Shown piece by piece: positions 1 through 64,000 of a stretch of DNA of 64,000 nt. The notes beneath the pieces are model-generated. The model saw nothing but the letters and a program-made list of their open reading frames with translations, was not told the origin of the DNA and made no database searches. Source of the DNA: an uncultured delta proteobacterium (lineage in GTDB: Bacteria; Desulfobacterota; Binatia; UBA9968); NCBI GenBank assembly GCA_963745835.1, contig CAVUZH010000003.1, positions 608,001-672,000 on the forward strand, written 5' to 3'. Numbering within the stretch: the stretch's first letter is position 1; the number at the start of each line of letters is the position of its first letter. A program made the position numbers and the translations under genes.

Positions 1-575
1 GCAACCAGGCCAAGAACTTCCCCGTCACCGCCGGTGATCAATTCCTTGGCCGGCGTCGATAGCATCACCTCGATCCGGCGTTGCTTGACGTTGTCATAGA
101 CGACTTTGAACAGCCGCGCGCCGCCACGCAGTCCCTTGGCCCAAGGAAAATCGGAATATGCTTGGAAGTCTTTGAGTTTGATCGAATCAATGTCGTTGGT
201 GCCGGGAAATGGATAGGTGCCGTGACCGCGAGTTTCGGTTTTGGTCGGCTCGGTGCCACTGACTTTGGCGAGGTCGGTAACCCAGTCGATCATCCCGACC
301 ATCTCCTCGGCCATCTTACGCAAAATATCGTCGGGGGTGGTGCCGTTGCAGGTGCGTTTCAAGTATTGAAAAGCGCCCTCGGCGTTATGGGCAAAGGCGA
401 CGCCGCCGCCGGACAGAATCGAGATGCCGCCGGGGTGAGGCATCTTTTCGATCAACAAAACGTTCGCGCCTGCATCGTGTGCGGTGATCGCCGAAATCCC
501 GCCGGCGGCTCCGTAGCCGACTACAATGACGTCTGTTTCTTTGTCCCAGTTGAATGTCTTACCGTTGGTTGCCAA
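1..575 (-). CDS. FAD-dependent oxidoreductase (fumarate reductase / 3-ketosteroid dehydrogenase flavoprotein family), runs off window start
   Basis: Manual minus-strand translation from TTG at 575 (RBS AAAGGAG): MATNGKTFNWDKETDVIVVGYGAAGGISAITAHDAGANVLLIEK...; GxGxxG FAD motif. Absent from the ORF track because it has no stop in the window. Confidence 0.85.
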   Translation of the reverse strand, partial: MATNGKTFNWDKETDVIVVGYGAAGGISAITAHDAGANVLLIEKMPHPGGISILSGGGVAFAHNAEGAFQYLKRTCNGTTPDDILRKMAEEMVGMIDWVTDLAKVSGTEPTKTETRGHGTYPFPGTNDIDSIKLKDFQAYSDFPWAKGLRGGARLFKVVYDNVKQRRIEVMLSTPAKELITGGDGEVLGLV

Positions 576-757
576 AATGAACACTCCTTTGCATAGGAAA
601 TTGAATTATCGATCCAAGTGATGTCGCATTCTACAGACCATTCAAAAAGCTGTAGTTGTGAGGCGTGCGAAAATCGATGCGCCGAGGCGTACTCACATGT
701 ACGTGGAGGTGCAGCGATTGAGAGCAACGAAGCAAATGCGGCTTTTTCAATGGTCTG

Positions 758-1915
758 TCAGAGCCGCTCTTCGAGCCAGTCCAGCATGTACGGAACGTTA
801 TGCGCCCAATAGTCGTGGCTGCAGTGAACCCGCCCGGCGCCATCCTCCTCATTGTATATCCTGAGAGTTTTGTCCTTGGCGCCGATCTCGGAGAACAGTC
901 GTTTGGCGCCTTCAACCGACATCAAAGTGTCTTTGTCGCCGTGGGTAATCAAAGTAGGGCAGGTGATGTTTTGGGCGATACCCGCCATGGTGAAATCTTT
1001 TAATCGCTTACGGGCCTCTTCGTGGCTGACTCCGCCGAGCAAGCGCTGCACGGTCGGTTGCAAGTGATGACAGAAATCGTAGAGATCGTCGAGAATGCTG
1101 TAACAACCGCTCCAGGCGATGAGAGCTTTAATGCGCTTGTCGAATGCGGCTACACGGGGCGCGTAATAACCGGCCATGCTGATGCCGATTAAGGCCATCC
1201 GATTGGGATCTACCTCCGGACGAGAGATCAGGTAATCGAGACAGGCCTTGCCCGGGACTTCGTAATCCGGCCGAGTGCCGATGTTTTTGAGATAAATCGA
1301 TGAGCCGCGTCCCGGCGTGTCAACCAGCAGCACGGCCCAGCCCCGTTCGGTCATCAGCTTGGCAGCGAAGTAGATCTCCTCGGCGTAAGCATCGGCGCCG
1401 CCGAGAAAAAAAATCGCCGGCCACTTACCGGCCGCGGGGTTAGTGGGATGACAGAAGTAGCCATCATACTCGTCTTCACCGCATTGAACGGAGATCACTT
1501 CGATGGCCGGCGTATTCAATCCTGCCCCGGCACGAAAGCACTCTTGAGCTTTGCGGAAGCGTTCTGCTTTGCGGTCATTCTCTTGATAGGTGAGAAACAC
1601 ATCGGACATGCGGTAATACTGGTTGGCGTGGAAAAAATAATCCCGCGCAGTAATCTTTCTTCCGGCCCCCAGGGCTTCTGTGGCGCGCGCTTCGGTCTTC
1701 TCTGCCAGCTCGAGCCAGCCTTTTTCCCAGCTTTGTTTATCTCCGGGTTTGATATCTCGACACGTCCGGGCGATGTCGAATAGATCGCCGCCGCCTTGCT
1801 GCGCCTGCGCCACCAGTCTCAAGGTCTGGCCGCCAAAAGGTTCTGTGGGAAATAAGAAATCGAACATATTCACCTCAGTGCTATCAAATCTGCCGCCGCT
1901 TTCGGGTACGGACAT
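758..1915 (-). CDS. Alpha/beta hydrolase (FrsA / 2,6-dihydroxypseudooxynicotine hydrolase-like)
   Basis: GISMAG nucleophile elbow, GGADA, DTPGRG, C-terminal HC; true start may be near 1867. Confidence 0.85.
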   Translation of the reverse strand: MSVPESGGRFDSTEVNMFDFLFPTEPFGGQTLRLVAQAQQGGGDLFDIARTCRDIKPGDKQSWEKGWLELAEKTEARATEALGAGRKITARDYFFHANQYYRMSDVFLTYQENDRKAERFRKAQECFRAGAGLNTPAIEVISVQCGEDEYDGYFCHPTNPAAGKWPAIFFLGGADAYAEEIYFAAKLMTERGWAVLLVDTPGRGSSIYLKNIGTRPDYEVPGKACLDYLISRPEVDPNRMALIGISMAGYYAPRVAAFDKRIKALIAWSGCYSILDDLYDFCHHLQPTVQRLLGGVSHEEARKRLKDFTMAGIAQNITCPTLITHGDKDTLMSVEGAKRLFSEIGAKDKTLRIYNEEDGAGRVHCSHDYWAHNVPYMLDWLEERL

Positions 1916-2050
1916 TCAAGAGGTGATCTTACTGCAAATCCGTTTCTAAAGTCTACGCGCGGAAGCGGTTGACAGAGTCGCCGGTGATCATGATAGTTTT
2001 GAGCGATTAAGTATCTTTTAAATACGCGACGATGATAGGGAGCGATTCGG

Positions 2051-3174
2051 ATGAAATCGGGTTTCAAGATTATGGATTCGGATATGCATTTGCGCGAGCC
2101 GGCAGATCTCTGGGACAAATACATGGAACCGGAATTCCGCGATCAGGCGCCGAAAATTTTAAGTTCGACAGCGCGAAGCTCGGCGATGGTTTTGCTCGAT
2201 GGCAGGATTCTGCAGGGCTATCAGCCAACCTACCGCGGCGGCATATTCGATGCGACGCGCATCGATGACGAGATTGCCGATGCGCGCGCGAGAAAGTTCG
2301 ACAGCGCCAGCCAACTTCAGGCAATGGATCGCGAAGGATTGGACGTGGCGGCGCTCTATCCGTCGATCGGATTGGGAATCATGATGCGGGAACAAATCAA
2401 TCCGAAGCTCGCCGCAGCCATGGCGCGCGCTTACAATAATTGGCTCTACGATTTCTGCCAGGCTGATCCCAAGCGACTCAAAGGCGTGGCGATGCTGCCG
2501 CTTCACGATCCCGCCGAAGCCGTCAAAGAAGCGCAACGCGCGATCGGCAAGCTCGGGTTTGTCGGAGTTTTCGCCCGGCCCGAGCCTTTGCATGATTTGC
2601 CGTGGCATTCCCGTTATTTCGATACCCTATGGTCGGCCCTCGAGGAGCTTGGAGTCCCGCTGGGTTTTCATTCGGCGGCGGCGGCAGGCGAGCTACCGCA
2701 AATCGGCGATCGTTTCGGCGATAATCTGCTGCTCCGCCACGTGGTCTCTCATCCGATGGAAAACATGCTGGCGATGGCGGATATTATCGGTGGCGGCGTG
2801 TGCGACCGGCACCCCAAACTCAAAGGTGGCGTTTCTGGAATGTTATTGCGGTTGGGTTTCGTTTCTCCTGCACCGCCTGGACAATGCCATGGAAAAGGGA
2901 CGCTTTCCCACCGCGGGCAAGTTAAAACCGAGCGAATATTTCCAACGACAATGCTGGATCTCGACCGAGCACGAAAAAGAGTTGCCGATGATCATCGAGC
3001 CTGATGGGCGATGACAACATCGTATTTTCTACGGATTACCCGCACGGCGACTCCGACTTTCCGCGCGCCGTGGAAGAGTTTTTGGAAATGGGCGGGGTTT
3101 CAAAAGAGAGCCAGAAGAAAATTTTGTGGGACAACTGCGCGCGCCTTTATGGGCTAACAGTTAATCGGAATTAG
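2051..3174 (+). CDS. Amidohydrolase_2 family protein (frameshifted near 2825 and 3000)
   Basis: DSDMH N-terminal motif; continues in other frames as KVAFLECYCGW and FSTDYPHGDS...ILWDNCARLYGL; stop at 3174. Confidence 0.85.
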
Positions 3175-3360
3175 AATGATGGAGTCGATGGAGCTGATGC
3201 TGTCCGAATCAATGCTTCGACATCCGAGTATCTCTCACCTCTCGATGAGGTGAGCCTTAGCAGTAGGGCGTCGCAAATGATCTTACACGTATCGGAGTGC
3301 CAGGCGAGCGTACCCGTAAAGCCAAATTCTAACCTTCTCTCTGTTTCAAGTCGGAAGGAA

Positions 3361-4385
3361 TCGATGACCATGCGGAAAGATCGAAAATCGAAAATGGTTG
3401 GGGTTCTTTGTCCTTGCTGATCGCGATTCTGCGATTGTGCGCGGCTGTGGCTCGACGCGCAGCAGACAGGGAAAATTTTCCGCATAGGTTTCCTGGATAC
3501 ATAGCACTGCTTCTGGTAGCGCGGTCCTCGTGGAAGCGTTCCGGCAGGAGCTGCGCAAGCTTGGCTGGATTGAGGGAAAGAATATCACCATCGAGTACCG
3601 GTTTGCCGAGCAAAAGCGTGAGCGGCTACCTGAGCTTGCGGCGGACTTGGTTCGTCTCAAGGTTGATCTGATCGTGGTCACAGGGACGACCACCGGCGTT
3701 AGCGGCGAAGAAAGCGACCACGACCATCCCCATCGTGATGGCGAACGCTGGGGACCCCGTGGGTGCAGGTCTGGTTGCCAGTCTGGCGCGGCCGGGAGGC
3801 AATGTCACTGGGCTCTCGAGTTTAGGGCCGAGCTAAACACGCAAAAGGCTAGAGATACTCAAGGACGCGGTCCCCAAGCTCGCCCGAGTTGGACTTCTGC
3901 GGTCGCCGGGAGCCAGCATAGCAGAGACCTCCAACTGAAAGAGCTCAGGCCTGCGGCTGTGGCACTGAAGCTAAAATTGGAGGAGATCGAGACTCAACTC
4001 GACGCCAAAGGTTTAGAGAGCGCCTTTCAAACCGCAAAGCAGAAACAGGTGGGCGCGATTATGACGACCACCACTCGCCACTTTTTCGCTGAAAGAAAGC
4101 GGATCGTCGAGCTTGCCGGCAAATACCGGTTGCCGGCTATTTACTTTTCAGAAGGAGTTTGTCGATGAGGGCGGTCTCATGTCCTACGGGGCGGACTACG
4201 ATGACCTCTATCGGCGCGCGGCTGTTTACGTGGACAAGATCTTGAAAGGCGCCAAACCGGCTGATTTGCCGGTGCAGCAGGCGACGAAGTTTGAATTCGT
4301 CATAAACCTTAAGGCGGCAAAACAGATTGGTCTGACAATTCCGAACCGCGTGCTCGAGCGGGCGAATACAAGTGATTCAAGTTGA
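3361..4385 (+). CDS. ABC transporter substrate-binding protein (ABC_sub_bind family), multiple frameshifts
   Basis: Fragments RIGFLD, EAFRQELRKLGWIEGKNITIEYRFAE, GGLMSYG, RAAVYVDKILKGAKPADLPVQQATKFEFVINLKAAKQIG. Confidence 0.85.
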
Positions 4386-4411
4386 TGACAGGCAATAGGC
4401 AACAGGCAAAG

Positions 4412-4471
4412 GTAGGGGTCGGACTTATGTGTCCGCCCGTTCGGAGGGCCGACACGCAGGTCGGCCCTTGC
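4412..4471. repeat. Inverted pair of GTAG-type REP-like elements (REPIN-like)
   Basis: GTAGGGGTCGGACTTATGTGTCCGCCC followed by inverted GGGCCGACACGCAGGTCGGCCCTTGC; intergenic. Confidence 0.6.
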
Positions 4472-4499
4472 TGACATGCAGTTCCGATTCTGATCCGAC

Positions 4500-4530
4500 A
4501 ATCGAAAATCCAAAATCTAAAATCTAAAAT
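4500..4530 (+). repeat. Heptamer tandem repeat (AATCNAA)x4
   Basis: AATCGAA AATCCAA AATCTAA AATCTAA AAT; related GGCAATA/GGCAACA heptamers at 4391-4410. Confidence 0.75.
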
Positions 4531-6799
4531 GAAATTGGGAGGTGAATCTTGGCATTATCGCACCATTGGAAAGACGCTGCCCCGCATCGAGGGCGAAGGG
4601 AAAGTTACCGGACAAACAAAGTACGCGGCGGACTTGCCGTTCGAAAATCTGCTGTGGGCTAAAGTTCTGCGCGCTTCGGTGCCGCACGCGCGGATCGTCA
4701 ATATCGATACGTCCAAAGCAAAGGCGCTGAAAGGCGTGCGCGCCGTGCTGACCGGCGCGGATGTCAAAGATATTTACGTCGGCACGCGCGTAAAGGACCA
4801 ACCGGTCCTGGCTTACGACAAAGTTAGGATGGGCGGCGATGCGGTGGCGGCAGTGGCGGCCGATAGTGAGGAGATCGCGGAAGAGGCGATTGGACTGATC
4901 GATGTTCAGTATGAAGAGCTCCCTTACGTCGAAGATCCGGTCGAAGCGTTGAAACCCAGCGCCCCACTGATTCACGACGACCGCGGCAAATATAAAAACG
5001 CGCCAAAATTGCCGGAAGGTGTTTCGCCGCACAACCTGCAGTCCTACGTGTTGTGGAAAAACGGCGACATCGAAGCCGGTTTCCAGAAGGCGGCGCGAGT
5101 ATTCGAGCATACTTTCCGCACGCCGCTATCGCATCACGGTTATATCGAGCCCTGTGCCTGCACGGTGCAGGTTCACGACGACGGCCGGGTCGAAGTGTGG
5201 GCGTCGAACAAAGGGCCCTGGGGTTTGCGCGAACAGATGGCGGAAGACTTCGGCGTGCCGAAGGAAAAAATCAAAATCCATATCGTTCACGTCGGCGGCG
5301 ACTTCGGCGCCAAGGCATCATTGATCGACGTGCCGGTGGCTTATTACCTATCGAAGGCGACCAAACAGCCGGTAAAGTTGGTTTTCGACTACACGGACGA
5401 GCTTCTCGCCGGCGGCCACCGCCATCCCGCGGTGCTTGCGCTGCGAACGGGCGTAGATCAGGACGGACATTTTACCGCGATCAAAGCGACTATCCATTTT
5501 AGCGGCGGCGCTTACGGCTCGCAGAAAGCCAATCCTCAGGTGACCGTGCTCGGCGGACGGCGCCTGGCGAGCATGTATCGAGTGCCGGCGATCAGCTGCG
5601 AGACTTATTGCTCGTATACCAATCAGGTTCCTTGCACCCAAACGCGCACGCCGGGCAGTCCGCAGGTCGTGTTCGCGTTCGAGTCGCAGGTGGAAATCAT
5701 CGCCAAGGAGATGGGCATCGATGCTCTCGAGTTGCGCCGAAGGAATATTCTGCACGACGGCGATGCCAATCCCATGGGTGAAAAATGGACCGATATTCTC
5801 ATGGGCGAAGTGCTGGAACGCGTCGTGAAAACTTCCGGCTGGAAGAAGGACGGAGCGAAGAAAAACCGCGGCTGGGGCATGGCGCTCTATGATCGCGGCA
5901 CGCCGGAAGGGAAAGCGAGCTCGGCATTGACGCTGGAGGCCGACGGCAAGGTCAATATCCTCACCGGCGTGCCCGATGTCGGTCCCGGATATTATACCGT
6001 CAGCCAGCAAATGGTCTGTGAAACGCTCGGGCTGCCGCCGGAGAAAGTTGGCGTGGTTTTCAAAGACACCGATAGCCTGCCTTTCGATCCCGGCACCGGC
6101 GGCAGCAAACAGACGAATACTTCCGGTCACGCGGTCAATCAGTCCGCGCATGAGGTGCGCGAGAAATTAGTCGCCCTGGCGGCGCGGGAATTAGGTTGTC
6201 AGCCGGAGGAGATTCGGCAGGAGGGCGGCAAGCTCACGGCGCCCAACAAGAAGTCGACGACAACGCAAAAGATGATCGAGCTGGCTGTCAAAGAAAACGG
6301 CGGCCCGGTCTTTCACCTGACCAATTTTGTCCCCAAGGACATGCCGAAGGTAACCGGCTTCGCGGCGCAAGTGGCTGAGGTGGAAGTTGATCCGACTACC
6401 GGTGGCGTGAAGGTTCTAAATTTGACCACGGCGCACGATACCGGCACGGTGCTCAATCATCTCACGCTCACCGGGCAGATCGAAGGCGGAATCATTACCG
6501 GTCTTGGCTTTGCATTGATGGAAGAGAATCCGATGATTGATGGCAAGATCGCAACATTGACTTTAGGCGAGTCCAAGCTGCCATGCATCGCCGACGTGCC
6601 GCCGTTGAAAACCGTGTTGGTCGAAAGTCCCACCGGACCGACGCCGTTCGGCGGTAAAGCGATTGCCGAAAATCCCAACGTGCCGACAGCGGCGGCGATC
6701 GCCAATGCGATCGCCGATGCTTGCGGCGTGCGAATTTTTGACTTGCCCTTGTCGCCGGAAAAGGTCTTCTGGGCGTTGCACGGAAAGATCAATAACTGA
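4529..6799 (+). CDS. Xanthine dehydrogenase family molybdopterin-binding subunit
   Basis: KVTGQTKYAAD, VGGDFGAK, AHDTG..N..GQIEGG, GPTPFGGKAIAE, ANAIADACGVR motifs; 756 aa. Confidence 0.93.
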   Translation: MKLGGESWHYRTIGKTLPRIEGEGKVTGQTKYAADLPFENLLWAKVLRASVPHARIVNIDTSKAKALKGVRAVLTGADVKDIYVGTRVKDQPVLAYDKVRMGGDAVAAVAADSEEIAEEAIGLIDVQYEELPYVEDPVEALKPSAPLIHDDRGKYKNAPKLPEGVSPHNLQSYVLWKNGDIEAGFQKAARVFEHTFRTPLSHHGYIEPCACTVQVHDDGRVEVWASNKGPWGLREQMAEDFGVPKEKIKIHIVHVGGDFGAKASLIDVPVAYYLSKATKQPVKLVFDYTDELLAGGHRHPAVLALRTGVDQDGHFTAIKATIHFSGGAYGSQKANPQVTVLGGRRLASMYRVPAISCETYCSYTNQVPCTQTRTPGSPQVVFAFESQVEIIAKEMGIDALELRRRNILHDGDANPMGEKWTDILMGEVLERVVKTSGWKKDGAKKNRGWGMALYDRGTPEGKASSALTLEADGKVNILTGVPDVGPGYYTVSQQMVCETLGLPPEKVGVVFKDTDSLPFDPGTGGSKQTNTSGHAVNQSAHEVREKLVALAARELGCQPEEIRQEGGKLTAPNKKSTTTQKMIELAVKENGGPVFHLTNFVPKDMPKVTGFAAQVAEVEVDPTTGGVKVLNLTTAHDTGTVLNHLTLTGQIEGGIITGLGFALMEENPMIDGKIATLTLGESKLPCIADVPPLKTVLVESPTGPTPFGGKAIAENPNVPTAAAIANAIADACGVRIFDLPLSPEKVFWALHGKINN

Positions 6800-7251
6800 A
6801 ATGGCGATCAGGTTGTTAGGACATCAAACCGCGTTCAGGTGAAAGTAGTGGTTGCTTGTAGCAGTGCGGCGGACGACAAGCACTAATATCGAGCCTATTC
6901 GTCGCGGCTTTCGCGCTCGTCTGTTGATTGCGCAACGTCGACTCGTTCTGAAGTTGAAGGAGAGTTGCTTGGATAAACGTGGATTCACCCCGATTGTTAA
7001 GGAGGGTTGCGGCGCGAAAATTAAAGTAATTGATTATATGTCAGGAACTACCTGCGAGAGCTTGGCGAGGCTGATTCTCTGCGTGGATGAGATCGATAGA
7101 GGACCATAGAGGCGCGGCTTCGCTTGCGGACACGTCGTTGAACATTTTCGAATCAGTTTCGCATGTTGTGATTGATAGTCTCCGACGCAAATGGAATTTC
7201 TCGAGCTAGAGAAGATTACCAAGGTGCTTCAAAACCGATGGCGAGGCAATT

Positions 7252-7479
7252 GTGGAATTCGAACATGATGGACATCACGTTCATCTCATCGAACTACCCA
7301 CCAGCAGTGGCAGACGCTGGAAATTTAGCGTCGTAGTGTGCTGGGAAAGTGAAGGCATCAGGCGAGTGCGAGCTTTGAACTGTATTGGGCGCGCCTTCGA
7401 GACGGCGCATAATGCCAGGCTCGAAGGCATCGAGTTCACCAAGAGATGGATCGACGAAGGAAAGCCGGCACCACATTAA
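7252..7479 (+). CDS. Small hypothetical protein
   Basis: 75-aa ORF, GAGG upstream of GTG, plausible beta/alpha composition. Confidence 0.5.
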   Translation: MEFEHDGHHVHLIELPTSSGRRWKFSVVVCWESEGIRRVRALNCIGRAFETAHNARLEGIEFTKRWIDEGKPAPH

Positions 7480-7736
7480 TCCGTGATCTCGATGGCGTTC
7501 AGGTTCCATAGCAGCGCAATATTCCGAGCGCGCCGGTTTCGGCAGCTGGGTCAAATGACAACCTTTAGAGGCCCGACCATCGGTAGTAATAGCGTCGCGC
7601 TAGCACAAACCAAACCATGAATAGATGTCGCCTTCTTTTCCCCTCAATCGGTACTTAGTTTTCCGTAGGTATTCTGGGAGCACAAGATGATCACTGAGGC
7701 AGTGATAGTTTCTCAGTGACCGTGTGCCTGACCAAG

Positions 7737-8147
7737 ATGAACAGCGTCGAAGTTGTCGCCGGTTTGATCGTTCAAGAAGGGCTGTTGCTCGTTTGCCAGC
7801 GTAAGGAGGAGGGAACCTTTCCCCTCAAGTGGGAATTTCCTGGTGGCAAAGTGGAAAGTGACGAGGGGCACGAGGATGCCTTATGCCGCGAGTTGATGGA
7901 AGAACTCGGTATTAGAGCCGATAAGCTGAGCGAAATCTTCAGACACACGCACAAATATTCGGATGCGTTCGTGGTAAATCTTAGATTCTATCGGGTTCAT
8001 AGTTTTACCGGTGTGTTAAGAAATCGTGCGTTCCAGAATCTGGTCTGGGCCGGGATCGACAAGCTCGCTACGTTCGATTTCCTCGACGGAGATTTGCCGC
8101 TCGTAGATCTGTTACTATCTGCTTCAGGCCGAGAATTACTCGCGTGA
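7737..8147 (+). CDS. mutT: NUDIX hydrolase, MutT/NudG-like
   Basis: WEFPGGKVE....E.AL.REL.EELG Nudix box. Confidence 0.85.
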   Translation: MNSVEVVAGLIVQEGLLLVCQRKEEGTFPLKWEFPGGKVESDEGHEDALCRELMEELGIRADKLSEIFRHTHKYSDAFVVNLRFYRVHSFTGVLRNRAFQNLVWAGIDKLATFDFLDGDLPLVDLLLSASGRELLA

Positions 8148-8247
8148 TATCTCGCTGCCGTCGTTCCAACCGGAGTCTACGTTGACCTAGAGATTTGACA
8201 GATGCACAACCCATCGGTATTCTAGCGACACTTTTTCAACTGCAGCT

Positions 8248-8856
8248 ATGACAAAAAGGGCTTCAATTGGTTTTTTTTTCCTTCTTTATCAGTTGTCCAC
8301 CGTGGCTACCGCTCTGGCGGATGTCTATGTGCATAAGGATAAACAAGGAGTCTTAACCTTCACCAACGTCCCTAATCACAGCGGTTTTCGCCGGGTGATT
8401 CGTGAGTCAATCTCACCATTGCGGGGGCAGACTTATAGACCCAACTTCGAGGATTTTATCATCTCCGCATCCGCTCGCCATAGCATCGACGCAGATTTGA
8501 TTCGCGCTGTGATCAAAACGGAGTCGGATTTCAATTCAAACGCGCGCTCTTCTAAAGGAGCAATGGGATTGATGCAGCTAATGCCTGATACAGCTCGGCA
8601 ACACAATGTTCTTGATGCGTACAATCCACTAGAGAATATCGAGGGCGGTGCGCGACATCTTCGGTTGTTACTCAGCCGTTACCGCGGCAATCTGGAACTG
8701 AGTCTCGCGGCCTATAACGCCGGCATTAACGCTGTTGAAAGACATGGAGGTATTCCTCCGTATGCCGAAACTCGCCAATACGTGCGGCGCGTCCTGCATT
8801 TTTACGACGGCTACCGCGAAACCGGGTTGCAGAACGTCCGGCAGGTGCAGCAATAA
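8248..8856 (+). CDS. Lytic transglycosylase (SLT domain) with N-terminal DUF4124-like region
   Basis: AVIKTES, GAMGLMQLMP, LAAYNAG, ETRQYV; signal peptide. Confidence 0.93.
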   Translation: MTKRASIGFFFLLYQLSTVATALADVYVHKDKQGVLTFTNVPNHSGFRRVIRESISPLRGQTYRPNFEDFIISASARHSIDADLIRAVIKTESDFNSNARSSKGAMGLMQLMPDTARQHNVLDAYNPLENIEGGARHLRLLLSRYRGNLELSLAAYNAGINAVERHGGIPPYAETRQYVRRVLHFYDGYRETGLQNVRQVQQ

Positions 8857-8892
8857 CGCTGCCTTGCACAAACCGTCCTCATTGAGCTTCAC

Positions 8893-9468
8893 GTGGTTTG
8901 GACGTTTCCCAACTTTCTCAGTCTGATCCGAATTCTGATCATCCCGCTACTCGTTTATTTGTTGACGCTGACAGACCGCACTTCGAGCCTGATCGCTGCA
9001 GTTCTGTACTTACTGGCTTCGATAACCGATTACTTCGATGGCTATCTGGCAAGACGCAATAAGAGCGTCTCCGATGTCGGCAAAATCCTCGATCCGCTTG
9101 CAGACAAGTTGATGGTGGCTTCGGCTCTGATCATGCTCGCAGCCATGGACCGTCCGGGCGAGCCGAGTGTGCCCGCCTGGCTGGTGGTCATTATTATTGC
9201 CAGGGAAACCGCTGTCACCATTATTCGCGGCATTGCTTTGACTGAAGGAATCGTCATGCATGCCGAGGCGCTCGGTAAGTACAAATTCATTTTACAATCT
9301 TTCGCAGTGGTGGGTCTTTTGGTGCACTACGCTTATTGGGGTGTCGACTTTTATACGGCGGGAATTTATTTTTTAACGCTGGCAGCTGTGCTCGCGTTAT
9401 GGTCGGGCGTCAATTATCACGTGCAGTTTTTCCGCCTTCGACAGGCTCGCGTCTCCGCGCATAGCTGA
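8893..9468 (+). CDS. pgsA: CDP-diacylglycerol--glycerol-3-phosphate 3-phosphatidyltransferase
   Basis: PNFLSLIR, TDYFDGYLARR, GKILDPLADK; classic pgsA-tRNA-Gly synteny. Confidence 0.95.
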   Translation: MVWTFPNFLSLIRILIIPLLVYLLTLTDRTSSLIAAVLYLLASITDYFDGYLARRNKSVSDVGKILDPLADKLMVASALIMLAAMDRPGEPSVPAWLVVIIIARETAVTIIRGIALTEGIVMHAEALGKYKFILQSFAVVGLLVHYAYWGVDFYTAGIYFLTLAAVLALWSGVNYHVQFFRLRQARVSAHS

Positions 9469-9512
9469 TCTAAATTGACAATATCTCTGGCTTCGTATAA
9501 TTTTTAGATCAT

Positions 9513-9589
9513 GCGGGTGTAGCTCAGTTGGCTAGAGCGTATGCTTGCCAAGCATAAGGTCGGGAGTTCGACCCTCCTCACCCGCTCCA
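9513..9589 (+). tRNA. tRNA-Gly (GCC)
   Basis: GCGGGTG acceptor stem, AGCTCAGTTGG D-arm, TATGC-TTGCCAA-GCATA anticodon arm, GGGAGTTCGACCCTCC T-arm, CCA end. Confidence 0.97.
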
Positions 9590-9615
9590 TCTTTAAGCCC
9601 TTGAGAAATCGAGGG
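9541..9615 (+). repeat. attL: 75-bp direct repeat (tRNA-Gly 3' part plus terminator)
   Basis: Identical to 23952-24026. Confidence 0.95.
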
Positions 9616-9626
9616 CTTTTTCTTTT
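9595..9626 (+). terminator. Rho-independent terminator after tRNA-Gly
   Basis: AAGCCCTTGA-GAAA-TCGAGGGCTT hairpin followed by T-tract. Confidence 0.85.
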
Positions 9627-9769
9627 CTAGTGGAGCAGGGGAGTTATCAACCTCAGAAGCAGGTTTCACTAAGGTTGCACTTTTCTCGATCTGTCTTTCG
9701 ACTCGCGCCAGCCAACAACCGGACGATCATCCAGTTCGTCCCACGCCTCCCCAGCAACGCAACTCAACC

Positions 9770-9851
9770 GGCCGACACCGCAACGCGGCGGCAAAGTGGT
9801 CGACACATGGAGGCCCTCAAGCGCAGCATAGAACAGATGCAGGCCCAATGA
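9770..9851 (+). pseudogene. Ku (NHEJ) C-terminal remnant
   Basis: RGGKVVD-[frameshift]-MEALKRSIEQ resembles the Ku tail motif KVVDLMEALKRS. Confidence 0.55.
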
Positions 9852-9952
9852 CGTATTCTCGCTCCTAAATAAGCCAGGTATGACAGCCTCCAGTGCGTTA
9901 GGCCGGTAGCGATTCACAGTTTCCCTCCTGTAGCGCAGCGACCACTGCTTGC

Positions 9953-10273
9953 CTTACAGCCGCCCGGACAGATATATACCCCGCCTCGTATTGATGCAGA
10001 GAAGATGAGGATGATGCGGTTTTGGGGATGAAGAACGGCTTACCAGAGAATGAAACCTGTAGACACAATACCTCGGCAAGTTCTCATCACACTTAAAGAG
10101 GAACAGGCTTGTCTTCAACTCTGGCTTAAAGATAAGTCGGTTAACGAGGACGTGCGCCGGGACATTGAATGTCTCTAACAAAGATCAGTGAGGCCCTGGG
10201 AAAACTTGCTGCATTGGAGAAAGGAGATGACGATAGCAAAACAGACAGTCGCAAATCTGTAAGACTCAGCGAA
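9953..10273 (+). repeat. Diverged copy 1 of a ~320-bp internal repeat (degraded copy of the 14580-14795 ORF)
   Basis: Aligns by eye with 14484-14806 over its whole length. Confidence 0.9.
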
Positions 10274-10476
10274 GAAAGGCGGGCCACTACGGGGAAAGTT
10301 TGATGACAAATTGTCCGGCGACAACGATGGTGTTTTGATTACATCCGATGCAATCCTCGGTAAAACTGATCTCACAGAGGAAAGTCAAACATGCCTAATC
10401 AGCAGCTGAGGAAAGCCCCATGTTGGACCCAGTGAAAAAACTTGAACGTGAAGCAGTGCTGAAACGCATCCGTGAA

Positions 10477-10665
10477 TTAGATGCTGAGATCGCGCAGCCG
10501 TTGTAGAATACTTTTCATGATTTTAATCTCGCCTTCTAAACTCTTTATCACTTCAGGCGAAGTTGTGGAGTATTCCAATTTCAGTACATGAACCTCGGTA
10601 GAGATTATGCTCAATGAATTGGCCAAATCGTGTGCGAGGCTCTCCAGCTCATTTTTTGAAGCCAC
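10477..10665 (-). CDS. Stand-alone HisKA-like (H-box) small protein
   Basis: LAHDLANSLSII H-box followed by a second amphipathic helix; 62 aa. Confidence 0.55.
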   Translation of the reverse strand: MASKNELESLAHDLANSLSIISTEVHVLKLEYSTTSPEVIKSLEGEIKIMKSILQRLRDLSI

Positions 10666-10751
10666 GCTGTGACAGCCATAAGCATGCCAAATTCCAAAGT
10701 TCGGTTGCTACTTCCAAGAAAGAAGAACGCCCTGTAGATGGTTCAGCCCTT

Positions 10752-10979
10752 TCAGCAACCCGAGACCAGAAAGATCTCTCTTATCATGTAGTGTCTTCCA
10801 AGCTTCGGACAATATAACCTTATGTCTTCTAGCGCGGCTGTATTTGCCGGAGGAGTTTTATTAGAAAATGCTCGTGCAATACTTTGTTTGAAGAGCTCAC
10901 CGGGTAAGCTGACTGCAGTTCCCATCGTATGATTATCACCACACGCATTGCACACGGCCCAAACCTGATACATCACCAT
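10752..10979 (-). CDS. Small putative Zn-binding protein
   Basis: CNAC..H and distal C; GGAGG RBS. Confidence 0.5.
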   Translation of the reverse strand: MVMYQVWAVCNACGDNHTMGTAVSLPGELFKQSIARAFSNKTPPANTAALEDIRLYCPKLGRHYMIREIFLVSGC

Positions 10980-11256
10980 GCGCGCATCCTCCGCCTGAAT
11001 CCAGCTTAAGGAGAAGTCGCGTGCTGTTTCGCCGCGTCAGTCTTTCCGTTCTCTCAGTTACCCTCTTTCACCTGAGCTGTCAACGAAGCGAATGTCGTGC
11101 GGTTTAGTCCAAATTCTTCCCACTACGATTGCACCGAATCACAGACAAACATGTCTATCCCGCCTGCGGGTCTTCGCGAATCAGGCGAAAGTTTCTTTCG
11201 TGCCCCTGCCCTGACAATGATCACAAAGTAATTCTCTGCCCAATTGACCGGCGGCC

Positions 11257-11271
11257 GCAAGGCGTATGCCA
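11257..11271 (-). promoter_or_regulatory. Sigma54-type promoter
   Basis: TGGCAT-ACGCC-TTGC on minus strand, GG-N10-GC. Confidence 0.5.
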
Positions 11272-11562
11272 CAGCACGATTAAACGATTTAATTTTAATA
11301 TAGTGCAGAGCTCAATGCTGGAGAGTCGAGACGTGCCCAAATAGGAGGAGGCGAGACATACTTGGGATAGGCGATCCGAAATCATGCGCGTCAGAGCAGA
11401 ATTGCTCGAACGTCACGGTACGACTACCCTGCATATTCCATCAGGAATCTATCATCATTATTTTTGTCTTGCTTAAACCCACAATCGACAATAAGAGTTG
11501 CGATCGCTAAAAGATCATCGGCCAGCTGGACTTACTGCGTGACATACCAACTGCTCTTAGCC

Positions 11563-11937
11563 GTGGATAAAGATATCGCAAACGATTTTGGTCGTCGAAG
11601 ATGAGGCCGCGAATCTACGATTAATCTCTCTATTTCTTGGGAAGCAAGGTTATCGTGTCCTCCAGGCACGAGATGGTTTAGAGGCTATGGATTTACTAGC
11701 TCAATCAGAGTTGATATTGTCCTGTGTGATCTCAGAATGCCCAGGATGGATGGTATAGCTCTTACGCGGCACATCCTTTCTAAAGTGCCCAATACGCCTG
11801 TGTTGTTGATGACTGCTTACGCAACACAAGATGTTAAAGGCCTGTCAGAACTCCGCGTGCCAGTCGTGAACAAGCCGTTTATGCTGGATCAATTAAGCTC
11901 GGAGATTCAAACTGTACTTAGCTCCCGCGAGATGTGA
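11563..11937 (+). pseudogene. Single-domain response regulator receiver (frameshifted)
   Basis: TILVVEDE...ARDGLEA...DLRMPRMDG...VLLMTAY...KPF across frames. Confidence 0.8.
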
Positions 11938-12188
11938 TCTCGGGGGGAGTGTCATCGCTGGTGTTGGGCTTGACCTTGCCGGTCGTGCAGGTGCCGGTGC
12001 CGATCGCCCAGGCAATGAGGAAGAGATACCGGAGAGATCGCATTGTGTCCTCCAATCACGTGAGAGGCGGGTCCCACGCGGCTGCTCGCTGAGACCAGAA
12101 CTTAGGCTCATCGAGCACTCGTACAAGTCGCAATGTGACCCAAATCAGCGACTAGCATGGTATAGTCGCGGACGACGGCCTTAATCCA

Positions 12189-12320
12189 ATGTGGGCGGGC
12201 GTCCATCGAGTCTTCAAAGACAAACCAGGCGGGCTAGTCGTAGACTATCTTGGACTCGCTGACGAACCTCAAGAAGGCGCTGATCACCTATACCGAAAGC
12301 GGCGGCAACGGAAAGACCGC
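12189..12320 (+). pseudogene. Type I restriction endonuclease HsdR fragment
   Basis: [20 protein letters not shown]-[frameshift][13 protein letters not shown], characteristic of the HsdR C-terminal region. Confidence 0.7.
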
Positions 12321-12415
12321 CTCTTATTTCTGGAAGCCGATTCGCGGGCGCTGGGCCACGGGGCAGCTAAGAAGTCGGCCGGGGCGCTTTTAACGTCGTA
12401 AGCGTCAACCCTTAA

Positions 12416-13402
12416 ATGCCAAAAACACAATCAGTTATATCCGCCAAAAGAGCGGCTAGGATTCAGTTCGTCGAGCCAATGTACCCTCACCTCGTCCAGC
12501 AGCTACCGGACGGCAAAGACTGGCTCTATGAAGTGAAGTTCGACGGTTATCGTTGCCTAGCGGCAAGGGACGCCGCCGGAGTCACGTTGTGGTCCCGGCG
12601 CGGTAATGACTTCACAGCCCAGTTCCCGGCTATTGCCAAAGCATGTGAACTGCTTCCGCCGCGTACGCTACTTGACGGCGAAATAGTAGCCATCGACGAG
12701 AACGGTCGTATATCGTTCAATCTGCTTCAACATCATCGCTCGCGAGCACAAGCATTGTTGTTCTATACGTTTGATGTACTGATCCATCGGGGGATCAACC
12801 TAATCAACGAGCCACTTTCGAAACGGCGTGAAGTGCTGAGCGATATTATGAAACCGCTTATCCCGAAAAGCATCGGTAGTTTCGCTGTCTGAGAGCATCG
12901 AAGCAATACCAGTCGAACTAATTAGCGTCGTCCAAGAGTTCGGCTTCGAGGCCGTCATCGCCAAGTGCAAAGACTCCTGCTACGAGGTCGGCAAACGCAG
13001 CGGCGCCTGGTTAAAGTACAAGGTTAACAAATCGCAAGAGTTCGTTATCGGTGGCTATACGCAGGGTAATCCGCTCGATGCGGTGATCGTCGGCTACTAC
13101 GACGACCAGAAGCTGATCTATGCGGCGAAGGTGAGAAACGGTTTTGTGCCGCGATTGCGTCGTGAAGTTTGACAGAAGTTGAAAGGATTCGAGATCACCG
13201 CATGTCCATTCGTCAACCTACCTGAAAAGAAGCGCACTCAATTTTCGCTCACCCGTGAAGAAATGAAGAATTGCATCTGACTTAAGCCTAGGTTAGTGGC
13301 GCAGATCGAGTTTACCGAGTGGACACCGGATGGTCATCTGCGGCATTCAAAGTTGTCTGTTTGCGATACGACAAAGACCCGCGTGACATTGTGCGGGAGT
13401 AG
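12416..13402 (+). pseudogene. ligD: ATP-dependent DNA ligase (LigD ligase-domain type), disrupted
   Basis: EVKFDGYR, LDGEIV, FDVL, WLKYK, EFVIGGY, VAQIEFTEWT..GHLRH; frameshift near 12865, TGA stops at 13170 and 13278. Confidence 0.88.
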
Positions 13403-13706
13403 CAATACAGCCCTGTTCTTTTCCTCATCCGCAACGATGCAATAGCGTCTACTCCATCGGCTCGTGAGTACCCCTTCGTTGCAATAGCCCTCGCGGTAGG
13501 GGGCAGGGAATTACTTCAGCCCAAGTTCATTGCCTAAGGGGAACGGCTATTTCGCCGATGTGAGGATTTAGATTGACGCCAGATTTTGGTGATGCTATGC
13601 ATTTTTTGGCATCGCTTGTTATTTCTTGTACATTTTAGCTGTCGGCCCGCACCCCGCAAGATGCGTCCATGATTAAACCGAGAAGGCGCCGCAAACGGAA
13701 ACCACG

Positions 13707-13910
13707 GTGGCAATATCAATTGGAGATCCCCAACAGAAGCTCTTGGCTTCAGCTCATTTAGAAGCTGATAAAGAGGAGCAGGAACATATTTGGCGCGAGC
13801 TGCTACAAAAGCAGCTTGGCGAGCATCGGCTAAATCTTTATTGTCCTGAACAACCTCAGAAACAACCAATGCTGGCGAAGATTCGTGGAGATGGAGGCAA
13901 AGCAGCTTGA
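13707..13910 (+). CDS. Small hypothetical protein
   Basis: 67-aa ORF, hydrophilic. Confidence 0.35.
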   Translation: MAISIGDPQQKLLASAHLEADKEEQEHIWRELLQKQLGEHRLNLYCPEQPQKQPMLAKIRGDGGKAA

Positions 13911-13943
13911 CATGTTTTTTCTGCCTAAAATAAGAACCGGAGC

Positions 13944-14027
13944 ATGGATCACTATGAAATATTGCTGTGGGTCATCGCGTTCGCCCTGCCTTGCCTAGTG
14001 GAATGGCTGGTGAACGGTTTCCAGTGA
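13944..14027 (+). CDS. Putative 27-aa membrane peptide
   Basis: GGAG immediately upstream; MDHYEILLWVIAFALPCLVEWLVNGFQ. Confidence 0.35.
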   Translation: MDHYEILLWVIAFALPCLVEWLVNGFQ

Positions 14028-14072
14028 ATACTTCGAGCCATCTGTTTTCTTTCCCGGTTGCTAAATAGCCTG

Positions 14073-14204
14073 ATGCGCGAGAACTGGAAAGATATGCTCT
14101 TTGTATTTGCGGTCGCCGCTCTTGCGTTCCTGATGAATTACTATGTCGTCAGTTACAGAGCTGCTCAGCGACCCGCTGCAGTAATCCAGGAGCGCGGCAA
14201 ATAA
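14073..14204 (+). CDS. Putative 43-aa single-TM peptide
   Basis: MRENWKDMLFVFAVAALAFLMNYYVVSYRAAQRPAAVIQERGK. Confidence 0.45.
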   Translation: MRENWKDMLFVFAVAALAFLMNYYVVSYRAAQRPAAVIQERGK

Positions 14205-14321
14205 CCTACTTCATTTAGTACAGAACCGCCGCCGCTCGATGAGCCTGTCACCATCCCTTACAGGCCAACATCCAAGAAAACGACCGTCACGCTATCTAGG
14301 ATTAGGAGCGCGCTTTCTCGG

Positions 14322-14483
14322 ATGCATAGACGCAAGCAGCCGCTGGTATACGCGGAGGCAAGACGTGACCATCTGCCGCTGGTGCGTGCCGCCGAGAAGC
14401 AGTTCGGGAGTTGGGGTAAGGCGTTGTATGCGGCAGGGATTGACCCAAACTTGTATTATGTTCGTCACAAGTGGCTGCCTTGA
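14322..14483 (+). pseudogene. Fragment with homing-endonuclease-associated repeat motif
   Basis: AAEKQFGSWGKALYAAGIDP matches the FGSWxxAL.AAG repeat pattern. Confidence 0.55.
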
Positions 14484-14806
14484 CTTACAGCCGCCCGTAG
14501 AGATATATACCCCGCCTCGTACTGACGCAGAGAAAATGCGGATGACGCGTTTCTGGGAAGAAAACAGGTTAATTAGAGGATGACATCCACAGACACCGTG
14601 CTTCGGGAAGTTCTCGTCATACTTAAAGAGGAACAAGCTTGTCTTGAACTCTGGTTTAAGGATAAGTGGGTTAACGAAGACGTGCGCCGGGGCATTGAGA
14701 TCTCTCTAACAAAGATCAGTGAGGCCCTGGAAAAACTTGCTGCATTGGAAAAAGGGAATTGTCATCGCCGAACAGAAAGTCCGGCAAACCTGTAAACCTC
14801 AGCGAA
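14484..14806 (+). repeat. Copy 2 of ~320-bp internal repeat
   Basis: Aligns with 9953-10273. Confidence 0.9.
14580..14795 (+). CDS. Small helical hypothetical protein (intact copy inside the repeat)
   Basis: 71 aa, two amphipathic helices; paralogous broken copy at about 10049-10262. Confidence 0.55.
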   Translation: MTSTDTVLREVLVILKEEQACLELWFKDKWVNEDVRRGIEISLTKISEALEKLAALEKGNCHRRTESPANL

Positions 14807-15135
14807 AGCTAGGCAGCATTACCCGTCGAACTTAACCTCGTAAAGCCAGTCTCATTCAGGCGCATCGCCTTTTATTCGTTAACGCAAACCTTCAAAATGT
14901 TAAAAAGTTCCGGCGGGCGTACTCTTGCGCATTGGGACGATCATGCTTGCGCATAAGACGGAATTACAATTTGGATTCAATGGACTTTATCCTAAGAGTA
15001 GCCGCGCTTGTGGAGCATTATCGGCTCTGGTTCTTTGGTTTCGCCATAATCGCAAATTCTCCCTTTAACGATTAAGAAGCTGAAATCAATTTCAATGTCA
15101 CTGGCAAATTGTGAGTCCGCTTAGCAGCGTACTCC

Positions 15136-15498
15136 TTAGTATTCTCGTTGGCGCTTCATGCGCTGCAGCTCTTGCCGTTGACGCTCGACTTCAGCCTGGT
15201 TCGCTTGGATCTGCTGCTGTTGCTGCTGATTGGTATTTTCTTGACCTTGTAGTTGATCGCCGACCAACGCCCCAGCACCTAGCCCGAGGACTCCGCCGAT
15301 AGCAGCTCCAGCACCAGTATGTCCAACCGCACTTCCGATCAGCGCTCCAGCACCTGCACCTCCTACTGCACCTATCCCTGCGCCCTTTTCTCTTGTCGTG
15401 AGTGATCCGCCAGAACAGCCGCTTATGACCACGAACACGATTAGTTCAATCACGAACAAGGACGATCTGTGACCTAGTATCGATCTAGATATTTTCAT
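15136..15498 (-). CDS. Glycine-zipper lipoprotein
   Basis: ISGC lipobox, GAGIGAVGGAGAGALIG glycine zipper, Gln-rich coiled coil. Confidence 0.85.
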   Translation of the reverse strand: MKISRSILGHRSSLFVIELIVFVVISGCSGGSLTTREKGAGIGAVGGAGAGALIGSAVGHTGAGAAIGGVLGLGAGALVGDQLQGQENTNQQQQQQIQANQAEVERQRQELQRMKRQREY

Positions 15499-15626
15499 GG
15501 TTTTTACCAGGGGCTCCTTTTATGATTTTTCGAGAGAACTAAGGTGGGCTTCGTCAGCACCTTTATCTTTCCTATAAAGCCAATCTAGTACACATTCCTA
15601 TTCCTTTGCCGCCAGCAATTGAGCTA

Positions 15627-16202
15627 CTAATGCGACGATCGCGTCCAAGTTGTGCCATTCTGCCATTCGATCCGATCGCGTTTGACATCGCCTCTTAATC
15701 CGCCCTCCCAATCCAAGGCGCGTATATCGCCATCATGATCTGTTTGTAATCGGGTCGTATGGCCCCGCTCGTTTCTCGCCTGAAGTCCGTCACGAGAAGA
15801 TATGATCTCAACGCGCTTGCGGCTATCGCCGTTCAGATACCACGTCCCGGCCAAATTCTGGCCACGAGACGGCGTTCGCGTCCACATCGTCCCATTGGCC
15901 CATTCGATTCGATCCCGTTTAATATGCCCGCGCAGTCCACCCTCCCAGTCGAGAGCGCGGACATTGCTGCCACGAGTTTCCAACCGGCTGCTATCGCCAT
16001 GTTCGTTTCTAGCTTGAAGGCCCTTGCGCGACGAATGGATCTCAACAGGCTTCTGCCGTTCGCCATTCGAGTACCATCTACCCACTAAGTTCTCTTCACG
16101 CCCATCCGCTCTCCCTTTGCCATAGGGCTGGGCGGAAGCCACACAAGGAGCAGCTAAAAGAGCGGACAGCACACCAACACAGACCAACTTTATTTGTCTC
16201 AT
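15627..16202 (-). CDS. Secreted protein with two tandem ~73-aa beta-rich repeats
   Basis: Signal peptide; repeats NL.G.WY.NG...ALDWEGGLRG..KRDRIEW.NGT.WTR; strong RBS. Confidence 0.85.
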   Translation of the reverse strand: MRQIKLVCVGVLSALLAAPCVASAQPYGKGRADGREENLVGRWYSNGERQKPVEIHSSRKGLQARNEHGDSSRLETRGSNVRALDWEGGLRGHIKRDRIEWANGTMWTRTPSRGQNLAGTWYLNGDSRKRVEIISSRDGLQARNERGHTTRLQTDHDGDIRALDWEGGLRGDVKRDRIEWQNGTTWTRSSH

Positions 16203-16697
16203 GCTTTCCTCCCTCAGAGATCCCCCAGGACAATCTACCGACTACTCTCCGCTGCGCCGATCTTAAAAGTCTTTCCGATTAGCTTAGTGAAGCAGCCGCC
16301 GATGTTTCCTTTGGTAACTCCAATGATCGGCGAGCCGTCGGCAGTGACTGAGCGGAGGGACTACGTGTGGCGTACCGACGCACAGCAATTCCCACTGTCA
16401 AAACCAATCTATATAGCGACATTCTTTGCTCATGGGATCACCGGAGTTACCCGTTGGTCTGTAAGCGCAAGGAAAATGCCAGGGTAAAATCTGCCGTTCA
16501 ATGGGGATTGATTGATCTTGTGGAAGCGTACGAGATTACGTTCCGATCAACCCATTACAGATCAGTACGCCGTCATACAACCTGAGCGAAGTTGCCACGG
16601 CAATTCAGACAAAAATGTTCGTTCTCCGGTGAAACACCCGGCTAGTGAGGGTTAGTTCCGGGTATCTTCTTCGTGATTTGTCTTTCTGCTCCTAGCG

Positions 16698-16712
16698 GGG
16701 CACGGCTGTTGC
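16698..16712 (+). promoter_or_regulatory. Sigma54-type promoter
   Basis: GGGCAC-GGCTG-TTGC upstream of the 16860 ORF. Confidence 0.4.
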
Positions 16713-16859
16713 TGTTTGCAGTTTGCCTAGTGCCGAGGGGCTTGGCGTTTCCGGATCGATCCAATGCGGCGAAGGAGGCAAATAGGAGCGCGAGCGCAGC
16801 CGTTAACAATTTGGCCGAAAAAACGTCTTTCAGTTCAACTGGAACAGAGGGAGCGTTTT

Positions 16860-17024
16860 ATGAAGGATATCTTGGGCACACTAATGGCGGCTCTTCTCGT
16901 TATCTTGTCTTTGATTACGTTGCTCAGGGCGGAACACAATTGGGAACCTAGCAACGAGCCGGTCCTCCGCAACACCGAAAGAGTTTCGGATCTCGGTCTG
17001 CGGTTGGCCTTGAAGAACCATTAG
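16860..17024 (+). CDS. Small single-TM protein
   Basis: GAGGGAG RBS; MKDILGTLMAALLVILSLITLL... Confidence 0.55.
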   Translation: MKDILGTLMAALLVILSLITLLRAEHNWEPSNEPVLRNTERVSDLGLRLALKNH

Positions 17025-17514
17025 TACGAATCCCTTAGATCCACTCCGAAGAATAGCCCTCGCAGCAAGTATTTAACCGGAAGACGCGAAAGACCGCGCA
17101 AATGGCACTGTCTAGCTTTAATCCGACGCGAGTTGAGACCTAACGTCTTTGATGGGTAACGCGAACGACTTTGCCATCATCGCGTAATTTTTTCTCTGCC
17201 AACTTGCCGAACCGACACGTTTATTACCTCCGACTCCACGAAAATGCCTTCCTTTATTCTGGTATAGGCGTTGCGCACATATCGCACTCGACGTTGATGC
17301 TATGAACTGATTACCCCAAGTGGTCACCATGGGTGTCAGGGAGCAAATGGTGAAACCGGCAACAGTCGCGGTCGCTTACTTTGCCTCCCTAAACCCTTGG
17401 TCGTTCACGGGGAATGATCCATCTGCACAACAAGCATCAACGGCATAAAGCCGCGTCGAACCCGGTTTATAGGGAATTTTGAGACGGCTGACGTAGCAGG
17501 CGAATGTTATTTAG

Positions 17515-17952
17515 GTGGTTAACATGCAGCAAACCTCAACGAGAGCGTTTTTATTGGTTGCACTTAGTTTGGTCCATCTGAATGGCTGCGCTGCTCCTTT
17601 GGCGCTGACTCTTCTCGGCGTGGGTGCCGGCGTAACAACCGGTACAGCAGTTTCATACACTATGGACGGGATTGCCTACCGAACTTTTACAGCACCCCTT
17701 CCACAGGTCGAGCGGGCTACGCTAACGGCGCTAAATGATATGGGACTGGCTATCGAGGGCACAGAGAAGACTGACGAAGGAAAAGCGATAAAAGCCAAGG
17801 GACTTGAGCGTCAGATCGAGATTGAACTACAGGCCATAAGCTCCAAGACGACCCGAATCCGCACGGTTGCCAAGGATGGAATATTTTTTAAAGACCGAGC
17901 GACTGCTACGGAGATCATTTTACAGACCGAAAGAATTCTTGGAAAAGCGTAA
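17515..17952 (+). CDS. DUF3568-like lipoprotein
   Basis: LNGC lipobox, Gly/Ala segment, C-terminal alpha/beta domain ending D.ATA.EII. Confidence 0.75.
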   Translation: MVNMQQTSTRAFLLVALSLVHLNGCAAPLALTLLGVGAGVTTGTAVSYTMDGIAYRTFTAPLPQVERATLTALNDMGLAIEGTEKTDEGKAIKAKGLERQIEIELQAISSKTTRIRTVAKDGIFFKDRATATEIILQTERILGKA

Positions 17953-17970
17953 ATACAAAGGAGGTTATCT

Positions 17971-18795
17971 ATGAAAAAAGTCCCCCACTTTTTTGCGATC
18001 GCCGTTTCGTTAGTGATCGTGGCAGCGGCTCCGGCACCGAACTTTGCTCAGACATCTTCTGGGAGTAGCACGCCAGCGACCAACATCAGCAATGACTACA
18101 GCTACTTCCTTAAGAACGTTGATTCGAAGCAGGTCGTAAACGACCTTAGAAACGGGCAGTGGACCACCACTACTACAGACCCTCAGACGAATGTGTCGAC
18201 GACCACTACCGAGGCTCTTCCAACCGGGAAGATGGGATTCGGAAATGTGAAGATTTCCTTGGCTCTAGCCCAGGAGAGCCTAAGGCAGCAAAACATCATG
18301 CAACCGACATCTGAGCAGCTTCACACCTCTTTGGTGGGCGGGCAGATGGTTCCGGGCGACTCCACGACCACGACCAATGGCATTCTCCAGATGCGCGCCG
18401 AAGGAATGGGTTGGGGACAAATTGCACAAAAGTATGATGTCAAACTTGGTCAGCTCATGAGCGGCAAGCAGCCTGCGTCGACGACAACTACCAGTACGAC
18501 GAGTACGACTACGACCAGCAGTGGAAAGTCGTCGACTACCGCGACAGGTAAAGGCAATGGCAAGGGCATTTCCGGAAGCAATTCTCAGGAAAACGGAATT
18601 GTCAGCGCCTCGGGCCGGACCTCCGGCACATCCTCTAGTTCCACGAATCAGGGTGGCCGCGGCATTGTGAGCGGGTCCGGTCGATCCGTCGGCCATACCA
18701 GCGGGATTGTTACTGGGGCCGGCAATGGGCATCAACATGGCGCATCGGGAGGTGGTCAAGGTAACAGCGGAGGACATGGCAAGGGTCCGAAATAG
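17971..18795 (+). CDS. Secreted low-complexity (Thr/Ser/Gly) protein
   Basis: Signal peptide, MGFGNVKISLALA, MRAEGMGWGQIA, Gly-rich tail; strong RBS. Confidence 0.85.
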   Translation: MKKVPHFFAIAVSLVIVAAAPAPNFAQTSSGSSTPATNISNDYSYFLKNVDSKQVVNDLRNGQWTTTTTDPQTNVSTTTTEALPTGKMGFGNVKISLALAQESLRQQNIMQPTSEQLHTSLVGGQMVPGDSTTTTNGILQMRAEGMGWGQIAQKYDVKLGQLMSGKQPASTTTTSTTSTTTTSSGKSSTTATGKGNGKGISGSNSQENGIVSASGRTSGTSSSSTNQGGRGIVSGSGRSVGHTSGIVTGAGNGHQHGASGGGQGNSGGHGKGPK

Positions 18796-18825
18796 CGGTC
18801 AAGTCTAATAGAGGAGAAAAAAACC

Positions 18826-19140
18826 ATGAATGCTACTTTTATAAAATTATCAGCTGTGGCAATTGCGTTCAGCATGAGCGTGGCGATTCCGGCCGCTTAC
18901 TCACAAGGAAAAGGGAAAGGTAAAGAAAAGGGAAAGCAGAACGTCGATGCAAAAGAGAAACATGGCCGTGAGGCGGGCGAACTTCCGCATGGTCTTGAAC
19001 AGTTCTCCGAAAAAAAGGGCACCCTCCCGTCAGGATTGCAGAAAAAGAAGGACGACGATGGGACGCTTACGCACGGTCTCGATGGTGGTGGCAAGAAGCT
19101 AGACTTGACCACCAAAGGGAAAAAGGTTTCCAAAAAATAG
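18826..19140 (+). CDS. Small secreted Lys-rich protein (LP.GL repeats)
   Basis: Signal peptide, KGKGK, LPHGL/LPSGL/LTHGL. Confidence 0.75.
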   Translation: MNATFIKLSAVAIAFSMSVAIPAAYSQGKGKGKEKGKQNVDAKEKHGREAGELPHGLEQFSEKKGTLPSGLQKKKDDDGTLTHGLDGGGKKLDLTTKGKKVSKK

Positions 19141-19354
19141 TCCGGCACATCCTAATGGAATGGACTTCCATGGTGATGTGAATTGCTTGAGCGCTGCATC
19201 CCGGAAAAGACCAACTGCGCCAGAATAATGTGTTTTCTGAGTTGTGTATTCCCGGCGTGCAACCCGCGGCGTAAAAAACTTATTCAGAACACCGGGTACC
19301 GTGCGGAAAGGTGCGTCGGTGTTTTTTTATTCAGCCGAGTTTAGGTCTGATATT

Positions 19355-19369
19355 TGGCACCGCCCATGC
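19355..19369 (+). promoter_or_regulatory. Sigma54-type promoter
   Basis: TGGCAC-CGCCC-ATGC, GG-N10-GC, ~50 bp before ATG at 19422. Confidence 0.5.
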
Positions 19370-19421
19370 GGTCATCAAACGAGAGCGTACGAAGTCGCCA
19401 TATCGGTCTGAGGGAAGCTCT

Positions 19422-19691
19422 ATGCTCGTCATTATTGGACTCGCGCGCACTGACTATGACCAACTGCTGCAGAACGTCCCTCCCGAGGCTCCAGCGTTTA
19501 CGGTTCTCCGCCGCTGCCCCGAACTCGCCCGATGGGGACGTGAAGAACCGCTGTTCAAGTGCGTGATCATAGAGTGCAATCCAGACGAAGCCACACTGCT
19601 TTTAGAAGCCGCTAAGCAGCATTGTCCGGAAGCCGTGCCGAACATTGAGTACGGATTTAAACTCTCACGGAACTTCGCCGTGTTCAGTTAA
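19422..19691 (+). CDS. Hypothetical protein
   Basis: GAGGGA RBS; 89 aa. Confidence 0.6.
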   Translation: MLVIIGLARTDYDQLLQNVPPEAPAFTVLRRCPELARWGREEPLFKCVIIECNPDEATLLLEAAKQHCPEAVPNIEYGFKLSRNFAVFS

Positions 19692-19765
19692 GCTTACTTG
19701 CCCAAGAATGATAAGTAGCTTTCCTATAGATCGAGACCGCTAAAACGTTACCGTAGGAGGAAGTT

Positions 19766-20023
19766 ATGAATGACCTATTAACTTTATTTGGCGCAATCAC
19801 CGCCGGTTTCTATTTCGTCATGTTACTTACCCCCGCCTTTGCGGCCAGGAAGCTCAAGACACCTCATGCATCGTGGATTTTTTGGGGCGGACTTCTGTCC
19901 GGCACCATGTCCCTGGTGTTTCTTTCTTACCTCAAGATGTGGGTGGTGTTTTTCGCGTGGGTCGGCTTGATGGTCTGGGCTGGATCCGATGTTCAAATTA
20001 GAAAAGGCGAAGCGATAGACTAA
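19766..20023 (+). CDS. Small membrane protein (about 3 TM)
   Basis: AGGAGG RBS; hydrophobic segments. Confidence 0.65.
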   Translation: MNDLLTLFGAITAGFYFVMLLTPAFAARKLKTPHASWIFWGGLLSGTMSLVFLSYLKMWVVFFAWVGLMVWAGSDVQIRKGEAID

Positions 20024-20169
20024 ATTCTTTGAGATAGCGCGCCACTCCATCCGCTGTATTGCTGACGCTGGAATGTCATTACAAGACGCTTAGTTTAAGA
20101 AAATTGGAGGAGCGCGCGGTATATCAGCGTATTCTGGATCCCACGGCACATCGCACCCCGGGTTCCCAG

Positions 20170-20310
20170 CCACTCACCATTCCCGACACCTTGACGCTGC
20201 CTGAGAAGCGAACCCAGCAAGTGCCGGCTGTCGTTCCGTCCCACGGCACTGGCGGTATCGACGGTCGTGCTGCATACCACGCGATCGCTCGACGTCGATA
20301 TCTTGACGCC
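20170..20310 (+). pseudogene. Dienelactone-hydrolase-like fragment
   Basis: LTLPE....VPAVVPSHGTGGIDGR resembles the PAVV..HG.GG motif; rest of gene missing. Confidence 0.4.
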
Positions 20311-20381
20311 AGACGTTTTATAGACCAGCCTTTTACCTATGGCCCTCAAATCTGCAGAAAGCGCGTAGAACAGAAAGCTCG

Positions 20382-21026
20382 ATGAGAACCAATGAGCAGT
20401 GGTTGCGGGCCCTTAGAACCGGCGGGGCTGAGCAGGAAGAAGCGCTCAAGGATTTGCGCCAACGCCTTATTAATGGCATGCGGGCTTATCTGGCCGAAGA
20501 TCGCAGCTATAAGTCAGGCCGAGGATCAGAGGAGGCCAGACAAATTGTTGAAGATTGCGCTCAAGAGGCGCTTTTAATTATCAAGCGAAAAATCGATACA
20601 TTTAGAGGCGAAAGCCGATTCACGACTTGGGCCACAACGATTGCGATCCGAAGGCTTCTAAGCGAGCTAAGACGGCGACAATGGCACGAGCTCTCGATTG
20701 AGGAATCCGCCATTGGTCATGATCTTCCTGACCGGCCGGTAGAGCCTCTGCAATCCGGCAATCCTGAGATGGCTCTTCAACAGGATGAGGTCTGGAGTCT
20801 GCTCAAGCAGATCGTTGAGAAGGACCTCACTTCAAGACAGCGGTTCGTTTTGATCGCCAGTGCTTTTCAAGGGATGCCATTGGACCTGATCGCCGCGAAG
20901 CTCGGGACCAATCGCGACAACGTATACAAGATCCTCCATGACGCACGCAAAAAGCTGAAGGTCTGCCTGACCAAGCGGCGTATTACCTTGGAGGAGATTC
21001 TGCAGACTTTCGAGGTCAAAAAGTAA
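20382..21026 (+). CDS. ECF RNA polymerase sigma factor
   Basis: EDCAQEA, FRGESRFTTWA region 2; LT.RQR..L, IA.KLGTNR.NVYK..HDARKKL region 4. Confidence 0.92.
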   Translation: MRTNEQWLRALRTGGAEQEEALKDLRQRLINGMRAYLAEDRSYKSGRGSEEARQIVEDCAQEALLIIKRKIDTFRGESRFTTWATTIAIRRLLSELRRRQWHELSIEESAIGHDLPDRPVEPLQSGNPEMALQQDEVWSLLKQIVEKDLTSRQRFVLIASAFQGMPLDLIAAKLGTNRDNVYKILHDARKKLKVCLTKRRITLEEILQTFEVKK

Positions 21027-21073
21027 GAATCGGTTTCGATGGAATTCCACACGGAAGAGAGCAGATAAATATT

Positions 21074-21316
21074 GTGACGCGGGAAAAATTCAAATGGTTA
21101 GTACGAAGCATCTTTGCCGTCCAGGACGAGGAGATGCTTTGCTCCGAGTTTTTTGACATCCTTCCTCGCTATGTCGATCTTCAGCTTGAGAGAAAAGATG
21201 TAGACAAGCTTTTACCAAACGTAAGCCACCATCTCCAGCAATGCCCTGAGTGCAACGAGGTTTATCAAGCGCTCCTTCAAGCAGTCCAATCAGAAAAAGA
21301 GCCTGAAAAGACGTAA
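21074..21316 (+). CDS. Zinc-finger (HxxxCxxC) anti-sigma factor
   Basis: HLQQCPEC ZAS motif immediately downstream of the ECF. Confidence 0.85.
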   Translation: MTREKFKWLVRSIFAVQDEEMLCSEFFDILPRYVDLQLERKDVDKLLPNVSHHLQQCPECNEVYQALLQAVQSEKEPEKT

Positions 21317-21403
21317 GATCTCTCCGTCTGGGCGCATCTAACTCTTGTCGTAGTTCGTAAACCTCTTCCAACTCCTAACCTGTAATTTCAGGAGGTCAGG
21401 TCC

Positions 21404-22750
21404 ATGAAGCGATATGGGATAGTCCTCAGTGCAGCTCTTTTTATCGTCTTCATCCTTGCTTATATTTTTCAAGGGTTTACGGCCCCCAGCGCAGCTCAGA
21501 CGGAGCCACTTTCTCGGTTTGATCGTGTAATCCTCAACAGCGTGCGTCACAGGATCGACGAAGGTCGGCAGATTTTCCGTTTTGACACTTTCGGTGATGA
21601 AGGCTTCTGGGGGGAGACGCTTAAACTCCATTTAGCCATTGAAGGGGCAAACCTTGGCGGCGTTGGACCGGGTCTTAGCCCGAACGCAGCGCTCTCATTG
21701 GGATTGAAAGTTGATGCCGATGCACTTCCGGAAAACATCGTCGCTAGTCTCAAAGGCGGCAAGCTTGACCTCAATAACCCTGCTACCACGCTCGCGCTTC
21801 TCAAGCTCAATGCCGTTGTCGGCTTGACCGGTTTTTTCGACAACTCTGGAAGCCTACAGTCAGTTGGTATTCAGTGCGCCTTGTGTCACTCGACAGTCGA
21901 TGATTCTCTTGCCCGAGGTATTGGTCATCGGCTTGATGGTTGGGCAAACCGTAACCTGAATGTCGGTGCTATCATGGCCCTCGCTCCTGATCTGAGCGCG
22001 GTCGCAGGCCTTCTTGGTGTCGATCAGGAAACAGTGCGCAAGGTGCTCAACAGTTGGGGACCGGGGAAATTCGACGCCGAACTGTTTTTGGATGGGAAAG
22101 CCTTTCGCCCAGACGGAAATTCCGCGGCCACACTCATTCCTCCTGCTTTTGGACTTGCGGGTGTGAACCTTCACACGTGGACCGGATGGGGTTCGGTAAC
22201 GCACTGGAACGCTTTTGTCGCCAATCTCGAAATGCACGGAAAGGGGACATTCTTCGATCCGCGCTTAAACGACCCGCTACAATTTCCAATCGCCGCCGCC
22301 GCAGGGTTCGCAGACGTACGGAGTGATCCCGACCTGATAACTTCAAAACTTGCCGCTCTCCACCTTTATCAGCTCGCCATCCCTGCGCCAAAGCCGCCGA
22401 AGGGTAGCTTCGATGAAGCAGCGGCCGGCCGCGGGGAAGTTCTCTTTAATGGCAAGGCGGATTGTGCTCGTTGCCATGTGCCACCGCTCTTTACTGAGCC
22501 CGGTTGGAATATGCATACGGCAGAGGAAATCGGCATCGATGACTTTCAAGCCAACCGAGCGGCTGATCGTCGCTACCGGACCTCACCCCTTAAAGGACTT
22601 TGGACGCACCAAACAGGAGGGTTTTACCATGATGGGCGTTTTGCGCTTCTGCGGGATGTTGTCCAGCATTATAACGAATTTTTCGGGTTAGGACTGGGCA
22701 CCCAAGACTCTAATGATTTAGTCGAGTATTTGAAGTCACTTTCCGATTGA
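21404..22750 (+). CDS. Secreted di-heme c-type cytochrome (bCcP/MauG/RoxA-like superfamily)
   Basis: Signal peptide; CALCH and CARCH; YRTSPLKGLW..GGFYHDG...DLVEYLKSL. Confidence 0.85.
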   Translation: MKRYGIVLSAALFIVFILAYIFQGFTAPSAAQTEPLSRFDRVILNSVRHRIDEGRQIFRFDTFGDEGFWGETLKLHLAIEGANLGGVGPGLSPNAALSLGLKVDADALPENIVASLKGGKLDLNNPATTLALLKLNAVVGLTGFFDNSGSLQSVGIQCALCHSTVDDSLARGIGHRLDGWANRNLNVGAIMALAPDLSAVAGLLGVDQETVRKVLNSWGPGKFDAELFLDGKAFRPDGNSAATLIPPAFGLAGVNLHTWTGWGSVTHWNAFVANLEMHGKGTFFDPRLNDPLQFPIAAAAGFADVRSDPDLITSKLAALHLYQLAIPAPKPPKGSFDEAAAGRGEVLFNGKADCARCHVPPLFTEPGWNMHTAEEIGIDDFQANRAADRRYRTSPLKGLWTHQTGGFYHDGRFALLRDVVQHYNEFFGLGLGTQDSNDLVEYLKSLSD

Positions 22751-23891
22751 GCAAAAGTCCTGGTCAGTAAAGCTCACGATCGAGAAGTCATCTCAGGTCG
22801 TAGCCAGGCAGTAGAAAACGGGCGACTCCTCTTACCGGCAGATAGCCCCAACGGTACCCAGCAGTCGAAGCTGCGGTGTAACCTTGACGGAATGGGGGCC
22901 TAACAACGCGCCCGGATCGGTGCACGTCATCGTGGACGTTAGATGATGCAGATTACGGGAGCTAAATGACGCGCTATGCTAAACAATCATAGTAAGGGCA
23001 TGTTGCCCAAGTGTAGGTTTCACTCTGCACATTCGGGTGAGGGACGGAGCATACAAGGAACGGCACAAATGAACGTGTGCCAAAGGTTGCACCAATTCCA
23101 ACCGCAATAGTTCCATAATGGAACTGGAGGAAATCGCGGGAGATTAGCACTAAAGATAAGATCGAAGCGCATCGATTAGAGCCCATGACGGCGCGTTAGG
23201 TTCTAGTTACGATTCGGCTTTTGGATGGCATTCAACTGAGCTTCGGTCAGCATACCTGAGCATGAGACGTGTCGTTAGACCTCGCCCGCGGCTGCGCCTC
23301 TCCTCGATCTGTAATTGTCTCCAACTTGTCTCCAAATCCAGATGCAACGGCATGAACTCAGGGGTAAAGAAAGCTGGGCGGACCTATGATTCTCAGGGTT
23401 GATTTGTCGCTGAATCCTTGCTGTTCAGGCTTGCGCCATTCTTCGGATCTGAGGTAAACCGAACGAGATCTCTGCGGAATAGCCGCCGGGCACCTTGTCA
23501 AAACAGACGGTTTGTCGGTACTCCGGCCGCGGTGTAAACGTGAGGAGAAGTTCCTTACGCTCGCAAATCAACAAAGGTCCAAAAAAAAATTTCCGCGGCA
23601 TAGACCCGATTCACGGATGTATTTGTGAGAAGGGAGGAGGAATGACATGCAGTGCTTTACAGAGGGGCCCCTTCGTCAAAAGGGGAGGTGGCTTAGCCAT
23701 TTGGCTCAGGGGAACCCTTTTTGGTTCCACAGACGTTTTGCGATTGGTAAACTCCGTGGGCAAGGTTTTGCCGATACTACGAAGTCAAAAACCTGAAGTG
23801 CAACGTTGCACTTTTCCAGGGTCTGAAGGGGTTCGATTAGGGACATTTCGGGATAGCCATCTGCCAGCTTAATAGCGTAACCTGCTAGGCA

Positions 23892-23904
23892 GATCAAAAG
23901 GTTA
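23892..23904 (+). promoter_or_regulatory. IHF-like site beside attR
   Basis: GATCAA-AAGG-TTA versus consensus WATCAANNNNTTR, ~50 bp from attR. Confidence 0.4.
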
Positions 23905-23951
23905 CGTTTGGGTTCGCAGGGTTAACATTAGCGAGCCTTTTTGTATCGCCC

Positions 23952-24026
23952 ATGCTTGCCAAGCATAAGGTCGGGAGTTCGACCCTCCTCACCCGCTCCA
24001 TCTTTAAGCCCTTGAGAAATCGAGGG
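23952..24026 (+). repeat. attR: duplicated tRNA-Gly 3' fragment plus terminator
   Basis: 75-bp identity with 9541-9615; lacks the tRNA 5' half. Confidence 0.95.
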
Positions 24027-24097
24027 TTTTTTTCTTGTGGCTATACTCGGCTGAAGCTGTCGAAGCTAGGCTTTCCATTCTTCGGTCTCACCCATCT

Positions 24098-25320
24098 ATG
24101 AAGTTCAGTGCCACCGCCCGGCCCCTCGCCGCACTCTACAGCAGTACATTTTTATCCGGCGCGTGGGCAATGGTCATCCCAACTATTCCTGTCATCGCTC
24201 GGGAGTTTGATGTATCGGCGGGTGGCGCGGCACAGATTGTGACGGCATTTGCGATCGGCAAGTTCGTCGGCACGATGGTAGCCGGGATAGTGCTGGATCG
24301 TATGGGAACACGCGTGGGGCTCATTGCCGGACCTTTAGTGGCTAGCGTGGCATCGTTTGCAACTGTGATCGCGCCTTGGCTGAGCGCGATCCTCTCGCTG
24401 GTGCTGGTAATGGGGGCGGCGGACAGCCTCTGGTCAAGCGCGCGCGAGATCGCCGGAATCGATTTCGCGGATCGCAAACAGCGCGGTCGAGTGCTGAGCA
24501 GCCTGCATGGCACCTACAACATGGGCGCGGCCGTATGTCCACTGCTCGGTGGTTGGCTTACGGACAGGTTCAGCTATAAAGCGGCGTTTATTGGCTATGC
24601 TGTCGCCACCGCGATTGCGGTTGGACTGGGATTCGTGAGCCGGGAATCGAGAAGTCCGACGTTGGCGCCAGCGAACGTCAAGCAGAATGGAAACTGGGGA
24701 TTTAGGCGGTTACGACACCTACTCCACGGCCTCGGAGGATTGTTGAGAGAAATACGCCCAGATCTAAGATCTACCTATCTGGCTCTCGTGCTCGCCACCG
24801 TGGCCAGTCAGTCGCAAAGAATATTGTTGCAGAGCATACTGCCGATCTATGCCGGATTTTATCTCCAACTATCGCCGACTCAGATCGGCATGCTTTTTTC
24901 TATTTCGGGTATCATAGTTTTCGCGATGATTATTCCCGCAGGCTTGGTTATGGATCGAATAGGGCGAAAGTGGTGCACGGTACCGAGCACCGGAATTCCA
25001 GCGCTCGTATTTCTTCTGATCCCGCTGACGAGTAGCTTCACCCAGTTATCATTCTCGTAGGATTGTCGGGTTTGGCTCAAGGACTCTCACTGGGATCGAT
25101 CGCGACTTCGACGTACGATGTGGTGCCTTCGCACGTGCGTGGAAGGTTGCAAGCGGTACGGCGAACCATCGCGGAGTTGGGCAGTGGCCTTGCCCCACTG
25201 ATCGGCGGCTATCTCGCGAACACTTACAATCCCGGTGTGCCGTTTCTGGTATATGCGCCTCTGCTACTTTTTTCTGCCGCACTTCTCGGGATAGTCGGTA
25301 AAGAGACGCTCGATCGGTGA
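24098..25320 (+). CDS. MFS transporter (frameshift near 25050)
   Basis: GIVLDRMGTR and GLVMDRIGRK motif A repeats; about 12 TM over two ORF pieces. Confidence 0.88.
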
Positions 25321-25338
25321 GACAAGATCGCGGATTCA

Positions 25339-27822
25339 TTATCGCTTCTGCCTACCAAACAACCCTTCGAGTCCTCTGCGAATCAAGTCTTCCGGTGACT
25401 TTTGCCTGGGCTGGCGTTCTTGGTCCAGCTGGCGATCATCTGGATCACGCCGTTCTTTGCCGCCGAAGAGCTGTTCTTGGAGTTCTTCCGCGCCTCTTTG
25501 AAACAGCCCGCGCTGGAGCGCCTTTGTTAAAAAGCTTGCATCCGGCCGCGGCCTCACATTCGGCATTTTCCCCGATAACGTAAACGGAATCTCGAGCTCA
25601 TTGTTTTTATTGAAAAGTAATCTTATTTCGCGGACCGCTCCGGCGATGTCACCGGATAACTCAGGAGAGAATCGGATCACGCCGCGAAAATCGACCCGGC
25701 GTTCGAAGTCCACCCAACCATCTCCTGCGACCCTGAACTGGGCTGCGGCAATGCGCAAATTTTTTAAGTTTAGCCGGCTATCACCAATATCAATCTGCGT
25801 CTGCAAATCTTTGAAAACCGTGTCTTTGGCCTCAAATGTTTCAGGATATTTTCTCCGAACAGCCGGATTAATGAGATTTGTCAGGCCGGGAATTCCGGTG
25901 GCGCCGGAGAGCACTGCATCGGCAATATTAAAATTCAACAACGTGCCGTTTAGGACTTCGGTTTGCCCATCGCCGCGCAGAGTAGGTTTAATCTCCTGCC
26001 ACTGATCACCCTGTCCCGACAGTTTGAGATTACCGTTCAAGCTCCCTCGCATGTCCGGTTGGTCCTTGGTTGAAGTATTGATGCAATTGCACCAGATCGA
26101 TGCCTTTGATTTCCGACGCCATGGAGAATTTTGGACTCTCATTAAAACCGAATTCTCCCATCAGCGCGCGGACCCATTAAGCACATTGGCGCGAAAATTA
26201 CGCAAAACTACGTTGTTCTTAGCATAGGAGAGATTAGCGTCAAGATTCTTATAATCCAGGTTATAGATTCTTCCATCACTGGAAAGAATCTTGCCCGCCA
26301 CAGTGGTTCGGCCATTGATCGTGATTACCTGGCCATCGCTGCCGAGATCGCGGAGGACATCGCTGCTACGCTCTTGCGGCAGAGAGGTTGGATATCCGCC
26401 AGCGCTAATTCGGCAGTGTTCAAATTATAGGATACGGTAAGCGGCGAGAATTTCTCGATCACTGCTGCCAAACGGATGCGCGAATTCCCTAAATTGAAGT
26501 TCGCTTCGTTCGTTTCGGCGCGTGACTCGGAGAAATTCACCTGGGCATCTAGATTTTCGATAGCTTTGGGCAACTCCGGAACCTTAATGCTGGCGCTCTG
26601 CAAGGATAGGTTTCCATCCACCTGCGGATTTTTTCCTGCTCCCATCGGTCCACGGACTGTTGCGCGAAGCCCCATTTTGCCATTTAGGTCGTAATTAGCT
26701 ACCGCCGGAATTAATTTCCCCCAACCCTCCAAGGAGGTTGGATCGGAAGCAATGATAGGTTGATCACCGGCGTTTTACCGAGGGCAATGTCACCTTTGAC
26801 CTGTAAAGTCAGCGTGTGAAGTTTTAGGCCGGCGTTCCGGATGGCAATCTTATCATTGCTGTAATGGGCAGCGCTCTCGACGGACTAAAGGGATGCCTGC
26901 GGGTTTGTGAAAATAATCACCCTAGTTGAATAGACCCCTGGGTACCTTCAATACCGCCGTTCAATGCAAGATCATGCAGCGTTCCTTTGAGTTTCAGGTC
27001 GGTCAGTTTAAAAATCCCGCCGACTTCCAGGCCTTTGGGTAACGCGGAGAATAGCTTCGGCACGGCTTTTTTCAATTGGTTCAGATCTAGAGGATCGATG
27101 TCGAGTTGGCTATCCACGGCAACTTTGCTGTAGTCGCTTTCGGGCAGAAATCGGTCCCACCAGCAGCTTGAGATTGACATTTTGCTTTGCAGCAAAAATG
27201 CCGCCGCGAGATCGATTGATACAGGGCGATCAAAATTGAGGTCTCGTGCTCGTAAATCGAGTTGCTGAATCGTTAAATCCGTGCCGTCTGCCAGGTCACG
27301 GTAACGTGCAACTCCTCTGGATATTTCCATTAAAGCAATCAAAAGGGCGGCCCGTTCGCGCTCGCTTTGTCGCGAGCAACTTCTGTTTCAGTGTTTTTTT
27401 CTGTTTCTACATCTTTTTTCTTGTCGGACCCGCCGAGAGTTGCGAAGTTGTAAACACCTTGTCGATTTCGAATGATGTTTATCCCTGGCTCATGGAGAAT
27501 CAGTTTTTTTACCTGAACATCCTTGCGCAGCAGCGGTAGAAGTTTAACATTGGCCTGAAGACTCTTTCGCCTGCACGAAATGATCGGAAGAAAACGCGGG
27601 ATCATCGGCCAGTCTGAAGTTTTCGAAACGGACACCGATACCGTTCCAGAGATTTACTTCAATATTTTGCACCTCAATTTGCCGTCCTACGGCTTTTTCG
27701 GCCTGTTGAATAAGATACTCGCGATTGCGTCGGATGTACGAATTGATGTTCAAAACGCCAATGACAGTGGCGATCACGATTACCAGCAGGACACCGCCAA
27801 AGATGAATAACCACTTAGGCAT
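25339..27822 (-). CDS. AsmA family protein (multiple frameshifts)
   Basis: N-terminal TM anchor, A.GRQI.V, LADDP.FS, V.V.LLPLL, YNFATL; C-terminal IPFTLSG.MPNV; pieces 27822-27544, 27635-27339, 27342-26917, 26732-26325, 26142-25339. Confidence 0.85.
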
Positions 27823-28166
27823 AGTTTCCAGCTCCTGTCTTAGGAGGATCAATACGAGCGGCGGGAATAGTTGCAGTCGACCTGCCATGGCCGACGGTCA
27901 AGACGATTATTATATGAGTATGCACGGCACGAGTATTATAGTGTAACTGAAAAATACGCGGATGAAAGCTGTTGGCACTATTGTCGATTGGGTGCATTTT
28001 CACTCTAAGCTCACGGTGTGATCCTCAGCCAATGGCGGCATTGATTTCCATCTCGCATACGGACCAAGTCCGCATCGAGAACGTTTTAGGAATGATTTTC
28101 ACGCCGCTACGCTTCACTCAGTTGGTTTAGGCGGTTACATGGATTAAACTCCATAATCCGTCCTAG

Positions 28167-29409
28167 ATGTCGGGAATAATAGTCATGTCATCTCTGCAAT
28201 CTTCAGAAGCTCTTTCTAAGCAGACAAATTTTTGGTGCTCCATTAGCAGACCTATTATCGGTCTTTCACCGATGGACGGAGTCACCGACGCATCGTTTCG
28301 TTACATCACAGCGAAATACGGTGGGCCGGACGTCACATTTACCGAGTTCGTTAACATCCAAGCCGCTTTTCACGCAGCGCACACGCTGATTAAAGATCTG
28401 ACCTATTGTGAAATCGAACGGCCGGTGGTTGCGCAGATCTATGGGCGTGTCGCCGGAGCTGTTTTATAAAGTAGCGCACATTGTGTGCGAACTCGGCTTC
28501 GACGGTTTGGACATTAATATGGGTTGCCCGGCAAAAAAGGTTGCCGCAGCAGGCTGCGGTGCAGCGCTGATCCGAGACGCCGGAACTGGCTCGTTCGATC
28601 ATCAGAGCGGCAAAACGCGGTATCAAAGACTGGTGTGCCGGACAGACGCTCAGTGATATTCAAGTAGAACCGGAACTCATCGAAAAGATCAGAATTGCCA
28701 ATCGATTGCGCACAGGAACGGATGGTCCGCATGCAGCGGCCGCCAATTCCAGTATCGGTCAAGACTCGCTTGGGGTATGACCGAATCGTGGTGGAGGAGT
28801 GGATTGCAACTTTGTTGGAAGAAAAACCGGCTGCTATCTCTCTCCACGGCCGCACGTTGCAGCAGGGATATAAAGGCAACGCCGATTGGGGTGCTATAGC
28901 GCGCGCCGTGGAAGTCGGCAAAGGGTCGGAAACCCTTATTCTTGGCAATGGCGATCTGCAGGATATGACGCAGGTCCAGCATCGTGTTCGTGAGACACAA
29001 GTGGATGGGGTGCTTCTCGGGCGCGTCGCTCAAGGCAATCCATGGATCTTTAGAGCAAAGCATCAGGTAAAACGCGCGCTCGCAGAAAACCGAAGCCTCA
29101 TTCATTGCCAGCATGCCTGTTAGCCTGGAAGAACGCTTTCGCGTCATCTCGGAGCATAGCAGCCATCACGAGCTGCAGGCAGCGGGTGAAAATTTCGTCG
29201 GAATTCGAAAGCATCTAACCTGGTATTGCCGGGGTTTTCGCGGCGCGGCGGAAATGCGCTCGCAAATGGTTCGAGTAAAAACCGCCGAGGAGGTCATACA
29301 ATGCTTACTTAATTTCACCCTCCAATCTACCGAAGCGGAGCGCAGAACCAACGAGTGGCATGAAGATCCGGCAGCAATCGTAACGCCGGAGCGCCACGTT
29401 AGCCTCTAA
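28167..29409 (+). CDS. tRNA-dihydrouridine synthase (frameshifted)
   Basis: [34 protein letters not shown]...GNPWIF, RKHL.WY. Confidence 0.9.
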
Positions 29410-29437
29410 GCCAAGCCAACAAGACTTCGTCAATACC

Positions 29438-30063
29438 ATGGGGCTGATTCTTGCTTCAACCTCACCGCGCCGCCGGGAAATACTGGCGCTTCTCGGCCTG
29501 CCATTTGATGTAATCCAGCCGGATTTTGAAGAAACCTTGTCGTCGCTACGGAGCATCGAAGAAGAGGTTATCGAATTTGCGGTCGGTAAAGCTCAATCGG
29601 TGGCAAGACAGAATCCGCAAGCCGTCGTTATAGGTAGTGACACGATGATCTCACTCGATGGGGCGAAAATCGGCAAACCGCGTGACCTGTCCGATGCTCG
29701 AGCGATGCTTGTCAAGCTCGCAGGACGAACCCATTTCATTTACACCAGTGTGGCGATCATCGATGGATTGGGTGGCTCTGGCCTGAAGGTCATCGAGAAA
29801 GTCAGCGTAAGAATGCGCGATTTCTCCGATGCTGCAGTTGAAGACTATCTTGCTTGCGGTGAGTCCCTCGATAAAGCCGGCGCCTATTCGATACAAGGCG
29901 AGGGGCGTCAGTTGATAACTCTATCGAAGGCGACTATCTGGCGGCGGTGGGCCTTCCATTGAAGGTGATTGCCGAGTATCTGAAGGACCGCGGCATTGCT
30001 GTCCCGCTAAGCATCGATTCGCTCTATGCGAAAAAATCTTTTTTGAATTGGCAGAGCTTCTGA
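29438..30063 (+). CDS. maf: Maf family nucleotide pyrophosphatase (frameshift near 3' end)
   Basis: LILASTSPRRREIL, GSDT, GKP, DKAGAYSIQG, then IEGDY..VGLP in shifted frame. Confidence 0.9.
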
Positions 30064-30070
30064 TGGTCGA

Positions 30071-30951
30071 CTAATCAAAACGGAATGACGCATCCGTTCC
30101 CTCAACCTGCCCCTTTGAGCGACGGCCGGTTAAAAGTTCCTTTGAATCTGACACCCTGCGTTGAATACACACCGCGAAGGTCCAAGGCCTTGGGCAATTC
30201 TTGCTTGATGACAGGCAAGGCAGCTCGGAGTTTGCCCATATCGAGATGATCAAAACGCAGCTCGCCGTCGAGCGGCAGGTCTCTAAGGCCTTTATTGACC
30301 CCGAGAGGACCTACCGCGGCTTTGATTTTTAGATTTTGTTCCGGCGCAAAAACGGCCATCGCCAGTTCGAACGCAAAAGAGTTCTCGTGGTCCAAATCAG
30401 TCGTCTTAAAATCGAGTCGGTCCACCGTCAAATCACTGCCATTCGTCTGATCGACATAGTGAATGGTTCCGTTGATGACCTGCATCAATGAGTTGGGAAT
30501 TAACGCGGGCGAATACACGTCTCGTCTGGCTCCGGGATGTTATCGACCTCTCGCTGCTTTGTTTCCTCGTGCTTTCCGGTCCGAGGGAGGAAAAGTTGTA
30601 AACACCGGCATTGTCACGGATGATTGTGATCACGGCAGCGTGAACGATGACTTCTTTAGTGCGAAGCTGATAAAGGAAAAGCGGCAGAAACTTGAAAGTC
30701 ACAGTGACATCGTTGGCGGTTAGAAAAGCGTTCTTCGAAAAGACCGGGTCGTCCGCCATGGAGAACTCTTTTAGATGCAATCCAATCCCGGGCACAAAGG
30801 TCATCCGTACTTCCCGCGCTGAGATCTTGCGGCCCCAGCTCCGCTCTAAATGCTGCAGTAGAAGAGATTCGCTGTTGGACAGCAGCAAGGTGAGGACAAA
30901 GGCTCCGAGCCCGCCGCAAACTAAGATAACAATAATGAGGGATCTTCGCAT
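30071..30951 (-). pseudogene. Second, truncated AsmA-like gene (N-terminal ~290 aa)
   Basis: Paralogous to the N-terminus of 25339-27822 (ADDP.FS, FLPL, YNFSSL, RDL..G.DLT...LD); frameshifted and short. Confidence 0.65.
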
Positions 30952-31150
30952 GTTCGGGCAAACGTTAAGCCGGCACCGCGAGAAAGTCCAGCATGTGCAC
31001 GACGGTCCGGAAATCTCCGTTACTTGATATCACCGCCAGCTAAGTTCCTGCGACCACATGTTTGTTGTACTTCTTCATAGCCGAAGATATTGCAGGCGAG
31101 CACCGCTTTCACCCCCGCGGGTGAATTTAGATTAGCCGTGGTGAAAACCG

Positions 31151-31900
31151 TTGCGTCTTGATCGTCAGTATACTATCACTGGGTGGGCACGAGGGATCTG
31201 TGCTATTTTTCTCGGCTCTTCACGGAACTCAGTTGACGTGCAAAATAAAATCGCCTCAAACATAGCGCGTCAGCCTTGGCTGCGCTCGGCGCGTTGTCCG
31301 AATCTTGAGCTTGCTCTCATTCTGTTCTTGCTTTCTTGCTCACTGATCCCGAGTATCTCTGTCGTCAGAGATGAGCGGATCGAACGATTGCTGAAGGACG
31401 AAGCGGAACAAACCCTCGCGATCAGTGAAGACGCGACAAATACATCAATTATCAGATCTTTCTTTCTGATTTCCTCGCGCGATATTCTGGGGATGAGCAT
31501 CGGGCAAGGCGGATTTATATCAGTTACAAATTGGGCAACGCGCACTCATAGTCGGCGCTATCTTTGGCTTCTCAGGCAAACTTCGGCGCATGAGATCGCT
31601 CACGAGATCGCACGCCACGCCGATTATCGGCAGGTTAATTTCAATCGCTCGTCCGACGAAAATGGAATGACCAGTCGCGATGTTGGACTACCCTGGTATG
31701 TCATCTTTCAGCCATACTCGTTAGAGAAGGAACTTCAGACGGATTTTGATGGGATGCGGCATTGGAAAAGCTTGCAGTGGGACTGCAGCATTTGGGTGCG
31801 GATTTTAGAGGACTTCCAAGGGCAAAATTCTTCCGGCGATAAGAATCATCCGACCCAAACCCGTCTACACCAGGCAGCCGCCGCCTGCCGTTCAGCCTGA
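31151..31900 (+). CDS. M48-like metallopeptidase (possibly degraded; start uncertain)
   Basis: AHEIAHEIARH, YS.EKELQTD..G, HPT...RL. Confidence 0.6.
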   Translation: MRLDRQYTITGWARGICAIFLGSSRNSVDVQNKIASNIARQPWLRSARCPNLELALILFLLSCSLIPSISVVRDERIERLLKDEAEQTLAISEDATNTSIIRSFFLISSRDILGMSIGQGGFISVTNWATRTHSRRYLWLLRQTSAHEIAHEIARHADYRQVNFNRSSDENGMTSRDVGLPWYVIFQPYSLEKELQTDFDGMRHWKSLQWDCSIWVRILEDFQGQNSSGDKNHPTQTRLHQAAAACRSA

Positions 31901-31978
31901 GTTAATTGTCACCTCTCGGTGTAAACTCATCCGAACGGCAGGCATATAATTCCGAAAACTGAATCAGAGTCTTTTTGT

Positions 31979-32212
31979 TTAGTAGATTATTGATCCGCGT
32001 TCGATTTGTCTTTTACGGTCCTCATATTCTTCGCGGCCTATGCGACCAGCTCGAAAATCGTCTTCGATCTTATCCATTTGCCGTTTGTTATTGTATTCGT
32101 AGCCTCCGCCGGCGCCCAGAGCACCGACCGCTGTTCCTCCCCAGAATTGCGGACTACACCCTACCTGGGCTAGTGCGGCGGTAAACAACAATGCGTAAAT
32201 AGCATTTTTCAT
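31979..32212 (-). CDS. Small lipoprotein
   Basis: QVGC lipobox, glycine-rich segment, AAAGGAG RBS. Confidence 0.75.
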   Translation of the reverse strand: MKNAIYALLFTAALAQVGCSPQFWGGTAVGALGAGGGYEYNNKRQMDKIEDDFRAGRIGREEYEDRKRQIERGSIIY

Positions 32213-32250
32213 ATTGGTCTCCTTTCCTGTTTCTTGCTGTTCGTCAAAAG

Positions 32251-32265
32251 GCAATTCTTATGCCG
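32251..32265 (-). promoter_or_regulatory. Sigma54-type promoter for the lipoprotein gene
   Basis: CGGCAT-AAGAA-TTGC on minus strand. Confidence 0.5.
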
Positions 32266-32440
32266 CATTGGCTTTTTAAAAACTTTTTGGCTTAGCGCGT
32301 TGCACATGTCGCATTTCTGTTGCACTGTTTGAACCCGTTCTCAGCGTTAGGACAGAGCTCACAATGACTTCACCTGCGACTTCCGCTACGGTGTAGGTGA
32401 GAGCATGCAATCAGTATTGACTAGGAAGAGAAGGGATACC

Positions 32441-32974
32441 ATGACATTAGCTGCTGAACTTGCCGCACGTAGAAGCGACCGTTTCCTTGCCCTTATTTTG
32501 GACAATGAAGTCACGGTGGGAGAATTTGTCACGCAACCGCCGCTTCATTGGACTCGCTGTATTCAGCGCAATGACGTATTTCAAGTCGCAGAAGGTTATC
32601 CAACTCTACTGACTGAGGCACAAGCCACTTTGGAAATGAGAAACTGGGATGATGTCTCATTAAAAGCTATCATCGCTGCATTGCCGGCGCTTGGTGAATC
32701 CGTCGATTACATCATCTTCGGCAATAATGCAGGACAGGGCCTACCGCTGGCGCAGAGCTTATCCAGTAATCTGATGGCCGATCGTGCCGCGGTAATTTAC
32801 GCCGAAAGCCTGCCGCAGATGAGCAGGTACCAACAGATTGGCTTTCGCAATTTTTTTCGTAGAAGCGAGGCTGCCACGCGGCTTGTCGATCTGGCAACGA
32901 AATCTCAGCGTCCTTTAGAGCTCTTGTTCATCAACACTATTCAACATGATGAGACGAACTACCATGATCCGTAA
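32441..32974 (+). CDS. Hypothetical alpha/beta protein
   Basis: 177 aa, RBS present, no motif recognised. Confidence 0.7.
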   Translation: MTLAAELAARRSDRFLALILDNEVTVGEFVTQPPLHWTRCIQRNDVFQVAEGYPTLLTEAQATLEMRNWDDVSLKAIIAALPALGESVDYIIFGNNAGQGLPLAQSLSSNLMADRAAVIYAESLPQMSRYQQIGFRNFFRRSEAATRLVDLATKSQRPLELLFINTIQHDETNYHDP

Positions 32975-33144
32975 TGCCGATCTGCAGCATTGGATCTTAG
33001 CGCGTGTGATTGAACAGCGCTGAACGCGAACAGCGGCCTCTGTACGTTCCAATCCCACTGATGCTTGTTCGCTAACGACTGGCAGTTTTTTGAGTTCGTC
33101 AGGAAAACTGTTACGTTGGTAAATTACGCTGACGTCGACAACGG

Positions 33145-35055
33145 ATGCCTTTATTACGCCTAGATAATATTTCGCTATCTTACGGCTATTTGCCATTGCT
33201 CGCTCATGTTCAGTTTCAGATCGATGGCGGCGAGCGGGTCTGTCTTGTCGGTCGAAACGGAACTGGAAAGACGACGTTATTGCGTGTCATCACGGGCGAC
33301 GCTGTTCCGGAAGCAGGCGAGGTTTGGATTCAGGAGGGTTTGCGGGTTGCGCATTTAGAGCAAGAAGTGCCGCCGGACAAGGAGCAAACGATCTTCGAGG
33401 CGGTTGCTTCCGGTTTGGGTGAACTGGGAAAGCTCTTATTCGAATATCATCAGGCGACGCAAAAGGCTGCTGCGAGGGAACGCCCCTCGCTCGATGAATT
33501 AGCAAAACTGGACTCGCGTATCGAATTGGCGGGCGGCTGGAACCTGAACCGGAAGGTTGAAACGGTACTGACCCGGCTGTCACTTCCTCCTGACAAGCCG
33601 ATGAAGGCTTGTTCCGGCGGTGTCCGTCGTCAGGTAATGCTGGCCAAGGCCCTAGTTGGCGAGCCCGATCTCCTGTTGCTGGATGAACCTACTAACCACC
33701 TTGATATCAGCACGATTATTTGGCTCGAGAAGTTTCTCCTAGGTTTTCGCGGCGCATTGATGTTTATCACTCACGATCGAAGCTTTCTGCGCCACTTGGC
33801 TACGCGCATCGTCGAGCTTGATCGCGGTTTGTTGAATTCGTATCCCGGCGATTTCGACGCCTACCTGCGGAAAAAAGACGAGCTTCTGGCGGTCGAAGAA
33901 CGCGCCGCCGCGAAGTTTGACAAGAAACTGGCCGAGGAAGAAGCCTGGATCAGGCGCGGTGTCAAAGCACGGCGGACGCGCAATGAGGGACGCGTGCAGG
34001 CTCTTCAGGAGTTGCGCCGGGAGCGTAGCCAGCGTTTGGACGCCCTGGGTAAAGCCAGTTTTGGTATTGATGCCGGCACTTTGTCAGGAAAGCTGGTGGT
34101 CGATATGCGTCGTGTAAGTTTCGGCTATGGCAATGATCTGGTTGTTCGGAAGTTGTCGACGCGCATATTACGCGGTGATCGAATCGGCATTATCGGCCCA
34201 AACGGTTCCGGCAAGACTACGCTGCTCAAGCTGATGTTGGGTGAGATAACGCCAACCAGCGGAGAAGTCGTCTTGGGCACGCGCCTCCAGTTGGCCTACT
34301 TTGATCAGCATCGGCGTATTCTGGATCCCGAGAAGACGGTGCGCGAAAATCTCAGCGACTCCGATTACGTTTCAGTTCAAGGCGGTTCGCGTCATGTAAT
34401 CGGATATTTGAAAGATTTTCTGTTCCCGCCGCAACGGATCGACTCGCCGGTAAAGGCTTTGTCTGGCGGCGAACGCAATCGATTACTGCTGGCCAAAATT
34501 TTCACCCAACCCGCCAACCTGATAGTGCTCGATGAGCCCACCAATGATCTCGATGTCGATACACTAGAGCTGCTGGAAGATCTGCTAGCCGACTTCCAAG
34601 GAACACTGTTGCTTGTAAGCCATGATCGCACGTTTCTAGATAATATCGTTACCAGCACATTGGTCTATGAAGGCGCTGGAAGGTTTGTCGAATATGCCGG
34701 CGGCTACTCGGACTGGGTACGTTGCCAGGAACTGAGCCGAGCAAGCCCTGCTAAGACGCAGCGCCGAAGTCCTGTGGCCGCAATCGCCGCCCAGCCTGAT
34801 CGGCCCGGCAGAAATAATGGTAAGTTGTCGTACAAGGAGAGGCGCGAGCTTGAATCGCTACCGGCTAGAATTGAAGCACTGGAGGCAGAGCAGTCAGAAC
34901 TACAACTTAAGATGGCACAGACTGATTTCTACCGGCAACCCGGCACGACAATTACCTCGGCTCTCGAGCGACTCGAGGCGCTCGGAAATCAATTGGAAGA
35001 ATGCTACGCGCGGTGGCAATCGTTAGAATCCCAGCTGAGTGCCCGCGGCGATTGA
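33145..35055 (+). CDS. uup: ABC-F ATPase Uup
   Basis: Two ABC domains (GRNGTGKTT, GPNGSGKTT), EEAWIRRGVKARRTRNEGRV, C-terminal KLSYKE.RELE coiled coil. Confidence 0.95.
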   Translation: MPLLRLDNISLSYGYLPLLAHVQFQIDGGERVCLVGRNGTGKTTLLRVITGDAVPEAGEVWIQEGLRVAHLEQEVPPDKEQTIFEAVASGLGELGKLLFEYHQATQKAAARERPSLDELAKLDSRIELAGGWNLNRKVETVLTRLSLPPDKPMKACSGGVRRQVMLAKALVGEPDLLLLDEPTNHLDISTIIWLEKFLLGFRGALMFITHDRSFLRHLATRIVELDRGLLNSYPGDFDAYLRKKDELLAVEERAAAKFDKKLAEEEAWIRRGVKARRTRNEGRVQALQELRRERSQRLDALGKASFGIDAGTLSGKLVVDMRRVSFGYGNDLVVRKLSTRILRGDRIGIIGPNGSGKTTLLKLMLGEITPTSGEVVLGTRLQLAYFDQHRRILDPEKTVRENLSDSDYVSVQGGSRHVIGYLKDFLFPPQRIDSPVKALSGGERNRLLLAKIFTQPANLIVLDEPTNDLDVDTLELLEDLLADFQGTLLLVSHDRTFLDNIVTSTLVYEGAGRFVEYAGGYSDWVRCQELSRASPAKTQRRSPVAAIAAQPDRPGRNNGKLSYKERRELESLPARIEALEAEQSELQLKMAQTDFYRQPGTTITSALERLEALGNQLEECYARWQSLESQLSARGD

Positions 35056-35098
35056 ACTGTCCGCATCCTTTCACTTTTTCTCTATTAAAGATATTGCC

Positions 35099-35815
35099 TT
35101 AAAGATATTGCCGCCCCTGAATAGGATCAGGCACTCTCAACCCTAGTTTTTCAATGAGCGGGTCAACCTCGCGCATGAATTCCTGCCGCGCTTGGGCGTT
35201 GGTTCTACGTTTTAACCCCCAATAAATGTATCGCCTGTCGCGGGTCGAGTCCGATCGGCCGAACATATCCAGGGCTTTGACATACCACCTATCTAGCGCC
35301 GCTTGCACTTTCTCTCTCGATTCTTCTCCTTTACCGGCGAGCTCGGCTGTTTTGCTTTCGCCGTAACCCACGTGGCCAATCTCTTCTTTGATGATGGTCG
35401 GCAGAATCTCAGTTAGCGGCTGATAGCTGCAACCAAAGAACTCTTCGAGTTGGTAACGTCCCACACGATCGATTAGGAATCCGAAGACTGCGAAATCCTC
35501 CCAGGTGTTGATGGTTCCCCGGAATGCCTCCAGGTAACGCTCCTGGTTGGGCCAGCTTAATACGAACGACACATCGACGCCGAAATCTCCAGCTACGCGC
35601 GCGATCTTGCGGTAATGGTCAAGCTCTTCAGATGCGGTGCGCGCAACAAGTAATTGGTCGGTCTTCGTCGGAGCGGACGGCAAAATATCCTTTGCATAAA
35701 GATGCGGCCCGCCAATTTCGCAATCCGCTTGGATTGTCACGACTCGGGTTAGAAGATCGCGATACTCAGGGTCCAGTTGTTCAAGATCTTTAAGCTCAAC
35801 TTTTTCACGAAACAT
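35099..35815 (-). CDS. PaaA/PaaC-like (ferritin-like diiron) oxygenase subunit
   Basis: QADCEIGG, EELDH, EEIGH, LDMFGRSDS, WGLKRRTN. Confidence 0.8.
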   Translation of the reverse strand: MFREKVELKDLEQLDPEYRDLLTRVVTIQADCEIGGPHLYAKDILPSAPTKTDQLLVARTASEELDHYRKIARVAGDFGVDVSFVLSWPNQERYLEAFRGTINTWEDFAVFGFLIDRVGRYQLEEFFGCSYQPLTEILPTIIKEEIGHVGYGESKTAELAGKGEESREKVQAALDRWYVKALDMFGRSDSTRDRRYIYWGLKRRTNAQARQEFMREVDPLIEKLGLRVPDPIQGRQYL

Positions 35816-35968
35816 TCGTCCTCCCTTTTTCCTCTCCATTGCTTCCGAGGTATTCAGAATTCGGGTATGAGGTCACAAGCGTTCGTTTGAATTAGTACCA
35901 GACAGCATTTGCGCTGGTTTAAATCGCGGTGATGTGCCTGTTCTATCGGTATCGCGAATTGGAAAAAC

Positions 35969-35983
35969 GCAGCTTCTATGCCA
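35969..35983 (-). promoter_or_regulatory. Sigma54-type promoter candidate
   Basis: TGGCAT-AGAAG-CTGC on minus strand upstream of the PaaA-like gene. Confidence 0.35.
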
Positions 35984-36054
35984 CGCGGTAGCGCCTGTCA
36001 AGTTTATCTGCAGCACCACGTCAATCGATGATATAGAGAGCGTTCGCATTCAAC

Positions 36055-36088
36055 CAAGGCTTAGCTATGAACAAGGCTTAGCTATGAA
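36055..36088 (+). repeat. Perfect 17-bp tandem duplication
   Basis: CAAGGCTTAGCTATGAA x2. Confidence 0.9.
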
Positions 36089-36363
36089 GAAGGGACGGCG
36101 GGTTCCGGGATGATTCGAACCGGATCTCACATCTGGAACAGGTGGTTGCACTTAAGCATGGTTGTTAATGGAGTTACGGAGGATCGAGTTGGAAGACACC
36201 ATAATAAACTGCTCGCGTAGATAAATTATCCATTAAAAGGACGTGCTAAATGTTTGTTCTTACGAACGTTATAAGCTTCAATTTGGCTGCCAAATTCCTG
36301 TGGAGTGCAATCTATATGGTTGATGATTTCATTGGGATCCGACGCTAATTCGAAGACAAATAT

Positions 36364-36455
36364 TGTCTCGCAACTGATACAGCGCAAGGGCATTTGTCCG
36401 AACATAGAGACGGTAAATCATACGTACGGAACAATTTTGCTGGTACAAAATTTGC
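36364..36455 (+). promoter_or_regulatory. Sigma54 promoter with two upstream palindromic activator sites
   Basis: TGTCTC-N6-GATACA (36364-36381), TGTCCG-N6-GAGACG (36395-36412), TGGTAC-AAAAT-TTGC (36441-36455). Confidence 0.55.
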
Positions 36456-36557
36456 GCCACTTTCGGGAGCAACTCGCCATCCTCCAGTGACTACGATAGT
36501 AGGGCCTGATCATGTGAGAATTTAGATAGATTAAAAAATAAAGAGGGAGGTGAAATT

Positions 36558-37034
36558 ATGTTCGTTGAAACCTACAGGCAGGAAAACAGCGGATCCATAA
36601 TGGCAGGAGGGGACGCGAGACCGATACCCTATCCGAAGATCTCTCAGGAGGATTGGCGCGTCTGGACTCTATTTCTTCCAGTCCGATCAGCCAACATCAA
36701 TCGAATTTCCGCTCGGGCCATCAAGGAAGAGTCCCTGCATTTTTCTTACGGAATTCCGTACGCTCTCACAGAAGAGGTGCAGAAAGCTACGGAGTTATTC
36801 GACAAGGTCGAGGTATGGCGCAAACGCGATGTCAGTAAGGATCCGATCGCGGTTGGCGTGCTTGATGGCGAGCGCTATCTGATTGCCCGATGGGGAATGG
36901 AAAAGTTATTGCCGTTTGAGACTATCAAGAAAGCCGTCCCGCTTATCCTGGCTTGGAAGTACGCGACCGGGCCTGCGGGTGCCATGGCCGGTTTAGTCGG
37001 CATGGGTTTTCTCGCGTGGGGAATGCTTTTCTAG
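36558..37034 (+). CDS. Hypothetical protein with C-terminal TM (KDPIAVG...YLIARWG motif)
   Basis: GGAGGTG RBS, own promoter and terminator. Confidence 0.8.
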   Translation: MFVETYRQENSGSIMAGGDARPIPYPKISQEDWRVWTLFLPVRSANINRISARAIKEESLHFSYGIPYALTEEVQKATELFDKVEVWRKRDVSKDPIAVGVLDGERYLIARWGMEKLLPFETIKKAVPLILAWKYATGPAGAMAGLVGMGFLAWGMLF

Positions 37035-37059
37035 TCTTCGATTGACTAGTTTGAACGAT

Positions 37060-37104
37060 GAAAGCGGTTAGAGTGATTTTCCCTGGATCTCTCTAACCGC
37101 TTTC
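37060..37104 (+). terminator. Stem-loop terminator
   Basis: GAAAGCGGTTAGAG ... CTCTAACCGCTTTC, 14-bp stem. Confidence 0.7.
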
Positions 37105-37343
37105 GATAAGTTATAATCCTTTACTACTTAAGTAAGAGGCCCGGATCGTCACGTCAGCTGTGCGGACGGATGCTCTCTCATCCTCGTTGCGGTTTGTATG
37201 CCCACCAATAATCGCCACCCTTTTATTTATTCACAGCGGCCGGTCTAAATCTACGATCCTGTTTAGCAGACAATCTGACTATTGATGGGCCAGAGAATAT
37301 GCTACTTTCGGCAAGATTTTCCCTGTAATCCTAGGAGGACATC

Positions 37344-38267
37344 TTGCAGATGCGCATTGCAGCAGTCGACCTGATTAGCAACACATGTTTCCCGGCGTTG
37401 GCTGCAGATGAGCTAGGTTTCTTCAAGGCGGAGGGTCTGGATGCGCGAATCGAGTTGGTCGCATCGTTAGGCGCCACAAAAGCGTTACACGACGGTAGTG
37501 CCGATGCAATGATCGCGGGCTCGGTGCATGACGTGTTAACGGAGTTTCCTCAATGGAAAGGAGTCAAGATAGTCGTGGCTCTTTCGAAAGGGACTCCTTG
37601 GCTGCTCGTCGTACGTGCTGACCTTACCGCCAAACGTGGCGACCTCAGCGCAATCAAGGGACTTCGTCTTACGGCTGCCGAAGGCCCCGACCTTGCGCTT
37701 CGGCAAATGCTGATCGGCGCGAAGATTGATCCTGATCGAGATTTACAAATCATCGAATTGCCCGGCGCCAAAGCGCGTGACGTCTCGTTCGGGGTGTTTG
37801 CCGCCCGGGCATTGGAGGCAGGACAAATTGATGGTTTCTGGGCCAATGCGATGGGTGCTGAGACTGCGGTTAGCCGTGGAGTCGGCAAAGTTCTCGTCGA
37901 TGTGCGCCGGGGTGACGACCCAGGAGAAGTCCGGCGCTTCACTTTCGCGGGAATGGTGACGAGCGATATTTTCAGCGAAAGTAACCCAGCCGCCGTGTCT
38001 GCCGCTGTGCGTGCCATAGTGAAAACGCAAAAAGCTTTGAAAGCAGATCCCAGGCTTGCCGCGGAAGTTGGGCGGCGTAAGTTTCCCAAGGAAGCCGCAG
38101 ACTTGATAAGCACAGTTGTTAAACGAGATCTGGTATTTTATGACCCGGTCATCTTGCAAGAAGAGGTTGAAGCCATGAACCGATTTGCCCAAGCGGTGGG
38201 GCACTTATCCGGCGCTGTACCCTATGATGAGGTCGTTGCCACGCGTTTTCGCGACTCGTGGCAGTAG
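37344..38267 (+). CDS. ABC substrate-binding protein (NMT1/SsuA-like)
   Basis: A.ELGFFKAEGLD motif; no signal peptide seen. Confidence 0.85.
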   Translation: MQMRIAAVDLISNTCFPALAADELGFFKAEGLDARIELVASLGATKALHDGSADAMIAGSVHDVLTEFPQWKGVKIVVALSKGTPWLLVVRADLTAKRGDLSAIKGLRLTAAEGPDLALRQMLIGAKIDPDRDLQIIELPGAKARDVSFGVFAARALEAGQIDGFWANAMGAETAVSRGVGKVLVDVRRGDDPGEVRRFTFAGMVTSDIFSESNPAAVSAAVRAIVKTQKALKADPRLAAEVGRRKFPKEAADLISTVVKRDLVFYDPVILQEEVEAMNRFAQAVGHLSGAVPYDEVVATRFRDSWQ

Positions 38268-38461
38268 GTGATCCGGGATAGAAAAACAGCAGCTCTCTGT
38301 GAACCAGAAAGCAGGCCACCCCCCCTCAACAATCTTGGTCCGTCATGGCCAGTGGAGACCAACGCCTATCTCGCTGAAAAAATCGATTGCGCACAATACC
38401 GTACTGCGGTAATTCTCGACCCGATTCCGGTTGTATCCGATGCGATGCGAGGAACCGAACC

Positions 38462-39250
38462 ATGGGAAACCGAACCTACAGCAGATTTCCGGTTAAGCGA
38501 TCCTTGCTAATTTTTGCCGCCGCCATTTGTATCTGGCCCGTCATGGCATTGGCCGAGACCGACAAAGTTCCAAATGAACTTGTCAATCAGGCGGCGAATG
38601 CCGGGAAAGTACTTGTGCTCGTTGGCCTGAACGTTCCCTGGACTCTAGAAGGGACGCTAACGGAGAATGAGATCGTCACCCAGCGTCAGGCCATTGGGTT
38701 GGCGCAGAACGATCTGCTTACCCAGTTAGCCGGCACAGAGTTCAGGATCGTTCGCGTTTATGACTCGATTCCCGGGATCGCCTTGGAGGTGGGGAACGAT
38801 GCATTGGCGGTGCTCAGGAAATCCAACAGCGTCAGCAATGTCTTGCCGGATCGCCCGATCAACCCCGCGGCGTCCCCGGGTGAAATCGAGGGGGCCTCGA
38901 CGAAGACACCGGTTAGAGACCCGCCGCTGAATCCTGGAGTGGTTCCAACCGACCTTTTTATCGAGGCAGCGAACTCAGGCGCAGTCCTTGTGCTAGTCGG
39001 TTTGAAAACACCATGGAGCCCGGAAGGGCCTCTCAGCAAAGAAATGGTGGCCGCGCAAAGAGGGGCGATTGCCGCGGCGCAAAATTATCTATTAACGGAA
39101 CTGGGTGATACAGAATATAGAATCACCCGCCGTTACCGAGCTATTCCCGGCATCGCCTTGGAAGTAGGGCTGGACGCGTTGAAAGTTCTGGCCCGCTCAG
39201 TAGCCGTCACTAACGTATTGCGCGATCGACCAGCGATCTCCGCGAGGTAG
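38462..39250 (+). CDS. Secreted protein with two tandem subtilisin-propeptide (inhibitor I9)-like domains
   Basis: Signal peptide; repeats VLVLVGL..PW..EG.L....QR.AI..AQN.LL..L..TE.RI.R.Y..IPGIALEVG.DAL..L..S..V.NVL.DRP; no protease domain. Confidence 0.75.
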   Translation: MGNRTYSRFPVKRSLLIFAAAICIWPVMALAETDKVPNELVNQAANAGKVLVLVGLNVPWTLEGTLTENEIVTQRQAIGLAQNDLLTQLAGTEFRIVRVYDSIPGIALEVGNDALAVLRKSNSVSNVLPDRPINPAASPGEIEGASTKTPVRDPPLNPGVVPTDLFIEAANSGAVLVLVGLKTPWSPEGPLSKEMVAAQRGAIAAAQNYLLTELGDTEYRITRRYRAIPGIALEVGLDALKVLARSVAVTNVLRDRPAISAR

Positions 39251-39531
39251 GAGTCTTCTTCCGGGCGTTACTTTTTCACTTTCTTGCAGGCAAGTTCCTT
39301 CACGCGATCGCAGAGTCCCTTCTGCTGTATCAGGTCGCCACACCCAACAATCTGCACGAAAACACGGCGGCAGCTCTATCAGGAGATTTTGAAAAGTCAG
39401 TAAAAAGCGGCTATGACTGAGACAGTTCGCCCGTTCAATTTCCATATTCGCATAGATGCGTTAGCGGAGGCATATGTTCTTGGACAACTCGAAGTGCTCT
39501 TCGAAAACTTCCTGGCACAGTAGAGGGAATT

Positions 39532-39837
39532 ATGCTCGTAGTATCGAATAGAATTCAGGTCTCCCGGGGTTTCGAAAAAGAATTTGAGGAACGATTCGCC
39601 GGTAGAGCAGGACTAGTGGACAAAATGCCTGGGTTCATTCGGCTTGAGATTTTGCGGCCGATCAAGAGCGACTACTACATCGTGCTCACCCACTGGCAAG
39701 ACGAGGCATCCTTTCGACGGTGGACCGACAGCAAAGAGTTTCAGGAAGCGCACAGGAACCGGCCGCGCGCCGAGATATTTGCCGGCCCTAATGTTTTCGA
39801 AATGCACGAAGTCATCCAGCAGTCGGAGAAGAGCTAA
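39532..39837 (+). CDS. Antibiotic biosynthesis monooxygenase family (IsdG/HmoA-like)
   Basis: NRI.V, FEERF..R, PGF, W.DE.SF..W..S..F.EAH. Confidence 0.88.
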   Translation: MLVVSNRIQVSRGFEKEFEERFAGRAGLVDKMPGFIRLEILRPIKSDYYIVLTHWQDEASFRRWTDSKEFQEAHRNRPRAEIFAGPNVFEMHEVIQQSEKS

Positions 39838-39860
39838 ATCAGACGTCTACAACTGGAAGA

Positions 39861-40094
39861 ATGTCATCCTGCTCCCACACCACGCTCGAGTTACTGCCTG
39901 AGGCTGCAAGTCGACTGCGTTGCCGCCACTGTCATTTGACCCTTCCTCGCGACGATTTGAAAGATGGTTTCTGTCCGGAATGTTTCGATAATTCGGGATT
40001 AAAGCGATACGAGTTCGAGGAATTGGTCGAGGAAAAGAGCGGCGTTGCCCGGTACCGCTGCGAGAAGTGCGGAGTCATCATCAACAGCCGCTAA
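39861..40094 (+). CDS. Small multi-CxxC zinc-ribbon protein
   Basis: CSH, CRHC, CPEC, CEKC. Confidence 0.7.
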   Translation: MSSCSHTTLELLPEAASRLRCRHCHLTLPRDDLKDGFCPECFDNSGLKRYEFEELVEEKSGVARYRCEKCGVIINSR

Positions 40095-40285
40095 GAAATA
40101 GCGCTCCCTTGATCCGAATTTGCCGTTGGTTGCCGATCTTACCATTCGCCCAGCCAGCTTGACACTTCTTTCCGCCAGTTGATAAGGTCCGCGTCAGCGT
40201 GGTTCGTCAGATCGGCATAAGTATATCTACTAACCAGGTAACCAGGGTTCGATTACCCTTCTACCAGCGTCCAAGGAAGAGACAG

Positions 40286-41272
40286 ATGATTAAAATAATG
40301 TATGCATTGGTTTGTACCGTGGTCGTTTGTATTGCCTCGGTTAACGCGGCATCAGCGAGAGATAATCTGCCCATCGGCTATACCGCGATCACCGGCATCA
40401 AAGCGGGGTTGTGGGTGGCCGAAGAGGCGGGAATTTTCGAAAAATACAATATCCAGCCGCATCTTATTTTGATCACCTCGGGATCAAAGATGGTCCAGGC
40501 AATGCTGGGGGGTGATTTACCCCTGGCAGGAGCCGCCGGCAATGCTGCCGTGGATGCTGCTCTGGCGGGCGCGGATATTGTAATGATCGGTGCTCTAGCC
40601 AAAGTGCCCGCTTTTTATATTATGGCGCTGCCGGAGATCAAATCGATTGAGGACCTGCGCGGCAAGCCCGTTGCCGTTACCCGGTTCGGGTCTTCAACCG
40701 ATTTCACAATGCGCTATCTGTTGCGTAAACACGGCATGAATCCTGACCGTGACGTTACCATGGTCCAGACCGGCGATATCTTCGCCGCCGCCGCGATGAT
40801 GAAGACCAAGGCCATTGTCGCCGCCCCATTTTCCAGCCCGGCGAACTTAAGAGCACAGGAGGCGGGTGCTCGTGTGTTGATGAATATGGGTAAAGCGGGA
40901 ATCTACTTTCCGCATGACGCCTGGATGGCCAGCCGGTCCTATATCAATGCGAACGAAGATCTCATTCGTCGATTCATGAAGGGCTATTCCGAAGGAGTCG
41001 CCAAACTTTTCAGCGACCCGGATCTCAGTCGCAGAGCAATCAGGAGATTTACGCGGGCGACGGATCCAAAAATCGTCGATGCTGTTTATCAGTATGCCGT
41101 GGATTATGTCGAGAAGATTCCCTACAACACCCGCGAGGGTATCCAGGAGGTATTGAATCAAGCGGCGGCTAGAAACCCTAAAGCCAAAGACGCGAAGCCC
41201 GAAGCTTTTTACGATGATCGCTTTGTCAAGGAGTTAGATAGCCAGGGATTTTATAAACAGTTATGGAAGTAA
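40286..41272 (+). CDS. ABC substrate-binding protein (NMT1/THI5-like)
   Basis: Signal peptide; W.A.EAG.FEKY, DLRGK.VAVTRFGSSTDF. Confidence 0.9.
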   Translation: MIKIMYALVCTVVVCIASVNAASARDNLPIGYTAITGIKAGLWVAEEAGIFEKYNIQPHLILITSGSKMVQAMLGGDLPLAGAAGNAAVDAALAGADIVMIGALAKVPAFYIMALPEIKSIEDLRGKPVAVTRFGSSTDFTMRYLLRKHGMNPDRDVTMVQTGDIFAAAAMMKTKAIVAAPFSSPANLRAQEAGARVLMNMGKAGIYFPHDAWMASRSYINANEDLIRRFMKGYSEGVAKLFSDPDLSRRAIRRFTRATDPKIVDAVYQYAVDYVEKIPYNTREGIQEVLNQAAARNPKAKDAKPEAFYDDRFVKELDSQGFYKQLWK

Positions 41273-41289
41273 AGCTCGACGGAGGGTCT

Positions 41290-42807
41290 ATGAACCGACG
41301 ATCGATAGCCGTTGTCCTTCTCGCCGTCTTCGTCATTGCCGCTCCGAAACAACTGCTTCAGGCGGCAGAGACGCGCATCTCCATCGGCGTTACCGAAACC
41401 ATGGATACCTTCAATCCGTACGCTGACAGTGTTTCGCTGATGTATAGCGTTTGGTGCCAGGTGTTGGGTTGTCTCGGCACGTATGATTTCGATAAAGGCC
41501 AGCCGGTTGGCTTATTGGTTGATCGTTGGGAAGTTAAGGATCCCAACAACTGGATTTTTCACCTGCGCAAGGATATCAAATTTCACAACGGTGCGCCGCT
41601 CTCCGCCGAGGATGTCGTGCATTCAATCAATCGAATTCGCACCGATCCGTTAAGCAAGCAGCGCCAGAACATCGCAGCCATCGCCAGCGAGACGGTCATC
41701 GATAAGCACACTGTGAAAATTACCACTAAGGAGCCGACCGCTCCGCTGCTCGATTATCTATTCGATCGGATCATGATTACCAACAAGGCGATCTACGACA
41801 AATACGGTCCGGAGATTGCTGATCGCCAACATCCAGTAGGCGCCGGTCCGTTCAAGTTTCGCGAGCTAATTCCCGGGCAGCGGCTGGTGATCGGCAAAGA
41901 TCCCAGCCATCCCATTTGGAAACAATACAAACAGGCTCCTGACGAAATTGTTTTTCGCATCATGCGGGAGCCCGAACAGCGGGTTACCGCCTTGCTCAAT
42001 AACGAAATCCAGATCGCGCAGTTCGTGCCGCCTCATTTACGGGAGCGAGTCGAGAGAAGCCCTAATCATAAGATCACCACTTTTCATACCGCAGAAATCA
42101 TGTTTTTGGGAATGATGCCGAAGGTCAAACCTTGGGATAACAAGCTGGTGCGCCAGGCGGTGGCTTATGCGATCGATAGGGACACTCTCATCAAGACGAT
42201 CCTCCGCGGAGAAGCGTCGCGGCTCGATGGACCTATCGGTGTCGGGCAATACGGCTACGATCCCAATCTGCAACCGAAGTACACCTACAACCCGGAAAAA
42301 GCCAAGGAGCTGCTAAAGCAAGCGGGTTATCCCAACGGAGTCGATGTAGAACTGCAAACTCCCGTAGGGCGATACACGTTGGACAAACAGCTGACTGAGG
42401 CGATGGTGCCGATGCTCAACGCGGTAGGCATCAGGACCAAGCTTTTGACCCCGGAATGGGCGACGCTCTGGGCCAACGTGCAAAATGGCAAGGTGCCGTT
42501 CTATTACATGGGTCGCGGCGGTGTGGTTGACCCTAGCGCCGCCTTATCCCAATATTTTGAAACCGGAGGATCGCCTCGTATTGGATATTCGAATCCGAAG
42601 GTGGACGAACTACTCTCGGCGGAGCGGCAAGCCTTCGATCCAGCGAAACGCAAGAAGGTTCTCGCCCAAGTGATGAGCCTCATTACGGAAGAAGTACCGG
42701 CGCATTTTCTCTGGCGTCACCAGTTGCTGTTCGGCATGGCTAAAAATATCGACTATCGGCCGTTACCGAGCGAGCGTATCTATGGATGGAATATGAAAGT
42801 GAAGTAG
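41290..42807 (+). CDS. ABC substrate-binding protein family 5 (peptide/nickel)
   Basis: F.LRKDIKFHNG.PL.AEDV, PVGAGPF, VRQAVAYAIDR, YNPEKAKELL. Confidence 0.93.
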   Translation: MNRRSIAVVLLAVFVIAAPKQLLQAAETRISIGVTETMDTFNPYADSVSLMYSVWCQVLGCLGTYDFDKGQPVGLLVDRWEVKDPNNWIFHLRKDIKFHNGAPLSAEDVVHSINRIRTDPLSKQRQNIAAIASETVIDKHTVKITTKEPTAPLLDYLFDRIMITNKAIYDKYGPEIADRQHPVGAGPFKFRELIPGQRLVIGKDPSHPIWKQYKQAPDEIVFRIMREPEQRVTALLNNEIQIAQFVPPHLRERVERSPNHKITTFHTAEIMFLGMMPKVKPWDNKLVRQAVAYAIDRDTLIKTILRGEASRLDGPIGVGQYGYDPNLQPKYTYNPEKAKELLKQAGYPNGVDVELQTPVGRYTLDKQLTEAMVPMLNAVGIRTKLLTPEWATLWANVQNGKVPFYYMGRGGVVDPSAALSQYFETGGSPRIGYSNPKVDELLSAERQAFDPAKRKKVLAQVMSLITEEVPAHFLWRHQLLFGMAKNIDYRPLPSERIYGWNMKVK

Positions 42808-43050
42808 AAGATGTAGGGCCGGCCAGCCGATCCGTATACCAAACCGATGTGCTCGGGCAATCACCATCGCCTCTTAGACAAGGTGCACATTGTCTCATGA
42901 GCCTAATCCGATGCATCTTCGTATTTCAGCTTTCTTCACGCCGAGTAAATCCCCTGCGTTGACAGTCCAGTCGCGTTCGTCTAGGAATCAGACTATAATT
43001 TTTGCTCGAATCCGATCACCGGAATCACATGCAATACTTGGAAGGAGTTT

Positions 43051-44073
43051 TTGATGGCGCAAGGTAGAGTGGGTTACGCACTCGGGTACGGCAAGTTTAC
43101 CAATGTCAGAGAGATGGCCGAGGTCATGCAGCAGGCTGAGGATCGCGGCTTTGAGATGGCTTTTTTCTCGGAGACCATCGAGTTGATGCGCGACTCGGTG
43201 AGCTCGCTTGCCGCAATCGGCTTGGCGACGAAAAAGCTGAAGTTAGGAACTACTCAAATCGTTCGCTTGCGCGGTCCGGTAGTGATGGCGCAGTCGCTGG
43301 CGACATTGGATGAATTGACCGGCGGGCGCATGACCATCGCCCCTGGAGCATGCACTAAAAGCCATGCGCGCGTCCATGCTTTGCCTCAGGATGTCGGGGC
43401 GACGCCTACGGAGGTGCTAAGGGATTATGTCGAATCGATTCGCTTGCTGCTCAAAGGCGAGAAGTGCTCGTACCACGGTAAGTATGTAAATTTTGATAAT
43501 GTCGGTTTGGGGTGGAAGCCGATCCGTTCAAACATTCCAATCTATCTTCCCGCCACCGCGACAGTTGGCTTGCGTTTGGCCGGAGAGATTGCCGACGGAG
43601 TTGTCCTCAACGCGGTGTGCTCACCGGAATACACCGTCAATGCGTTAAAAATTGTTAAGGATTCGGCGGAAAAGGCCGGGCGCGACTTTTCCCGCTTCCA
43701 AGTCGCGCAGATCATCAACTGTTCCGTGGAAGACGATCATAAAAAGGCTCTCGATGCGGTCAGATGGGAAGTTGCGACCAAGCTCGATCCGGTTCAGATT
43801 TCGTTTATCGCAGCGCCAAAAATGCGCGTCGGCGAGCCCTATATCAGAAAGGAAGACATTCCGCTTTTCGAGAAGGCACATGCCGAGGGCGGCATGGACG
43901 GGCTGATCAAGGCAATTCCAGATTCCTATGTGGAAGGCATGACCGCCAGCGGCACGCCGGACGAAGTACAAAAGCGAGTGCAGCAGTACCGTGACGCGGG
44001 TGTGCAAATCCCTCTCCTGAGACCGGCGGCGGCGCATCAAACCCAACGCTTGTTGGATTTGTTTGCGCAGTGA
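43051..44073 (+). CDS. LLM class flavin-dependent oxidoreductase
   Basis: A.AED.GF, AT.KLKLGT, ATLDEL.GGR, LAGEIADG, GTPDEV. Confidence 0.9.
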   Translation: MMAQGRVGYALGYGKFTNVREMAEVMQQAEDRGFEMAFFSETIELMRDSVSSLAAIGLATKKLKLGTTQIVRLRGPVVMAQSLATLDELTGGRMTIAPGACTKSHARVHALPQDVGATPTEVLRDYVESIRLLLKGEKCSYHGKYVNFDNVGLGWKPIRSNIPIYLPATATVGLRLAGEIADGVVLNAVCSPEYTVNALKIVKDSAEKAGRDFSRFQVAQIINCSVEDDHKKALDAVRWEVATKLDPVQISFIAAPKMRVGEPYIRKEDIPLFEKAHAEGGMDGLIKAIPDSYVEGMTASGTPDEVQKRVQQYRDAGVQIPLLRPAAAHQTQRLLDLFAQ

Positions 44074-44165
44074 CAAGTCAATTCAGGTTCAATCTAAAAG
44101 GCAGGAAAGCTGCTCCTGAGCATTGGCTAAGCCAACGCTTGGGCAAGCAGCTTCTGTGTTGAGTT

Positions 44166-46241
44166 ATGTATCGGGTGGGCATCGATATTGGCGGCACGTT
44201 TACCGACATGCTGCTGGTGGGTGAAGACGGCACGGCGGTGATCGGCAAGACCTTAACCACTCCGGGCGATCCCAGCTTGGCGGTGGAGAATGCTCTCAAA
44301 CCGGCGCTGCAAACCGAGGCTGTAAACCCCCAACAACGCGGCACCTTGATTCATGGCACGACCTTGGTGACAAACGCGCTGATTGAGCGCAAAGGCGCGC
44401 CCACAGCCTTGCTTACCACATTGGGGTTCCGTGATGCCGTCGAGATCGGCCGCGAGCACCGTTATGAACTTTATGACTTAAATTTGGAATTGCCTAAACC
44501 GCTGGTGCCGCGCCACTTGCGCTTCGATGTCCCGGAACGGATCGCCGCCGACGGCAGTGTTCTGCAGCCGCTCGATGAAGACTTCGTGCGCCGGCTGGTC
44601 GCAGAGTTGCGCGACAAAGGAGTCAAAGCCATCGGTATCAGCTATCTCAATAGCTACCGCAATCCGGCCCACGAACGCCGTACCGGGGAAATCGTTGCAG
44701 AAGTCGCGCCGCAAATCCGCGTCTCGCTCAGCTCAGAAGTCGTTGCTGAAATCCGCGAATTCCAGCGCACCAGCACGACACTGGCAAATGTTTACGTCCA
44801 GGAGCGAGTGTCGGATTATCTCGCGCAATTGGAGGCGCGGTTAAAGGCGATCGGTTTTAGTGGAAGCTTCTTTGTGATGCTCTCGAGCGGCGGGATCGCA
44901 ACCCGAGATACTGCGTCACGTTTCCCGGTGCGGCTGCTTGAATCCGGCCCGGCGGCAGGCGCACTCGCTGCGGCGCAGGCCGGCATGCTTTCCGGTCACC
45001 GAGATTTGCTATCGTTTGATATGGGTGGCACCACCGCGAAGCTTTGTGTGATTGAGGATGGCCGGCCGCTCAAGACTCATGAATTCGAGGTGGATCGGGT
45101 TTATCGTTTCAGAAAAGGCAGCGGGCTACCTGTGCGCATTCCGGTGATAGATATGATCGAGATCGGCGCCGGCGGCGGCAGTATGGCGCGAATCGATTCT
45201 CTCGGGCTTCTGAAAGTGGGTCCGGAAAGTTCCGGCGCCGATCCGGGGCCGGTCTGTTACGGACAAGGCGGCACCGAACCAACGGTTACCGATGCGGATC
45301 TGATTCTCGGCTACCTTGATGCGCGCTATTTTCTCGGCGGTAAGATGCAGCTGGACGTCGATGCCGCGCGCAACGCTCTTGGGCGATTTGGCCGGCGACT
45401 CGGTATGACAGTGGAACAAGTCGCCTGGGGCATTCATCAAATTGTCAATGAGAATATGGCCAATGCAGCGCGCGCCCATTTAGGAGAAAGGGGCAAAGAT
45501 CCGCGCCGGCTGCCGATGTACGCGTTCGGTGGCGCCGGCCCGGTTCATGGCTATGGTGTGGCCGAGATCCTCCGGCTGCCGGCGCTGATTTCTCCGGTCG
45601 GCGCAGGGGTGGGATCGACGTTCGGTTTACTCGCCGCGCCGCTAGCTTTCGATTTTGTCCGCAGTGCATACAGTCGTTTGGACGAGCTAGACTGGCAATT
45701 CGCTAACAGCTTGCTCAACGAAATGGCGGCAGAGGGGCGAAAAGTATTGGAAAGCTCTGGACTGTCGGAAGAAGATATCTCGTACCAACGTACTGCAGAC
45801 ATGCGTTATGTGGGGCAGGGGCACGAAGTCTCGGTGTCTCTGCCGGATGGGACGTTGGGGGTGAAGCATTTGGAGACAGTCATTGCGACATTCGAAAACA
45901 CCTACCAAGCGCTGTACGGCCGCAAAGGACCTGACGTGCCGCTCGAAATCATTAATTGGCGCGTGGTTGCCCGGGGCCCGCAACCGCAACTGAATATGAA
46001 GTTGCAGCGCGAATCAACGAAAGCGGGCAATGCCATCAAGGGAGCGCGCCCAGCCTACTTTTCTGCGCGCGGTTATAGCGAAACTCAGGTCTATGACCGT
46101 TATGCCCTGAAGCCAGGAATGACGTTTGCCGGACCCGCGATCGTCGAGGAACGCGAGTCCACTTTGATCATCGGTGCGCGGGGACGCGCTCGGGTGGACG
46201 AGCGACTGCAGATCGTGGTGGAATTAACTAATGAAGGATAA
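44166..46241 (+). CDS. Hydantoinase/oxoprolinase subunit A
   Basis: GIDIGGTFTD, HGTT, ESGPAAG, DMGGTT, IGAGGGS, FGGAG, DMRY.GQ. Confidence 0.95.
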   Translation: MYRVGIDIGGTFTDMLLVGEDGTAVIGKTLTTPGDPSLAVENALKPALQTEAVNPQQRGTLIHGTTLVTNALIERKGAPTALLTTLGFRDAVEIGREHRYELYDLNLELPKPLVPRHLRFDVPERIAADGSVLQPLDEDFVRRLVAELRDKGVKAIGISYLNSYRNPAHERRTGEIVAEVAPQIRVSLSSEVVAEIREFQRTSTTLANVYVQERVSDYLAQLEARLKAIGFSGSFFVMLSSGGIATRDTASRFPVRLLESGPAAGALAAAQAGMLSGHRDLLSFDMGGTTAKLCVIEDGRPLKTHEFEVDRVYRFRKGSGLPVRIPVIDMIEIGAGGGSMARIDSLGLLKVGPESSGADPGPVCYGQGGTEPTVTDADLILGYLDARYFLGGKMQLDVDAARNALGRFGRRLGMTVEQVAWGIHQIVNENMANAARAHLGERGKDPRRLPMYAFGGAGPVHGYGVAEILRLPALISPVGAGVGSTFGLLAAPLAFDFVRSAYSRLDELDWQFANSLLNEMAAEGRKVLESSGLSEEDISYQRTADMRYVGQGHEVSVSLPDGTLGVKHLETVIATFENTYQALYGRKGPDVPLEIINWRVVARGPQPQLNMKLQRESTKAGNAIKGARPAYFSARGYSETQVYDRYALKPGMTFAGPAIVEERESTLIIGARGRARVDERLQIVVELTNEG

Positions 46242-47961
46242 AACCATCGATCCGATCACTCTGGAGGTGATTTGGAATCGTTTTCTTTCGGTCGCAAACG
46301 AGCAGCAGGATGCGTTGATTCGTACCGCCTTCAGCACCATCGTGCGGGAAAGCCAGGACTTGGCGTGCGGCTTGTTCGACACCAAAGGGCGAATGATCGC
46401 GCAGTCTCTGAGCGGCACGCCGGGGCACATCAACGCAATGGCCACATCGATGCAGCACTTTCTCGCTGCTTTTCCAGCCGACCGGCTCTCCCCGGGCGAC
46501 GTTTTGATTACCAATGATCCATGGCAAACCGCTGGCCAGATCAACGACATCACGATTACCACGCCGGTGTTTAAGCAGGATCGCTTGGTCGCGTTGTTTG
46601 CGAATACCTGTCATAGCGCCGATATCGGCGGCCGGATACTTTCCGCTGAAGCACGCGAGGTTTTCGAAGAGGGGCTACGGATTCCGATTATGAAGTTGTT
46701 TGATCGGGGCGAGCCCAATCGGATACTGATGCAGATTGTTCGTACCAATGTACGACAGCCTGACGAAGTCATCGGTGATTTCTACGCGCAGACCGCCTGC
46801 AACGATGCCGGTGGCCGTGCGCTTCTTGAAATGATGGAAGAATTCGAGCTCGACAGCATCGACCGTGTCGCTGACGAGATCATCCGCCGTTCCGAGACTG
46901 CAGTGCGCGGGGAAATCGCTAAATTGCCAAGCGGCGAATGGAGCAACGAAACCTGGAGTGATGGTTTCGAAGAACCGATTGTGGTTCGCTGCCAGGTGAA
47001 GGTGAAGGGAGACGAGATCTTCATCGACTTCACCGGCTCTTCGCCGCAGAGCACCCGCGGCATTAACGTAGTGCTCAACTACACTCATGCTTACGCCAGT
47101 TTCGCCATCAAGGCGGCAATCTGTCCCGACGTGCCGCACAACGAAGGAAGTTTCCGGCCGGTGCATGTCAGCGCGCCACCGGGAAGTATTCTTAACGCAC
47201 TGGAGCCCGCGCCGGTGGCCAGCCGTCAAGTGATCGGTCACTTTATCCCCAGCGCGATTTTCGCGGCACTCTCGGGGGCGATGCCGGGGCGTTTGATGGC
47301 GCCGGGAGCCGATCCCATCTGGCTGAGCGTCTGGCGAGGTCAGAATCCGCCGTTTACCTTGACGCTGTTTCAAGTCGGCGGCACCGGCGCCCGTCCTTCA
47401 AAGGACGGCTTGAACGCAGTCGGTTTCCCCAGTGGCGTTGCCGGGGTTCCGGCTGAAATCATCGAAAGTCTCTCGCCAGTGGTTATGCGGCGCCGCCAGC
47501 TTCGTCCTGATTCGGGCGGCAGCGGCAAGTGGCGCGGCGGCCTCGGGCAGTTGACGGAGTTCACGCGCCATGGCGATGGCAAATGGAGTGTCAGTTCCAT
47601 CGCCGACCGAACGGTCTATCCTGCGCCCGGGCTCTTGGGTGGGCAGGCCGGAGCTACCGGAGAGGTTTTTTTGGGCGATGGAACGCGTCTTCACGCAAAA
47701 GCGCTTGTCGATCTCAAACCGGGCGATGTCGTTCACATCAACTTACCCGGCGGCGGCGGCTATGGCCATCCGTTCGAGCGCGATGCTGAAAAAGTGCGCT
47801 GGGACGTGATCGAAGGCTACATCACGGCCGAAGAGGCAGAGCGAGAATACGGTGTGGTAATTCGTTACAACGGTAATCTCGATGAATTAGTAAAGTTGCC
47901 CGACCGATGGCAGATCGATCGCAATGGAACTGCGGAGCTACGGCAAGCCAAGCGCGCCTAG
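46231..47961 (+). CDS. Hydantoinase B/oxoprolinase subunit
   Basis: DPITLEVIW, RTAFS.IVRE, TNDP, DIGG, EEGL.IP, DSGG.G.WRGG, PGGGGYG. Confidence 0.95.
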   Translation: MKDKTIDPITLEVIWNRFLSVANEQQDALIRTAFSTIVRESQDLACGLFDTKGRMIAQSLSGTPGHINAMATSMQHFLAAFPADRLSPGDVLITNDPWQTAGQINDITITTPVFKQDRLVALFANTCHSADIGGRILSAEAREVFEEGLRIPIMKLFDRGEPNRILMQIVRTNVRQPDEVIGDFYAQTACNDAGGRALLEMMEEFELDSIDRVADEIIRRSETAVRGEIAKLPSGEWSNETWSDGFEEPIVVRCQVKVKGDEIFIDFTGSSPQSTRGINVVLNYTHAYASFAIKAAICPDVPHNEGSFRPVHVSAPPGSILNALEPAPVASRQVIGHFIPSAIFAALSGAMPGRLMAPGADPIWLSVWRGQNPPFTLTLFQVGGTGARPSKDGLNAVGFPSGVAGVPAEIIESLSPVVMRRRQLRPDSGGSGKWRGGLGQLTEFTRHGDGKWSVSSIADRTVYPAPGLLGGQAGATGEVFLGDGTRLHAKALVDLKPGDVVHINLPGGGGYGHPFERDAEKVRWDVIEGYITAEEAEREYGVVIRYNGNLDELVKLPDRWQIDRNGTAELRQAKRA

Positions 47962-48049
47962 CGGCGCGCATCTCAATTCCAGAATCTCGGATAGAGCGGC
48001 CCGTTGAGATGTGAGATCTGCAGTTTGAGATTCTGAGCGGAGCGAAGAT

Positions 48050-48817
48050 ATGGAACTTCACGGCCGAGTAGCTCTGGTGACCGGCGGCGCCGGCGGAATC
48101 GGCGGCGCGGTGGCGCGTAGCTTAGCAAACGCCGGTTTGAGTGGAATGGTGGTCAATTATCGCAGTTCCGGGAAAGAAGCCGAGGCATTGGTCGGTGAGA
48201 TTGAAAGTCATGGCGTCAAGGCCGTTGCCATCCGAGCCGATATCAAATCGGACGATGAGATCCGTCGTATGGTCAGCAGGATCAAGAACGACTTCGGCCG
48301 GCTCGATGTTCTGGTCAACAACGCCGGCATAACGCACTGGGTTAAGTTGGCAAACTTAGAGGGTTTAACCGATGCGATCTGGGATGAAATTCTGGACGTC
48401 AACGTGAAAGGCTCATTTCGTTGTGCACGGGCCGCTGCCCAGATGCTGTCCGAGAATCAAGGGATGATTATCAATATATCGTCGATCTCTGGCGTGCTGG
48501 CTACTTCAACGATTTCTTCGTTAGCATATGGAACCGCCAAAGCGGCTTTGATCTACATGACCAAAGGCCTGGCCGTCGCGATGGCGCCGCGAGTCAGGGT
48601 CAATTGCGTAGCGCCGGCGTTTACCGATACGCCCTGGATGAGCCAGCACTTTGGCGCCGATTACCAACAGGTGATCGCCAACGCATCAGCAGGATATCCG
48701 CTGCAACGCATCGCTACTCCCGAGGATATTGCCGGCGCAGTGCTCGGCTTGATTACCGGCGGCGATTTCGTGACCGGCCAGACCTTGATCGTCGATGGCG
48801 GGTTGAGCTTGAGTTAG
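48050..48817 (+). CDS. SDR family oxidoreductase
   Basis: TGGAGGIG, NNAG, YGTAK, VDGG. Confidence 0.93.
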   Translation: MELHGRVALVTGGAGGIGGAVARSLANAGLSGMVVNYRSSGKEAEALVGEIESHGVKAVAIRADIKSDDEIRRMVSRIKNDFGRLDVLVNNAGITHWVKLANLEGLTDAIWDEILDVNVKGSFRCARAAAQMLSENQGMIINISSISGVLATSTISSLAYGTAKAALIYMTKGLAVAMAPRVRVNCVAPAFTDTPWMSQHFGADYQQVIANASAGYPLQRIATPEDIAGAVLGLITGGDFVTGQTLIVDGGLSLS

Positions 48818-48830
48818 GGACACAGAATTC

Positions 48831-49475
48831 ATGGCAAGAGCTGGGTTGATTCACGAGTTGCACAACAGTCGACTGGTTGCCGTTCTTCGCTCCCAAACCG
48901 CCGAAGAAGCGATGCTTACGGCCAAGTCTGCCGCAAGCGCCGGAGTAAAATTTGTCGAGGTCACTTTGAGTGTTCCGGGAGCTTTAGAAGTCATCGCGGC
49001 GTTGGCTAGGGAAAGCACAGTCCACGTCGGCGCAGGAACGGTGCTGTCGAAGAAACACGCTGAAGCGGCGATTACCGCCGGGGCGCAGTTCGTGGTATCG
49101 CCATCATCGGAACTCGATCTGATTGCCATTTGTCACGGGTCCGATGTTGCTTGTTATCCAGGAGCGGCGACGCCGACCGAAATCTATGCCGCCGCGCGTG
49201 CCGGCGCCGATCTAGTTAAAATATTTCCCGCGGATTGCCTTGGTGGGCCGAACTTTATCCGTCAGATGGCCGGACCTTTTCCCGAAATTCGTTTCATGGT
49301 GTCGGGCGGAGTGAGTCTTACAAATGTGAAGGAATATGTTCATGCCGGCGTGACCGGCATTTGTCTTGGCAGCGCTTTTCTCGCCAACACGTTAGCGGAG
49401 CAGGGCGAACGTGGCTTGGTGAACGAGATGAAGGAGTTCGTCAAGTTTATCGCTCGAGCCAAATCGCAGAAGTAA
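48831..49475 (+). CDS. eda: KDPG/KHG aldolase family
   Basis: VAVLR, EVT, VGAGTV, GA.F.VSP, PG..TPTE, VKIFPA, GGV. Confidence 0.88.
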   Translation: MARAGLIHELHNSRLVAVLRSQTAEEAMLTAKSAASAGVKFVEVTLSVPGALEVIAALARESTVHVGAGTVLSKKHAEAAITAGAQFVVSPSSELDLIAICHGSDVACYPGAATPTEIYAAARAGADLVKIFPADCLGGPNFIRQMAGPFPEIRFMVSGGVSLTNVKEYVHAGVTGICLGSAFLANTLAEQGERGLVNEMKEFVKFIARAKSQK

Positions 49476-49480
49476 CAATC

Positions 49481-50470
49481 ATGGCAAACATACAACTGAC
49501 CCTAGCGTGCGAGGACTATGATCGGACCCGGCCAATCAAAGATGGACGCATCAAGCCCGAAGGTATCGAGATTAACTACCTCGCGATGTCGGTGGAAGAA
49601 ATATTCTGGCGTATGATGAAGTACGAGGAGTTTGATGTTTCAGAGCTGTCGATGGGGGCTTTTTTGACGGCGGCGGCGCGCGGACGACGCCCATTCGTAG
49701 CCATACCGGTATTTCCCTCGCGGACCTTTCGCCATCGCTGCATTTTCATCAACACGGCATCCGGGATCGGCCGACCGGAAGAACTGCGCGGCAAACGGAT
49801 GGGGGTTCCTGAATACAGCATGACGGCTGCGGTGTGGTTGCGCGGGTTGTTCGAGCATGAATACGGTATTCCGCCCAGTGAAATTCATTGGATTCAAGCG
49901 GGTGAGGAACAGCCGGGCCGTAAGGATCGGGTCGATTTCGAAATGCCACCCGGAGTTCGGATGGACAGTAAAAGCGACCGAACCTTGAACGAGATGATCG
50001 TCAGCGGTGAAATCGACGCGATGATGTCGCCACGTATGCCGACCTGCTTTCTTGAAGGCGCGCCGAATGTGCGCCGACTGTTTCCCAACTATCGCCAGGC
50101 CGAGATGGACTACTTTGCCAAGACCGGCTTGTTTCCGATCATGCATGTCATTGTGATCAGGCGGGCAATCTATGAAAAGGATCCGTGGGTGGCCCAAACA
50201 CTCTATAAAGCGTTTTGTGAAGCTAAGGATCTGTGCATGCGAGAGCTTTATGACACCAATATTCTGCGTGTCAGCTTGCCATGGACTTCGGCGGAATATG
50301 AAGATACCCGCGATTTGATGACGGCGGATTACTGGCCTTATGGGTTGACCCCGAATCGAATGAACTTGGAAACCCTGCACAATTATCTTTATGAGCAGGG
50401 ATTGATCAAGCAGAAATTGAATCTCGACGAACTGTTTGCGCGCGAAACGCGCGAGGCATTTAAAATTTAG
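49481..50470 (+). CDS. 4,5-dihydroxyphthalate decarboxylase-like / ABC SBP-fold protein
   Basis: LAC.DYDRT, FDVSELS, AIPVFPSR.FRH, GVPEY.MTA.VW.RG, FPIMH, WPYG. Confidence 0.88.
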   Translation: MANIQLTLACEDYDRTRPIKDGRIKPEGIEINYLAMSVEEIFWRMMKYEEFDVSELSMGAFLTAAARGRRPFVAIPVFPSRTFRHRCIFINTASGIGRPEELRGKRMGVPEYSMTAAVWLRGLFEHEYGIPPSEIHWIQAGEEQPGRKDRVDFEMPPGVRMDSKSDRTLNEMIVSGEIDAMMSPRMPTCFLEGAPNVRRLFPNYRQAEMDYFAKTGLFPIMHVIVIRRAIYEKDPWVAQTLYKAFCEAKDLCMRELYDTNILRVSLPWTSAEYEDTRDLMTADYWPYGLTPNRMNLETLHNYLYEQGLIKQKLNLDELFARETREAFKI

Positions 50471-50530
50471 CCTTTCTTGCAACTTTCCTGCGGCTGATCC
50501 TGCCTGTGCGCATTCTCACTGGCAGCGCCT

Positions 50531-51316
50531 TTATCGGTATCCTCTCATACCCCAAGGTGTAAAAACCATGATCTGCGTTGGGCTCGGCAGTGCCTCTTTG
50601 CTGAAGGCATGGCTATGATTAGGCAAATACCTATTGGGAAATCCTTTCACGAACATGTCTAAAAGCGCTGTGCTTTCGCGGTAGTGCATCGGGATTGCCA
50701 CTTTGGGTTTGAGTTGCTGCAAAACCTCGCGCGCCGTGTCCGGCGGCATAGTAAAACTGCCACCGATAGGAATCATCGCGATGTCCACTTTGCCGAAAGC
50801 CTTAATTTGCTCCGCGGTTAGCTTGTGCGCCAAATCGCCTAAGTGAGCGATGCACAGTGTGCCGAGGTCGAAGACGAAGGCAGCCCCTTTAAGAGCGTTG
50901 CCGAGTTGCTGCTGGTAAACCGGCACTGTGTAAATCAAAACGTCACGCACGGTCGTGCTGATCTTGTTCCATTCGGCGCCATAATTTCCCAAGCCACGCA
51001 GGACGACGGGGTTTCCTTTGGCAATCTCAACGTAGTTATGATTTGGATGTTCTCGCCCGACGGTGATCGCGTGAGGGCTGATGTCGGGCGTTGGGTACAT
51101 CCCCGGAGCGATGGGGTCCGTGATGATTTTTGTTCCCTTTGCCGTCGTAATCTGGAAGAAATTGTGGCCATAGAACTCGACGACGGCATCGGCTCCAGCG
51201 GCGTGAGCCGATCGTGTGAAGCCACCGGCGACATCGAGCTCTCGACAGGCGGCATACGCCGGACCGAGTAAAAGTAGCACGAACAGCGGCGCCAGCAGAA
51301 CCGATCGTGTTCTCAT
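50531..51316 (-). CDS. Secreted MBL-fold metallohydrolase-like protein
   Basis: Signal peptide; YGHN.F.I, TDP, HLGD, PIGG, IPMHY; first metal motif degenerate. Confidence 0.8.
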   Translation of the reverse strand: MRTRSVLLAPLFVLLLLGPAYAACRELDVAGGFTRSAHAAGADAVVEFYGHNFFQITTAKGTKIITDPIAPGMYPTPDISPHAITVGREHPNHNYVEIAKGNPVVLRGLGNYGAEWNKISTTVRDVLIYTVPVYQQQLGNALKGAAFVFDLGTLCIAHLGDLAHKLTAEQIKAFGKVDIAMIPIGGSFTMPPDTAREVLQQLKPKVAIPMHYRESTALLDMFVKGFPNRYLPNHSHAFSKEALPSPTQIMVFTPWGMRGYR

Positions 51317-51322
51317 AAGACG

Positions 51323-52081
51323 TTAGGAGAACCTCGGTTTATGAACAATCTGTTCGGCTCGAAAAAAGTCTGAGATATAAGCGCTGGCGGGAGTGCGAAA
51401 CAGATTCTCAGCGGTATCAACTTGTTCGAACCTACCGTTTCTCATGACCGCGATCCGATCCGCCAACGCGATGCCGTCGGCTACATTATGCGTCACATAA
51501 ATCGTTGTCAGCCTGTTTTCCTGATGGAACTTCAAGATTTCGCCGCGCATTCGCAGCCGGTTGGGAGGATCGATGTTGCTCAACGGTTCGTCCATGAGAA
51601 GAATCTGCGGCGCCGTTGCCATAGCCCGTCCTACGGCAACCCGCTGCTGCTGTCCGCCGGACAGCTCCATCGGCTTGCGCCTGAAAAAACTTTCTTCGAT
51701 GCCGACCCGCCGAGCCAGGGGACGGAGCAGCTCGCCGATTTTCTCATGGGACCATTTACGCACTTTCAGTGGCAGCGACAAATTGCTGTACCGGCTTTCA
51801 TCAAAGACTCTCATGTGCGGCCACAGGGCGAAATTCTGAAAGATCATCTGCACGTTGCGTTTGCCGACAGGGATGTCATTGACGGGCATTCCGCCGATGA
51901 AGATTGTGCCGGCATCAGGTGCTTCAAGGCCGGCGATAAGTCTAAGGGTCGTGGTCTTACCGCAGCCGCTCTCGCCGACGACTACAAGAAACTCACCGCT
52001 ATGGACGTCGAGGTTGGCATGGTCAACCGCTAGGACCCGGCCGAACTTCTTGGTGAGGCCGTGTAGTGATAGAGAAACCAC
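51323..52081 (-). CDS. ABC transporter ATP-binding protein (MalK/PotA-like, lacking TOBE domain)
   Basis: GESGCGKTT, LSGGQQQR, DEPL, YVTH. Confidence 0.9.
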   Translation of the reverse strand: MVSLSLHGLTKKFGRVLAVDHANLDVHSGEFLVVVGESGCGKTTTLRLIAGLEAPDAGTIFIGGMPVNDIPVGKRNVQMIFQNFALWPHMRVFDESRYSNLSLPLKVRKWSHEKIGELLRPLARRVGIEESFFRRKPMELSGGQQQRVAVGRAMATAPQILLMDEPLSNIDPPNRLRMRGEILKFHQENRLTTIYVTHNVADGIALADRIAVMRNGRFEQVDTAENLFRTPASAYISDFFRAEQIVHKPRFS

Positions 52082-52204
52082 AGGGTCTTCATGCTAGTAA
52101 ACGCCGTCGAAAAAAACAATGACAAACCTGGTGGCGGCGTCCCGGCAACTTGTTTATGATGCGTCCAATCGAAAGGGGATTTCTATTCTGGAAGGAGATT
52201 TCTT

Positions 52205-52957
52205 ATGCCCGGAATGCATTCACCTGAAGAGCTGATCGCGGATCTTCAGAATACGCTACAGCAGCGCCATCCAAAACCCCACCCGATTCGCCAGCTGCTC
52301 CTGAGCGGGCGGCTGACCAGGGAGCAGCTCCAGTGGTGGGCCAAAAATCAGTTTCATGAGTTTCGCAACATTCATCGCTTTTTCGGCATTCGTTATCACA
52401 AGTGTCCGGTTCCGGAGTTACGGCGCTTGTTATTGGAAAACATGGTGGAAGAAGAAGGAGAAGATTTGTTCGGCGGCAAATATCCTAGTCATCGCGAGCT
52501 CTGGGTGCAATTTGCCGGCGGATTGGGCATTCCGGCCGATGAAATATTGAATTACGAGCCTTTGCCGGCAATTCGCGCTGCTCTGGAGATGTATGTTTCT
52601 CTGGTGCAGCAGAGTCATTGGGCCGTAGCGATCGGAACGGGACTTGTCTTCGAGGGAGGCGGGCCTAAGCGCATGAAAGAGGAGCGTGAAGCGATAGAGA
52701 AATACTATCCCTGGATTCCGACGAGCACTTTGGATTTCTTCCGTGCTCACGAGTATCACGATGAAGGTCATGGCGACATGGTGACCAAGGTGATCAAGCA
52801 ACACTGTATGGAGGAGAGGCTGCAAGCTGAAATGCGCGAAGCCGTCAAGCAGAGGGCCGACATCATGTGGTTGCAGAATGATAGCATCTACAACGCCTTT
52901 GTCCGGCCGTCGCTGGCGCCGCAAACGATTCAAGAGATCGAAGGACCCTTGCGATAG
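52205..52957 (+). CDS. Heme-oxygenase-like diiron protein (PqqC/CADD/TenA superfamily)
   Basis: EN..EEEG, SH.ELW, FE, FF..H...D..H ligand pattern. Confidence 0.85.
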   Translation: MPGMHSPEELIADLQNTLQQRHPKPHPIRQLLLSGRLTREQLQWWAKNQFHEFRNIHRFFGIRYHKCPVPELRRLLLENMVEEEGEDLFGGKYPSHRELWVQFAGGLGIPADEILNYEPLPAIRAALEMYVSLVQQSHWAVAIGTGLVFEGGGPKRMKEEREAIEKYYPWIPTSTLDFFRAHEYHDEGHGDMVTKVIKQHCMEERLQAEMREAVKQRADIMWLQNDSIYNAFVRPSLAPQTIQEIEGPLR

Positions 52958-53004
52958 CGCGAAGTTGAGCTCGACGAAAACCACTTAACGGTCGAAGGTT
53001 TTGC

Positions 53005-54058
53005 ATGGCTGTTAATATTAGAATGATTGACTTGCGGAGCGATACGGTAACTAAACCGTCAGCGGCAATGCGCCGTGCGATGGCCGAGGCGGAAGTCGGC
53101 GATGACGTGTTCATGGAAGATCCGAGTGTCAATCGTTTGCAGCAGCGGGCCGCGGAAATTTTTGGACGAGAAGCGGGATTGTTAGTTCCATCAGGCTCGA
53201 TGGGTAACCTGGTCTGTATCATGGCACAAACTCAGCCTGGGCAAGAAGTGATCTGCGAAGCGGCCGGGCATATCTACAATTACGAAATGGCCGCCATGGC
53301 CGCCATTGCCGGCGTTCTCCCTCGGGTGGTCAACGCCAGCAACGGGATTATGACTTGGGAACAGATATCTCAGGCGATTAGACCGAAGGCTTATTTTCGT
53401 CCGCAAACCGGCCTAGTGTCTCTGGAGAATACCCACAACATGGCCGGGGGTACGGTTTATCCGACTCGTTTGGCGCATGCAATCTGCGATCATGCTCATG
53501 AGGCGGGGCTAAGAGTCCATCTCGACGGCGCGCGAGTCTTCAACGCGGCGGTTCACATTGGTCAGAGTGTCGCAGAAATTACCAAGAAATTCGATTCCGT
53601 TCAGTTTTGTTTGAGCAAGGGATTGGGTGCTCCGGTGGGATCGATGATTGTCGGTTCACGCGAATTCATCGAACGCTGCCGTTCGATCCGCAAAATGCTC
53701 GGCGGCGGCATGCGCCAGGCCGGCGTTATCGCTGCAGCAGGTTTGATTGCGTTGGAGGACGGACCAAAGCGTCTCTACATCGATCACGAAAACGCCAAAG
53801 ATACTGGCGCAGGGACTCGCCGCGATTCCGGGCATACGCGTTGATCCGAGCTATGTTCAGACCAATATCGTGATTTACGATGTGCGGGAAACCAAGCTAA
53901 GCTCCGCCGAGTTTCTCGAAAGGATCGGTCGGCGCCAAGTTCTCGGAGTGCCGGTTGACGCAGAGCGGATTCGAATGGTGACCCATTTGGACGTAGATCG
54001 ATCCGATGTCGAGGCGGCAGTGGGTATCATTGCCGAAGCCTTACGTTGCCGCAACTAA
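53005..54058 (+). CDS. ltaE: Low-specificity L-threonine aldolase (frameshift near 53800)
   Basis: IDLRSDTVT, VGDDV, SG.MGN, ENTHN, HLDGAR, CLSKGLGAPVGS, GGGMRQAG. Confidence 0.93.
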
Positions 54059-54258
54059 AGTTTCCCTCGGGCAGTAATTCTCGACATTTGGCGCTCAACG
54101 TTCTATGTGCTCCTGGTGATCAGTCAGTCGCCAAACGCACAAGCCGCCCGACACCGCGCTCAAAGATCACAATCGCATGATCCTCAATCACTCGTAAATA
54201 TCAGAAGCCCGCGTAAGCTAATTGAACTCCGTTGCAGGAAAAACCCACCGTTGAAGGA

Positions 54259-55176
54259 TTAGAACGCGAGCCCGAGAAGCTTTGCCGCCGTCCCGCCGAG
54301 GATTTTTTGTTTGTCGGCATCTGAAATCCGCAGGTTCTGCACTGTATCAACGGCTCTCTTGAGGGGAAGCGGTACAGGCGGAGAATCGCTACCGAAAACG
54401 ACGTGGTCGATGCCCATGGTATCGATTGCGCATTGGACTGCCGCCGGGTGGTAGGAGACGGTGTCTACATAAAGTTGCCCGATATAACTTGCCGGCGGCC
54501 GGGTCATGACATCCGGTTCCCACGGACCGAAGCTCATGTCTTTGCGCAACTCATAGCCGACACCATAACGGCCCGGCAGCATCGGTAGAGCTCCGCCAAC
54601 ATGGGCGCAGATCATCTTCAGCTTCGGGAAGCGTTCGAAGCCTCCGGTGAAGATGAATCGTGTGAGAGCAAGCGTAGTGTCGAAAGGTCTACCGAGCATC
54701 TCCGGAAGGCGGAAAATTTCCATTTTTTCATTGCCGATGGTGAACTTCGGTGGATGCACAAAAAGCGGAACTTCAAGCTCGCTGGCCAATTCAAAAAACG
54801 GCGCCGCGCGCGGCGAATCGAGGTACTCGCCGTTCACGCTCGTGTTGATCATGATCCCTCTGAGTTTGTAGTCGCGGATCGCTTTTTCGGTTTCCTTCAG
54901 GATTTTGCCGCTATCAAATGGCACCGAACAGGCCAGACCGAGCAGCCGTTTTGGGTATTTCGCCGTCAACTCGGCGGCATGCTCGTTGAATTCTTGCACC
55001 ACGCGGAGCGGATCGGCGCCGTCGGGTGAGCGAATCCAATTGTTCCCGAAAACTGTGATATCGACCCCAGCTTCATCCTGCTCTCTGAAAAGAGCGTCGA
55101 GATCGAAAACCGTTTTGGGGGACTTGGGATCAAACCAACTTTGAGGCATCAGATGCGCATGACAATCAATGATCAT
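54259..55176 (-). CDS. Amidohydrolase_2 family (ACMS decarboxylase-like)
   Basis: IDCHAH, FVHP, AHVGG, FGSD. Confidence 0.9.
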   Translation of the reverse strand: MIIDCHAHLMPQSWFDPKSPKTVFDLDALFREQDEAGVDITVFGNNWIRSPDGADPLRVVQEFNEHAAELTAKYPKRLLGLACSVPFDSGKILKETEKAIRDYKLRGIMINTSVNGEYLDSPRAAPFFELASELEVPLFVHPPKFTIGNEKMEIFRLPEMLGRPFDTTLALTRFIFTGGFERFPKLKMICAHVGGALPMLPGRYGVGYELRKDMSFGPWEPDVMTRPPASYIGQLYVDTVSYHPAAVQCAIDTMGIDHVVFGSDSPPVPLPLKRAVDTVQNLRISDADKQKILGGTAAKLLGLAF

Positions 55177-55266
55177 AACGAGTTGACCCTTCCTGAGTAA
55201 AATTCAAACAGTCGCTATCAAATTTTTTGAGAACAGCGCGACATAGTTAATGGGAACAGTGACAGA

Positions 55267-55584
55267 TCACGGCGAAGTAAGCTTCAGGCCGATTATGCCT
55301 GCAACAATCACTGTAATGCACGCCAGGCGCGCCGGAGCAGCGGATTCACCGAACAGAATGATTCCCAAAATAGCTGTCCCGGCGGCACCGATCCCGGTCC
55401 AAATGGCGTATCCAGTTCCGACAGGAATTACCTTCAGGGCCTGGGCGAGAAAGTAGAAACTGGCAACCATTCCAGCGACGGTGAACAGATTGGGCCAAAG
55501 CCTACTAAACCCTTCGGTATATTTAAGGCTAATAGCCCAAAGAACTTCCAGAATTCCAGCTATCGCCAGATTGATCCAAGCCAT
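55267..55584 (-). CDS. sugE: SMR transporter, Gdx/SugE subtype
   Basis: [32 protein letters not shown]. Confidence 0.9.
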
Positions 55585-55951
55585 CGTTAGCCTAGCCTAC
55601 TTACCTAGCAGAAAAACCACGCGTTCAAGATCGATCATAATCTATGGTAAATTCGCGAGACACACAACTTTTGATTCACCCTTTTGTAATTAGCGTGAAA
55701 TGATCAGAGGATCTTATTGTCGATGGTTCCATTCGCCCACTAGTCGCCTGACATTTCGCCATGCTGCGCAAATCGACTGCGGCCCAGGATTGAGCTGAAG
55801 CTGAGTAGCCGGCTGAATGCGACGATCTCGGCCGTTGTCACCCTCCAGCGAAATATGTAGATCGCTAGCAGGAACTTCGAAGAGGAATCGATCTATGTTT
55901 TAACTCCATCAGACCACCACGGGTCTAAATAGAGTTAGCGTTCCCAAAACA

Positions 55952-55982
55952 AAAATGGGCTTGTCGTAGACAAGCCCATTTT
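55952..55982. terminator. Strong rho-independent terminator (best U-tract on minus strand)
   Basis: AAAATGGGCTTGTC-GTA-GACAAGCCCATTTT, perfect 14-bp stem. Confidence 0.85.
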
Positions 55983-55996
55983 GCTTCTGAAGCTCT

Positions 55997-56069
55997 CGCC
56001 TTGTCTTCTGCCTAAGAACGTGGCTTCATTCTAGTGGATGTTTAAGTGGTCCGCTGGCCTCCGGCGGCG
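55997..56069 (-). ncRNA. Candidate structured small RNA (resembles Acido-Lenti-1 motif)
   Basis: CGCC-GGAGG-CCAGCGGA-CCACTTAAACA-TCCACTAG-AATGAA-GCC...GGC...GGCG directly followed by the terminator; family call from memory, not verified. Confidence 0.5.
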
Positions 56070-56141
56070 TTCTCGGTAATTTTCGCAACCGTCAACTATG
56101 TTAATGCGGGTTATTTGGATTATCGAAAGGAGCGGGCGAGC

Positions 56142-56690
56142 ATGATCGTATTGAGCCCCGAGGGAAAAGCACAGAGTTCGGGAATGCAAATGGCTGCATT
56201 GCCCCAATTTCTGGATCTCCACGGCAAGATTGTTGGCTTGTTGGATAATAGTAAACCGAATGCCGACAAATTACAGGAACGTCTGGCTGAATTGCTGAAG
56301 GAGCGCGTCGGCGTTGCAGGTGTTGTTGCTCGCCGCAAGATTACCGCGCAGCAAGGCGCACCCAAGCAATATCTTGATGAGCTGGCGGCTCAGGCGGATT
56401 TCGTCCTCAGCGGTCTGGGAGATTGAGGCTCCTGCACGTCGTGGAGTGTCCACGACTCAATCGAACTTCAGAAGCGCGGCAGATTTGCTGTCACCGTGAT
56501 CACTCATGCCTTTGAAGCATTAGCCAAGTCTGAAAGAGAAGCATTCGGGTCGCCAGATCATCCGGTGCTTATCGTTCGTCATCCGATAGGCACGATCAAG
56601 TTAGAGGAAGTTAATAGACAGGCTGAGACGGTGATCGATAAACTAATTGAGATCTTGATCGAGCCCGAGCGGAAGGTGAACGTTGCCTGA
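56142..56690 (+). CDS. UGSC-family selenoprotein (Sec at UGA 56424-56426), 182 aa
   Basis: ORF-track pieces 56046-56426 and 56496-56690 are in frame; read-through gives GLGD-U-GSCTSWSVHD; AAAGGAG RBS. Confidence 0.9.
56438..56456 (+). promoter_or_regulatory. Bacterial SECIS-like hairpin
   Basis: GTCGTGGA-GTG-TCCACGAC, 8-bp stem beginning after an 11-nt spacer from UGA, G in apical loop. Confidence 0.8.
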
Positions 56691-56773
56691 TCACATCATT
56701 TTAGAATTTTCCATTGAGTTTTTTGGCGCGACCATCCGGAGATATCCCGGACATTGGAATTGGGAGTAACCTC

Positions 56774-57826
56774 ATGAATCCTAGCGCGCTGCAGTCCGAA
56801 AGATTCGAAGTCGACGACGAACTCTGGGCGGCGCAAACTTACTTCGAGGAAAAGGGCTGGACCGATGGTTTGCCGATTGTACCGCCGACGGAAGAGCGCG
56901 TCTTGCAAATGCTTGCTGCGACGCAACGAGATCCTCAGGAGGTGATCGGCGTTGTTCCACCAAGGTGGGCGCCAGCGACGGTTGAGAAGATTGCGATCAA
57001 CGCAGTGATGGCAGGGTGCAAGCCCGAATATATGACGCTTTTGATCGCGGCCGTGGAAGCACTCACCGACCCCAAGTTGAATCTGTATGCTTTGCAAGCC
57101 ACCACAGGCGGGCCTGCGGTGATGATTATCGTTAACGGTCCGATCCGCAATCGACTTAAGATCAACGGCGGTTCGAATGCATTAGGCGAAGGATGGCGCG
57201 CCAATGCCACTATCGGACGCTGTGTGCGTCTGATCCAGCGCAATATCGGCGGTTCGTATCCGGGCACTACTTGCAAGGCAACCCTGGGCTGGCCGGGTAA
57301 ATATTCGATGTGCATTGGCGAAAACGAAGAGGCAAGCCCATGGGCGCCGCTCCACGTCGAGCGCGGTTTCAAAGCCGACCAAAGCACGGTAACGGCAATC
57401 AGCGCCGATGCTTCGGTGCGCGCCTCGGATCTGGACAGCACCAGAGCGGAAGGCGTGTTGATTAATTTCGCCCAAAAAATGAATGGCCCTTCGGGGCCCG
57501 AAGCGATTATGGTTATCTGCCCGGAGCATGCCAAGATCATCGCCGATGACGGTTTTAGCAAGAAAGACGTACAGAACTTCATCTGGCAGCGGGCGGCGTA
57601 CAGAATGAAAGAATTGCCCGAGGAGACTTTCTATCAACGTGTCAAACGCAGGCCTGACTTAAACCTCACGCGCGACAGCGTGATCCCCGTGACGGATAAG
57701 CCGGAAGACATCCTCGTTATCGTTGCTGGCGGCGACGGCTCGCAATCGCAATATATACACGTCTGGGGACAGAGCACCCCCGAAGGCGGCTCTACACGAT
57801 CTGTCACAAAGGTTGTTCAGAGTTAG
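56774..57826 (+). CDS. UGSC-associated conserved protein
   Basis: GWTDGLPIVPPT, ATVEKIAINAVMAGC, NGP, RANATIGR, ENEE.SPW.P.HVERG, I.VAGG. Confidence 0.88.
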   Translation: MNPSALQSERFEVDDELWAAQTYFEEKGWTDGLPIVPPTEERVLQMLAATQRDPQEVIGVVPPRWAPATVEKIAINAVMAGCKPEYMTLLIAAVEALTDPKLNLYALQATTGGPAVMIIVNGPIRNRLKINGGSNALGEGWRANATIGRCVRLIQRNIGGSYPGTTCKATLGWPGKYSMCIGENEEASPWAPLHVERGFKADQSTVTAISADASVRASDLDSTRAEGVLINFAQKMNGPSGPEAIMVICPEHAKIIADDGFSKKDVQNFIWQRAAYRMKELPEETFYQRVKRRPDLNLTRDSVIPVTDKPEDILVIVAGGDGSQSQYIHVWGQSTPEGGSTRSVTKVVQS

Positions 57827-58414
57827 GTAAAGGCGCAATCGAATAATCCACGAGTTGATCGCGAGAGCAAACAAGGCCGTCCAGGCTCCTGACGGGAGCG
57901 ATCGATTGCGGTAGTTCTTTATTATTTCTCCAGTTTACTTAGGCCGAAACTATTCATCAGGCATAAACGGCCCGCGCCGTCCCTGATCGCTACATACGCT
58001 TTGTGTGCGGATTTGCGTATACACAAGACGAGCATCAAGGAAGCAGTTTGCGACCTTCCAAGCGCGTTTGTACGCCACTACGTGCCTAACTCGTTAAACT
58101 ACTGATCTGCTCACTGCGCCGAAGAAAAGCAAATCGGCGGCGCAATAACTTGAAAGCCCCGACACACCCCATCCCGGGCCAGGTGGCCCAGTCTTGATTC
58201 GTATCTCCCTCCGCGATATGTAACTGCCGCCGCTTACGCCGAGAGCACACATGAAGATAAGCACCGTCAGAACTCATCCCGCCATCAAAGGGACACGGCA
58301 TTCTCATTGTCTTTCGATGATGGAGGCTAGACTTGTGTGCGCAGCGCCCGGTAGAGAACGCCTCGCATCTTATACCTTGCGCCGTAGACAATCAGCACCA
58401 TTGGAGATTTCAAC

Positions 58415-59278
58415 ATGGCCCCACCGAAGCTCAATTTCGCCCTCAGCTGCCAAGATCTACGGGAATTTCAAGGGTCCGGGATCGCCGGTCCATTCCGACT
58501 GCTCGCAGATCATGAAGTTGAAGCAGTTCTCAGAAAACTGAGTATAGCTAAGGCAAAATTATTCTTTTGGCACAGGATATTATCCCGTAGCTTGTTCCTG
58601 ACAAAGTTTTTTAGAGACGCAAGATGGGGTAAAGCGACGTGGCTTAAGGGTATGCACCTGGTATCCCCAACAGCCTACGCCCTGTCTACGAACGAAGCAA
58701 TTCTCGATAAAATTCAATCCATCCTTGGCCCGAATCTCGTTCAGTGGGGCACATTGTTCATCAGCCAGAAGCCGGGAATACTACACCAATGGCACGTCGA
58801 TGCCGACTGCCTGGAATGTGAAGGCATAACCGTCTGGCTTGCTCTCGATAATCTCAATGACATGACTGCAATGAAGGTAATTAGCGGATCGCACCGCCTA
58901 CCAGTTCATCCGGCGCAACTTAGCAGTTCCTGTGGGCTGAATACCAGCGATGATGATGCAGTAGTGAAAGCAGCACGAGAACTCGATGCCACTTGCGAAC
59001 TAAGGACATTGAAAGTAAAACCGGGCGAGTTTTATATATTCTTTGGTCGGGTGTGGCACTCGATCCGAAACCGCTCCCAACAGCCACGCAGTGCCATCAC
59101 GTTTCAGTACTCCCCTACGAGAGCGAAGGTAAAAATGCCTGCAGCGGAGTACGAGTTTCCTTTTGTATGGGACTCTCGACCGGTCCCATGTTGTCTGGTG
59201 CGCGGAATTGACGAGTACGGACTGAACCTCCTGGTCAAGCCCCCGATGGCTGCAGAGCGGCCGGCGCGAGCAGAGTAA
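58415..59278 (+). CDS. PhyH-family Fe(II)/2-oxoglutarate dioxygenase
   Basis: WHVD, VWLALD, GSH, WHS..N.S..PR. Confidence 0.88.
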   Translation: MAPPKLNFALSCQDLREFQGSGIAGPFRLLADHEVEAVLRKLSIAKAKLFFWHRILSRSLFLTKFFRDARWGKATWLKGMHLVSPTAYALSTNEAILDKIQSILGPNLVQWGTLFISQKPGILHQWHVDADCLECEGITVWLALDNLNDMTAMKVISGSHRLPVHPAQLSSSCGLNTSDDDAVVKAARELDATCELRTLKVKPGEFYIFFGRVWHSIRNRSQQPRSAITFQYSPTRAKVKMPAAEYEFPFVWDSRPVPCCLVRGIDEYGLNLLVKPPMAAERPARAE

Positions 59279-59602
59279 AGGCTGGATTGTGGCTGTTCAA
59301 TCCGCAGGCATAGTGATCTGTTGTTAGGACCTTGACCAGCTACGATGCTCCAGGTTCGATTTGAGACAAATCCAATCACGATGTACATGACGGGACGGTG
59401 CGCTTAACAGTGAAGTGATCGACGATTGCAGTTTCAGAAGTCACTGGGGTCCAGATAGAGCGTAACTTGCACTAACATTTTACCGGCTATTAACGGGAGG
59501 CGCGTGTTCATGAAATTATGGTAGCTTCTCCGGGATACAATTTCTGTCGGATTCTCAACATTGAAAAGTTCTGTACCAGATGCTCCCGATAACCCGCTAC
59601 CA

Positions 59603-60624
59603 TCACTTGTACGCGACACCGGCACTTGCAGGTCCTGCCAACGGAATCACCTCGGTTCTGCTGAAGCCCGCCTCCGACACCAACCGAAGAAATCGGCGGC
59701 CGTAAAATCAAAGGCATCACCGAACTCGATCAACATATTTAGCGACATAAGTAGCCCGAAAGCGTTTTCGCGTCGCGCATCATCGATCAGGTTCTCGATT
59801 ACGACGAAAGCGCCCCCCGCAGGCAAGGCTTCGTAAGCTGCGCCGACAAGTTGCATTTTCTTCTCTAGATTCCAGTCGTGGAGGATCATGCCCATCGTAA
59901 TCACATCCGCTTTCGGCAGCGGCTCCGCGAAAAAATCAAGAGACGTTGTCGAGACGCGATCCGCAAGGCCCGCTGCCGAAATCTTTCGCTCCGCAATCCG
60001 GGTGGCCGCCGGAAGGTCGGCCGAAATGCATCGAAGGTGAGGATGTTTTTTGGCCACGAGCATTGACAACTGCCCGGTCGCGCCGCCGATATCACAGAGC
60101 GTGTGGTAACGGGAGAAATCAAATTTGTCGGCGAACGCCTGAAAATTGGCCGCGGAGATTCCACTCATCGCATCCATAAATTGTTCGAGCCGTTCTGGCC
60201 TGCTGTAGAGCTCCGCGAACATGGACGCGCCGGTGTGCTTGATTTCATTTTGCGGCTTGCCGGTCCGCAGGCCTTCGGTGAGATCACCCCAGAATCGGTA
60301 GAGGCGAGAATTGGCCATTTCCAGAAAACCGCCCATGAACTGCGGGCTGCGCCGGTCGAGGAACAACGCCGTTTCTTCGCTATTACGATAGCGCGCCTCC
60401 GGTCCATCGCCATCCCGCTGCAAAAAACGCAGTGCCACCAAGGTATCGAAGAGATCGGGGTTGGCTCTCGGGTGCAACTGAAGAGCAACCTGCAGCTCGC
60501 GCCCGGTCATGGAAGTTCCCCCGAGCTCTGTAAAAACCCCCAACTCTATGGCGGAAAGCAGGACCTTGGCCGGCCAGAAACCCAGGCCAACCTCCATGAT
60601 TCTGGCTGGCGATAAAATTTCCAT
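59603..60624 (-). CDS. SAM-dependent O-methyltransferase (family 2, dimerisation domain); frameshift near 3' end
   Basis: SAIELGVF, DIGGATG, DFF, ILHDW; C-terminus EAGFSRTEVIPLAGPASAGVAYK in shifted frame. Confidence 0.9.
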
Positions 60625-60762
60625 AGCTGATGCTCCTTTCTCAACGATCACGGTCAGCAGCTTCTCGCCAGCAATGGTCTGGGCTTCGAAAATCGAGTGC
60701 CGTTTGATCGTTAAGAAAGATCCCGTAACTTGTCTTTCCCGTCGATGCAAGTCCCTCGGCAG

Positions 60763-61785
60763 TTACATGCCGGATTTCGTATCTCTGACGAGGACGGGGA
60801 TGGAGCACTGCGTTACGCCGTAGATGGGAACGTTACAGTCGGTGATTCTTCCAGATATGCTCATCGGCGGTGAAAAATTCGGCTGGCCCGGTGCGTTTAC
60901 GTTGGTGATGCACAATCTGGCCAGCGATTCCATGGGCCGGCATCGGTTCAGATTACCACCAATCGGAAGATCGGGAATAACGGGTATCAAGAAACAATCC
61001 TCCGGATCTTTTGGCGGGTCAGTGAATGGAGCCTTGGTCGGACCAAAGGCCTTGATGATTTCCTGTAGAACAGGGGTGTCTTGCCCATTGTTGATATTGA
61101 TACAGCTGCCAATCCCAACGGGAGGGATTGCTCCACAACTGGCTGACACCATATCTCTCATCGTATTCACGTTTGCCGAGCTTTGAGTGAAGCTCGTGAA
61201 TGCGGAATTGTCGCTTGTACTCGGGGTTTGGCTCCATGATGCGGTAAAGTTACCGACCGTACAGCCGACTATCGTAAACGGTAATTCCGGTCTCTTCTGA
61301 AGGACCGCAGTTGCCGTGACATTCAGGTTGGCTGTGGCAGGAGACGAGTATCCCATGAGGTTCAAGAGAGGTGTTAGAAAAAGCGGTGAAGCTATCGAGC
61401 TCTTCGTGTTACCCGTATAAGGATTGGTTCCGGCCGCTTCCAATCCGACTCGCACCCCATTAGCTGTGCCGTAGGATGCGGCGAGTTCGATCGAAGATCC
61501 GTTGTAGAAAATAGGAGTGATATTGGTCGCGCCCAGACTGCTGCCTGTTTGGCCGGTATAATCATTGGTCGCATTGTAGGCGGCGACTCGCGACTCGACT
61601 TCTGCTTGGCCGGATATCAGCCCGGACACGGCAGATAGGGCGGCCGCATCCACTGCGGGTTGCGCCTGGCTTCTAACGTAGCTCAGCATCCCCGTATCCA
61701 ATCCCATGCCGACCATAATTAGTAGCAGGGTTATCGCCAGCGTTACAAAAACCAAGACCGAGCCGTGGTTGTTCAAGCGAGTCAT
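60763..61785 (-). CDS. tadG: TadG-like pilus assembly protein
   Basis: G-SVLVFV prepilin-like N-terminus, D.G, Q.AVDAAAL; Cys-rich C-terminus. Confidence 0.8.
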   Translation of the reverse strand: MTRLNNHGSVLVFVTLAITLLLIMVGMGLDTGMLSYVRSQAQPAVDAAALSAVSGLISGQAEVESRVAAYNATNDYTGQTGSSLGATNITPIFYNGSSIELAASYGTANGVRVGLEAAGTNPYTGNTKSSIASPLFLTPLLNLMGYSSPATANLNVTATAVLQKRPELPFTIVGCTVGNFTASWSQTPSTSDNSAFTSFTQSSANVNTMRDMVSASCGAIPPVGIGSCININNGQDTPVLQEIIKAFGPTKAPFTDPPKDPEDCFLIPVIPDLPIGGNLNRCRPMESLARLCITNVNAPGQPNFSPPMSISGRITDCNVPIYGVTQCSIPVLVRDTKSGM

Positions 61786-61812
61786 CTTAGCTCCTTTTAA
61801 AAACGCCGGACA

Positions 61813-62313
61813 TCAGCTGCAGGAACCCGTATTCGTAAGCGCTTGGGAATCGTACCGCATGGCTGTGCTTCGGGTGATCGGCAGCGAAGTGTCTGTGACT
61901 GTACCTGGGATCAGCAGATTCAGTAGCCGGTACCAAAACAAACTGTAACTACCGCTAACGGAGACCACTACTCTTCTCATGCAAGTTGAGGTGCTGCCGC
62001 CATTTAAAGTCGCCGATACATCGGACGCCACGAACTTCCCGCCCGGAAGACGCTTTGTGGCCTCATTCTCAACCGTAGCCGCGACAAATGGATTCATGGA
62101 CGCGCCGATTCGAGCGGCTTCCCGGGTCGCATTCTGAACCATCTGGGCAGTGAAAAACGCGATGCCAAAGTCTACTGGAATATATAAGGTCGCGAGCACC
62201 AGAGGCACGATCAAAGTCAGTTCGACGATACTTTGGCCGTTTAAGCGTCGCCTGCCTGCAATCGAAAGATTGTTCGGGCGACAACTACGGTTAACAGGTA
62301 AATCCATATTCAT
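61813..62313 (-). CDS. tadE: TadE-like minor pilin
   Basis: GQSIVE, DFG, NATREAAR. Confidence 0.88.
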   Translation of the reverse strand: MNMDLPVNRSCRPNNLSIAGRRRLNGQSIVELTLIVPLVLATLYIPVDFGIAFFTAQMVQNATREAARIGASMNPFVAATVENEATKRLPGGKFVASDVSATLNGGSTSTCMRRVVVSVSGSYSLFWYRLLNLLIPGTVTDTSLPITRSTAMRYDSQALTNTGSCS

Positions 62314-62971
62314 ACCTCATCGTAGTTGTCCGGCTGATGACAATGCTGTCAGGCGCAGAGAAGCCTAGGAGCCGTAGTAATTGATAGAAATAAAAGTTGT
62401 ACTCGCCGGCTACCGTAACCGTGACCACCTGCATATTCAGCGCCGAGTCGCATGCTGGGGGAACCACATTCGCAGTGATGTTCTTTAAAACCGCACTATC
62501 CATTCTATTCATGACCTGGGTCTGTATGTTCCCGGCGTCGAAGGGGTTTGTGGCAGCAGCCAGACGGGCCCCTTCGCGGGAGGCATTCTGCGCTAGTTGG
62601 CCGCTATAAAAAGCCAACCCAAAATCCGCAGGTATCCAAATGATGGCAAGAAAAAGTACAAACATGAGGGTAAACTCTACGAGAGCTTGCCCGTTTTGTT
62701 TGTGAGGTAGATTGTCTCGCGCCCGCTTGGAAACTGAGGGTGAACCGATCGATTTGCGGAAGCTAGGCTTAGTGGAACGAGCCCTTAGTCGGTCGCCCGA
62801 CTGGCGCCGCGATCGTTTACACGCGGGAGCAGAGATTAGGCCAGCAGATTTCCTTTCGGCGCGTTTATGAATGGCACCCAAAAGCAAATTCCCTACTACA
62901 TACGCAAGAGCAGCGACAGCCACGAGGACGAAGGCTGCAGCAATGACCAATTCCCATAGCAGTATTGCCAT
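62291..62971 (-). CDS. tadE: TadE-like minor pilin with long N-terminal TM extension
   Basis: GQALVEF, DFG, NASREGAR. Confidence 0.85.
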   Translation of the reverse strand: MAILLWELVIAAAFVLVAVAALAYVVGNLLLGAIHKRAERKSAGLISAPACKRSRRQSGDRLRARSTKPSFRKSIGSPSVSKRARDNLPHKQNGQALVEFTLMFVLFLAIIWIPADFGLAFYSGQLAQNASREGARLAAATNPFDAGNIQTQVMNRMDSAVLKNITANVVPPACDSALNMQVVTVTVAGEYNFYFYQLLRLLGFSAPDSIVISRTTTMRYEYGFTC

Positions 62972-63280
62972 GTGAGTATCTCCCGCGCTTGAATGAACAT
63001 CTGTTCAGAAGCGGCGGAGTAGATATCACAAGATTTTTTGTTTTCAAGGGGTGGTTTTTTCAAAGGTGGTATTGCGCGCTCCGTCGACATGAGCGTACGA
63101 AAAGTGATCGATCATTGGAGTGACAGTAGTTATAACATGCACTGCCATATCAGGCGTTTGTGATAACAGTTTTTTCCAGCCGCAATTACTTTAGGGGTAA
63201 GATCCTGCGAGGCCAAACTCCGACGCTTGACCCTGGAGCGGCCGACAAGCTTTAACGATTATGGCCTCCCCAAAACGCCG

Positions 63281-63385
63281 GTTATAGCGCAGATCGAGTT
63301 AACGAATGCAGGCCGACGAACGCATAAGGCATTTTAGCTTGTGGTTGAGAGAGGATGGATGCGGAGGAGGTCGGGGAAGGCGAGT
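63281..63385 (+). pseudogene. Remnant of LigD-type ligase C-terminal OB domain
   Basis: With indel correction reads VIAQIE(F)TE.QADERIRHFS..GLRED.DAEEV, homologous to 13295-13402. Confidence 0.6.
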
Positions 63386-63418
63386 TTTTCGCGCGACGAT
63401 CGGGGAAGCATCTCTTGG

Positions 63419-63745
63419 CTATCTTCTGATCCCGTTGCCAGTGGCGTAAACCATCAATGCAACCGTCGCTTTGCGGCGGACCTCTTCATTTTCTGATTCA
63501 ACATGAATGGTACCCCATGAACCGAAAGCAAGGTCTTCAAGAGAAGCGGCGCGCTGTCGATCAGAGCGTGAATCATCTTGTGGAGGCGCTAAGCTCGTGA
63601 CTGGGACGTCGCTCGACGGAACCGATTGTTGTTCGACCAAGCCGGTATCCACTATCCAGAGCGATAACGTGATTAGCGCGAAGGCCAGACATAGAGATAA
63701 AGGATAAGCCGAACTGCGGGATTGAGTGGGGAAAGGAGCCGTCAT
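63419..63745 (-). CDS. Hypothetical single-TM protein
   Basis: AAGGAG RBS before ATG at 63745; TM segment. Confidence 0.55.
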   Translation of the reverse strand: MTAPFPTQSRSSAYPLSLCLAFALITLSLWIVDTGLVEQQSVPSSDVPVTSLAPPQDDSRSDRQRAASLEDLAFGSWGTIHVESENEEVRRKATVALMVYATGNGIRR

Positions 63746-64000
63746 AAATATCTCCTTGTCACTTACGGGAGGATTTTTGCTCTCTAGTCGCTTGCTAGCA
63801 CCTAATTGGACAAACACAATCCGTTTAGACGAGATCCGCACAATAAAGTTAACGTTCCTTCTTGGCCGGATTTCCGCCATTCGCTACAAGCCCTTTCGGT
63901 TCGTCAGTTGTTGCGCGAGAAGATCTATCCGAGGGGTCGTGAAGCTGCGGAAGCGCATTCGGACAATTCCGCTGATTCCCCGCTTGTTGCGGTTCGAATT

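Follow-up and report, generated by a model that had tools for sequence, protein, structure and literature searches.

A probable decayed integrative element at the tRNA-Gly(GCC) gene of an uncultured soil bacterium of the Binatia

The tRNA-Gly locus and its direct repeat

The window analyzed here is a stretch of 64,000 nt from contig CAVUZH010000003.1 (assembly GCA_963745835.1). The host is an uncultured soil bacterium whose lineage is known only from metagenomes, and its genome (G000) is a 7.28-Mb assembly in 25 contigs, 97% complete with 9.33% contamination. Between a pgsA-like gene and an MFS transporter gene, the window holds an island of 14.4 kb between two att copies. The boundaries and flanks of the island contain the following features:

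8893..9468, plus strand: pgsA-like gene for a CDP-alcohol phosphatidyltransferase (PF01066, E 7.8e-38), left flank, outside the island
9513..9589, plus strand: intact tRNA-Gly(GCC), its 3' part within attL (ARAGORN; Rfam RF00005, 67.8 bits)
9532..9702, minus strand: 3'-terminal remnant of a tyrosine integrase gene, the last ~56 codons and stop (tblastn)
9541..9621, plus strand: attL copy of the repeat, tRNA positions 29 to 77 plus terminator
23798..23951, plus strand: right (P) arm adjoining attR, 75 to 79% identical to the DNA left of att in contig C99 of relative G007
23952..24032, plus strand: attR copy of the repeat, a partial tRNA lacking the 5' half
24098..25320, plus strand: MFS transporter gene (PF07690, E 4.3e-34), right flank, outside the island

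The initial annotation had described a perfect 75-bp direct repeat running from the anticodon stem through the terminator. This repeat is present and extends to 81 nt, of which 80 are identical; the first 75 nt are perfect, and the sole difference is a C-to-T change at 24027 in attR. The first nucleotide of the repeat is tRNA position 29, which we place from the sequence on the 5' side of the anticodon stem; both copies contain a terminator-like hairpin followed by a T tail (9595 to 9618 in attL and 24006 to 24029 in attR). Only these two copies occur in the whole assembly. As in other tRNA islands, the 3' part of the tRNA is repeated at both ends and an intact tRNA is found at attL only; ARAGORN called no tRNA at attR. 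GC content ranges from 0.46 to 0.55 within the island and from 0.50 to 0.59 in the flanks, without a sharp step. An IHF-like site had also been reported beside attR, a claim that did not hold up. The sequence at 23892 to 23904 is 1 of 42 one-mismatch matches, compared to 42.9 expected by chance, and is thus nothing beyond chance. The IHF consensus WATCAANNNNTTR, which derives from Escherichia coli, had no exact match in the window.

Integrase remnant and cargo

The integrase remnant runs out of att without a break, with ~27 codons lying outside the repeat, and its homology ends at 9702. In tblastn searches, it had 63% identity over 41 aa to the C terminus of the integrase in relative G054 (E 2.4e-10), 86% identity over 29 aa to the intact integrase of G021, and 47% identity over 32 aa to a remnant in G077. 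A total of 231 stop-to-stop frames of ≥40 aa (142 plus 89) lie between 9590 and 23951; all were scanned against Pfam, and none matched a recombinase, transposase, or relaxase family. No T4SS family was detected in any island frame, and no oriT-type or conjugation gene was found. A frameshift-aware integrase search, which the initial annotation had proposed, was run in stop-tolerant form over all six frames of the genome with PF00589 and returned 15 matches, all outside the window. The earlier statement that no recombinase lies inside the island is therefore correct for the 231 frames but overlooks the minus-strand remnant at 9532 to 9702. In place of the integrase gene that a tRNA island carries beside its att site, only ~56 codons of the 3' end are left, antisense at attL. 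Integrases resembling this remnant lie directly against the tRNA in relatives, where full and frameshifted copies are both found. The integrase was therefore lost, as one option of the initial annotation had it, and the loss was by deletion. Elsewhere in the host genome, the nearest homologue of the G021 integrase (contig C13, 40% identity) has a TGA stop and a frameshift; this sole homologue of the matching type is a pseudogene. The host genome also has other, apparently intact tyrosine recombinases. For the integrase family of the island, the best matches among deposited phage integrases were at most 31% identical.

Between the att copies, the cargo comprises the following features:

9831..9887, strand not assigned: 55-nt fragment matching the 3' end of SRAP-family genes of the same genome
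9832..10276, plus strand: repeat module A, a frameshifted copy of a 71-aa ORF with its upstream region
10477..10665, minus strand: histidine-kinase fragment, HisKA only (PF00512, E 7.9e-6, just under the cut-off)
11543..11934, plus strand: response-regulator pseudogene, start codon lost and one frameshift (PF00072 in two frames)
12416..13442, plus strand: ATP-dependent DNA ligase pseudogene (pieces of PF01068 and PF04679 in three stop-to-stop frames)
14475..14806, plus strand: repeat module B with an intact 71-aa ORF (14580 to 14795)
15136..15498, minus strand: glycine-zipper lipoprotein gene (PF13488, E 2.2e-7; partial match to NF053611)
15627..16202, minus strand: gene for a 191-aa secreted protein with an internal duplication (ORF and translation)
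17287..17370, plus strand: candidate c-di-GMP-II riboswitch (RF01786) upstream of the lipoprotein operon
17515..19140, plus strand: three-gene envelope operon (PF12092, E 2.2e-9)
20382..21026, plus strand: ECF sigma factor gene (PF04542/PF08281; TIGR02937, 86.5 bits)
21074..21316, plus strand: putative zinc-finger anti-sigma factor gene (weak: zf-HC2, E 0.0054; TIGR03988, E 5.5e-5)
21404..22750, plus strand: gene for a 448-aa protein with two CxxCH motifs, distantly like MauG and di-haem peroxidases

The left third of the island, 9.6 to 14.5 kb, is gene wreckage. The SRAP fragment has 86 to 88% nucleotide matches at four other sites in the same genome, two of them at the 3' end of SRAP-like ORFs (one was checked: PF02586, E 1.7e-73). 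Module A is 86% identical to another locus in the genome (G000:C16:472079-472525) and ~83% identical to module B, with its frame broken at 10169; the 71-aa ORF of module B had no match in Pfam, NCBIfam, or PHROGs. The kinase domain that would accompany HisKA was absent from every frame in the Pfam scan. The response-regulator pseudogene aligned by tblastn to a paralogue in the same genome in two pieces, with an Ile codon replacing the ATG. The ligase reading frame shifts near 12870 and is interrupted by one or more in-frame stops between 13169 and 13281; copies in the same genome and genus are 80 to 83% identical, some of them putative full ORFs. The MFS gene is also frameshifted in this assembly, near 25045 to 25057, and its orthologues in G004 and G006 are open from stop to stop (435 and 421 codons). 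At least two single-base differences, at 10827 and in the MFS gene, are possible assembly errors, and some single frameshifts in the cargo may thus be unreal. Loss of a start codon, or a stop within the frame, is not typical of such errors.

Decay of much of the cargo, as initially described, is borne out for ~9.6 to 14.5 kb but not for the right two thirds of the island, where the genes look intact and most of 15.1 to 22.8 kb consists of ORFs. The gene for the 191-aa protein has DNA copies ~77% identical in the same genome and genus. The envelope operon encodes a DUF3568 lipoprotein, a 274-aa Ser/Thr-rich secreted protein, and a 104-aa Lys-rich secreted protein. Its candidate riboswitch scored 51.9 bits against a gathering score of 53.5 (E 4.4e-9) over the full model length; all 18 copies in relatives fit the full model, and 3 of the 18 exceed the gathering score. 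The segment from 17105 to 19135 duplicates a locus on the host chromosome (G000:C22:107923-109950) that is syntenic with a locus in G004 (contig C73), and it is 96% identical to the host C22 copy versus 90% to the G004 orthologue. Matches of the 448-aa protein to TIGR03791 (E 2.5e-7) and NF040606 (E 7.3e-7) were both far below the cut-offs. Nearly all of the remaining cargo pieces have DNA copies 77 to 87% identical in the same genome and genus. No phage or satellite genes were recovered; when 16 island proteins were compared with PHROGs, only sigma-factor and low-complexity matches were obtained.

The same site in relatives

A total of 41 genomes were searched, the host and 40 relatives, seven of the same genus. 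The pgsA-like gene adjoins tRNA-Gly in relatives too. An empty site between pgsA, tRNA-Gly, and the MFS gene, for which a comparison had been proposed, was found precisely in three of the seven same-genus genomes (G001, G004, and G006). In these, the left flank (95 to 97% identical) meets the right flank (93 to 94%) base for base, in the order left flank, tRNA, terminator, and right flank, with no gap. Exact empty sites in three genomes of the genus show that the island is a true site-specific insertion. Among the other same-genus genomes, G005 has a scar at the site and G003 and G007 have att remnants; the site was not located in G002.

Partial tRNA copies with the same start boundary (query 1291 to 1301) number nine, in 7 of the 41 genomes, the host included. 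G021 carries an intact 453-aa integrase (domains Arm-DNA-bind_2, SAM_3, and Phage_integrase) that abuts the tRNA at the same att boundary, with a partial tRNA copy 9.8 kb beyond it. Integrases of the same kind are frameshifted in G054 and G076 and cut to the C terminus in G077 and G005; G054 has a minimal tRNA-integrase-att element of 2.7 kb. Across the family, the tRNA-Gly locus is a hot spot for integration and decay. In contig C99 of G007, the order is right arm, att copy, and left arm, with a degenerate att ~0.9 kb further on and then the MFS gene; elements are thus arrayed in tandem (accretion) at the locus that the island occupies. Relatives share ~80 nt of the island's left arm and 154 nt of its right arm. 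The whole island was found in none of the 40 relatives, which have merely scattered segments of 70 to 90% identity. No copy was found at any other site, and searches that included these relatives recovered no intact progenitor of this particular element. Logan contigs from four studies contain island DNA at ≥99% identity, and all or part of 9300 to 12300 occurs in 20 runs from eight studies; the 81-nt repeat is too long for these contigs to bridge.

Origin and possible mobility of the island

The island is best explained as the decayed remnant of an integrative element (probability ~0.8). Its own arm-binding tyrosine integrase would have recombined the element site-specifically into the 3' half of tRNA-Gly(GCC). 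From the anatomy of the site and established knowledge of tRNA-targeting integrative elements, attP probably bore the tRNA 3' half and terminator, so that after integration attL would again contain a complete tRNA and attR an incomplete one. The final ~30 codons of integrase genes in this family are likely antisense to the att core, which would place the gene directly against the tRNA. A deletion took the integrase gene save its last ~56 codons, the adjacent 5 kb decayed to fragments of kinase, response-regulator, ligase, SRAP, and small repeated-ORF sequences, and the distal 9 kb retains intact-looking genes. Being left with only the tail of the integrase gene is nothing unusual for a decaying island of this kind. 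Unselected DNA is quickly eroded by deletions and frameshifts. Since attL is fixed by the tRNA and attR is just 81 nt, identical att copies beside decayed cargo need no special mechanism. The integrase remnant could also derive from an earlier, small element to which the present cargo was added afterwards; a 96% match to the C22 locus is in keeping with later gain or with gene conversion. In its present state, the island would be unable to excise unaided and mobile only if a related element supplied a matching integrase. Against such immobility, the host assembly is only 97% complete and has the other, apparently intact tyrosine recombinases noted above.

Like lambda- and P4-type tRNA islands, this family targets the tRNA 3' half, has that half directly repeated at the other end, carries an integrase directly beside the tRNA with an arm-binding N-terminal domain (in the intact G021 protein), and leaves empty sites in relatives. 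In contrast to those islands, the integrase here is down to its last ~56 codons, and the integrase frame of the family enters the att core antisense to the tRNA. Phage satellites (P4-like and PICI) are likewise small islands at a fixed chromosomal att, with movement that would need a helper. Satellites as described encode an integrase of their own together with functions for replication and helper interference; the island gave no PHROGs or Pfam matches to integrase, replication, helper-interference, or packaging genes. A closer likeness may be the CIME, described in streptococci as a decayed ICE or IME derivative with attL and attR retained (PMC5704250, PMC6323972). As in those accounts, the island keeps both att sites, apparently near intact (80 of 81 nt identical, arms partly conserved), and has lost its integration genes; it is without transfer genes, none of its frames matching a relaxase or T4SS family. 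It also occupies the 3' terminus of a conserved target, where relative G007 has a tandem array. By these features, it would fit the CIME definition. It differs in that the integrase remnant marks descent from an integrative element with no relaxase or T4SS remnant found in the island, and in its host, an uncultured soil lineage as opposed to the streptococci of those accounts.

Could the island still move? We consider it unlikely to be a working hitchhiker, CIME or satellite-like, that is excised, moved, and reinserted by an integrase belonging to a related element, whether in trans or following tandem accretion. The near-intact att copies and conserved arms might still be substrates for an integrase acting in trans, and CIMEs are documented as mobilized by ICEs (PMC5704250, PMC6323972). 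The arm DNA shared with relatives, the tandem arrangement in G007, and repeated use of the tRNA-Gly site across the family are consistent with this reading. However, the host genome has no intact integrase of the matching type, the whole island is confined to the host among the genomes searched, and the relaxase, oriT-type, conjugation, phage, and satellite genes looked for in the island were not found. The remnants in the host and G005 end differently, with no sign that an already integrase-less element has spread. The identity of attL is enforced by the tRNA, and a single changed nucleotide among the 81 of attR fits a young insertion, with no function required. Were the island still mobilizable, hitchhiking of the CIME type, described for streptococci in those two papers, would extend beyond them.

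It is very unlikely that the att-flanked space is instead mainly a sink, into which host genes and fragments were copied by ordinary recombination after a small integrase-only element had decayed. For the related proposal of a landing pad for small genes, there is one hint, the 2-kb segment 96% identical to the C22 locus. In favor of the sink reading, that identity exceeds the identity to the G004 orthologue, nearly all other cargo has copies in the host genome and genus, island GC resembles host GC, and the 2.7-kb element of G054 demonstrates that minimal elements exist. The pattern would be no different with a donor from the host's own species group, though, and the 96% could result from gene conversion between both copies. 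The right arm beside attR is element-type DNA, common to G007; cargo abuts it with no detectable internal att or repeat boundary, and neither an insertion mechanism nor a junction repeat was found. On the sink reading, the element would never have carried most of the cargo. A repeat-induced misjoin or binning artefact in the metagenome-assembled genome is scarcely credible, despite the 25 contigs, 9.33% contamination, and possible single-base errors. The left junction recurs in G005 and a JGI contig and the right junction in G007, all independent assemblies. Logan contigs of X1 and X4 pass from the right arm into att, and Logan unitigs end precisely at 9541, the pattern predicted for an att with two left contexts. 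The integrase remnant also continues seamlessly out of att.

Decay of an integrative element remains our preferred reading, and the island is a clean, well-bounded example, with an insertion point, an empty site, an integrase stump, and relatives at successive stages of integration and decay. More speculatively, and improbably on present evidence, the pgsA-tRNA-Gly site may be a shared docking and exchange platform, where integrase-less islands with working att sites and arms are taken along, in cis or in trans, by incoming elements bearing the att-overlapping integrase of this family and capture host operons between visits. This would amount to a CIME-type gene-shuffling system in an uncultured phylum. 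An example of a captured host operon would be the riboswitch-controlled lipoprotein operon, 96% identical to its counterpart on contig C22.

Boundaries of the island and empty sites in relatives

The island is framed by three features:

9513 to 9589 (+): tRNA-Gly(GCC), the sole tRNA of the window by ARAGORN, with which Rfam concurs (67.8 bits)
9541 to 9621: attL, left copy of an 81-nt direct repeat
23952 to 24032: attR, right copy of that repeat, identical at 80 of 81 positions, with nucleotides 1 to 75 perfect

The repeat search thus bore out the initial annotation, which had described a perfect 75-bp direct repeat running from the anticodon stem through the terminator. As read by eye from the sequence, the repeat starts within the anticodon stem (5′ strand), at tRNA position 29. 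It extends 32 nt beyond the tRNA and in each copy spans a terminator-like hairpin and T tail; the single mismatch (C at 9616 and T at 24027) lies in the terminator stem. Only these two copies were found in the 7.28-Mb assembly. An IHF-like site reported beside attR fared less well: the sequence at 23892 to 23904 is one of 42 one-mismatch matches to the Escherichia coli consensus, versus 42.9 expected by chance, and the window contains no exact match, so the site was rejected as a chance-level resemblance.

Flank queries (left, 8250 to 9625; right, 24033 to 25400) were searched in 40 relatives. Of the seven same-genus genomes, three have the two flanks adjoining each other, with 95 to 97% identity on the left and 93 to 94% on the right, and the predicted empty site between the pgsA-like gene, tRNA-Gly, and the MFS transporter gene is therefore present in relatives:

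G004, contig C22: left flank up to 3013, right flank from 3010
G006, contig C13: left flank up to 397008, right flank from 397005
G001, contig C171: left flank up to 4819, right flank from 4821

All three junctions read left flank, tRNA, terminator, right flank, with zero intervening DNA, and we take the island to be a true insertion. Among the other same-genus genomes, G005 has a scar of ~0.9 kb at its tRNA-Gly site, leading directly into the MFS gene, whereas in both G003 and G007 a partial tRNA copy lies immediately 5′ of the MFS gene, the contig beginning ~1.2 kb further upstream; the flank search did not find the tRNA-Gly site in G002. Contig C87 of G005, which carries cargo-like segments in reshuffled order, was considered as the island of that genome's tRNA-Gly site and rejected, since the site holds the scar only.

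G005 and one JGI contig repeat the left junction type, and G007 repeats the right. Positions 9300 to 12300 occur, whole or in part, in 20 public runs; the 8 studies behind them are all of soil or rhizosphere. Logan contigs from four runs (X1, X4, X5, and X10) contain island segments with 0 to 5 differences per piece; X1 and X4 contigs cross from 23309 into att, reaching 23981, and one X1 contig stops at precisely 9541, where a break would be predicted for an att with two left contexts. The island is not an assembly artifact.

Loss of the integrase and possible mobility

The initial annotation had found no recombinase ORF inside the island and left two readings, mobilization in trans or loss of the integrase. 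No intact recombinase is present: a six-frame, stop-tolerant search with PF00589 placed all of its 15 genome matches outside the window, and Pfam searches of all 231 stop-to-stop frames of at least 40 amino acids between 9590 and 23951 returned no recombinase, transposase, or relaxase families. What PF00589 missed was a C-terminal stump that emerged when integrases of relatives served as queries. The minus strand from 9702 to 9580 aligns to the C terminus of an integrase in relative G054 (63% identity over 41 amino acids; E = 2.4e-10) and to an integrase remnant in relative G077 (47% identity over 32 amino acids), and its frame continues through att to a stop codon at 9532 to 9534 (minus strand). 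Because homology ends at 9702 and the frame is closed above that point, the remainder of the gene has been deleted, leaving ~56 integrase codons in the island, ~27 of them outside the repeat. Loss of the integrase, the second of the two readings, is supported by this stump (9702 to 9532, minus strand), which is homologous to the tRNA-adjoining integrases of relatives.

An intact counterpart lies on contig C247 of relative G021, where 9.8 kb separate a complete tRNA-Gly from a partial copy with the same boundary. Its integrase is a 453-amino-acid ORF adjoining the tRNA, with Arm-DNA-bind_2, SAM_3, and Phage_integrase domains, and the att repeat, read antisense, encodes its final 29 codons. In integrases of this type, the strand opposite the att core (tRNA 3′ half plus terminator) encodes the last ~30 codons (9532 to 9621, minus strand, in the window; 9990 to 10079 of locus L025). 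In the integrated form, the stop codon falls in the host part of the tRNA, so the C-terminal tail would differ between the integrated and excised states. The one detectable homologue of the G021 integrase in the island's own genome, on contig C13, has 40% identity to it and is interrupted by a TGA stop and a frameshift.

The most likely history is integration, tRNA regeneration, integrase deletion, and progressive decay. From the anatomy of the island and established knowledge, an arm-binding tyrosine integrase would have inserted the element into the tRNA 3′ half, and the element's own copy would have restored the tRNA; deletion then took the integrase gene, with decay progressing most in the third of the island adjoining it, these last two steps being documented in the sequence itself. 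As defined in PMC5704250 and PMC6323972, a cis-mobilizable element (CIME) keeps attL and attR and has lost its integration/excision and transfer genes, and the island fits this description; descent of the island from a conjugative or mobilizable element, like its present mobility, is putative. Identical att sites beside decayed cargo need no special explanation, since the tRNA constrains attL, attR spans just 81 nt and has one change, and unselected genes are soon disabled by indels or deletions.

We give continued mobilizability about one chance in eight. In runs X1, X4, X5, and X10, none of the 11 listed joints link positions 96xx to 240xx, an absence that is uninformative because k-mer contigs break at the 81-nt repeat. 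Among JGI metagenome contigs, a 30-nt exact pattern over the right arm/att border had no matches, and a 19-nt left-arm pattern matched seven loci, one being a G005-type scar (L150) and the other six unrelated. Ten pattern matches to integrase relatives in IMG/VR yielded none that was confirmed. A tandem-accretion test for degenerate att or arm copies within the island gave chance-level matches of 9 to 13 nt only (E ≥ 0.19), and PHROGs and NCBIfam scans of the cargo found no mobility, phage, or defense function, nor, in PHROGs, any satellite function. The island is a real, well-delimited, ordinary decayed genomic island of a kind already known.

Decayed and intact-looking cargo

The view that much of the cargo is decayed holds for the left third, which is gene wreckage, but not for the right two thirds, where ORFs look intact; such ORFs cover ~41% of the island (summed by hand). 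The cargo comprises the following:

Left third: 55-nt SRAP fragment, with matches at the 3′ ends of SRAP genes at other sites of the genome
9832 to 10276: frameshifted copy of a ~450-nt module containing a 71-aa ORF
14475 to 14806: intact copy of the module, with the 71-aa ORF (third genome copy on contig C16, 472079 to 472525)
17287 to 17370 (+): c-di-GMP-II riboswitch candidate (RF01786, 51.9 bits versus a gathering score of 53.5)
Downstream of the riboswitch candidate: DUF3568 lipoprotein operon, intact-looking
Right two thirds: intact-looking ORFs for a glycine-zipper lipoprotein and a 191-aa secreted protein
Intact-looking ORFs for an ECF sigma factor with a weakly matching zinc-finger anti-sigma factor
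448-aa protein with two CxxCH motifs, distantly MauG-like

In the left third, a histidine kinase is reduced to a HisKA-only fragment, a response-regulator gene lacks its start codon and is frameshifted, and an ATP-dependent ligase gene is broken by a frameshift plus one or more in-frame stops. Substitution-type lesions in the cargo argue that the decay is real rather than assembly error. Base 10827, among the indels listed, is missing from all covering contigs in X1, X4, and X5 (X10 gave no cover) and is either a strain difference or an assembly error; it was rejected as the cause of the closed frames, as removing it reopens no longer frame. The three genome copies of the ~450-nt module share 83 to 87% identity, with a conserved upstream region, and its 71-aa ORF had no Pfam, NCBIfam, or PHROGs match.

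All three RF01786 candidates in the genome (47 to 51.9 bits) score slightly below the gathering score; the other two are on contig C3 (1379746 to 1379830, minus strand) and contig C22 (108103 to 108184, plus strand). The copies in relatives (L128 to L145) are full-model matches in 18 of 18 cases, 3 of them above the gathering score, and such candidates seem widespread across this uncultured soil family.

Nearly all cargo pieces have DNA copies 70 to 90% identical elsewhere in the same genome and genus, and GC content does not distinguish the island. A 2-kb segment with the riboswitch candidate and operon (17105 to 19135) is 96% identical to positions 107923 to 109950 of the host's contig C22 and only 90% identical to contig C73 of G004, with which the C22 locus is syntenic across 7.5 kb (89.7% identity); the segment was thus copied from the host's own C22 locus, homogenized with it, or acquired from a very close donor.

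Genes of the kinds whose fragments fill the left part of the island (SRAP, Ku, ligase, and response regulator) also lie a few kilobases from other tyrosine-integrase matches at three loci (L045 to L047: C14, 199400 to 202500; C14, 431500 to 434600; C13, 765600 to 768700), which suggests a family of integrative elements with DNA-repair genes.

The right flank and the tRNA-Gly site across relatives

Just right of attR, the MFS gene (24098 to 25320, plus strand) has a frameshift near 25045 to 25057, being one base short relative to G004 and G006, where the frames are open throughout; this reflects either pseudogenization or a homopolymer error in the assembly. Beyond this gene and its neighbor, ~2.5 kb (26142 to 28689) with no ORF of at least 150 amino acids may be another decayed or variable stretch.

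Nine partial tRNA copies with the same boundary occur in 7 of 41 genomes (the island's own, G003, G007, G008, G017, G019, and G021). Tallies over relatives from the flank, cargo-copy, and arm/SRAP-fragment searches include G012 and G018, both flagged as unpublished, and no single claim is based on those two. The tRNA-adjoining integrase is intact in G021, split across three frames in G054 and G076, and reduced to the C terminus in G077; in G005, ~92 codons remain, interrupted by a stop. Since the stumps in G005 and in the island's own genome have different end points, they decayed independently. G054 has a minimal 2.7-kb layout of tRNA, integrase pseudogene, and att. On contig C99 of G007, an island-like right arm, an att copy, and an island-like left arm follow one another, with a degenerate att and the MFS gene ~0.9 kb further on, an order that amounts to a tandem arrangement at the tRNA-Gly locus. 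Across these genomes, the tRNA-Gly site has evidently been a hot spot of integration and decay.
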